64,000 nt of DNA from Pocillopora damicornis (GCF_003704095.1 NW_020843601.1:124001-188000); one strand, 5' to 3'; positions 1-64,000 are shown, counted from the first letter of the stretch. Notes: generated by a model not told the origin, from the letters alone. Translations and numbers: made by a program.

Positions 1-3000
1 CAGTATTCATTTGCTTACACAACAGTTATTTCCGGTATTAAAAGAATTAGTTCTTTGCTTACTGGCGCTGTTTTCTATAACTCTGTTTCGGAAATAAGTG
101 GCAAATCTCTACTAACCCTTTGTTATTAATGCCTTTCACTCCTGACCCAGTCAAAGAGTTGATTTATTGCTAGTCGCAACTCAAACGCAATAGTCATTCG
201 ACACGTTTACAGACTTAAAGCAATCTTCTGTTCGCAACCTTTGCCGCGCTCAGTTTACATTCATATTTCATTACCCTTGGGCAGTCTTTTGTACATTGAT
301 ATGCTTTTTTTAGCGACACAGTTTCATGTCGCAAGCTTAACCGACAGTGTTATAGCTGGATAACGACGTTTGAAATATTCTGTTTCCGAGAATGGTCTTT
401 AATAATTTGGATGACGATATCCTCGAGGGCAGTAATGGAGGTCATGCGCACGGCATGCCATCACATATTGAGCAATAGAAAAACGGATCTTAGACCGGCA
501 ATGCTTTCCTAACAGACAGTGTTTCCAAGTGGGCCCTCTTCATTCGCAAACGAATCCAAACATTTAATGCAAAAATATCCAGACAACTTACCTTTAAGAA
601 TTAGCTTTACAGGCAAAGTACCTCGTCGTTGCTGTTTCCTCGTTGATCAAAAGGCAGCCACGTTTCACCTAAGCTTGTCGTACAGAGGCAAAATTGTTAA
701 CCGAAACGAAATCCTGCGACAATTATGGGCTTCCTTTTTGTCCTGGGTTTTAAATTGAGGGAGGGGGAGGATTTTGTTCGGTACAGAATCGATCATTAAC
801 AACCAAGGCCGAATTCAGAGTGTTGTTGGACCAATAGTGCGTGATTATTTGTGGGAGTTGTTGGAGGCGGGGCCTCATCATATTACAATAAACAAAGTAG
901 AAAGCATGCGCAAGTCGTCTGAAACGATCCTTTTGCCAACAGCATTTCCGCAGGAAAAATTTACATATAATCTTTTACACGCGATTCTTTTACTGCGTAG
1001 TACCTTTTCATTACTGAGTACATGATAATTATCAACAGAGACATGTAGATTAATCGAAAATTATTATCCTTCCAACCTTCAACCTTAATGTTTTTAAACC
1101 TTGGCATTCGACATTAACTGATCTTCAAGGTAAATAGGACGACACAGCGGAAACGTCATATTAAAATACTTTTTAAAAAAAAATGGTGCGACTATCGAAT
1201 GAAAAGCTTTTATTAGCTATCAAGGAAGGGAGAAAAGATTGTTTGGTGATCGCGTAGTTTTTGGACTATACCGTAAAAATAGAGCGAATGAAATAGGGTC
1301 CAGCTCTAATTGAAAGCGTGATCCTTTCTGCTTATCTTCATATGTGAGATGTTTTGCATTCAAGTGGGATAAACGATAAATTTATTGACAAGCTCGGCGG
1401 GAAGTTGGACGACGGATTCTCGTAAAGGAAGATTTAATTCGCTGTTTCACTCGCCAGGCTTGAAAAGGAAACAATTTCACTCACCAAGTAGGAACAAGAA
1501 GAGCCTGGCACAGGAAGTATTTACCGGGGATTTAGAACGTGCAAGTTGGCACAGACGTCACAGAGAAAAACTAATATCGTTCTGTCTTGGCGGTGGAACA
1601 AGGAATTTAACTTTTGTAGAGAATTTTGCCGATCAAGGACGCCTGTTGCGAAGCGCTATTTTGTTAGACGATGTTGCTCAAAATTAGTCAAGGCCAGGGT
1701 CATTTGTGCTATATTTCTTCTTTTGTGCTGAGTTTGTAACAATGGGTCTTTTATAAAATTCTCTAACGCGCGTGATGGGTCGATCTTCCTTTTTCCTTAC
1801 GTGACCATTCGGGACCTCAGAGTCATGCTTGCCTGATATAGGATGGACTCACTCGGTTGTTCATTTCGTTATCCATCTATACAAGCAGCTATCAATCAGC
1901 CCTGTATTGGTTCGTCCGTTTGGTAGTTCGTTCTTTTGTCAACTCGCTCTGCTCACTTATTTATTTTGATTGAGGTAGTCATTCCTCTGCGTGTTTCTTG
2001 GTTCTTAACTTAGTTGGCGTTAGGACTTAACAAAGTTTTGTCAGGCCTTTACTACTTGTAAATCTTGTTGTTAATTAGTAAGGGACTTTTTACCGATAGT
2101 GAACTTGATTCGTCCCCTCCCCGCTCCCGCCCCCTTTTCCGCCCTCATCCCATCTCAAGGCATCCCCAGGGGTTTTTCGTATTCTTGTGTTACCCCGTAA
2201 CATTTCATATACCTGTATCCCTATTCTAACTTGGGTGGGCTTTGTTGTGCCCGAAAACAATTCCAGCGTCATCGAGGATCCGACAACGCATTTCCCAAAA
2301 GACTAACAAACAGACCCCCACGATTAAACTAAGGAGACATTAGGTTTCTAGGTTTCGGTGAAAAGAAAACGAGTACTTTTTTTTATCCACTAATGCAATT
2401 TGTTTCCAGTATGAACTGATATCTCTAAGACATCGATCAAACAAGCTAGAGCGTAAAGCCGAGTATTAATTAACGGCTTAGTATTTAGAGTTTTGGCATG
2501 CTAGAAAACCTCACGAGTTCACCAAGAGAGCTGGCAATAAGCCTGTTAGTCCGTGGATAAACTCAACAAATCTAATTCCTCCTAACGTTTGGCATGTGGT
2601 GTTATTGTAGCTTGCAATTTTAGGAAACGTTTTCTCAGCTCACGTATCTGACTAGTTGTTGCAATGATTCTTTTGCAAGGGAAGCCATACTTGACCCGTA
2701 AATTATTTTTGTGTATCATATGTTCTTTTTCTTCTCTTCGCAACAACGGAAATATTTAGGTTACGAATTTTTCGATCATCAAAAATTAACGAAATGCGGA
2801 TTTGCGAATTTTGAGTTGCGCGGGTGTGAAAACTGTAGCCATTAAAGATTGATTCAAGGGAGTTTTGCCCGAGGTACTCTTTTTGCTAGAGAAGCCGAAA
2901 CTTCTAAAGTGGTGACATGTGCCACACGCGTAGCAATAAATCATCCCAGGCATTCCTGGAGTGTATTTTTGTTATTCTCATTATCGTTGGTGAGTTTGTT

Positions 3001-4134
3001 GTTGTAATGGTTGCTTTAAGTTTCAATGAAATGTCTAACCCGTTACAAAGGATGATGTTCTCGAACTGAGCTCTGTAGGAATGCGGAATTCTCACTGAGG
3101 TTTGGCGCACGTTGTAAATTACTCCCCAGGGGATTTAATTTAAAACCAGTCGATGCATGGTAAGCATTCTGCTCACGAAAAAAACATGATGTTAAAACCT
3201 CATCACGCACTATTTGGTATGCGTGAGCACCAAAAATAGAAACTGGAAAAACTATTTCTGGTTACGCCATAATTTCTGCTCTGAAACTCAAAGAAGCGGG
3301 GAGGAAACACAAGTTATTTATCTTTCAGACTGAGGACAACAAATGCTTAAAAATTGTTATTATTGCTAATGAAAGCCTCTCCGGCCGGAAAGACATAGAT
3401 CCGTACAAAAGATGTTTTATGACAATCCAAGGGTAGACTAAAATAAATGCGACGTAATCCCTGATTATATAAAGTCATTGTATTAAAACGCCCTCTCAGC
3501 CGGAAAGATAGATCTTAGCTCAGACAAATTTAGAAGACAGCTACATTTACAAAAAAAAAGGAAAGAAAGCTTATGTATGGTTCGGCCAGTGCGATGTGAT
3601 CCGTCCGAACTGTTAGTTATCAATGATGTTGTTGTTGTCTCTTATCAGTTATTACAGACGTAATTGATGCCAAAGCTATCGATATTTCCCGAGGGATAAT
3701 GAATGCGCTCTATTGTGTACATATCAAGCATGCTCTTGTCGTGGCTAGAAAAGAAAGGGACAATTCTTGAGAGGAACTTTGAATCCAACAACGAATGAGA
3801 ACCGAAAGTTATCAAAATAAGTTTGTGCTAGCCATATAGGCAAGATCGCTTACATGCTTAATCCTTTTCCTCGCCATACCTGCGTGGCTCACTTATCAGT
3901 GCCATCTTCACTTGCTTCACGCCGGCGAGATTCATTTTGTCCTTTGTTCAAGTGCACTTGTACGGTTAACCCTGTTCTTCTATAGGAACCAGAACTACCG
4001 ATTCAATGTTACTCTTAAACAAGGCTTGGCAGATATCCCTGGGATTTGAGTCCATTTTTGACCCCTGGGTTATCTTTTTAAGTGGAGAGTACATGACAGC
4101 CCTAATAATTGGGACTATCCCTACTGGGAAACAT

Positions 4135-4344
4135 TTAATCCTTTACATACTAACGTCAGTATGCATATTCTCCGTACTGTTCTCATTGCATTTCCTGAGG
4201 TGCTGATAAGGAGAATTTGTTTAACCATCAAGAGCTTCTTTTGTTGCTGATCATTTCCTTTATTCTCATGATCGTATAAGTGATTCTGAGGGGTTATTGT
4301 AAGGAGAAATTGTGTGTTAGTCAATCGTAGAGATAAAAGGTTGA
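4135..4344. mobile_element. piggyBac-like MITE (about 210 bp)
   Basis: Degenerate inverted termini ttaatccttta...taaaaggttga, approximating TTAA|CCCTT...AAGGG|TTAA; non-coding. Confidence 0.6.
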
Positions 4345-4492
4345 AAAGGAACGTAACACCCTTTAGCTAATTATCTTTTCAGATTAGGAAAATGGCTCAC
4401 CAACTACGAACTACCATTTATCTTGTTTTCTAACCGATAGTGAAGCTTCATTTTCTTAATATAAACACACACGCACAATCCACAATACCTCC

Positions 4493-4548
4493 ATTCGCTT
4501 TGACGAAGGGCTAAAGCGCGATACGTCAGCTTTGAAACTCTTTACAGG
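4493..4548 (+). mobile_element. Fragment of a Penelope-type terminal repeat
   Basis: ttcgctttgacgaagggctaaagcgcgatacgtcagctttgaaactctttacag matches the copies at 31.8, 39.1 and 44.6 kb. Confidence 0.65.
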
Positions 4549-5353
4549 GACTGACACCTACTACATTTTGAGATTATGATTTATTTGCCATATCAATTAT
4601 CATGTACGTGGTAGCATTTGAGGATACTGATAACAGGCTGCTTGCTCTACATCACTGAAACAGTAAACATTGCATGCTCGCATTTCATGCAAGGCATAAT
4701 CATTTATCTAGCTTGAAAGTTGAAAAAACGTTACATCTCACCAAACAAAAATCAATTCGTACTCAATAGGCATCAAAGTAGGCGAGCAATTGTGCATGTT
4801 GTTCATTCCCATATTCTGGTTCGTTTATATTTATCAATTTATTTTCCCCACTTGTTCTAGAACCTTTGCAAAACTTTGAATATCTTGGAAAAGACTTGTA
4901 TCTTTATGAAAATATTATTATTCTATAACTGTTGAAAATGGAGGCACCGAGTCAAGAGTTAACTTATGTCACCTAAAGCAAAACTTAAGGTTGTTGTTTA
5001 AAAAAATTGCTGTGATAACTTGATATGTCAAGTGATAACGATACGGTGCTTCAAAATGCAAGGGTTTGTTTTTTATCAGCAGCTGTTATATAATGAAACA
5101 CTGATCCAACGAAACACAATTGCTGTAAAGTTTCAAGGAGCTTCTTTGAGAAACACAAAAATATCAACAGAACGGGATAAGATATTGATTTGAGATAATA
5201 TTCTGCATCTACGTTAACACGGACCACGCAGCTCAATTAAAAAAAAGCATTCAAACTCATATGGTAGCAGCGAAATGTGTGACAGAGTGGTTTTCTGTTT
5301 TGGTCGTTTTTTTTTCTTTTTTTCTTTTTCGCCTTGCAGATAGAAAATAAAGA

Positions 5354-5641
5354 TAAGGAAGCAGTCATTATTTATCTCCAGAGGAAAAGGTTTGGAAATT
5401 TTGGGGGTTATCCCATGGTTCTCTGGGGAAAAGGAAGGGGATCACTCGTCGTCAACAGATTAGTATAAAAGGGGGGGGGGACTTTTACAAATTTACTGCC
5501 AGTGAGCGGGGAAGGGAAATAAGAAATTGCAGAGCCTTAACGGTGATCAGGTACATTTTATGGTAACACAAACCAGAATCCTCCAAATCCCCCTCCCCTC
5601 CCCTTCTTCTCCTCAGGCGATGAAAAATGACTGGTCCCTGA
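5354..5641. mobile_element. MITE with terminal inverted repeats of about 23 bp; partial related copy near 34120-34305
   Basis: Left end taaggaagcagtcattatttatc; reverse complement of the right end tcagggaccagtcatttttcatc. Internal sequence (catggtt...gggga..ggaagggga...gtcgt..aacaga..tataaa) recurs at 34.2 kb. Confidence 0.65.
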
Positions 5642-5721
5642 GAAAAGAGCGCAAATCACACATGCCTGGTTTAGCGGCAAACCGACAATTTGATGTTTCT
5701 GAATGCATATGGATAAATGCT

Positions 5722-8700
5722 CTATGTTTTATTCACTTTAAAACGAATACTTGCTAGTCCCACATCGTTTCCAGCATAGCACCAATAATATCCAAAGTCA
5801 TCATCTTTTTTAGGCGTGAATGTCAGTTTACTTAGGTTTTCTGTAGAGTTCACACCGACTGAGACCTTTGCGCCTTCTCTGATCCACGCGAACACTGCCG
5901 GAGGTTTGGCATCAACTGCGCATGTCAGAGTAATGTTTTGACCAACTCTTGTTTGAACAGTAAGATTTGAACTAGCTTTCTGGTTGTGGTACGGTTTATC
6001 TAGTAAATATAATAAATGAAGCAGGATTAGTGAACACTTCACACGATGGCGCTACCTTCTCTCCTGCTGAGGCGAATTGGAAAATGGCGTGGGTCTTAGT
6101 GGACTTTTTTTGAGGGAGAAAAAAAAAAGAGGATAACTCAAACTGAAGCTAAGGAACGAAAACAAGAACTTATATCGTCTCAATCCTCAAGGATCATTGG
6201 GTTCATAACTTTAAACCACAAATCACGGTTGAGATGCGGGCGCCCATCTATGCCCATAACTCCCCAATATACCCGAGCTAAAACAAGGTAGCAAAGAGCA
6301 AAAACGAGAACCAATTTTGGCTCCACCCTCAAGTAACATTGGGTCCATAACTTTAACCCACAAATCACGGATGAGATGCAAGCGCCCGTCTATGCCCAAA
6401 ACTGCCCAATATCCCCGAGCTAAAACAAGGTATTATAGGAAAGAGCTGTCCATCACTTTAGCTAGCTAATATATAGTATTATCAGTATTATCGATAAATG
6501 AAATGATTATTTTTTTTAGTATCCAACGAACTTGTTGAAAGATTTCCACTTATTATTATGACTAGATGGACATTATTTTGATATCTTCCTTTCCTGTACC
6601 CTTAATTTTCCTTGTTGTTTGCTATGCAATACTTATGATGTCAGTTCTGAAAATTTGGTATCAGATCAACTAATATTCCTCGAATGATATTTTTCCTTAT
6701 TCTAGTCACTTTTCTACTTGATATCGTAAAGTGATATTCTGTCTTTGTTTTGAAAGGGTCGCTCTCCCGCTTAGCTGAACCCTTTAACTCCCAAGATCTG
6801 ATTGTTAACTCTTCTCTTTAGCTGCTTCACATTTCCTTGTAAAGTAACTGGGACAATTTGGTGTTAGATCAAGGAAACAACTTTTCCCTAATTAGTTTGA
6901 GTATTCTCATTATCTACTTGCTGGAGAATGTATGGATATTATAGGGAGAAGTAAAATGTTGATCACTTCTGGGTTAACTAAGGCCAATGATGAAGCATTT
7001 ACGGCACCCGTGCAATTGCCAAACGCCAAACCGAGTCTATGTTCACCGGAGAGGCCTTTTACGTTACCCAAAAGTTGACCGCCTAAAACAAATTCTAACT
7101 TAATCTGATGATAACAGAATTATATGCCATCCTGCGCGGGAAAAAACCAACAGCACTCTTTGGTGTACTTACAGCGCACGACCCTGACTAAGAAACCTTC
7201 CGACACGTTACCAGCTAGGTTCGTAGCCGTACAGTTGTAGGTACCAGCTTGGCTCCGCTGGATGCCTGAAATTCTGAGCACTGTGGCTTTGTTGGGCAAT
7301 ATCCTACCATTGTGCATCCACAACATACTCGGCACAGGGTTCCCAGTTGCTTTGCAGCTCAACTCTACCGTTTGTCCCTCTACACTATCTATAGTCCGGT
7401 TCGATCGACGGACGAGTTTTGGTGGATCTGTGAACATGAACGCAGAAAATATTTATTTCTGTGACTTATTGTAGCGTTTCTGAAGTGAATATTCATACTC
7501 CGATGGGATAATCATAAATTATTTCCTTAATAACCTTACTAAGTGCTTATCTAACCGCATTAAGTGATTGACTTTTAGAGTAATGAACAATAAGTATCGA
7601 CCATGAAAAATTAAGACTCAAATAAAATTGGTTTAAAAGTGAGTCGCCCAATCCTAACGGTTACAATGCACGCTGGACTCCGCTTCAAGAGGTCCGAGTC
7701 CGAGCGCTAACTGGATTTTTTAGTCGTGTTCTCGGTCAAAGCACTTAGCTCCTGTCATGACCCTCTTCACTCAAGGGTATAGATTCCCAAACGCCCTTCC
7801 CCCCACCCGCTTATGCAGAGGGAGAAGATATTATCTTAGTCGCTTAAGCTTTTGGAACTGAGATAACTTCACGCGGCAAGGATCTCTTGACACATTTGCA
7901 ATACTAAGGCATATACAATATACCGTCGGAGCCAAAATATTACGACTTGGCATCGCTGAAAAGAACCTTTAGAAAAAGTGAGATCAATTTCTCTCGTGAA
8001 TGCTTGTGATCCACCTCCCCCAAAAACAAACTCAGGCTCATATCTGCGTATACCCATATGAGGCTTCTGTTATGGTGAAATCAGGAGACGGACATGAAAA
8101 TTCGATAAGTACACTTATGTGTATTTGCAATGTGAAACACATTTAAAAAGCATTCGGAAAGCATGTAAAAAAATGTCAACCCGTCCAAACAGTGTTACCC
8201 CATGCCTTTCAACTAGTACTTGAAATCTGCATGCAAAAAGAAAAAGAAACACTAACACTCAGGCATGCCTCTCAGGACCTCCTTTTTTTCTTGAAAAGTT
8301 TTTAAACTCTGGCCCCCTGAGGAGATTCTAAGTAATAACTATGAGTGCTAGTTCCAAAATTTGATTGGGAATAATAAGTTAATTCTTGAGACAGAATATT
8401 CTGCTTGCACTTACCAAGGACGATAAGTCTTATTGGACTACTTTTGAAGGTCTCCCCGTACACTACCCCTATACAACCATACGTTCCGTCATCTGTGTAA
8501 ATCGCATTTTTCAAGAGAAAATCTAGCTGACATCTTTCGCGGCTTAGTGTACCGGACCACACAGCTCTGGAGATGACAGAGCCTGGTACTTTTGGGTTGG
8601 ACCAAACATTTTCTTTGCTATCAACCGTAAGGAATTTGTTGCCAATATTGCCATAATTATCGGTCTCTGCTCCCCAAAAGACTTGCTCAAAGTTAGTCCA

Positions 8701-9551
8701 GTCCTCCTCGCTGCCGAAATTGCATTCCCATCGGAAAGTGGCGTTGGATCCCAAGTCAACGAACAGGGTTTTTTCTGGCTCCTTCATAAACTTTGTCTCT
8801 GTATGAACTAGACAAAAATAAGCATATGTTATTTAAGGCTTCTCTTTCGTAGTGCAGCTAACAACGTGGGTCAACTTCTGAGTACATTCAACGTCGCTTC
8901 TCTCTGTGCCGTAATGGCATCAGGTGTTTTTCAGCTAATTTCAGTAGAATCCCCATATTTTGCTTTAGAAAGAAGCGATTAAGGGTGTTGCCACTCTCGT
9001 AGATGGGGCGCCAGTCCATTGCGGGTAACCCCTGATATTTTGCCGTTATTCATTTATACTCCCAGGGAGTGCCTTGCCAAAAAACAAGGGCGTGGCTAAG
9101 GATGGGGGGGGGGTCCTTGGGGTGCCCGTGACTCACCCACCTTTGTGAGTCTTTTTTTGTCACATTCAGTAAAACACGGCGTCGAGGTCGACATGACAAT
9201 CTGTTGAGTACCCTTTGTTTGACACAGTATGACCTCCTCCCCCTTTGAAAAATCTTGGCTACGCCCCTAAGCAACATAACCTGATGACCCCACAAAGAGT
9301 CAATACCAGATTTATCGACTAGGAGTCCAGCCACCTTGTTTCCCATAACTCTACTCGAACTGAGGGTTACAGATATCTCTGCAGCTGCTTACAGATTCTA
9401 CGTGTCTGTAACACATATTTTCTTTTCATTTTCCTTAGCTCCAACAACTGGAAACGTAAATAATGAATCGCGAGGGTGACTTACGGCCGGCAGTCAGGGT
9501 ATGGTGAAGGATACAGCTCAACAAGACTGTTGCTACTTTAATGATCGCCAT
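5722..9551 (-). CDS. Secreted Ig-superfamily protein, signal peptide + V-type + 2 I-type domains, 330 aa. Coding exons 9551-9485, 8807-8415, 7427-7173, 5999-5722
   Basis: Signal exon MAIIKVATVLLSCILHHTLTAG. All three introns have GTAAGT donors and YAG acceptors and are phase 1, as is typical of Ig-domain exons. Exon lengths 67+393+255+278=993 nt give one open frame. I-set motifs: VEGQTVELSCKATGNPVPSMLW...QAGTYNCTATN and VGQNITLTCAVDAKPPAVFAW...DDFGYYWCYAGN. TAG follows the last G strand; no TM segment seen. Confidence 0.85.
6185..6432. repeat. Intronic direct duplication of about 105 bp, period 142 bp
   Basis: cattggg(t/c)cataactttaa.ccacaaatcacgg...cccgagctaaaacaaggta at 6195-6290 and 6337-6432. 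Confidence 0.9.
6776..6977. mobile_element. piggyBac-like MITE, same family as 36558-36714
   Basis: aaccctttaactcccaagatct...tcacttctgggttaa; shares internal sequence (agctgc..cacat.tccttgtaaa...atttggtgttagatcaag) with the 36.6-kb copy. Confidence 0.7.
7650..7872 (+). mobile_element. Degenerate tRNA-derived SINE
   Basis: tRNA-like head (ggtta..gctggactcc...ggtccgagtccgagc). Body is similar to the reverse-oriented copy at 8925-9345. Confidence 0.5.
8925..9345 (-). mobile_element. Degenerate tRNA-derived SINE interrupted by a MITE (9085-9269)
   Basis: Reverse strand reads ggctggactcc...ttggcaaggcact...gtataaatgaat...ggggttacccgcaatggactggcgccccatc. The nested element has inverted termini caagggcgtggctaaggat / aatcttggctacgccccta. 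Confidence 0.55.
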
Positions 9552-9649
9552 CACTTTAAATCCAATTTTGGTGGACAGAAAATCTATATCAACCTGGAAA
9601 GAAGAAACGGAACGGCCACACACATAAGTGACTGTATGTAATTACTTTA

Positions 9650-10635
9650 AAGCTGTTTAAGCACTGCAGTAGGCTGCACACTACTGACGCATGACAGGAG
9701 CCCATAGTAATGTGCTTTTGCGCTTGATGATTAGAACATCATTTTCCAAAAGGGATTTCCTTTCCCAATGATATACTATCTTTTTTATGAAAATATCATA
9801 AAGCTATATAAGCCCAGAGCTAGACTTGTGTAAATCTACATGAGAACAGCTGTAGGCTACACACTATTGACGCATGATGATAATACCATCATTTTCCAAA
9901 AGGGATTTCCTCTATTAATGATATACCACCCTTTTCATGAGACTGTTATAAAGTAAAATAAGCCCTGCGCGAGACTTATGTAAAGCTATATGAGAACAGC
10001 TGTAGGCTACACACTATTGACGCATGATGATAATACCGTCATTTTCCAAAAGGATTTCCTCTATTAATGATATTCCACCCTTTTCATGAGACTGTTATAA
10101 AGCTAAATAAGCCCAGCGCTAGACTTATTTAAAGCTATATGAGAACAGCGTTAGGCTACACACTACTGACACATGATGATAAGACCATCAGGCTATACTG
10201 CTGAATACCCTGCCACCATTTACATGTCACTGAACAAGAATAGCGTCTACTGTGTTATACCTGGTTCTTGAAAGCCTCACGACACATGTAAATGAGGTGG
10301 GCCAAAGTGGCAGGGTATTCTGCAGTTACTCCATGCCATCATTGTACAAAAGGGGTTTCCTCTATTAATGATATACGATCTTTTTCATGTAACTATTTTA
10401 AACCTATATAAGCACAGTGGTAGACTACTGTAAAGCTATATAAGCACAGCGGTAAGCTACACACCATTGATGCATGATAAGACCGTCATTTTTAAAAAGC
10501 GATTTCCTCTATTAATGATTAACTTATTTTTTCATGTAACTGTTACAAAGCTATATAGGCACAGTGGTAGACTGCACATTATGGATGCATGACGATAAGA
10601 CCATCATTTTTAAAAAGGGATTTCTCCTTTTAGTG
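9650..10635. repeat. Tandem repeat of about 150 bp (5-6 diverged units) in the 5'UTR intron/upstream region of the first Ig gene
   Basis: tgagaacagc..taggctacacact..tgac.catgatgataa at 9841, 9991 and 10140; ccatcatttt...aagggatttcc recurs through to 10625. Confidence 0.92.
10191..10335. mobile_element. Small hairpin insertion (MITE-like) inside the 150-bp array
   Basis: Inverted repeat actgctgaataccctgccac (10197) / gtggcagggtattctgcagt (10326), plus inner catttacatgt / acatgtaaatg. Flanked by a duplicated ccatca (10185-10190, 10336-10341). Confidence 0.75.
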
Positions 10636-13600
10636 ATCCTCTGTATTTCGTTTTTTCTACTGGTATTCATGAAACGGTAAGCCACCCATCAGATTTGAGA
10701 CAAACACAACTACTCTTTTTTCTCGGTGTTTTGTTTGGGCCATGTACAGTGAAGAAGAGTGAGTCACACTAGTCATTAATATGTCACATGATATATCATC
10801 ACTAATCACGCGATGAAAAATCTGTCAACAAACAATTGTTATGATAAACAATCAGTGAAAACAAAAGAGGTGATTCTACGCGAACCGTAAATGCCTGACT
10901 CAATAAAAAAAAAATTCATACATTTCTCAAATTCAAGTAATCTGACTCTCTGTTTACTCTGTAAATTTACTTTTATATGTTAAGGGATTTTAAAATAACC
11001 TCGAAGTTCAGTTTTATCTGATATAGCAGATAAAGCACGAAAGATAATTAGAGAACTTTATTGACATGCTTGCTAAAAGAAAACAAGGGAACTTTTCTGA
11101 TATACTCATCTTTCGGTCGAATCTCTGCTATTTCCCTCTTTGCCACTGTTTTTTGTTAATGTAGATATATGTATGTATTTTTTTTTTATTATTATTATTT
11201 TTTTTTTTTACCTTTCCTCTACATTACATGTGGTACGATTGATAGTTTTATGAACCATGCATATGAAATGGAGGAGAAAATTTTCTACTATTGAGCGAAG
11301 ATAAGTAATGAGTACAATTAAAAATTTCCGTCTCCATGTTCAAGCATTTTCGTTATTTACTTTTTAGGAAAACAAATTGAGAAAACTGTGGCAGATATTT
11401 ATATCACACTTTCTCTCGCTCCAAGAAAATAATGCTTCTTCACGCGCGCGTTCTCGTCTTCTAACGGAACAAACCTCGGTCTTTAGCTCTTTTTCTTACG
11501 AGAATCTAAAGGTCCTCAACGATACCTTGGACTGGTCGATGCTTGTCACGCATAACATTCTTACTATCAGATTGTACTGACATGTTACGTTTAAATGGAA
11601 ATCAGATAATTTACGAGAAGCTACACAAAGAATTTCGTCTCTGAAAAAAATCTCTGTCTTGAAAAGCATCAACCCTTAAGTTAACTCTTACCTTCAGTGA
11701 AACGCATCAATTTTAGCCTTTGGTGACTCCTTGCGACACAACGCGCAGAGTAAGAATAAGCTTTAAGGTGTTCGTGCCCTGATACAGGCGAACTTTGTCC
11801 CATCACTCTTTGGGGTAAAAGTATCTGTATGCGTGGCACCTGACAGACAGTAGGCAACCTGTTGAAAAAGATTAAACCAAGTAAGCTCTGAGCTATTCGG
11901 TTGATCAGTCGTCCAAGGAGAAACTGACAAATCGTCTCCTAGGTACATGAGATAAATCAAAGAGGAACAAACACTCAAAGCTAATACACACTGCCTTTTG
12001 GTTTGTTATCTCTGAAAAGGATTCATTCATACTATGGAGTTGAATCAGGTGGAGGTTGCACCATTGCAACTTAAAAACAAATATTTTTGGGGGTCCTTTG
12101 TGAATCAGGGAGATCTTTCACCGACCCAAGTGGCTGTCAATATTACAAAAAAAGACGATTGAGTGAGGTTAAGAAGGCTAGCGCTTTTTTGTAACAATCC
12201 TTGAAAATTGGACTCTTGCCTTCCGACCAAGGTTTGTAAATTTACGTCGCGATATTCAATAACTAATTATTTGAAGATAATGGGAACATATCACTCCTAA
12301 GATAGAGATGGAAAAAGCAATTTGAGCAGTGTAAAAGCTCCACCTTTCGGAAGTCCCGCAGGAAATGAGAAACTTGTGTGAATTGAAAGTTAACGTTCCC
12401 TTTTTTTTTTGGAACGGACTCTGGGCCGCGGGGGGCAATGTCTTCTTTCATGCGTTGGCAAGCTTATTGTTAATGGCCATTATAATGTCTGATACATTTC
12501 GAGGTTGTGACCCAAAGAGTTGGAAATTAAGGAGCAAAGGAGGAATACAAAATAGTACGTGCTCACGAAAACGAGAGCAAAAATATTTTTGTCAAGTGTC
12601 GCCTTCGTGACCATCACAATGACGTTTGATTCCAAATTCTGTCTATCAGAGAACTGAAAATGAAAGCACAAAAGATCCCATGTGAAAAATCATACACAGA
12701 TCAATCACTCCTCACAAGTTAGGTCATCAAAGCTAAACCTGATGTTTTCAATAAAAAAAGGGAGCGGAAGTCAATGGCGGAGTTGTTTTCCGCAGAACCA
12801 TTTTTTATTACGTACTCATTTTTACACACCAAACAAAAATCCGTTTTTAACTCTATTCATGTTATGTGATCTAAGTCTTTCCGGTAAAATTTTACTCATC
12901 CTTCTCCTTTAGTTACTTACAGCGACGTTACGTGATCAATCGAGCTGTAATTCAACTTTTGGGCACGCAACAATTTTAGAGGGCAGCTGCCCGTGAGCTA
13001 TCGATCGAAATTTCTCCTCAAAAACGAGACCAAGTAGCAGCTCACTCAAAGGAAAGTCTTTCCACGTAGCAGAATCAATATTCGAGTGAATGTGTAATGC
13101 GGAATTATTCTATTTGTTTTAAAAAGGGGAGTTACAGCAAGATAGTCTCTGAGCCTTTCAAGTGAGAGCCATGTTTATGTCGCCTAAACAAGACAGAGGT
13201 GCTCCTTTAATTATTTGATGATCTATGTTTGGACTGCTCAATTAGGCCAACTGAGAAGGATAGCAACAGTTGAAACGACCTTGAGTCTTGTATTCCAAGT
13301 TCCAGATGAAATGTTCGGCCGAAAGTGATCTTCTGTGTTTAGAGAGAAGAAAAAGTTGGCACAAGAGGACATGATCATGTTACTACTCTTGTTATTAAGA
13401 TTGAGTGACTGATTGATTTTGTTCGGTAGACTGATTTCTGGATTGTTTGGTTCATTTCATAATCTATCATCGGTTTCTTTGCTTATCTATTCATCGATTT
13501 ATTCCATTGAATTGAATTGTTAATTGTTTGATTGATCGCTTGGTTGACTGATTGATTCATCAATTGTTTACCGACTTTTATTGGTTGATTTATACCAACA

Positions 13601-15370
13601 TTGTTCAGTCATCCCATATTTTTACCATTTTCTCATTCATTTTTACTTTGAAGAGCTACAAATGGGGCAACCTCATCATGTTCCGTTAGTTGCTTCCTGA
13701 AAACATTTAAGATGTCTTGTCCACGATCACGACAAAGTGGACACAAAAACCGGCGTTCCTGCATAATTATTGTTAAATAACATAAAAATTAGCAAACTTA
13801 TTTTGAAGACAGAAAAGTATGGAAAATGACGATTATATATTGAAACCATAGAAAGAGGTCTGGGGTTCCATAATCTTAACCTGGAAAGTAGAAACTTTGC
13901 TTTGGGTATCTTAATTTGCAACATTTTTCTCAGCCAAAACCAGTAGAGGATAAACTTTATTCTCCCTTGTCAGAACCTTTTCATGGCACAATTGGATAAT
14001 TTTCATTTTTCACCCGGCAAACCTTTGCCAACCCTTGGGTTTGTAGAAAGGAATAGTTGCGAACACTGGCACCAGTCAACGAGTGAGAACATTCAACAGC
14101 AACGAAAGAAAACCCATTCTTGTTTTCTTTTGACTTGGATTATTTATTACTGCAGCAAATTTACAATCAATGTTTAAATTCAATTTACACAATATTTATC
14201 TACGAAAACAATGAAGAGATTTCTTAAACTTGTCAAGACTGATACATTGCCATTCTCTTGGTATGCGTTGCGATAGGTATATTTTGAGCTTATATGCCTT
14301 GAAGAGCATGTTTATAAGGATTAATATACAAACATGACTAAGTGGCTTGTCACTATGGTCGGCGAGAAATCAAAAAAAAGAAAACCAACTTTTTATCTAC
14401 ACTTTACAAATACCTGGTTGTCCCAGTATGATACAGTCGTATAATGTGTTTTTGTAAACTAATAGTTACAAGTTCATGTCTCGCTAATTACTGTAAAATG
14501 AAAAACTACCCCGAAATGCCAAATAAAAAAGAAAAAATTATAGCGTAATCGAAGTCGTGTTGTCACTACACAAAGTGTTACCGAAGTATTGAACATGCTA
14601 CTTGAACCAGATCACTGAGAGATACGGACTCAGCTTGGTCGTTTGCTCAGTTATTAGCCTGAAAATTGGAAAAAAAAAGAGTAGAATTAATAACATCAAA
14701 ATAGCTCAAGTTAGTTAGGTTTGATATGTAATATTTGGGCTTTTTATTGCGCTTTTGATTAACATGCGAACTGTGAGATTCAGAGCAAAACTTACGATTT
14801 CCTCTTGTGTTATCGTAAATTATTGTACGAGCGGCCATTTTGTAACTGCGAAACACGAAATGGAGCGAGATCCTTTAATTTCAGTCAAGCAAGGAAAATG
14901 ACTTTTTAAAGCCCGCTTAAACAGCGCGCATGCCTCTTCAAAGGTCTGCAACATTGCTCAGGGTTAGGGTTAGTAAATTCAATGTAACGTAAACTTCATT
15001 TTCAATTATTCATCAATAATTTCATCACTCGCATGTTAATGAATGCTCATCGTGATTGATGAAAAATTATCAGAGATGCAAAATGCCAGCAGACACTAAC
15101 TTTAAGTGCGGTCCTCTCCTAATCGGCTCCAAAGGTTGGTTATCCTTATTTACAGTCTTAAGATGGCAAAAGCGATCATGTCTGTTCTCATGCCAAACAC
15201 TCTCAGCCACAAAGACGGAGCATTCCAAGATGGTTGGTTAGTTTCCCTGATAGATCTGCGGCACCATTTATACTCTTGAGTGTGAATTTGTGAGAGCACC
15301 GTATCCTACCCAAAATTAATCTTAAAACATACACTGAAGTGATAGCTTAAATGGGTAACAGAACTTACCA

Positions 15371-16515
15371 TTACGTAACTGTTAAACGAAATGGTTGGCT
15401 AACTATGTCTACTCCTGCAATGTCCGCATCGCAGCCATAAACGAAGTTTCCATCCGATCGCTGCACATCCGTTAGAGTGAATTCCAGCTTGCACCCGGTT
15501 GAACTGATGGTTCCAGAATAACTAATCCGACCTCTGAGACTCTTCGGAAGCCTCTTATTGATAAACAAAGAAAGGATGCCCTTTGTAACGGTTATGTATT
15601 TGTTGGTTACGTGGCCGCTGTCAACTGTCCCCCAGACAAACTCATTAAACTCGGTCCAATCCTGTCTGTTTCCAAATTTAAATTTCCAGACAAACGTCAC
15701 TGAATCATTCACAGCAACATTGACATTGACTGGAGGTGTGGCAGTAAACCGTGTGTTAGAATGGACTGAAAGAAAGAAACAGATGATTTTCAAAGACTGT
15801 AAATATAAAAAAGTATTCCAAAACTACCCAGTTGGGCTACAGTATCCACTCTGAGTATCACTCTAACGTACTTTCACGTACTCTTCTTGCATAACCAGTG
15901 CCATCATTCTTAAAATGCACTGTGCAGTGATCAACAGAGGTGTCACCTGCGAAAACTCAAATTTTAGTGACAACTAGTGGTTTTTTCTTTCTATCCGGGT
16001 CTTCAAGGATGTTTTAAGCATGTGAAACTGGTCAACATGTAGACGTTTGGATGTCAGTTCCTTCGAATTTCACTACAGGAGAAGTTAGTAGACAATAAAC
16101 TTTTCTGTTATCTGCTGATCTCTAAATCTTGCTATTAGATCTAAGCTGTCGAGACCCAATCAGGTCTGAAAAGCTCCCCACTCTCAGTCCCTACTTTATC
16201 ATGATGAGTCATGCGTGATAGTTTTCAGAAGTGTTTCATTTATTATGGTCAGCCCCTTTATACCTCAGCTGCCTCTGCAACCGTTGCAATGTAGCTGATA
16301 TTGGCGAACTTCATTGGCAGCTGTTTTCTCATCCATCTCATCACGTATTGTGGAATAAACATGTTTTCTTTTACGTAAAATCCCCGTAGAAACTTCGTTT
16401 TATTTCAACAGCCCAAAACAAAAAACAAAACAGTATATAAGGAAAACTTACCGCCGTAGACAAGGCCAAAGGTAGAACAAAGCAGAAGAACAGAGGCTCC
16501 CAGTGTAAACGACAT
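15371..16515 (-). CDS. Secreted single V-type Ig-domain protein (about 152 aa), paralogue of the V domain at 8415-8807. Coding exons 16515-16452 and 15765-15371
   Basis: Signal exon MSFTLGASVLLLCSTFGLVYG + G|GTAAGT (phase 1); acceptor CTTTCTTTCAG|TC at 15765. The domain aligns by eye with gene 1 (TFxW..FG..DWT.F...WG..NK..TV..P.S..R..GT.S..C.L.F.L...D...YGC...S.P.RL.V). Stop TAA lies 2 nt before a GTAAGT donor; probable 3'UTR exon from 14658 with AATAAA at 14143-14148. Confidence 0.8.
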
Positions 16516-17499
16516 CTTTGTGAAAGTTTTTCAAATCTCTGAAAAATAAAAAGGAAACGAAATTAATTAGATGAGTTTCTGAACTTTCTTAAATTGATAA
16601 AAGTAAAGATCAATACTTGAACGTTCATTGGTCCAAACCCATAAATTTGGGTGGCTACTAATTTTGTCTATGACAAAGACATCATGCATGCCACTTCAGA
16701 CCACGCACCAAACATTTTGTACTTTGAACCCGCGTCACATTTTATACTTTGAACCCTCTGTGTTTGCATTTCAAACAGAAATAATTTTAATCGTCTTTTA
16801 ATAGCAGACGGTCGCCTTTTGGATCACTTCACTCGCTTGTATCGAGGATGATGGTAGCCAGTAGTACTCTTCGAAATGGAAGGATGTTCAAGACACTGGA
16901 AAGTGTATACGGGAAATTAGTTTTGAAAATCGTGCTTGGAGATGCACGAGAATAACACTGTCTAATGCAACAGGAACCTTACTCAGAGAAGGAAAATGGG
17001 TTGCATTAGGTGGAGCTCATAAAAGGACTTCATAAAAATCATTCTGCTGAAAAGGAATGGAAAATTCTCGAGCGAGATATTCTATGATGGAACTTAGAAC
17101 CTCGCTTAAAGTTTTGAGTACGGCAGGTACATAATTTATGCTCGTACCTTTATTGTGCATTTTTCATACATAGGAATCGTCTTGAGAGAGAAATATAGAA
17201 ACAATTTTTCATATTTGACAACTTTCGATAATCACCCCGCGTCTCTTAAGAATAATACTGTTTTTTTTCATTTGTTTACTAACATAAGTACGCACATGCA
17301 GTCAAGTCAGCCAAGTTGTTAGGGAAAAAAGATCTCTGACAGACGGGCGATGATTTTAAATCAATGATTTCGAATAGAAGTTAAATAAGCCTTTCTCAGT
17401 CATACATTCAGTGTAGTTGGTGAAGATCTTTCAAACATTATCAGGGTATGAATTGGTCCTCGTTTATGGGTGACCTCAATTACACAATAGACCTTGTGC

Positions 17500-20200
17500 C
17501 AAAAGATTGTAGCGGCGATATTCCCTGCTTTTACTCTCAAATGACTGCATCAACACTTAACTCTGGCCGCTCTAATACACGGTCATAAATTAATGTGTAT
17601 GATTGCTTACTGGTAGTTATATTCTTAGTCAAATTCCAACCGCTACCTTTATTCTCTTGTAGATTACTGTGTGCGTCATCACAAAATATTTTAAAGATTT
17701 GAAAGTCTGGGCACTGTACCAAGGTTAGTCAAAGCACTCTATCTTTTACAAGCAAAGTCAATTGACTCTTATATGGTTACATTTCGTTCTACGAGTTGTC
17801 ATGGAATCTATTAAGTAAGGAGCGTAAGGTCGAAGTATTTTTAGGCTCAAATGAGGTTTCAAGAGGTTAATCACAGAGAATTACAGTTTATTGAATTAAG
17901 ACATCTATCCTAATACCTTTGAATGTTTGATTGCCACTAAAAATGAAACATTCACTTGGTATTTTGTTTGTTTGTGTTTTTTCTTCTGTTTTATGCCATG
18001 TTGATTTACTTTTCCATAGGTTCTGTTTTTGTTTGGTTTTTTCCTCGATTAATTTCAATAATTCTTGATATTTCAAGTGTATGCATTGTTAAAAATGTTT
18101 TGGTCTCAGTCGTTGACGTGAAATTTGTTCTTGTCTCGTACGTTAGTGATGTCGTTTCGCCGTTTATGACATTTACGAAACGATGACTTCATTAATGTAT
18201 CATATTTGCATTATCTTTGTGGTGAAAGCCTATATCGCTGTTTCAGATTTACCGATTTTCTTGAATGGCGAATGGATATTGTTGCTGTCGTATTCCTTCA
18301 AATATTGTGGTTTTGACCACAACTCAGGTTAAAACACATAATCAGAGGAAAACTCCAGTAATTTGACAGAAAAGTAAACACTCTTATTATCCATTGAAAA
18401 TACATTTGTTAATTCATTTCTTACTGAGCTTGGACATGTGTATTACATAACTCGGATGTTTCATCTTTTCCTTAGCCAACACACAGGTTTATTTGCCCTC
18501 TAGAAACCTCTCATCAGATTAAATCGGACAACATTGTAATGCTATACAGCGAGAAATGCATAGAATAAAAATGTATGGTTGCAGATAGCAACGAGATTCG
18601 AACTCAAGGTATTTATTTCCTTAATTGAATAAAAGTTCGTTCAACCTTTCTCCTTATTTAAAGAGAAGCGAATACCTCAATAAGCGAAGATAGTGAATTA
18701 CAACATTTCAAAACGATGTGAACCTAGGACAGATAATTCTCCAACTTTTGGAAAAAAAAACAAAGCAAAATATGGAAATGAAAAAATACAAAAAAAGGCA
18801 AGATAAGGCCCCTACTCATAGCCTTGGGTACCATTCTCCCCCTTCCGCACATTCCCCCCCCCCCCCTCCCAATCTGGAATCTTAATTTCATCGCGGAAGA
18901 TTTTTTTATTCCGGTGTTTTGTGTTAAATGCTGAGATTAACGAACGAAACGTGACTGAAATCCACCGTGGGCAAGTGACACTTCGTTTTACTGTCAGCAG
19001 CAATGCCGGAGACTCCTTAGGGTCACTTACGGCATGTAGCATCAACAATTAAAAATGCGGGTGGTCCACCATTTGAATCCCACAGGATTTTAATCACCGG
19101 ATACTTCCTCGACACGAGATCCTGACTGACCACATTTTGATCGTTGCTCACGGCTGTATCTATTTCATTTCTTGTATTTCTTGCCCTTTTCACATGGAAT
19201 TTTGTTGTTGTATTCCTTACTGACTCAATACTACTCAGCAGTATGAAGGCTATTTATTTTGGCTCAGTATCATTTTCCGTTAAGCTTGTTGTTTTGTCTT
19301 TGTCGACATTTAACATTATCAATCTTGCCTGGTGGTCGTTCTGAATTGCAAGGAATGGCTGAAGACTCTTCTGAGACAAGCCATTTAACTCTTCCTATAC
19401 AAACCATGTTTCCTTTTGCGCTTCGTCTGAAAATGCGTTTTACTGTTGTTTCGAAAGTTGTTTTGAATTTTATCGTTCAAATACAGCTATTTTTGGACGA
19501 CATGACATTGACCTATAAGTATCTTAGAGCGAAACATTGTTTGCAAGATATGTTGCTAAAATGATACATTTCGCAATTTGTTTCGGCATGTATGTATCGA
19601 ATTCCCTTGAAGCACATTTGGAGCGACCGGATGTAGAGAGAACGAAAGGAATAAAGTGCTTAGAGTCCTCCATAAGGCTAACGGTCATCAACTTTAGTTA
19701 CAGAACAAAGTTTGATAAATTTTTGCTCCGAAGAGTTTACTATCAAGGCTTGATCTGAAAGAGACAAAATCTCTATTGTTCTCGTTCCGTTGTTGTTTGG
19801 GCAGCGCGCGAACGAACACGCGCACGCTCATAATATGTTATATGTAGTATATATTTTTACAATCTTCAACAAAGACTTTATTTCTCGTGCGTGGCTAATC
19901 CTCAAAACTCCACAAAATATGTCCAAAGGCTGTAGTATAAGGTGCTCCATAGGAAACTGAGGATTGAGATTTCTTGATAAAAAAAATCGGAGAATATTCG
20001 AGGACGGAACAAATTCCTCCGAAGGAAACTGATCGCTCTGATTGTTCTTCTCGACTTTCCGTCGAGCTTTTATCATTACAGGTAGCAGTTGTCAAAGCAC
20101 AGGATTCATTCAGCTGTTCAAAACGCAGGTCGTCTTTCAGGACGAAAACAAAGGAGATAGTTGTGTTCGCTTAATGTACGTAATGTGATCGCCGAGGACG
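17500..20200 (-). mobile_element. Heavily decayed, internally deleted L1/Tx1-like LINE
   Basis: Colinear minus-strand remnants read by eye: ORF1-like LDGKSRR..N...ILRFFLSRNL (about 20.0 kb) and SFRSLYIRSLQMCFKG (about 19.6 kb); endonuclease-like DHQARLIMLNV...LTEND.EP and KILWDSNG (19.1-19.35 kb); C-terminal LKYQELLKLI and a zinc-knuckle-like FACKR.SALTNL/LVQC (17.7-18.1 kb). No RT core seen. Confidence 0.4.
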
Positions 20201-20480
20201 TAGGGATTTTTTTTGCCCTTATCTGACATTAAGGCCATAATTCTAATGGAATAATGGGAAAAAAAGACGACCTTTACATAACTTGGATATGTTCCATTCA
20301 CGAAAGAAAAGAGAAATAGTTTTACGATGAAAGTGCTATTCATTGGCATCTAAAAAATATCTGGCCTGTCTCAGACACACTTCTTATCTCTCATGGTCTT
20401 TGCAAGAAATATACCGCGGTGATAATTTTTTCCTTTTTACTTTTAAAAAGACTAAGAAGCTACATACAATTCGTTTTTAA

Positions 20481-21140
20481 GCGTACTTTCGCTCTCGTGG
20501 ATCATGTACTCTATAGTTTAACCAAAGACTAAAGAAGCAGCCCTAGATTAAATTATTGCATTGCTTTGTTGTGCGTGAGGTTATCCATGTGGGAGTATCC
20601 GGAGGCGTGGACAATAATCACGCAACGAATGTACTTGAATAACAAAGATAAACAGAATTACGATCAGATTGACTCATGCCGCAAATGCAAAATTATAAAT
20701 TAAAGGTGTTTGTAGGTAAGAGAATCTACCTTTTCGAATTTCCTTTGCATTTAGACAAATAAAAAGAAGAACTAAAACGGCAACCGGCGATAAATTCTAA
20801 TTTTCTCTTCGATGAAATAACGAAGGCCAAGAAACTCTTTTAATACGTTTCCACGCGTACTTTTGTTCTCGTGGACAATGTTCTCTAAAGCTAGACTAAA
20901 GACTAAAGCAACCGCCGTAGTTGAAGTCATTGCGTTGGTGTTGTTGTGCGTGAGGTAAGCCGTGTGGGAGGAACCGGGGGCGGGGACAGAATTTAATAAC
21001 GCAACGAGTCCATTTGAATTACGCAGATACACAGAATGACAGTCAGAATTAGTTCATACCACAAATTCAAGCTGTTAAAGGTCTTTAAATGTACTAATAT
21101 CTCTGTTTTTCAATTTTCTTTGTGTTAAGACAAGTTTAGG
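20481..21140. repeat. Diverged tandem duplication, period about 375 bp
   Basis: gcgtacttt.g.tctcgtgga...aaagactaaag...ttgttgtgcgtgagg...gtgggag...cgcaacga...acagaat begins at 20481 and 20855. Confidence 0.85.
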
Positions 21141-24100
21141 GGAGAAATAAATTGGCAATATACTCGATAAATACTCAAGAGCGTCATCTCAGAAACTCTT
21201 TCCACTCGCCGAAAAGCTCTCGCTGTAAAGCATCGTTAAAAGTACAAGTCAAAAGGCAGGCATATCATCGGCAATGTGCATAGACACCTTTACGAGTTCC
21301 TTCAGAATCGTGAATTCATATTGGTTTGTAATGCACCGAGATCCAAAGATGACATGTTGCTAAGGAGTGAATCTCTCGCTACGTTGTAAACGGTTTTATG
21401 GTACGAATCAGTCTAGGAGAAGCGTAAAAGCCCCGCTTAAGCCAAAATTCAGTTTTAAAGTGATGGAATTTGAAGTCAGTAAGAGCTCACGTAATCATAA
21501 AGCTTTCTTGCTTCGACGTCAACAGCTGGTACACTCAAGTGCGACTTCCCTTTTAGATGATCAATAATCAAGACATGCTAGACAGTTAGTACATTTCTAC
21601 TTGTTTCTTTTAGGTACATCCTATGTTTTCATAGATAACATTGCACAGAATTGTAGTCTGGAGACAAGGTGTGTTCTGTTGAGCGTGATTCAAGATGATG
21701 TGGGAGGTGTTGGGGGCGGGGTCGACTCAGCTAGATTAATAGAACGTTTTCATTGTGCTTGTCACACACCTTTGAGTAATCAAAAAATGTAACCCTTGCA
21801 ATTATTTAATCAGATTAGATTTGTGGTGTACATTCAGGTCTGGTAATCACGCGGATTTTCATTTCCCCTTATCTTTTCTGCCTGCATTTATCGGTGCATA
21901 TGTGGCAGTTCGAAGCAATTAATTTGTGACATGAAATGGGACATTTTGAAATGTCGAATGAGTTTGAACACAAATCAGTTATTCAAAGCTCTTTATGTAG
22001 AAACTATTGCAAAAAATGACTTGAGGTAGTCCATGAGTTGAGGAATGATTACATCGATTTAGCCCACAAAATTTGCTATTTTTGCATTGCACTGCAATCA
22101 TCTATTTGAACTTGCTTGTCGATACTTTGCCAAGGTTATACGTAGATGAGTCATGAACTTCTAAACCTAGCAGACGAACGTGGCGGATAAACAACCATTG
22201 CATCCGGCAGGAGAACGAAGAGTGAAAACTTTCTGAATGAAAAGGGGATACCTACTCATCCTACATTGTTGAAAAGACTGTAGAATGGAAGTCATAACTA
22301 CTTGTATTCAAACCTGAACAGTGAAGCGTTAGTTTTGTAATTTTTATCGAATTTTTTTTTTTTGCCTTTTTGATCATTTATTCTGGAACATTCGGCGCCT
22401 TCATCGAAAAACTCGCATAACAATTGAGCTCAGAAAGCCGGTCATAATGACTCGTCAGAAATCCAATTATCATACTTATGCTTTCATACTTTTATGCTTT
22501 TCGAGGGGTGAATCAACACTTTCACCGTGGGGTTAATGTTTTGAGCCACCGGAATACTGTTGAAATTCGAAACTTTTTTACAGCGCGCTCGCTGGGAAAG
22601 ATGCCAATGTCAGCCTTTTAGAGGTCTTGGAATGGAGCTCGGTGAATTTTTGTTGAATATGTCTGCAATGTCTGTTTTTATGTAACAACTAGACGTGTGT
22701 ATGATGGAAATGCAGACACGATCTTTCGGGGTTCTGACCACAAGCATATTTCAGGGTCTCTTGCTTTAGTGACATCCCCCAGGCACCTGGTGTATGTTAG
22801 CCATCGAGATAAATGATATTGCCATCAACGTCGCAGTTGTTTTTTCTCTTATTATTATTCCCATTATGGAAAAATGTATCATTTTCTAGTTATTGCGACA
22901 GGATTCTCGGTAGAGACCACTAGCTTTTTGAAAGGCCAGCTTGTAATCCACTTGCTACGTAATATAGTTCAAGTGAAGATTGAAGTGACTCTGATATCAG
23001 CAACATGCTCGATTACTACAAGAAAAGTTGCGTAATATTTGATGTGGGACATAGTGTTTATTTGCCGTGCCCTTTCTTGTTCGTTCCAGTGCGTGAAAGG
23101 AAATAGATCAAGACAACAAGATCTCTCATTTTGGTCTTGAAAGAATCATGGTTTCGGGATCAACTTTTTTAAATGTCTTGGAGATGATCTTCTTTGTAAT
23201 CAAATTAAATTCTTTGTAAATGGAGTAGGAAATTGCTTTGGTCCAGGCTTAAAAACGGCACTCCCTCACGACGATCGCTGGTTCACAACTGATACAGACA
23301 AATACCCATTTATTTTCAAAGTTTAGGAAACTGTAGAACCGGATGGATTGAAACTCCCACACATCTTGTTTGGTCGACACATACGAGCTTGCACGAAGTC
23401 CTAACAAGTTTTAACATACTCTTTTCAAAGAGTGAGGTTTTCGAGCTCAAATCTACCCAGTTGTACGTCATATAACTGTAATTTTTGCGAGTCAACTTGT
23501 ATCAAAAAATGAAGGATCTCTTTTTCTTAAGCCATGACAATCGCATTTGATTTCTTTCGTGATAATAGATTAAAGTCTACTAAAATCCACGAAATACCTT
23601 TTTTCGTCATCCCTATGTCTGTCTAAAATTGAAACTTTGTTAATTTTGCATCGACTTTTGTTTCAGAGCCAATGGGGATATTGTACATTGACAATAGCTG
23701 GCGTTGTTGTTGTTGTTGCGACTGAATTTAATTGTTCTTTGTAGGAGATTCTGGAGGTGTTGTTCCATTTTATTACAATAATGGTATCACGCTGGTACAG
23801 AAACCTTCGTTTGATGGTTAAAAATTGCCTCGATCTTCTCAAGTTCGAGCCATTACTCAAAACAGCTTCCACGAAAATTTGTGCGCTTTTTTGGGTTAAA
23901 ATCTTATTGTTTTACGAAACTGGGGCACAAAAAGGATAAGGCGTGTGCAACGTGACGGGATCGAAACATGACTGGCTCAGTTGCCACGGAGCTCTGCGTT
24001 AACTTACAAACAAGGGTAGGGAAGAATCTTTTGAAATTAGCGAACGCATACAACAAATAAACTAAACAATTACAAGATTGCTTACCCTCGACGTTAAAAG

Positions 24101-25559
24101 CTGCTTGTTCACTCAGAAGTCCAGAAGCTGAACGAAATTACCTGTTGTTGTTGTTGTTACATCCGAATTTATTCGTTTTGGAGGCGTAGCTGGAGGCGGG
24201 GTCATATCGTATTACCCAATGATAAGTCTCTAGTGACCGGTCCTCCATCGATTCCTCTTCCTTGACCATGATTGGTTATAGTGAGTTCAATTACAAAATT
24301 CCAGTTTTTCTGGCAGGTTCTTGTTTTTCTTATCAATGCCTCTTTGCTTTTTTTTGTCATCGATGATATTTCAAAGTTATTTTGCAAGTTAATACGCAAA
24401 ATGTGCTGCTCGTCCGGAAACGGCGGCATCTCCGACACCGCACGCAAAGTCGCAGCTTTCCGCGAAATATTTGGGCTCGATAATAGGGCTTCTATAACAC
24501 TCACATCTTTCATTTTTCGTGAGCATAAACACAACTATATTTTCGTTCCTTCTTTTGCAATTTCTTATGGCACATCGAGTAAATCTAGGGCGTTCCCTCA
24601 CATTTAGAAGGCAGTTCCCGCCAGGTATGATGCAAGGATCTTACAGAGAAGCTTTATGGGGAATGAAGAGGCTCGCTCGTGCTGAATTTCTCCTCCTGTT
24701 TTTGCCAAATTTACAACAAGGAAAACTGGCATACATACAAAGAACTAACGCGAATTAACCTTCACCTTCTGTACTCATACTGGCCTTAACGATATTAGCA
24801 AGGAACGACCTTGACAAGATAGTAAATGTGATTTACTATTTACATGTGTCGAGTTCAAATGTTCGCCGCGCAATTTTACTTTCCATGGCTAAATTTCCCC
24901 GAGAAGAGCGCCAGAGATCCTCGATTTTCAGCGTTTCTTCTCGTAGTGGTGCACTATTTACCCCACGGGCGTTAAGTGGCCTTTCCCTCAACAGTCTTCC
25001 CCCCCCCTCCAGCTAATCTCCCACGTAATTAAGAGGGACAGGGGATGTTACAACCTGGAGTTGCCGCGTAAGGTTAATCTTAATGTTTGTTAGGAAGATC
25101 TGTGACAAAAAGTTAGCCTTCAACATAACTTTGGTTTTCCATGTTGCTCTTATTTATTTTATCCATTTCATATTACAGTATTATTGTTATCAGCGTTATG
25201 ATTTTATTTTCTTGCATATGTTGTCCGAAAAACTCAACCAGACGACGAAAATGTGGGACGACAATTATATAGATGTGCCAGAATTTTTTCCATTCTTGTC
25301 GAGAAACCCACCTCAGTGCGAACTGTTAAACCACTTATCCTGAAAATGTCGTCTGACAAGGTTAAAAAAACACGTGAGGGGAAATTACAAGTCAAAACAG
25401 GAAATCGAATAGATTAGTACAGATTACGAGCCCTAAACGTGTAAAACGAAGAATTTTAAAGTTATCAGACTTGGCTGAAAACAATTTAGCGAAGTCAACG
25501 ATAAATTAAAGAACAAATCAAAACCGAGGGAATTTAGATGGCAATAATCATTTGTGTCA

Positions 25560-26140
25560 CTACTTTTTGTGGTGCAATGGTTATAACTGGTGGCCGATTT
25601 TTCTAAACCGTTACCGGAAAAAAACCCTTGGTACTTAAAGTTTCCTGAATCATGGACTTGAACTTGACTTAAGTGCATCACTACATAGAACACCCAGAGA
25701 CTCTAACTAATGCGATGAAAAATTATAATTCGCCGCAAGATTAAACTTGCTGGTATCTGTTTTAGCACTAAAATCTCAAACGCTTACGTGTTTACTGGCC
25801 TCCCTTGAGAGAATTTAATCCGCAAACAGCTTGCACTGCACGAAAATCAGGAATGAAAATCGTCCTGATAAGTCGCTGATATTTCCTCGTGGATTTTTTT
25901 CTTTTCCCTAAGCAACTGTTTGCCAGATTACATCGACTTATGTATTTCGTAGTATGCGGAGTTATTTCAATAACAGCATTACTCAGCCTGTAATCTATCT
26001 ACTGATTGTGCTCAGTTGTAATCACTTCTCAACTTTCGGTAATCGGTATCTTTTAGGGTCATAGTTAGACAAGTTACCTTGACTTTTGAACTCCTCTTAT
26101 AACCGAAGTAAATAATAGAAAATCAAGTCGGAGAAAGTTT
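25560..26140 (-). pseudogene. Probable decayed third V-type Ig paralogue (V-exon remnant about 25560-25987, possible signal-exon remnant about 26078-26140)
   Basis: Minus-strand translation KQIPASLILRRIIIFHRIS*S...VVMHLSQVQVHDSGNFKYQGFFSG resembles KRLPKSLRGRISYSGTISSTGCKLEFTLTDVQRSDGNFVYGC of the 15.4-kb gene. It has in-frame stops and frameshifts and no ATG. Alignment by eye only. Confidence 0.4.
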
Positions 26141-27125
26141 CAGACACTTGCACGCCCGTTTCCTTCGCCGAAGAGAGACTTTTAAGCCACTTTATTGATT
26201 TGCCACCAATTTGTCGCAATATTTTTAAAAGGGTTTGAGACGGAAGTTATGAATGTAATGTGTTGATATCTCCAAAACCTCCAGCATTTGCACGCAGATT
26301 GTTTTCCGATTATGAGGGTTCGCAACTACGTCCCAAAATGGAACGATTTTACTTTCCCTTTTGACAAACTAATTAGTTTCCATTTATTTGGGATTAACAT
26401 GAATTTTGAAGATTACACTAAAGTTTTCTCTTTACATAGAAATGGTGAGATAATAAATCCCTCTGATATGACATCTAAATTGCTTCAGGATTTAATTAGA
26501 TTCTCATTAATTTTTCAGACGACTGGCAAATTGACCGTCGTTTGCCAGTCTGTGAATTCTCCGCTCTGTAAGTGTTAAGGCGATTTAGATACTTGGCAAT
26601 AATTAGATTAAGCAAAGGAAATTATGCGGTCTTTCTCCAAATCTTATCTTACACAGGTGAATTTCACGCCAAATATGACCATTGTCAATTGCCAATGATG
26701 TCAGCCGAGTGGCCTCAGCTTTAAGTAGTTTATCATTCCAGCGCGTCGCAATCGCGTGGTAAATTCCACAAACAAGTATAGACTTCCTCTCGTCAATGTT
26801 TTTGTCATCACCGGGGTTCGAAGGCTAACCATGCACATAACTCTATAAACCTCGGTAAATAACCTTGCAAATAGGTTTTGTATTGACCTTGTTTCGAAAA
26901 AGCTTCTGTTCAAAGGTTTTTCTATGATTGCGTGTATGTACAAGTCTAAGAAGACAAAGTTAAGTAGCTTTAGCTTCCTACCTCAAACACTTACGTCAAC
27001 GGACGGTTGGAATCAATTTAAGCCGGAAATGTTCACATACTTGCGCGCTTTACTTTTGCCGTCAGCTTCCGAACCCTAACCCTGACCCTAAACCATACTT
27101 TTCAGTTCAATCATTCTTTGACTCA

Positions 27126-27185
27126 ATGGAGATGCATGCTTTAACATGGAGATGTATGCTTTAACATGGAGATGCTTGTTTGAAC
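27126..27185. repeat. 20-bp minisatellite x3
   Basis: atggagatgcatgctttaac / atggagatgtatgctttaac / atggagatgcttgtttgaac. Confidence 0.9.
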
Positions 27186-29627
27186 TTGTCTTTTTAAAAG
27201 TCCACTCCGTATTTTGTGTCATTGACACGAAAAAAAGCTGAGATCACAGATCACAATTTCCACTTAAAAAGCGGTTTTTAAAGTATTAAATGTTATAAAA
27301 ACATAAAGCTTTCCGGCTGAACTAAGACCGCTGGGTGCGTTTCCGACAAGTGAATGCATGTAGATAAATAATTCTCTGCCGGAAAGATGTGCGGAGGAAC
27401 TGGAATAAAGTAGTTCAGGAATAGTGTGGTTGGAAAATAAAAACTGTTTGACCGCCTAAATCGAGAAGACTATATGACATGAGTAATAATCATGATGAAT
27501 ATTATTGACGCGCTTCCTTTGCGATCGCAATCATCTCGAATTTATTTAATAGCTTAAATCATGAAAACAATGTGACATGAATTATCATCACGCATTACTA
27601 CGGCAGTTGCCATCAACTCGAATACTGTAACACGCAGATTTTATCCCTAATACGTTTACATTTCCCCCTTCTTCGCCTGTATAATGTTGCACCTTGATTT
27701 TATGATTGCGCTACATTGAATGGAGGAGGGGGGCATTTTTATCACACTCCACTTAAATTAAGACTTCATTTGAAGTATTATTTTAAAAGTGGCTACGTGG
27801 ATGTTATATGTCCACTAATTTTGTCACTGATAGTTCTTTAGCCGCTTATTAAACTGTCTGATTCACGCACGTACGTCGTGCTTTGTTTCCGCATTGATTC
27901 TGGCCGAAATTTTCTTGCTCTTCTTCATTTTTTTCTTTTGTTCTCCAGTTCAAGGTTGGTTTTTATTAACGTTTGGAAGTTAACTAAATTTTTTTCCCCT
28001 TCATTTTTGTTTCAAGCCATGAAAACATTTAATACTTCGTGACCTCCCTATACGGTGTCTCTGCAACCCTTCGTGTCCCCTTCCCGCCCCTCCTACGCCT
28101 TTTCCCCGCCCCCGGATTTGCTCTGCTTCGCGTTTTCATTGGTCAATGAATTTCGCGCCGCCCATTCAACCAAACCTGACTTCCACGTTTTCCCGCGTAT
28201 CAGGCTCTTGGCTCAATGGTCCCTTTGTTATTTTCTTATTGGAAATTTTCAATACTTCAGTTTTGGTATTTCAACAAGCATTAGAAATTTTCTCTATTGA
28301 AAACTGATATCAATTTTAAATGTCCCTTTTGTGTCCATTTTTATAATTTTTTGTCGGAACCCCTCTCTTGAAGTTTGTAAAGATAGATGTGTTGGAATTG
28401 GCAGGTCTTATTGACGCGATCTTGCACCATTTCGCTATGCATTTCTGACCAAATTATGTTTAGTACTTGTTCGATAACAGGCAGAACTGTGGTAAAAGTC
28501 ACTTTAATTGTTTTTGGTGCCCGTAAAGATACAAAACACCAGTATCATCCATGACGCAGGTTCAAGTGGGTCAGACATAATAGACAATTACTCTCTAACG
28601 CCTCGATAAAAAACTTACCTTTGCTATTAAGACATCTCATAAAATTTAATTATCCTCGTGCGACAAAACAACGGGACAACACTAAGTTAATTAGATATAG
28701 TTAACAATATTTTCTTCTTGTCGGCGGAGTTTTTGTCTGCACAAAGAAAACGCTAAAAAGTGCAGCGAGACTATCCCTTCAAGCTTGTCAACAATCTTCC
28801 ATTCATGGTTGCCATATGTTAGGAAAACGCCAGGGAAGAATTTCTTCATTGCCAGGGATATTCTTTTTGTGTCTGGGAAAAATTTCATCTTCAACAGATG
28901 TCAGGAAAAAGTGAAACGTTGAGTAAATATGAACTAACTCAGCTTTTGTCGGCCCTCATCGTGATGAAAGATGCTGATTATTACCTTAATAACTGGGTGA
29001 AAAGGATTGTTGTGAGGCTAGGATGGCTGGAAGCCAATATCAGGACTAATGTCAGCGGGTCAGGGAAATTTTTTCAGAGTCAAAAACTTATAGTTGTGAC
29101 AAACATGCTATTTAGAACAACAAAGCAACCTACAATAATGAAAATAGTTAAGTGCAAGGTTTTTCTTCAGAACAAATTTATGAAATTTTTATCTTCTCTT
29201 TGAATAGTAATGAGTTGTATGTCAAAATAGGATGAATGACTCGTGAAATTCCGATCAATGGTGAACTCCGCGCATAAAAAGCTCTGCCTTTGCACCAATG
29301 CTGTTAATTTGCACAAAATGAGCGTCTTCGGAAAAGAAACGAGTACAAATTTTCTATTTCATTTTATGTTGAATAGAATATCGAACGGATAAGATATACC
29401 TTGGTTATTTGGATTAAACTAATCCTATTCGTGTACCTCTTTTTTTTCCCTTTTTTTTTTTGATAACCTCTCTCCCTTAATTAGTTCCAATTTACAGAGG
29501 CTCTGTGTCCAGCAAATCAAATGGAAAACGATTAAAAACAGTCTTATCGGTTACACAGTGGAGAGAGTTGACCATGCGCCTTGAGCAAACGCCCCGCCCT
29601 AAGCGATGAAGAACATTTTAATCTTCC

Positions 29628-29862
29628 TGAGGCCTGTATCTCGAAAGAAGTGTAACTTATAGGGCCTGAAAAGCTAATTTTCGTTATGGATTAGGATAGT
29701 GATAGTTTTAAAATTCAAACAATTAAAAGATCATGTAACAAGACAGAATGCACAATGAGCATAATGAGCAAAGAGCCGCGATATTATTCCTTACAATTTC
29801 ATCTAAATATTAACATCGGGCCTGGCCGTAAAGTTACTCGTACTTTCGAGAAACGGGCCCCT
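29628..29862. mobile_element. PIF/Harbinger-like MITE
   Basis: Left tgaggcctgtatctcgaaag; reverse complement of the right end aggggcccgtttctcgaaag. The superfamily is inferred from the GGGCC-type termini. Confidence 0.6.
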
Positions 29863-30075
29863 CAAGGAAATATTTTTCGATCGTTAATTTATCCCAGAAC
29901 TCCAAGCGGTTCTCCTGTCAGTTTCTTGTCAGTTTGCTGTTATCTGTTCTCACTTGTGAGGGAGATGAGGCCTAAATGCTATGCTAACATAACATTCCAA
30001 CCATACGTTTTATAAACCCGTTTAAATATGTGATACCACCATAGAAAATGATCGAAAATATCTTGTTATTGACAG

Positions 30076-30383
30076 ATGCCACTCAAAGAATACAAAATGA
30101 CATCATTATGGCTGAGTGGATTTGCAGCAAACATCAGTAGTCCTTGTTCCACAACCTCAGACCGGATAACATTTCATGTAGGTTCACTAGGAGACCTGAA
30201 AGACGAGCTTCTTTGAAAATGCCCCTAGTTGCTGCAGGGGAACTGTCTGATGACACTCTGCTGACAATTGAAATAACCGTTGCTAATGACGTCAACATTG
30301 GTGAAGCGATCGAGAGTGACATCATTAATGGCGTTCCAGTTGAAACCAATCTCATTGGAATTGAAACGTACGACAGTTCTTAA
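30076..30383 (+). pseudogene. Frameshifted, truncated paralogue of exon 2 of the 35120-36155 gene
   Basis: After acceptor TTGACAG: MPLKEYKMTSLWLSGFAANISSPCSTTSDRITFHVGSL, then a frameshift, then LKMPLVAAGELSDDTLLTIEITVANDVNIGEAIESDIINGVPVETNLIGIETYDSS*. The intact copy reads MTPSWLRAHASFIYSNSSHSADQITFNAGSLKNAALLKVALVADGLLTEGTPLTVEITVAVNATYGQTADSDLRLGVSDGSKFIGFEIPD. Further possible remnants at about 29500-29585 and 30616-30665 (KTVHYSHYL vs KTVEYSEQL). Confidence 0.8.
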
Positions 30384-31758
30384 AAATGAAACCTTCTTGA
30401 GGAGAAAAAAGCAAGTCTTGATAAATAAATTATTTATGAACAGTGGTGTCAATAGTGGTGGCAGATTTTTTACATGTAAATGGGAATTTCGAACAAGGTG
30501 AGGGTAACCTTGATTGCATGGGACATCGAAACACAATGGTTATTTGCTGAATAAAGAAAATAGCAGTGAAATCTCTTAAGTGACTCGTCCTATGGATCTT
30601 TGTTTTTTTACGCAGGTCAAAGACACGTTCAACTCAAAACAGTTCATTACAGCCATTATCTTATGACTGTGGTGTTTCAAATCTCGTCATTATCTTTAGT
30701 GAGTCTTGGGAAACCCGATACTTCATCTCAACCAATCAGATTCAACCTTCCTCCAATCGGACTGGATCACTCACGTTTTCCCGCGCTTTTGGTAGTGTTT
30801 TTATATCCTCTACGAGCTCTCATTGGGGTCCCTGTGGTATTCCATTCTGGCTCGAGTGGCTGTTGTGTTTTGTTTTGTTCTTTTTTTTAAGGCTTTCGAT
30901 CTTTTTTTTTTTTTTTTTTTTTGACGCTCAGTGACAAGGTTTCCATCCTCTGCTTAGAGGATTATCAATCTTTTTTAATGGAAAAAAACTAAATTTACGC
31001 GGACAGCCTCTCGTGGTATTTGTTGGAAAATGCACAGGTAGCATAAGTTCGCAGAATGAGCCTCCGTGAATATGCAAATACGTTTACGTTGTGTGATGGG
31101 CGAAATGTAAGAATTTGTATGGAAATAAACGATGCCGGCACTTCCAACCTAAAAATCTGAACTAGTTTTGAATAAAAAACAAACTTATGTAGCTTAAGTG
31201 ATTGTTCCTTTTACATCATGTCAGTTTTCTGAGCTAATTTAGGGCCGTTTAGATCAGCTTTTGTTCATCTACTTTTCCCTCTATGTAATCCTTTCCTGAG
31301 GTTAGACACTGTACAACGCCTGCCAAACGAATGCACTGGAAACACAACACTGTAAATTCACTTCGTTGAAGTAAATGAAATTGACTTCTTCCTCTGGAGT
31401 GCTTGAAAGCCTTTTATTCAACAGCTCGAAGACAAAAAAGAAGCCAAATTTTCGGAGCAGATGTTTCATATCAGTTGAGTAATAGCGGGCATTTGTGTGC
31501 ATTTCCTTTTAATTACACACTCGTGACAAGGATCGAAGCGTGTTGAATTTGACTATAGCTTCAAGCCTACCCATTGGTAAATACAATTATAAGACTTGCC
31601 AGCTGTTTGTAATGTGTGGTCGGGAATTGTTCACATCTTAAATTTATCATCCAGAGAGTTTCCAGCCATTCGTCATAGGCAAGGTAAGGACTGTAAGGCG
31701 TCACGATATCATTTGAAAGGAAAACTCTTACTCGTCCAACGTTATCAACACTCAAAAT

Positions 31759-31944
31759 CAAGGTAATTTGGTATTATCAGCTGAGTTGATTACGTAAATT
31801 GGCCACCGTAAAGAGTTTCAAAGCTTACTTTACGAGCGCTAACCCTTCGTAGAGTGAACGACTAAGAGCTAACGCTAGAAACGTCGGCTTTGAAACTCTT
31901 TACAGTGGTCAACTCATTTGATAAAACCAAATTACCTTGTTATA

Positions 31945-31983
<39 letters not shown>

Positions 31984-31996
31984 TTCCCCCTTTACT
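31759..31996. mobile_element. Palindromic Penelope-type terminal repeat
   Basis: Inverted arms caaggtaatttggtattatca... (31759) / ...tgataaaaccaaattaccttg (31939) around gctaacgctagaaacgtcggc, followed by the tail cccaccgacgcagcaccacagtttctttagaaact. Confidence 0.7.
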
Positions 31997-34900
31997 CAAA
32001 CCAAGCTATTGCCCATAGAAGTCTAAGAGGCCGATTAAAAAACCGTGAAATTTACAGTTACTTGGCTGGTACCAAAAGAAATCACCTCCCATTTTCCCTT
32101 TTTCCCATCTTTTTCTTTATTTAGTTCTTTTACGCTGCAAAATGTCATTTGCTTTGCTGGCGAGGGAAGGGAATTTTTCTGAAACCTCTGTTTCCGTTGT
32201 GAGAGTAATCACCTCGCTGGATAAAAATTGAGACCACCTGACAGGCGAATTGAGAATTTTTCAAACTGTTAAATGCAAATTTCTCAGATAAAAATTTCCC
32301 GTCATTCTGCATGTTGATTCAGTTTTGTCTTCTCGTCATGTATGTTGTCATTTTGTAATAATGGATGGAACACCTAAGCCCTAATGTAAAGCAAGTGGCC
32401 TTCATGCCAAACAAATTCTCACCTACCGCTGGGAAGCGGCAAATGAAGTGCAGTTGTATATCGTATCAGTGTGATATGAGTTGCCTGTTAAGTTGATTTG
32501 ATTTTGTAGAAGTTCTGTCTCAGTCCAGTATGCATAAATACGGAGAACGTTCAAATTTTTCAGAGCGACATAAAGATTAGAGAGCATGATTTTATTCATT
32601 TACAGCTGAGTCTGTTAAGAAAAGCTGTCATCCTAAGATCCCAGAACAACCTGGAAAGCTGGAAACAGCTGCTGTGAATTCGATTGTTTTAGTAAATAAC
32701 AATGCTTGTCAGGTTTTTCCATGTAAACAGAAATAGTTCGTTATCCAGTTCTGGTGAAGCGGGCAACTGTGAAAATTAAGATTACATTGTTCTTCCATAA
32801 GGCAAATCCTCGAAGGTAAATGCGTCCTAAATGTTTCTTTTCTTTTCCGTTTTCGACCGAATAATTAGAGAACTATTTGAAGCTAGATGATTAATGATTG
32901 GTAACTAGTCAATCTATGAAGTAAGTTTGAATAACAAATCATCTGGACTAATAGCAGAATTCTCAGTACATCTATATGCTTCGTGGGCTTGCTTGAAATT
33001 TCATCGACAACCTTTCTTGAGAACAATCAGTCGTCTCCCCTTATGTAAAATTTCCTGAGGTAAGTTTAGCGCCGGTTTTCCATGAAACTACATCCTAGGA
33101 AATTAAGAAAGAAAATTTTGAATGGTGACACCTCTGCTTTGTAAACAGCCGACCTTCCCTTAAGGCTTGCATCGCAACTGCAGTGCCTGCAATACGAATT
33201 AAAGGACACTCTTTGCGCAAAAGGACGGCTGCTATACGGAACTTTTATTTTTCTTTCTGCCAGAAATCATGTTGTGTTCGACCAAACCCGGATGTTGTCG
33301 CTTTGGACTTTGAACGTCATGTTTGGCATGAGTAGAAAATGATAACTTATCTCAAACTCGGTCCCTAATTAATTTTTTGATGTTACGAAAACACTCGATT
33401 AAACTGTTTTAAGAAAAAACAAATACTTTGATGGAAGAAACGACAGTTCATAACCGTGGTTGTCATTCAAACACAGCCTTTAATATGTTTAAAGTTATGA
33501 TAATTTTCTAAGACCGCATAATTTTAAAAGCTAAGTTCGAGGCCTCACGTCCGCATGAACACGAAATTCTACGCCAAAAAAAAAAGTAAGCATTGAACAT
33601 AGTATCTTCTAAATCAAAAAGTTACTACTTTCTGAACTTATTTTAACGACTAAGCTAATTTAAAACCAGGAGAGAAAAAAGAAGGCTGCTTTACAACGGA
33701 ACATTCAGTACAAGTGTACAGAGTTACGACATTCTCCTAGGTAACTGTAGGTAGGAGAGTTTCTTTATAATTTCAAGTTATGAATAAGGATGGAAAGGAA
33801 GAGCACATATACAAATGTACTTCATAGGAACTTCGTTTTAGAGGGATTTTATGCGTCGCCAAGTACTTTTAATATGCGAACTTTGACGTACACGGAATTG
33901 GGCTTGTTTAAAGCCAATTGCAAACAAGCTTATGCTGAGTAGTACGACAAACCGAGAAAAGATGCAATAGTTATGTTCTATGTCTTTTATTAGTGCAGTT
34001 TGAAATAAGTGAAATTGAGTCATAAAGGCTTAACCGTCTGAATTTTCTTCTCTTGCAATGACTGATATCTGTTCGAAGACTTTAGATCTTCCTGTGAGGG
34101 ACTTGTCATAATTTATCGACATTATAATTTTTTCTTTTGGGGAGGTGGGGGGTTAGAGATCACATGGTTTAGAGGGGGGAATGGAAGGGGATAAGTCGTC
34201 GTTAACAGAGTATAAAGCGGGGACTACTTAGAATTGACTGCCAATTAACTGCCGATAAGGGAAAGGGGGGTGGGGAGATTATGAGAATATTTACAAAGCC
34301 TTATAAGAGTGTCTCAATTGGTTAACCTTCAGCTGTTTGGCCTAAAAATTTACAAATTTTCACCCTTAGTCGGAAAAAATTAGCGGTTAGTTTTTTTTTC
34401 CTTTAATCACAAAGGAACAAAATTAACTATTAGCCATAAAATGGCCAAATGATGGCGTTGGCCGTAAAAGCCATCACCCCTTTGATACCCTGTTATAGGG
34501 GAGATCAGGTAGACACAATATTTACAGAAACAAAATGGCATGTTTAGACTTTGGAGGAAATTAAAAACTGATAAGATTTCAATAATTGACGTATTTCGTG
34601 ATGATAGACCATGAATAAAGTTTGAGTTCATTAAATGATAAGGAAGAAAGTTTCCGGTACACACTTAAAAATCCATCTACAGGATTGCGTTGTCAATCAC
34701 TGAAGTGTTATACAAGTCTCCCCGGCAATATCAACGTTCAGTTTATACCACACAAGTAAATAACGCATTTTGCCCGTGCTGATTGGAAATTTCGGAAGTG
34801 ATTACCAAGTACTGTTCACTTCTGCGAGGCCGAAGAGAGAAAATCACGCGTCAACATTTTAACTTTCAAATTGATTTTTTGTACACTGATAAAAAGAAGC

Positions 34901-35119
34901 CTTTTTTTTTCGGTTTCTGTGTGGTATATACTACTGTGTGTGCATATAAATGCAACTCCACTTCGGTGAATAACCGTTAACTGCTGAAACAAGATAAACA
35001 ATAAAATAATTTTATCGCTTTTCGCCGTTGACATGATCTCAGACTCAAGCCTTCGTTTGAGTGCGATGAAACGATTTTTTTTGGTGTGTCTTTTTTCAGG
35101 TACCTTAGTGAAATTAGCA

Positions 35120-36155
35120 ATGGTGGGCGTCCTGTGGTTTCTTGTCATATTAGTTGATACAAGCAAGTCTCTAACATGTAGTGAACCTGTGAGATCTGTG
35201 ACAGGAAAGTATCTTAGAGGTCATGTGACTTCAAATTCAAGTACCAGTAGCCTGGGTGACTGTATGCAGCAGTGCGTTAGTGTTCCGCACTGTAAAAGCA
35301 TCAACTTCCGGTTTAAGGACTTACTCTGTGAACTGAACGACGCTTGTAGATATACGCACCCATGGGATTACATTTCCAGAGAGGAACACGCGTACAGTGA
35401 CATCCATCCTGATAAGGTATAATTGGACAAAAGAATTATCTCCTTCAAATGTGATCTTCATGAATTTTATGCTAAGTCTTGAAAATGAAATATTCTGATA
35501 AGTAATCTTCATTAATCCGATTTGTTGCAAACAGGAACCATTTCGGAACCTGCGCTTGAATATGACGCCTTCATGGCTTCGAGCCCACGCTTCTTTCATT
35601 TATAGCAATAGCTCTCATTCCGCTGATCAGATAACATTCAACGCAGGCTCTTTAAAAAACGCGGCCCTTTTAAAAGTTGCTTTGGTGGCTGATGGCCTGT
35701 TAACAGAAGGAACTCCGCTGACCGTTGAAATTACTGTAGCAGTCAACGCAACTTATGGGCAGACAGCTGACAGTGACCTCAGGCTTGGTGTATCGGACGG
35801 AAGCAAATTCATCGGGTTTGAAATACCAGATAAAAGTAATTACAAAAGCCATGCTCCTTGTTATGGAATACAGGGGAAGTCTGGCAGCTCTCTGAGTAAA
35901 ATAAGGGCTTTAGCTCAGAACGCTTCCAATTCACCGCCAAGCTTCTACCCAGGAATGTTTTTCCTCACAATAAAGCCGGATCGAAAACGAGGCTTTTGCC
36001 GCATTACGCCTGCGCATGACAGGAGCTTTAATAAAACAGTTGAATACAGTGAGCAGTTGTTGCTCAGTCAAGGACTTGCTTTTGAAGTGTATAAATCGGA
36101 CGAAACGGAAAAAGCTGGTATCAAATATGTCGAGGTCAGATTAAGTAGAAACTGA
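35120..36155 (+). CDS. Secreted PAN/Apple-domain protein with an uncharacterised C-terminal domain of about 200 aa, 305 aa. Exons 35120-35416 and 35535-36155
   Basis: Signal peptide MVGVLWFLVILVDTSKS; PAN pattern YLRGHV...DCMQQCVSVPHCKSINF...CELN. Phase-0 intron AAG|GTATAA...AAACAG|GAA joins the two ORFs in frame. An upstream acceptor at 35099 implies a 5'UTR exon. Confidence 0.85.
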
Positions 36156-36557
36156 AACAGCTATAAAAAAGCCAAAAAGAGTTTGAAAAAGAATCAAGCT
36201 CATAAACTGAACCCTGGACCACATTAGCAAAATAATTTCACTCACACTTGTTTTTTTGTTTCGACCTCAATGTTCGACAAAAATCGAAAACTATAAGCAG
36301 AGGCAGTCTATGTTAAATGGCTTATATACAACTTTTGCAGCATCGAATGCACCTAATTTAAGAAGTCACGAAGTGTCTTTCATTGCCAGTGATATAATTG
36401 TCGTTTTAAGTTTTTAAGAATGGATACATTGTTTATTGTTTTCACCATCTGAGAAAGATCAAATCCATTTATGGCCCAACAGCTATTAGAGGCTTGAACA
36501 CTATAAAAAGAACTTGAAAAAGACCACTTGCTACCACAAACTGCTATTGCCTAACAA

Positions 36558-36714
36558 TTAAACTCCCAAGATCTAATTGGTAATTCTCCCCTCTAGCTGC
36601 TACACATATCCTTGTAAATTAGTCACGAGAATTTGGTGTTAGATCAAGACAATAATGTAAGGATATTATGGGGAGAAATTTCATGTTCATCACTTCTGGG
36701 AGTTAAATGGTTAA
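36558..36714. mobile_element. piggyBac-like MITE, internally deleted copy of the 6776-6977 family
   Basis: ttaaactcccaagatct...cacttctgggagttaaatggttaa. Confidence 0.7.
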
Positions 36715-37279
36715 ATGAAGACCGCTTAGAGTGCACTCCAGCTAAGAACCTATGAGTAGCGCCTGGCCGAAACAATTTTGCATGTGCGAGCTATTGAAGG
36801 CTCCATATACCTATAATAAAATGCAAGCATAAGTCTCCTTTAGAAGCGCACGCCTAAGTCTTATCTAGAATAAAGCGAATTTTAATATGTATGAATAAAT
36901 GAATAAATAATTCGTTTAGAACGGTGTAACCTTCTTCTAATCCAATCTTCACCTTGAATTATCAAGTCCAATTGTCTTGAATTTTCAATTTATTTTATGA
37001 TGGCCGTTTGAAAGCAACCATTGAGTGCAATGAAGATCATAAAGCACAATCGAAATAACATTCAAATCCCTTTTCGAAGGAGGTCGTTCAAGCTGGTTAA
37101 AGAATGTAAACCAACAACTGTGATCGTTAATTTGCATTTCCATTTATAAATCGTTTACATAATATTGTTTTATTTACACCAACCGCTGGCTGTGGTTGAA
37201 AGCATTTTACGAATTAAAACGCCAATATCGTCGACAGCATTACGGAGATGAGACAATTTTAAATACCCACTTGGCCATA

Positions 37280-39582
37280 ATGGAAGAGAATCCGCGCGAA
37301 AGTGAAAAAACATCCGAAGAAACGAAAGGAAAATCCAGCCTTCGTGAACGTTTCAAGATGTTTGGATGCACGCTTGAGTTATTTTATTACAAGGTTGTGT
37401 TCTTCGTCTCTTATGGCGCTTTCGGTTGTTTAATGACTTTCCTTCCCTTGTACTTCAAGCAACTAGGTTTGACTGCTGGTCAGACAGGAGTACTTATCGG
37501 AGTGCGCCCTCTTTGTCAGGCCGTAGGAGCACCCTTATGGGGAGTCCTTGCCGACAAATACAAACGACGGAAAGCCATTCTTCTTATCGGGGCTACGGCT
37601 TGGTTGGTCAAGAATATGTTAATTTTGGCTGTTCCTTCGAGTCACCAAGATTGTGTTGCACTCGCTGAAGGCAAATCCCATTTCGCACAGACAGACATTA
37701 AGCTGGATTCTCGAGTGATTTCCATCGACTTAAATTCCACTTTGCCCACCGATTTAACGCAGACAGGTACGCCAACTCCAGCTCTTGATTACTTAATACA
37801 AGTAGACGAAGCAAAGCTCTGGAAATTGTTTTACATACTTCTCGGTATCGTGGTCGTCGGGGAGATGTTTGGCTCTATCCTCCACCCTCTTTTGGATGGT
37901 TGTGCTGTGGACTACCTCGGCGACGAGAGAAAGTCCTACGGCCGCCTGCGTACATGGGGTTCCGTAGGAATGGTGGTAACTAATTTGCTCATTGGCCTCG
38001 TAATAAATCACTACACTTACGAGTACTGTGGCGAAATACACAAACGTTACTCCATCGCCTTTTACTTTTTCGCCGCGTTCATGGTTATTACGATGATCTT
38101 TTTAGTCTTGGTTAAAATCGTCTACTCCGATGGACCGAAGGAGGTATCGTTATCGGCCATCAAGGACCTATTTGATTCTCGTGTAAAATGTTCATTTTGG
38201 CTCGCTGCAATTGCCCTCGGAATAAGCGATGGATTTCAGGGGGATTTCAATTCATGGTTCCTTGACGATCTCAAAGCCACTTCCTTCGAGGTTGGTTTAG
38301 CTGCATCCTTACACTTCGTCTTCAGTGCCCTGTGCTTCTTCTTCGCCAACTACATGCTGGAACGTTTTGGTTATTTCATGACAATTGCTGGAGGAGTTGC
38401 TCTGTACGCAATCTTGTTCATCTGCTTTTCCTTCGCTCAAAGCCCATGGGTTGCAATTGTGTACTACGTTATCATCGGGGGAGTGTTTGCTGTGTTCTGG
38501 ACATCCTGTGTGACCTATGTTGGATCCATCGCCTCCCCTCTCGCTATCGGAGCCGCTGCTCAAGGTAAACAAAATCTCAGACAAAGAAATTCCAATTAAG
38601 AGTCCCACGCTCCTCAGGATCGCAGTTTATGTTCTCTTTTTGATCTTCGATAGGTCCATAACTCTGGAGACATAAAAGCTAAAACGAATCGTTTCTTGTC
38701 ACTCGCGTTTTCGCGCGCTTGAAGGTGCTTGCGTATGTTGATCCTTAATAACTGTTGATTAATTCTGATTTGATTTTCATTTCGATCGCTTTTTGTAATT
38801 TTTGAAAGGAGTTGTTTGTTATTTTCCCTGTCCCAAAAGTTTTCTTCCGGTTTTTCTCCCTTCTGATATTCGACGCTCAAAATTCTCTCTCACCTCAACT
38901 TCTGTAATGAAAAATTGTAAGCGAAAAGCAATAATGCCCTTGCACAAATGCAACTGCTATAGTTCAAGTCAATCTATTAAATTCAATGAGAGTTTTGAGT
39001 TTTCAATAGTGTTCATCGGCCTGGAAGAGCGGCTTTTTTTCCTGCATCAGCCTTTCTTGAAAATAGAGGGGGCAATTTTATAAAGAAACTGAGGTGCTGC
39101 GTCGGTGAGAGTATAGCGGGGTAATTTAGTGTTAACAACTGAGTTGAAAACGTAAATTGGCCACCGTAAAAAGTTAAAAGGCTGGCGTTTCGAGCGTTAG
39201 CCTTCGTCAGAGCGATTGGCGAGGGGCTAACGCTCAAAACGTCAGCCTTTTAACTCTTTACGGTGGCCAATTTACGTTTTCGACTCAGTTGTTAACACTA
39301 AATTACTTTCTTGAAAATACTTTTGCGAGATATCACTTTCTTCCCACAGGAATCCTAAACGGACTCTTTGTTGGTGTTGGAATCGGCGGGGGAACCATCT
39401 TGGGCGGATTGTTGGTGGGCTGGATTGGAATGCGTGCAGCATACAGATTTTTTGCGTTTTTCCTTGCTCTGATTTTAATGCTGTTTCTTGGCTTGCAATG
39501 GTCAGGAAGACAAGAAAATAGCGGAGAATCAACGTCATCCTACCAACCTGTGCCGAATCAGCCAGATGATCAAGAGGAATAA
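37280..39582 (+). CDS. Major facilitator superfamily transporter, MFSD6-like, 505 aa. Exons 37280-38564 and 39350-39582
   Basis: Motifs FLPLYFKQLGL, APLWGVLADKYKRRK, YGRLRTWGSVG, AQGILNGLFVGVGIGGGTILGG, and about 12 hydrophobic segments. Phase-1 intron CAAG|GTAAAC...CCACAG|GA gives 1518 nt of open frame. Confidence 0.9.
39082..39306. mobile_element. Palindromic Penelope-type terminal repeat in the MFS gene intron (186-bp near-perfect hairpin 39121-39306)
   Basis: gtaatttagtgttaacaactgagt...ggccaccgtaaa...gcgttagccttcgtca / tggcgaggggctaacgc...tttacggtggcc...actcagttgttaacactaaattac. The minus strand has CTGACGA-stem-GAAAC. Confidence 0.8.
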
Positions 39583-41319
39583 AGGAGTTTTATTCGCGTC
39601 TTCCTGGTTTCCTATGATCGAAGCGACCATACGAGAAGAGAAATTTCATTGTCAGAATCAGAACTCTGAACGTGTGGTTTAGAATTCAAATTGGTTCAAT
39701 TTTAAGCCGTTTTCTCAAAATTATAATCGAGGTTGTCATGGGTGTCGCTCCTTGTTGTTCAAGGAATATACAAAAAACTTTATTTACATCTCATGATTTT
39801 TAAAGTTGGATAGATAAAAACTAAACTTTATTCGACAAAGTTTATAAGAATAACTATAAAATATGTTTTAATAAATCCAGCTCTAAGAGTACATCTGCAA
39901 ATATACAGCCTACCTATAAAGTCAAACGGAAGCAATTGAGCTGTTTAGATTTAAACTAGCAAAATATTATCATCCGTTGGTCGTTTTGAGTTAGCAATAT
40001 GTCGTTGTAAATAAATTATTAAAATCCAAAGGACTCCCATTCGATGTATTACAAAGCCTGTCATTAACCTTCCGTTGCTTCCCTGAATATTCTGATTGCT
40101 ATCAAATGATCAATACCACGCAGACATCCGGCGTTCGAAAACTATCTCAGTTCCCCATTGCTGACGGCACGTTCGTAAAAATAATATGTAATGATGAAAG
40201 GGAAAGGCATTTTGACTTGGTATTGACTGGGGAAATCAGAGAAGAAAAATTTGCTTCTAGCCAGGATACGTTTAAACAAAACTTGCAGTGTTATCTTCCA
40301 AAACTATACGAAAAACCCAAAGCACATGCATCGATTCAGATCAGTCCAGCATTAAGGCTCCAAGTCAAGGATGTACCTGAAGAAGTGAAAGGAAGAATTT
40401 CTGGCTACAAATTCAAAGCAAGGAGATTAAAAAGAATTCCACATGCACTTTAACCAAAAACACTTCCATTTACGTATCAAAAAATACGCCACCTGAGGCT
40501 AATATACATAAGAAAACAATATGATTAATTAAAAATGCAACCTGCTGGGAAAACATTTGAGGGAAATTGATGTTTACGTTAAGCGGAATTTGACTTTCAA
40601 AAATCACACTTTTTTGAACGTTGGAGTTTCCATTTGAAAGTTTTAAAATTGATAGTTTGTATAGAAAATGGAAATTTGTTTCAAAAGCGGGTCGTGAAAT
40701 GTCGTTTTCTCGATTTTCTTGGAGAAGGAACTCGGAGACAGTATTTTTTGTCGTATTTATTTGCTTAAACGACAAGCCACTCGTGCCCTATGCATCCTTC
40801 ACACTAGAATGTTCAAGCCTCATCGCATAGATCCACGGATACACTGCGGAGCTTAAAAAAAACAAAGAGAAACATCAAATCCACGCACGGTTATAAAGTC
40901 TGCGACGGCAGCGGTCGTTTGTACCAATCTCCAGAATACTGACATGCAGCACTCACCGGCGTAGACAGAAAAACAGCCACTAGCACAACTATCGCCGTAG
41001 TAGGGATTGAAGTTTTTGTTAGCTTCCGAGCACTCTTTGTCTCGGGAGAAAACCGAGACGCTGTTCTCTTCGGCAGTGACTCTCCTCGACTCGTTATGCG
41101 CAGTTTTCATAGTTTTCCATAGCGGTAGAAAACGATCACTTTCGGGAAAAGTCCTGAAAGCGTCCCAAAGGAAACTCACAGTTTTGGCAGGTCTTCATTG
41201 TCTAGGGAAAAGGAAGTTGCGTTCAGTGTAAAGCCGAAAAACCACACGCTTGTGATTGCGATGCAAGTGCGCTTTACAGTACCGCAAGGAATGGATAATA
41301 CCGATATAGCCATATATAC

Positions 41320-41454
41320 ATTACATACCAGCCTGGCGGAAGCATTCAGAACTCTCTGAATTTTCGCAATCTGGATGTTTGGCAGTCCATGCAATAGGCT
41401 ATTGTAAAAGTCGATGTGGGACGTTACGAAAGCATAGACTAACGTCTCCGTTAC
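41320..41454 (-). mobile_element. L2/CR1-clade LINE ORF2 fragment (region C-terminal to RT)
   Basis: Translation TETLVYAFVTSHIDFYNSLLHGLPNIQIAKIQRVLNASARLVCN matches the L2/CR1 signature TLVHAFVTSRLDYCNSLLxGLP...KLQRVQNxAARL. Confidence 0.85.
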
Positions 41455-42126
41455 TTAGTCGTACACAGCCATTCAGTTATCAAGACTTTAATATTAGGGT
41501 GTATTTTTAAAACGCGACACCCCTAACAGTAATCCAATTTGATAAAATAAAGACTGGAAAGAAGATACTTTTAGCACATCTATTAAAGTTGGAACAATTG
41601 TTGGCATATTTCCAATGGAAAGACTGGGAGGTATTATGAGATTTATTCATTAAAACTTGCTTGCATGATGTTGGCGTAGTGTTCATAGATTTTCAAAAGA
41701 ATATAATAACCATTGAGCATTTCTTGGAAATTAAACGAAGAAAAGACATTATTCGTGATGATATCGACATCTCTTCACCGATTGATTTACACAACATATA
41801 GTATAGTGTCAAGGGGCTAATATGGATAATTTTGATAGGATAATTTTAGCTTACGCAACGATTAAATAAACCAGAGTTTTGTGTAAACGGGTCACGGTAT
41901 CCCACGGTTTTCTGCACGGTCGTTTTCGTTCCAAGTGATTTATCCTCTACTAAGCACTATTGTAACTCTCTTTAGTAATAACCATCTCCTGAATTAAGTT
42001 TCACATCTGTAAAAGACTTTACTTGTCACAGTGTTCTTAAAAAGCAAAGTCGATTGCCCTGAATTGTTCCAGACAGGAGATGTTCAGACCTAAACCTCCA
42101 CAATCGTAAAAAACTGAACCATGCAT

Positions 42127-43155
42127 TCAGGAGGCAGCTAAAGAAAGATGCTGAGGATTCATTGTGCTTTTCTGTTCTTTATCTCTTGTTCGAATTTCTT
42201 CATCAGTGACCGTAACAACGTCAACCTTCATACCGTGACATTTACATATCATGCAGTACACCCCACTCTGGACTACAATTCTCCTCAAGGCCTGTTTAAA
42301 CTCCCTCGATCTTAAAAAGTAGATCCACGGATTCAACGCGGAACTGGCGAAAGCGAGAGTATCAACCCAGAACCATGTACTGGAGTCAATTCGGTGTTTT
42401 AAACATTCGTCTGATGTTAAAGCTTGAACAAAAGACAAAATACAAGATGGAAACCACAGCACGAAGCATGCTCCGATGACTAGAGCCGCTGTCCAAGTGG
42501 CCTTCCGGTTTTTACGAATTTTAACCGCCTCTCGTCTGTCCACGATGTGTTCACAAGCAATTCTTCGCGCTTGCGCTGAAGCAGTTTTGTAGATATGGAA
42601 ATAACAAAATGAGATTCCTGACAACGGTACGATAAACACCACGATATAAGAAACAAGCCACAACCTGGGAAGAGCATGAAATTCTGTAATAAATAGTCGT
42701 GGCAAAGGTACAATAAAAGAACAAACCCACACCAAACCTATAAAGCGTAAACATCTTTCGGTTGTCACGTAGCTTTCATATCGGAATACGGCAACTATGG
42801 CCAGATATCGATCGATGCTCACACAACATAAGTTGTATGTTGTAGCTGTCAGTGTTTGTAAGGTTATGACCGCTGCTGCAATGGTTAGAGGGTGCGAGTT
42901 GACGTCGACAGCCATCCCCGCTTTAACAGCATAAAGCGGGTTCATAACCAAACCGACGAAAAAATCAGCAACGGCTAGCGATGCAATAAAAAAGTTGGAA
43001 TTTGTTCGTAGGCCAGGAGTCTTGAAAATTGCCAAGAGTATCATCGAGTTGCCAAAAATTGTCACTGCGCTCAAAATTGAATTTATAACGCACACTGGCA
43101 ATAAATTGGATGAGTATTCAGTGTTTTCACCACACATTTCAGATACTTGAACCAT
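42127..43155 (-). CDS. Class A (rhodopsin-like) GPCR, intronless coding region, orphan; start at 43155 or 43137
   Basis: GN (TM1), SLAVAD (TM2), DRY (TM3), W in TM4, LWFP (TM6), NPWIY (TM7), REFKQA (helix 8). The 5' region abuts the assembly gap. Confidence 0.92.
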   Translation of the reverse strand: MVQVSEMCGENTEYSSNLLPVCVINSILSAVTIFGNSMILLAIFKTPGLRTNSNFFIASLAVADFFVGLVMNPLYAVKAGMAVDVNSHPLTIAAAVITLQTLTATTYNLCCVSIDRYLAIVAVFRYESYVTTERCLRFIGLVWVCSFIVPLPRLFITEFHALPRLWLVSYIVVFIVPLSGISFCYFHIYKTASAQARRIACEHIVDRREAVKIRKNRKATWTAALVIGACFVLWFPSCILSFVQALTSDECLKHRIDSSTWFWVDTLAFASSALNPWIYFLRSREFKQALRRIVVQSGVYCMICKCHGMKVDVVTVTDEEIRTRDKEQKSTMNPQHLSLAAS

Positions 43156-43209
43156 TGAAATTTTCTTTATCGATAAATCCTGATCACTCCTGGATCCTTC
43201 GTCTTGTTT

Positions 43210-43514
43210 NNNNNNNNNNNNNNNNNNNNNNNNNNNNNNNNNNNNNNNNNNNNNNNNNNNNNNNNNNNNNNNNNNNNNNNNNNNNNNNNNNNNNNNNNNN
43301 NNNNNNNNNNNNNNNNNNNNNNNNNNNNNNNNNNNNNNNNNNNNNNNNNNNNNNNNNNNNNNNNNNNNNNNNNNNNNNNNNNNNNNNNNNNNNNNNNNNN
43401 NNNNNNNNNNNNNNNNNNNNNNNNNNNNNNNNNNNNNNNNNNNNNNNNNNNNNNNNNNNNNNNNNNNNNNNNNNNNNNNNNNNNNNNNNNNNNNNNNNNN
43501 NNNNNNNNNNNNNN
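43210..43514. other. Assembly gap (305 N)
   Basis: Run of N characters. Confidence 1.
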
Positions 43515-44559
43515 TATTTGGTTTCCAGCTTCAATGCTTCAGAAATTCAATGAACAACTCGAAAGATAAGATTGACACAAATGGACGTGCTATCTCAGAA
43601 AATTTTAAGTTAAAAGAGGTTTCTTTCATTGACTTTGACAGCTGTCCACCACGGTACCGGGAAACGGCAGCTAAGTAGTCATTTAGCGTACTCAGGTGTT
43701 TAAGACAGATCTTTTTCACGATATTATATTTGCTTAAGTGCCATCGTTTATTGCGAGAAACGAGTAATTTTCCTTACCAATATTGCTTGAAATTGTAAAT
43801 TTATTTTCAAATTCAGAAGAGGAGATCGACGTCATGAATTAAGCGGTTTTGCAGCTGACATAGAGATGAGTGGACTTCTTTGCGTGAGCTCCGAAAGGAG
43901 AATTTCATTTTTATCTGTGCTATGAAAGATAAATCAGACGGACAGCAAACGGATCATATTCAAATATACAATTTCGGAGCTTCGTTTGTTTTTCTAGCTA
44001 GTCCATTCTCTTTTCACTGGAATTAAATAACCAGTCTTACTAAAACATTTTCTCTCGTGCTAGCATCAAACTGTAAAAGAAACAGGTTCCAATTTAGAAC
44101 CTTTGGTCATTTAAAACACAGTCAGTTTTTATTGACAGAATGGATGCAATGAGCACTCTATTTCCAATAGCAATTTTAAAATTACGATAAGTGTTCAGAA
44201 AAGGCAATTTGTTGCGAGGCAGCCTTGATCAATATTACTAATCTACTTGCGTACACTTGTTTGTATTGCTAGTCTAATTCGGGCTTACGCTACTTTTTCT
44301 AATAAGGTCGCGAGCGGATATTTAGTTTTTCTTGAATAGGGGAGGACCTTTTCTTTTACTCATGAAGACTTCAAGCTAAATGTAACTCCAAACAAACACA
44401 CTTTTCATGCTACTCTGTTGAAATAAACTTGACAAGATATGATCCTGATCTTTCAATAGGCGGCCCAAAAATAATCTCTGAAAGCGTATCCGTCTCATTC
44501 GACTGGATTCGCAGTGATAATTAGGAAACGTGTGGCAGCTGAACTTAGTGGTGAATATA

Positions 44560-45435
44560 AATAATTTAGTTCAATTTTATCGCCCGAATCGATAATGTAA
44601 ATTGGCCCAGAAAAGATTCTCTAAAGCTGACGTTTCGAGCTTTGGCCATTCGCCATTTGCTCTGACGATGGGCTAATGCTCGAAACGTCACCTACAGAAA
44701 CTCTTTACAGTGGCCAACTAACTTTATCAAGTCAGGGTTTCAGTTCATATGAGCGCAGTTGACCGGGCTAGCCCGGTTTCCGAGATCTTGGCACATCTCT
44801 AATCTATTTTAAAAGTCTAGACGTGTTCATATGAGCGGGTTGTCTGGATCGGTTCCCGATCTCAATTTTTACCGAGCGGGATCTCGGGAACCGAGCAGGA
44901 AATTTATACCATATGTACACTCGATTACCGGGATGGAATTTTTTTTCAACTACGTATGTCACCGATTAGGCCACTTGCGGAGTGCGGCCTCAGACAACGT
45001 GGTCAAAAATGGCGGCAAGTGAGCCGATTTCTTCATCCGCCTCCAACTTTGCAGACAGTAGTTCCGCTTCCGCGACAAGGCGGCACGGATGGCATCATGG
45101 TGCTTTGTCTGCTGTATTTTCCACAGCATAAGTATCCCATTTAGCTGCGTTATACAGCTACAAGAGCAGAAAAAGCTCAGAAAGGTGCGAAAATGATGAC
45201 TTTGCGTTTCGCCGCCATGTTTGTTTTGTTTCTCAAATGTCGCGCCAAGAACTAATCCCCAGGATCTACGCACGTTGTCTCGTTTTAGTAAACGGGCTGA
45301 AATTTCTCACATGAACACAACACAGCCAGGTCAACCAGGTTCGTGCTAACAGAGCCTCAGGTGACAAAACCAAATTGTCTTGAAATAAACCCTACTGACG
45401 CAGCACCACAGTTTCTCTAAAAGCTTACTCTCCTG
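44560..45435. mobile_element. Penelope-type palindromic terminus interrupted by a TIR element of about 620 bp (44735-45356)
   Basis: The host sequence ...ttatcaagTCA|insert|TCAggtgacaaaaccaaattgtcttg...gacgcagcaccacagtttc resumes after the insert. A 3-bp TCA duplication flanks it, and it has degenerate inverted termini containing gttgacc.ggct. Confidence 0.7.
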
Positions 45436-47864
45436 AAAAGTCTTAAAAACCTAACATGAAAATGCAACTCATATTCCATTAAGAACTTAGGACATGTTTT
45501 CGAAAGTTCTGGTAACCTTTTTCTGCCCGACGTTGTATTTGAAATTCGAGCGCGAATCAATTTTGAGTCACGAGTCATGTTTGATTCGATTCTAATTTTT
45601 CACTTTATTATTTTTTCTTTAAGTGTTTGATTTCTGTGTCAAAATGATGCACCAGAATCACCAGAATAGTAGTTTTAAGCTAAAAACCTTTAACACACAC
45701 CTGAGGTATCATTTCTCTGGCCAAACGTTTGTTTCACCAGAATGCTCATGTCCAACTTTTGTTGTTTTCCTCGGGTTTCAGCTGTGCGAAATTTACGAAG
45801 CATCACATTGTTGTAGAGACATAATATGTGGAATACACAACGCACGATATACGCTGTGTCGCATGCATGAACAAGACGTTGAAATAAATACGAGTTCAAC
45901 GTTTCGTCAAGAGAGCATCAGTTGTGGTTGTCAGCAGAGTCCAAATATGTTTTCACGGACAATAACAGCTTTTGAAACGTTTCTTTAACCTCGTGACAAT
46001 TCTATAACACGGTAAGTGCGCTTAATAACAACTAGATAGTTGAATGAGGGAATGCTTGTGTCTTTATAGGACTGACGAAAGGAACCGTTTCAGCGGAAGT
46101 AAAAGGTAAACAATTTAGTTAAACGGACGGGTTTGATTCTATTTCGTTTTGCTTTTTGACGGCAACAACAATAGTGTCTTTTTCCAACGATATTGTTTGA
46201 TTTGAGGAAAAAAAATTGAGTGGACTCGAATTTGTCCTGCCACTGAAACTTGACTTGTGATACGATATAACTCTTCAACTTTGGGTTTGGTATTTTTAGA
46301 TGACACTCTCTTGAAAGTACCCAATATGTTTGTGCGAGCTGTTTCCATTAAAAATCAGTCATGTCAGAAACCCACCCTGGTAATCAGCCAGAAAAAGTAA
46401 AGAAAGCTTTTCTTAGAAGCGAAAGAAAAGGGAAAAACGTTCAGCAAAAGAGTAGTTCCCTACGCCTGCCACTCCCCGCCCCTCCCCTGCACCCGGATAT
46501 TTATAATGGTGTAAGGGGAAACAATTTCAAAGACAAAGCTTAAGACTAAGGGCCAAACTTTCCTAAAACATAGATCAGTAAGCTTTGTTACCCTTCCAAA
46601 AACATTTCAAAAATGAAGCACTTCATACAAAGTTGCAATTGATGTAAGCCCAAATTTATTACAACGTTAAAAATGGGAAAAACCGAAGTGTGATTCAAAC
46701 GTATGACGGAACCATGAGGTTCCCATATGGTTAAAAATTACATACAACCTTTGTGGTCGAACATGTATCGCTGTGGGTTGGGTTATCTCCAAGTATCATG
46801 GAGGTAAAGACAACTTTTTAATTCACCGCACATTTGGTAAAATTGCTTGGAGAATTTGAGTTGTAAGTCAACTGCACCCCTGAAATTATATGGATTTTTG
46901 TGTGTGTGTGTGTTCCGCTCATCGAAAACGTATCATATGGTGTAATGCCATAAGGACATGAAAATAAAAATGAAGTGTGTGCGAAATGGAAACTAGAAAG
47001 CTACACTTTCAATACAGAAAAACTACTACGTGTCAATGCTAAATAACCTAGGAAGGAGTCTGTTTTGTTTTGTTGAACTTCACTGCAAATGGAAAGTCAA
47101 AACGAAGAAAATGATTACATGAAATGAAACAGTGATCGAAACATTGTAATACGATGTTTGTTTATTTTTTTTTTGTTTTAACAACGAATAAAACGCTTTC
47201 AAAATTGGAGTAAGATCCAAGAAAAAACAAGGCGACGATTCACTCAAAACTAAAAATATGAATAAATATGGTAGGTTTAGGTTTAAGTAGTAAAATCCAA
47301 ATTTGTTCAAGCAATCACAAAAAAAGATGCACACCTGTGAATTCATGCGAAAGTATTTTTTTTCTTTCTTCAATCTGGACTACCTCACTACCACTCATCA
47401 CTCAGAATTTGAGAAAAGACTCGATAAAAAGCAAACCTCAGTTTCCTCAAATAAACAAGGAAAAAAATAAGCGAAGTTCAAAATCAAAATTGAGAGCTTC
47501 ATTAATGGTAACAAAACCGAAAGGCCTTCTTTGTACTGTAGATAAACTAGTAAAGTTAGTGTTATAAATATTTAGAACACGAGAAAAAAAACTGCAAAAT
47601 AAGTCTTCAAAACCCTGCAAACGATCTCCAGTTGCAAACAACTTTTCAGTTGGTTCTTAAAGCTCTCAGGCTACTAAAGCGATTGGTCACGATTAAGCTG
47701 TTGTTTCGTCTGCAAAAAAGCGACCTAGGCTGCTTGGAACGACATAATTAAAGTTACTAACTAAAAACTAAAAATCTACTGTTTTCAACTCGAATGAAAT
47801 GCGTGTTTTATATATGTTGACATTTTCTCTCAGCAAAGGTAAGTCCTCAGATTGTTCCTGTTCT

Positions 47865-60440: not shown

Positions 60441-61430
60441 TCACATCGAACTTTGCTCTCTTATTGAGTCTACGACTTTAGCACGGGTGGAAGCAATAGT
60501 TCTTTCGCGTGTTTTTTTGGCAAACCAACATTTGAAAATGCGTTTGAATGCTCGTCTGTAATCGCGATTTCGTGCCGCATATATCCACGGGTTTACCGCA
60601 GAGCTGCTGAAAGAGCATAGCGCTCCCCAGAACCAAACCCGAATAATTCGAATCTTAAGGCAGCCATTTGTTGTTACGAGTTGAATACCGCTTACAATCA
60701 TGCTTGGAAAAGCCAAAAGTAGGTAAATCCCGATTATTACACCGATTGTGTTCGCCGCTTTTCGGTTGCGTTTCGTCTCGGAGGCGACCGAATCAGACGA
60801 ACCTGCTTCAGCGGCTACAGTAGATACGGCCCTGGCTTCAGCCTCTATTCTCCTTGACTGACGCCGCGCTGTTTTGTAGATGTGATAGTAACTGTAACTG
60901 ATGACCACAAATGGTAGAGTGTATCCAATGACAGCCACAGCTATCCACAATTTTGGCAGGTCCAATGGGTCTGTGATCACTAAACGAAGACACGAAAACG
61001 CTATGGAAAACAACCATATCACAGCGATTGAAAACACGCAGCGAAACATTGTCACCACACGAACATAATACATTGGATTTATTATGGCCAAGTACCGATC
61101 TAAACTCACGGCAGCAAGGTTAAAAGTTGTAGTTATTAATGTTTGTACTGACATCAGCTCTGCTGCTACTGTGAGAGGATGCTCGTTTTGCCAAACGTTA
61201 AGGACGCTTTTAGTCACCCAAAGAGGACTTAACAACGCGCCAACCAGAAAATCTCCAACAGCCAAAGATGCGATGTAATAATTTGACACTGAGTGCAATG
61301 AAGGCGTTTGGTAGATTGCAAGAAGAACTACAAAATTTCCAGCAGTGGAGAGGAAACCAGATATGGCGTGAAGAACAGCAAGAAATATTGAGGAAATGTG
61401 ATGTAGCTCCCCTAGGCATTCTTCGGACAT
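60441..61430 (-). CDS. Class A (rhodopsin-like) GPCR, intronless, 329 aa; paralogue of the 42.1-kb GPCR
   Basis: GN, SLAVGD, DRY, NPWIY motifs. Shares HPLTxAA, QTL..TT.NL, LPxLW, NRKA and CLK with the 42127-43155 receptor. Confidence 0.93.
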   Translation of the reverse strand: MSEECLGELHHISSIFLAVLHAISGFLSTAGNFVVLLAIYQTPSLHSVSNYYIASLAVGDFLVGALLSPLWVTKSVLNVWQNEHPLTVAAELMSVQTLITTTFNLAAVSLDRYLAIINPMYYVRVVTMFRCVFSIAVIWLFSIAFSCLRLVITDPLDLPKLWIAVAVIGYTLPFVVISYSYYHIYKTARRQSRRIEAEARAVSTVAAEAGSSDSVASETKRNRKAANTIGVIIGIYLLLAFPSMIVSGIQLVTTNGCLKIRIIRVWFWGALCSFSSSAVNPWIYAARNRDYRRAFKRIFKCWFAKKTRERTIASTRAKVVDSIREQSSM

Positions 61431-61846
61431 GATGCTATAGGTTTTCGATGCGCAAATATAGTTGAAAAATTTCGTTAAGTTCCTTTAATCTGGCTGAGTG
61501 TGGTTTCTTTAGAAAATTCAGTGCAGGTGATCCTCTTGTTAAGAGGTATACACTAGCTGACTTCTTAGTTAAATCCAGCTAAAATGGTATTCATTACTTT
61601 TTATGCAATTTGTCATTCACTTCACGCGCATATGGCTCGAAAAAGCGTTTTCATTGGTTGCCACAAGCAACTTGTCTTAACGATTAGCATTAATTGAAAA
61701 CCTCAACATAGACGCTTCAATGATCAATTTGCCAGCACGCTATCACTGAACACGGTGCCAAGCCATTACTGAAATAGTGAACTGCGACACGTTACGATGC
61801 AACTTTAGCAGTTCATAAGTTCAATATCGTTGGACTAGAATAACGC

Positions 61847-61887
61847 TCCAAAAGGTTTCAAAAGGTTCCAAAAGGTTCCAAAAGGTT
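61847..61887. repeat. 10-bp tandem repeat x4 upstream of the GPCR
   Basis: tccaaaaggt / ttcaaaaggt / tccaaaaggt / tccaaaaggt. Confidence 0.9.
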
Positions 61888-64000
61888 ACCCGAGGGGAAG
61901 TTTTGTTCTCTTCATGCCAATCAAGATGATTGTCATTCTCAGAAACTTATTGCTGTTCTTCGTGACAATGAACTGATTCCTGGTGAAGTTCGCCTCAACA
62001 TCAGCACAACATGCAATTTTAATAAAGATTGCCCAAAAATTTGTTTAAGGTTTTATTTAATTTCACCAGCCAAGTAAAAACGTATTTGATCATCTGTCGA
62101 CAGTGACAGGGGATCTAACCTTATGGAGCTTTTACGCAACACAACTACGTGCAGCAGATAAAACCTTAAGGTTAATATTCCTTCTTTAATCTAGTGAACT
62201 GTCCTGTTTTTAATTTACCTCCTAGCTACACAAGGAAGCGATTCAAGCTAAAATCATATTTCTTAATGTAGTTAATAATTTTTTTTTTTGAGCTTGAACA
62301 AACTTAATATAAAAAATACCTAGAAATCTCGATTTCGATCAGCTAACGGTGACAGCTTTTCTTTTATGGAAAAATTGTTTACTACTCAAGCAATTAAACA
62401 AGTAAAAATAATTGGTACTCTAAACGAACTTTTCTTCCGCAGGCGTTGCTTTTAATTTAGTTTCTGTAAGTTTTCTATCATCAAAAGCGTATTCTTCAAA
62501 AACGTTAAGACTTGGACGTTGCATAAAAAAGAAAGCAGGGTAACTTTATGCAGCTTGCAACCAAGCAACGAAGATCAATTTAAAACGTTTTTTTACAGTT
62601 ACTCGCCAGCAAAGTTTGATACAATGAATCACCCGGCAAGTAGGTGAAGTGGCCTTTGTTGGAAACTGCTTGCGCTCGGAAGTAAATGATTGTGCAAAAC
62701 CTCATTGTAATTGTTTTTCGTTTTATGTCTGTTCCTTGTGGAATTGTTTTGAAGGACTGTCATTAATTTGGAACGATATTACACGTTTGTAAAATCTACG
62801 GGGAAAAACGTCAGGGTTCGGTAAACAATCAGGAAACAACCGCTTGCAGCCAGACTTTTCCTGAATTCGAACTCCCTCGGAAATTTTCTTTTTCGAACAA
62901 CACTTTTTTAAGGAACAGAACGTGACGAAGAACAATATTTATATATGGGACAGCTTGAACAGTATGTTCGAGGCTAACTAATCTCAGCATCTTAAGTATA
63001 TTGTGTCAATATTATGGTGAAATTTCAAGCTCTCGAATGTGTTTACTGAATGCAAACTTAAAACAAAAGAAAACCTTTTTTTCCACCCTGTTACTCCAAT
63101 TGATTTAGTTTAAAATTTCCATAAATGTTTGCTCGATAAGTTGTATTTCAAAGTCGCCCAGTCTCTTACCGTGCAGAATCTGTTAATGTCACTCGGGAAA
63201 ACTTGTCAAAAGCTACGTTATACAATTCTAATCTCGTTTATTTTCTGTGTCGTGTGAATTGTCATATGAAGCGAAGCAGATATTTGGCCAGCTTAAGGGG
63301 AGCGGGAGAGCAGGGGGGGGATAATCAACCATAGTCCCTCCCCCCTCACCACTTTTGCCCCTTTTTATCCAACTTTATCATACAAAGTTGAACTACACCG
63401 CTGCCGCTCACCGGTTTTTTTTCCTCATATGCGCCAATGAGTAAATATGGAGACCTGTGGTAAGAATAAAAATCAAAAGTATTTCAAGTTTGTTGATATG
63501 TATCCTTAAGTTTTTTTCTTCTCGGAAAAAAAAATAATATGAATGTGACGCCGTACATGAGCATGTGACGTAGTTCAGAATCAGTCCTTGGCGGTTACCT
63601 ATCAGTTGTTGACAAAAAATAAAGTGCTTAAATAAATTTTCAAAAGAAAAAATCACATATGATGCAAGGTTATTCAGTATGAAGGTCCGAAAATGTCATA
63701 TTTATTTCCGTAATAAACTCTTTTCAAGTCTAGATTGTTTTTCAGCAAAAATTGATTGAAATTCAATCTAAGTTATTATCACAGCTTTTGCCAAATGGTG
63801 CGCAAAATACATGTATTGAATTCGGTTTCCTTTCTATTTTTTCCAGTTATCTTAAGTGTACATGCAATGGCCATCAGCTTCATCTCCAAACATGATATTC
63901 TTTTTTTTTTGGCTTGGTTATTTCCAAAACACCATAGCTCCTTTTTTTCTAAAATCCTAGATGCCATAAAAATCGAACCTTTGAGGAAGAGGAGTTTGAT

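Follow-up and report, generated by a model that had tools for sequence, protein, structure and literature searches.

Two spliced genes of Pocillopora damicornis, here called A and B, encode secreted Ig proteins and, as the comparison of their sequences and exon plans shows, are old truncated paralogues of neighbouring genes for receptors built of a V domain, two I-set domains, three FN3 domains, a TM segment and a tyrosine kinase, and do not form a soluble family of their own. The two genes are paralogues of receptors and are not receptors themselves. Both are real, expressed genes that arose by partial copying of such receptors, and we lean towards the reading that A is a soluble binding module acting on the same recognition system. 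Both genes lie on the minus strand of the window, by which we mean the whole stretch of 64,000 nucleotides that was analysed, and their features are collected in Table 1.

Gene models and transcripts

The product of gene A is a protein of 330 aa composed of a signal peptide, a V domain and two I-set domains. Its introns (8808-9484, 7428-8414 and 6000-7172) were recovered as GT..AG joints from three or four RNA runs of different studies, in the form of assembled contigs, which give neither transcript ends, strand nor expression level. The joint 8807|9485, with CT..AC ends, was found in runs X1, X7 and X17 and the joint 5999|7173 in 4 of 4 RNA runs, and the joint 7427|8415 is also present in RNA contigs. 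The last exon continues unspliced beyond the stop to at least position 5200, and contigs of runs X2 and X7 extend 850-990 nt further. The N-terminus is hydrophobic (KD mean 1.72), and no FN3, TM or kinase exon was detected by tblastx between the 3′ end of gene A and the next gene of the cluster, gene C. A preliminary description of this DNA had considered that the exons might be the ectodomain of a longer receptor; this does not agree with the RNA contigs, which place the stop of A inside its terminal exon.

Table 1. Exons and untranslated regions of genes A and B and of the antisense transcript, in positions of the window (which includes 305 N).
Feature	Position	Strand	Details
Gene A signal-peptide exon, coding part	9485..9551	-	ATG 9551-9549; 22 codons + 1 nt; phase-1 donor at 9485
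Gene A V-set-like Ig exon	8415..8807	-	phase 1 to phase 1
Gene A first I-set Ig exon	7173..7427	-	Pfam Ig_3 3.1e-16, I-set 6.3e-14
Gene A second I-set Ig exon, including stop TAG 5724-5722	5722..5999	-	Pfam Ig_3, I-set
Gene A 3′UTR	5200..5721	-	unspliced with second I-set exon; contig pieces 5200-5999, 5337-5999
Gene B exon 1, 5′UTR	24086..24570	-	L018 bases 1-484, 98.1% match
Gene B exon 2, signal peptide	16452..16539	-	ATG 16515-16513; phase-1 donor; L018 bases 484-571
Gene B exon 3, V-set-like Ig	15369..15765	-	stop TAA 15373-15371; L018 bases 571-969
Gene B exon 4, 3′UTR, at least 1.7 kb	12927..14659	-	L018 bases 968-2702, 97.5% match
Plus-strand spliced-transcript exon, antisense to gene A signal exon	9439..9633	+	loose RNA ends 9437, 9633

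Gene B encodes a product of 152 aa (P0181), which runs from the signal peptide through the V domain to the stop, and the spliced Logan contig L018 maps to it by blastn as four minus-strand exons. Its stop TAA is located 2 nt ahead of a donor at which the 3′-UTR intron is still spliced. No processed copy (retrocopy) of gene B was found elsewhere in the genome. A TM segment is absent from the mature products of both genes, in which no 19-residue stretch has a Kyte-Doolittle mean above 1.0. These results bear out the preliminary description of two intact minus-strand secreted Ig genes, one with signal peptide, V and two I-set domains and the other with signal peptide and V, which are spliced as predicted in the contigs of A and in L018, and neither of which encodes a TM segment. 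The common exon plan proposed for them holds for both genes as far as the phase-1 signal and V exons are concerned, and for B in the case of the 5′-UTR intron.

The loose RNA end at 9633 was considered as the edge of a 5′-UTR exon of gene A and ruled out; the intron that it implies reads GT..AG on the plus strand and the end therefore belongs to an antisense transcript. This intron, which follows the antisense exon and extends from 9634 to 16807, encloses the coding exons of gene B, and the partner sequence of the antisense exon is found at 16808. The exon contains stops in all three frames and has no open frame.

A decayed third V exon had also been proposed upstream of the two genes. This was not confirmed: the HMM of the family, run with and without stop read-through, detected none in the whole window. 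The open reading frame at 25433-25693 scored E = 17, and the best other match among open frames (E = 0.61) falls outside 5722-26140; the V exon of gene B is matched by the same HMM at E = 3.6e-50.

Predicted V-set domains and receptor tyrosine kinase paralogues

The V domains of A and B are 34% identical, in keeping with the earlier remark that they share a framework and otherwise diverge. The exons of both genes were searched and folded singly, and not as joined full-length models. At E ≤ 1, Pfam returned no match for the V exon of A, the V exon of B or the protein P0181. The AF2 model of the V domain has a pLDDT of 90.5 and includes strands at 48-56 and 61-63, between strands C and D (C′ and C′′), and its best Foldseek matches are antibody VL, CD8, nectin D1, CAR D1, the PD-L1 IgV and MPZL1 (TM 0.6-0.73). 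The family profile reaches solved V-set chains as well, with antibody VH at 3.3e-8, JAML at 4.7e-8 and sodium-channel beta-2 at 8e-4. The position of the B-strand Cys is occupied by Trp (F-x-W) in all seven aligned V copies; the F-strand Cys in its Y-x-C motif is kept in 7/7; on strand C, the five type-1 copies, to which A and B belong, have Trp as the aromatic residue and the two type-2 copies have Phe. Thus, of the V-set 'pin' formed by the B-strand Cys, the F-strand Cys and Trp41, one residue out of three has been replaced. The V domain of A has a further Cys where strand E begins. According to these models both domains adopt a predicted V-set Ig fold, and the preliminary view of non-canonical V domains was upheld.

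A search of the species' own genome gave five close V exons, four of which are on the same contig and strand. A and B are the last two members of this same-strand tandem cluster; the other two, genes C and D, are located downstream on the same strand, 9.6 and 41 kb past the left edge of the window, and encode, after the V-I-I head that they have in common with A, three FN3 domains, a TM segment and an FGFR/RET-like tyrosine kinase. In C, D and a further paralogue, E, the V exon is followed by I-set exons, and phase 1 is common to the exons of all these paralogues. FN3, TM and kinase exons were found by tblastx downstream of C and D and none downstream of A and B.

The stop of gene A falls two codons beyond the position of the phase-1 donor of C, D and E (T|GTAAGT), that is, two codons past the point at which the receptors splice to their FN3 exons, and the donor that follows the stop of B corresponds to the ancestral donor of the V exon. 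Both genes therefore originated by partial copying of a receptor gene. The copies are old, given that A and B are only 34-42% identical to the receptor paralogues. In the tree they fall in a type-1 clade together with C, D, E and proteins of Orbicella and Stylophora (support 97/98), and a profile search with the V domain recovers the coral family of V-I-I-FN3-kinase receptors. In this respect the proposal of a recognition cluster stands for the same-strand arrangement, which includes a receptor of recognition type, and fails where A and B were taken as a soluble family of their own.

The family is found across stony corals in the form of kinases, of receptors without a kinase and of short secreted proteins. 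The Orbicella faveolata protein XP_020632401 ('uncharacterized protein LOC110069245') contains two I-set domains, three fn3 domains and PK_Tyr, and its kinase is nearest to FGFR and RET among solved structures. The kinase-less form is represented by Stylophora XP_022796344 ('neural cell adhesion molecule 1-B-like'), and secreted V-I forms of about 240 aa, among them the Montipora RefSeq model XP_068686351 ('pregnancy-specific beta-1-glycoprotein 2-like', 241 aa), constitute a separate clade; the names of these last two accessions are automatic labels and not functional evidence. Since the secreted clade excludes A and B (support 92/94), the truncations look independent. No protein from outside Pocillopora is close to A in the tree, where A forms an isolated long branch.

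Polymorphism and candidate roles

The diversity figures come from about 50 Pocillopora samples of Tara Pacific. No sample has a disrupted frame, splice site or stop in A (50/50 intact) or in B (49/49 intact); at single sites, the signal donor GT of A is present in 50/50 sequences and its stop TAG in 51/51, the AG and GT of the signal exon of B are conserved in 41/41, and the stop and frame of its V exon are intact in 50/50. Several Pocillopora lineages are represented in this material, so that the piN/piS values, which are 0.08 for the V domain and 0.14 for the first I-set of A and 0.65 for the second I-set of A and 0.70 for the V domain of B, blend polymorphism with divergence. A single amino-acid variant of the A V domain was observed among 51 sequences, with two rare variants among the ORF variants listed for its cluster, representing about 390 contigs, and the pi of this exon is 0.0035, versus 0.009-0.017 in the introns of A. 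The V domain and the first I-set of A are under strong purifying selection. The V domain of B and the second I-set of A drift at about the neutral rate with their reading frames kept; the diversity of both equals that of introns and is not above it (0.014 for B, with an amino-acid diversity of about 1.3%). The family had been described as fast-evolving, which does not apply to A and in B amounts to about the neutral rate; the low polymorphism named beforehand as an argument against that description was found in A.

P0002 and P0183, 76% identical to the V domain of A, were rejected as divergent alleles because their differences are all of the C-to-T type, as in bisulfite-converted reads, and P0003 is a frameshifted copy found in a single contig only.

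As far as architecture and position indicate, A and B are most likely soluble modulators of the receptor system. A would be a soluble binding module carrying the outer, ligand-facing domains of the receptor family, and might act extracellularly as a trap or competitor for ligand bound by the receptors; alternatively, it might serve as their invariant partner. B could be a looser version of the same role, or be en route to loss of function.

A function unrelated to the kinases, with A and B as independent secreted Ig proteins engaged for instance in matrix or cell adhesion or in opsonin-like binding of a conserved surface of microbes or symbionts, seems to us possible but rather improbable. The distance from the receptors and the isolated branch of A would allow a new specificity, and its invariant V domain would suit a target that is itself conserved; other invertebrates do have secreted V-domain proteins that play a part in immunity. 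However, nothing positive indicates a particular target, and retention in the cluster, strand and exon plan are explained at least equally well by a system shared with the receptors.

The near-neutral rates of the V domain of B and of the second I-set of A suggest that part of the encoded protein may not matter for function, and could be read as showing that B, possibly together with the last domain of A, is a functionless transcribed remnant of the duplication of the cluster, drifting to loss. The absence from B of everything after the V exon, the now-pointless donor retained after its stop and the lack of a close relative of A in other genera would agree with this. We consider it unlikely, because copies of this age still have intact frames, splice sites and stops in all samples. 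If free to decay, the B exon would be expected to show about 3.4 indels and one stop, and none was seen, which makes its open frame improbable under strict neutrality (rough P ~0.013). Moreover, two domains of A are strongly constrained, both genes occur in RNA in spliced form, and other corals, too, have short secreted members of the family.

More speculative than the modulator role that we favour, and likewise unlikely as a whole, is a scheme in which the cluster would be a coral self/non-self system built from receptor tyrosine kinases whose V tips are hypervariable, A would be an invariant soluble partner or antagonist that sets the threshold of the response, and B would be under site-specific diversifying selection.

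The least probable reading is that A and B evolve fast and are polymorphic, serving as soluble recognition molecules, whether as determinants of allorecognition or as variable proteins that bind symbionts and microbes. The V exon of gene C is hypervariable on the same contigs (piN 0.078 > piS 0.046), which makes the whole locus look like a recognition locus, and the V domain of B, whose frame is nevertheless kept open, shows 21 nonsynonymous versus 7 synonymous segregating changes, 21 distinct proteins in 50 sequences and three alleles at each of positions 33, 70 and 107. Against it, the V domain of A is almost invariant, piN/piS is below 1 for both genes, the unraised diversity of B is unlike the expectation under balancing selection, the variable positions of B do not coincide with the hypervariable positions of C (odds ratio 0.97, p = 1), and neither protein is anchored in the membrane, so that neither alone could mark the identity of a cell. 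A and B are not allotype determinants, nor are they self/non-self markers themselves.

Significance and comparison with known systems

To our knowledge, no molecular basis has yet been assigned to coral allorecognition. Taken alone, A and B are ordinary secreted Ig proteins. The locus as a whole displays an anthozoan V-set domain missed by Pfam in three formats, as kinase receptor, kinase-less receptor and secreted protein, and in Pocillopora a hypervariable receptor copy is found beside an invariant secreted one. The pair formed by the hypervariable C and the invariant A provides an internal control for testing the receptors in colony recognition, and A points to a candidate soluble regulator that could be produced as recombinant protein. 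According to Huene et al. (2022; PMC9546547), no V-set domain is known outside bilaterians except in Hydractinia Alr.

The closest comparison is with the coral kinase receptors, which have the same atypical N-terminal V domain, I-set domains and phase-1 plan and, in the case of C and D, the same contig and strand. A differs from them in lacking the FN3, TM and kinase exons, and B lacks the I-set exons as well; with respect to gene C, the V domain is hypervariable in the receptor and invariant in A. Stylophora XP_022796344 and Montipora XP_068686351 share the V type of A and B, and proteins of the Montipora type resemble them also in having a signal peptide, V and I-set without a TM segment.

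The comparison with Hydractinia Alr was made with the published description and not with Alr sequences (Huene et al., 2022; PMC9546547). Both systems are cnidarian tandem clusters with V-then-I-set order and one domain per exon, and in both a V-set domain missed by domain searches has its B-strand Cys replaced by an aromatic residue. However, the coral V domain keeps Trp41 and the F-strand Cys, whereas Alr domain 1 is without both pin cysteines and, mostly, Trp41 (PMC9546547). Alr proteins cross the membrane once and have a cysteine-linked I-set/Fn3-like stalk and, in many cases, an ITAM or ITIM tail (PMC9546547); A and B have neither that stalk nor the TM segment and tail, and their membrane paralogues end in a tyrosine kinase. 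Finally, the outermost domain of Alr1 and Alr2 shows extreme allelic polymorphism (PMC9546547), and that of A and B is low in polymorphism. The kinship with Alr put forward in the preliminary description is not shown, and by the published description A and B are set apart from the Alr proteins and are probably not relatives of them.

An analogy may be offered by the vertebrate decoy receptors DcR3 and osteoprotegerin, which are soluble receptor paralogues with their own genes. Those belong to the TNF receptor family and the coral genes to an Ig/FN3 tyrosine kinase family. In both cases the protein is secreted, consists of outer receptor domains only and has a gene to itself instead of arising through alternative splicing, and A and B, like decoys of this type, are secreted and homologous to the outer domains of a receptor.

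Structure and transcripts of genes A and B

Gene A, which encodes a signal peptide, a V domain and two I-set domains, was read exon by exon on the minus strand (see the table below); its junctions are phase 1 throughout and its exons together comprise 990 nt of coding sequence (330 residues). A Pfam search identified Ig_3 and I-set in the last two exons (E 1e-10 to 3e-16) and matched nothing in the first large exon, which encodes the V domain. Four RNA runs, each from a different study, supplied assembled contigs, which we mapped to positions 5200-11199. The joint 5999|7173 was present in all four runs and the joints 7427|8415 and 8807|9485 in three runs each, every joint having CT..AC ends, i.e. 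GT..AG on the minus strand, and a single contig extends from an I-set exon across the V exon into the beginning of the signal exon. The contig of the last Ig exon runs unspliced past the stop to reach 5200, with 850-990 nt more in two runs. These joints, together with the unspliced terminal exon through the stop, indicate a spliced mRNA whose product terminates after the second I-set domain. In the poly-A runs X1 and X17, contigs of gene A exons far exceeded those of its introns in word depth, contig depth being a rough guide. The mature protein contains no 19-residue stretch with a Kyte-Doolittle mean above 1.0.

For gene B, a profile search yielded P0181, a product of 152 aa which carries the predicted signal peptide, runs uninterrupted into the V domain and stops as predicted. 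The corresponding Logan contig (2702 nt) maps to the minus strand of the window in four blocks with 97.5-98.1% identity, which bears out the 5′-UTR intron that the preliminary description had assigned to gene B and sets its length at 7.5 kb. The stop TAA at 15373-15371 lies two nt ahead of a GTAAGT donor that is still in use for a 3′-UTR intron. Since the contig is present in the genome as a split copy only, it does not represent a processed gene.

Coordinates of the exons and contig blocks of the Ig genes (C236 is the contig that holds the window, at 124001-188000; other positions count from the window start)
Feature	Position	Strand	Basis
Gene A start codon	9551-9549	-	minus-strand sequence reading
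Gene A signal peptide, 22 residues, phase-1 donor 9485|9484	up to 9485	-	sequence reading
Gene A V exon, 393 nt	8807-8415	-	sequence reading
Gene A I-set exon 1, 255 nt	7427-7173	-	sequence reading
Gene A I-set exon 2, frame closing at TAG 5724-5722	from 5999	-	sequence reading
Gene B contig block 1	24570-24086	-	Logan contig mapping
Gene B contig block 2	16539-16452	-	Logan contig mapping
Gene B contig block 3	15765-15369	-	Logan contig mapping
Gene B contig block 4	14659-12927	-	Logan contig mapping
Gene C V exon	C236:114014-114382	same as A, B	own-genome search
Gene D V exon	C236:82623-82988	same as A, B	own-genome search

Other features were observed in the same DNA. A plus-strand spliced transcript has an exon at 9439-9633, which lacks an open frame and is bounded by good AG and GT splice sites, an intron at 9634-16807 and a next exon from 16808, its upstream exon lying outside the window; it is antisense to the signal exon of gene A and its intron encloses the coding exons of gene B. 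The third intron of gene A holds at 6600-6999 a repeated element with word depth in the thousands and many loose ends in all four RNA runs, which appears to be a dispersed repeat transcribed at a high level. Upstream of gene A, at 9700-10600, lie degenerate direct repeats of ~150-175 nt each, where contigs of the RNA runs skip whole units of the window (9888|10039, 10041|10216, 10475|10594), suggesting that repeat copy number varies between colonies. A short repeated element at 9050-9346, giving a G-G-G-H-T-V-S-type peptide on translation, is also found at window 9144-9252 and near gene E, a receptor paralogue on C1122; in many Tara haplotypes it forms an ORF of 188-213 aa that runs opposite to gene A and that the window does not have. 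In the composition profile the DNA at 48-54 kb is GC-richer and strongly skewed.

The V domain and its receptor paralogues

Genes A and B are 34% identical across the V exon. In an alignment of seven V copies from this genome, F-x-W in strand B, D...Y.C in strand F, the Gly following the C-strand aromatic and the Arg preceding strand D are invariant, and the B-strand Cys position is occupied by Trp; in genes A, B and C strand E begins with an additional Cys. AlphaFold2, run on this alignment, returned a model with C′ and C″ strands (pLDDT 90.5, pTM 0.83) whose top Foldseek matches are all V domains; the profile built from the alignment matches solved V-set chains by sequence and in a language-model comparison P0181 resembles V-set clusters. 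The earlier designation of these V domains as non-canonical is thus confirmed, with Trp replacing the B-strand Cys in a V-set fold. A third V exon, also proposed there, was not recovered: we searched the window with the family HMM, in open frames and in frames read through stops, and it detected just the V exons of genes A and B (ORF 25433-25693 gave E = 17).

A search of the whole genome assembly (234.35 Mb, 4393 contigs; the 305 N in the window were left as is) found five close V exons, four of them on the window's contig and on the strand of genes A and B, and one on C1122; two further contigs carry a more distant V subfamily. Genes C and D, whose V exons lie 9.6 and 41 kb to the left of the window, have two I-set exons after the V exon, and in gene E the only I-set exon detected there is I2-like; junction phases are identical across the compared genes A-E. 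The DNA downstream of C and D encodes three FN3 domains, has a transmembrane exon and codes for a full tyrosine kinase whose catalytic loop is HRDLAARN, and that of E holds FN3 and TM exons, whereas the DNA downstream of A and B, compared with that of the receptors, contains no FN3, TM or kinase exons. The second I-set exon ends T|GTAAGT in C, D and E, and gene A continues two codons to TAG. At the sequence level, the paralogous exons, their phases and the absent FN3, TM and kinase exons identify A and B as truncated copies of a receptor gene, and old ones, given their 34-42% identity to every other copy.

A profile search with the V family retrieved 318 proteins at E ≤ 1e-3. An Orbicella member of 1189 aa has two I-set domains, three fn3 domains and PK_Tyr, with a kinase whose nearest solved structures are FGFR and RET; a Stylophora "NCAM1-B-like" member of 835 aa shares this ectodomain and has a TM segment and no kinase. 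Members of ~240 aa, among them a Montipora RefSeq model and many Logan contigs of ~1.5 kb, consist of signal peptide, V and I-set. In a maximum-likelihood V-domain tree, whose backbone is poorly resolved, short forms from other corals group as a separate clade (support 92/94), gene A is isolated on a long branch and gene B pairs with one sequence; these placements suggest more than one origin of secreted versions. The distant V subfamily (loci L006-L008 on C2727 and C1647; proteins P0031 and P0044) includes another receptor kinase format; it is also present in a protein that has collagen-like repeats and is anchored to the membrane at its N terminus. The literature that was searched contains no description of this coral V-domain receptor family.

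Variation in genes A and B and in the receptor gene C

The 90% cluster that contains the gene A V-exon ORF has 34 sequence variants. The 15 variants listed, representing ~390 contigs, show two rare variable positions in 125 coding codons, and 8 of 36 codons vary where they read on into the intron. An apparent allele of this V exon with 76% identity (Logan products P0002 and P0183, locus L069) was discarded, all its differences being of the C-to-T type, as in bisulfite libraries. In one ENA contig (P0003) the V exon of gene A is frameshifted, by error or as a rare null allele.

We then considered 50 Tara Pacific metagenome scaffolds with the locus (97-99% identity), retrieved via five variants of the gene A ORF and mixing several Pocillopora lineages. 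In every covered sample A and B are colinear, with acceptors, donors, frames and stop codons all intact. With each exon analysed singly, simple Nei-Gojobori estimates of piN/piS for gene A were 0.08 in the V exon (1 nonsynonymous to 7 synonymous changes), 0.14 in I-set exon 1 (4 : 9) and 0.65 in I-set exon 2 (11 : 3); the V exon of gene B gave 0.70 (21 : 7), with 21 distinct proteins in 50 sequences. Nucleotide diversity was 0.0035 in the V exon of A compared to 0.009-0.017 in its introns, and 0.0143 in that of B compared to 0.014, so that gene B changes at about the neutral rate. No indels and no stops were seen in the V exon of B where ~3.4 and 1.0, respectively, were expected (rough joint probability 0.013). 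The outer two domains of gene A are strongly conserved, and gene B is loosely constrained with its frame kept open.

A word-index search with the V exon of gene C (L002) returned many clusters of 48-85% identity, none of them dominant. Ten Tara scaffolds, a small sample, bear the V exons of both C and A. Compared with the reference, that of C has an identity of 90.7-99.7% at the DNA level and 76-99% at the protein level. With one partly covered locus excluded, which leaves 10 sequences (nine scaffolds plus the reference), variation affects 43 of the 122 residues; over all eleven sequences piN (0.078) exceeds piS (0.046). The following exon is conserved (piN/piS 0.06). The V exon of gene A on the same scaffolds is identical save one Ser/Asn change. 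In this small sample, the gene C V domain is hypervariable between Tara Pacific samples, in direct contrast with gene A. The variable positions of B do not coincide with those of C. The introns flanking the V exon of C are 4-6% diverged, exceeding those around gene A.

Possible roles and comparison with Hydractinia Alr

Genes A and B are two expressed genes encoding secreted Ig proteins; each originated by partial copying of a receptor tyrosine kinase gene, and of the receptors in their cluster at least one has a V tip that is hypervariable. The product of gene A may act outside cells on the receptor system, where it would trap, compete or serve as an invariant partner; the case for gene B is weaker, and this gene may be falling out of use. 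The role in allorecognition put forward in the preliminary description does not fit A, whose V domain barely varies, and for B it is at most a weak possibility; it suits the neighbouring receptor better than either.

The resemblance to the Hydractinia allorecognition proteins (Alr), known here by description and not by sequence, is thematic, and kinship is not demonstrated. Alr are membrane proteins whose domain 1 has a V-set fold without both pin cysteines and nearly always without Trp41, on a cysteine-linked I-set/Fn3-like stalk often followed by an ITAM or ITIM tail, and the authors were aware of no further V-set domain outside bilaterians (Huene et al., PMC9546547). Unlike Alr, the coral V domain retains Trp41 as well as the F-strand Cys; neither A nor B has a membrane anchor, and their membrane paralogues have a kinase. 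As in Alr, an aromatic residue replaces the B-strand Cys, and the genes form a tandem cluster in which V is followed by I-set, with one domain per exon.
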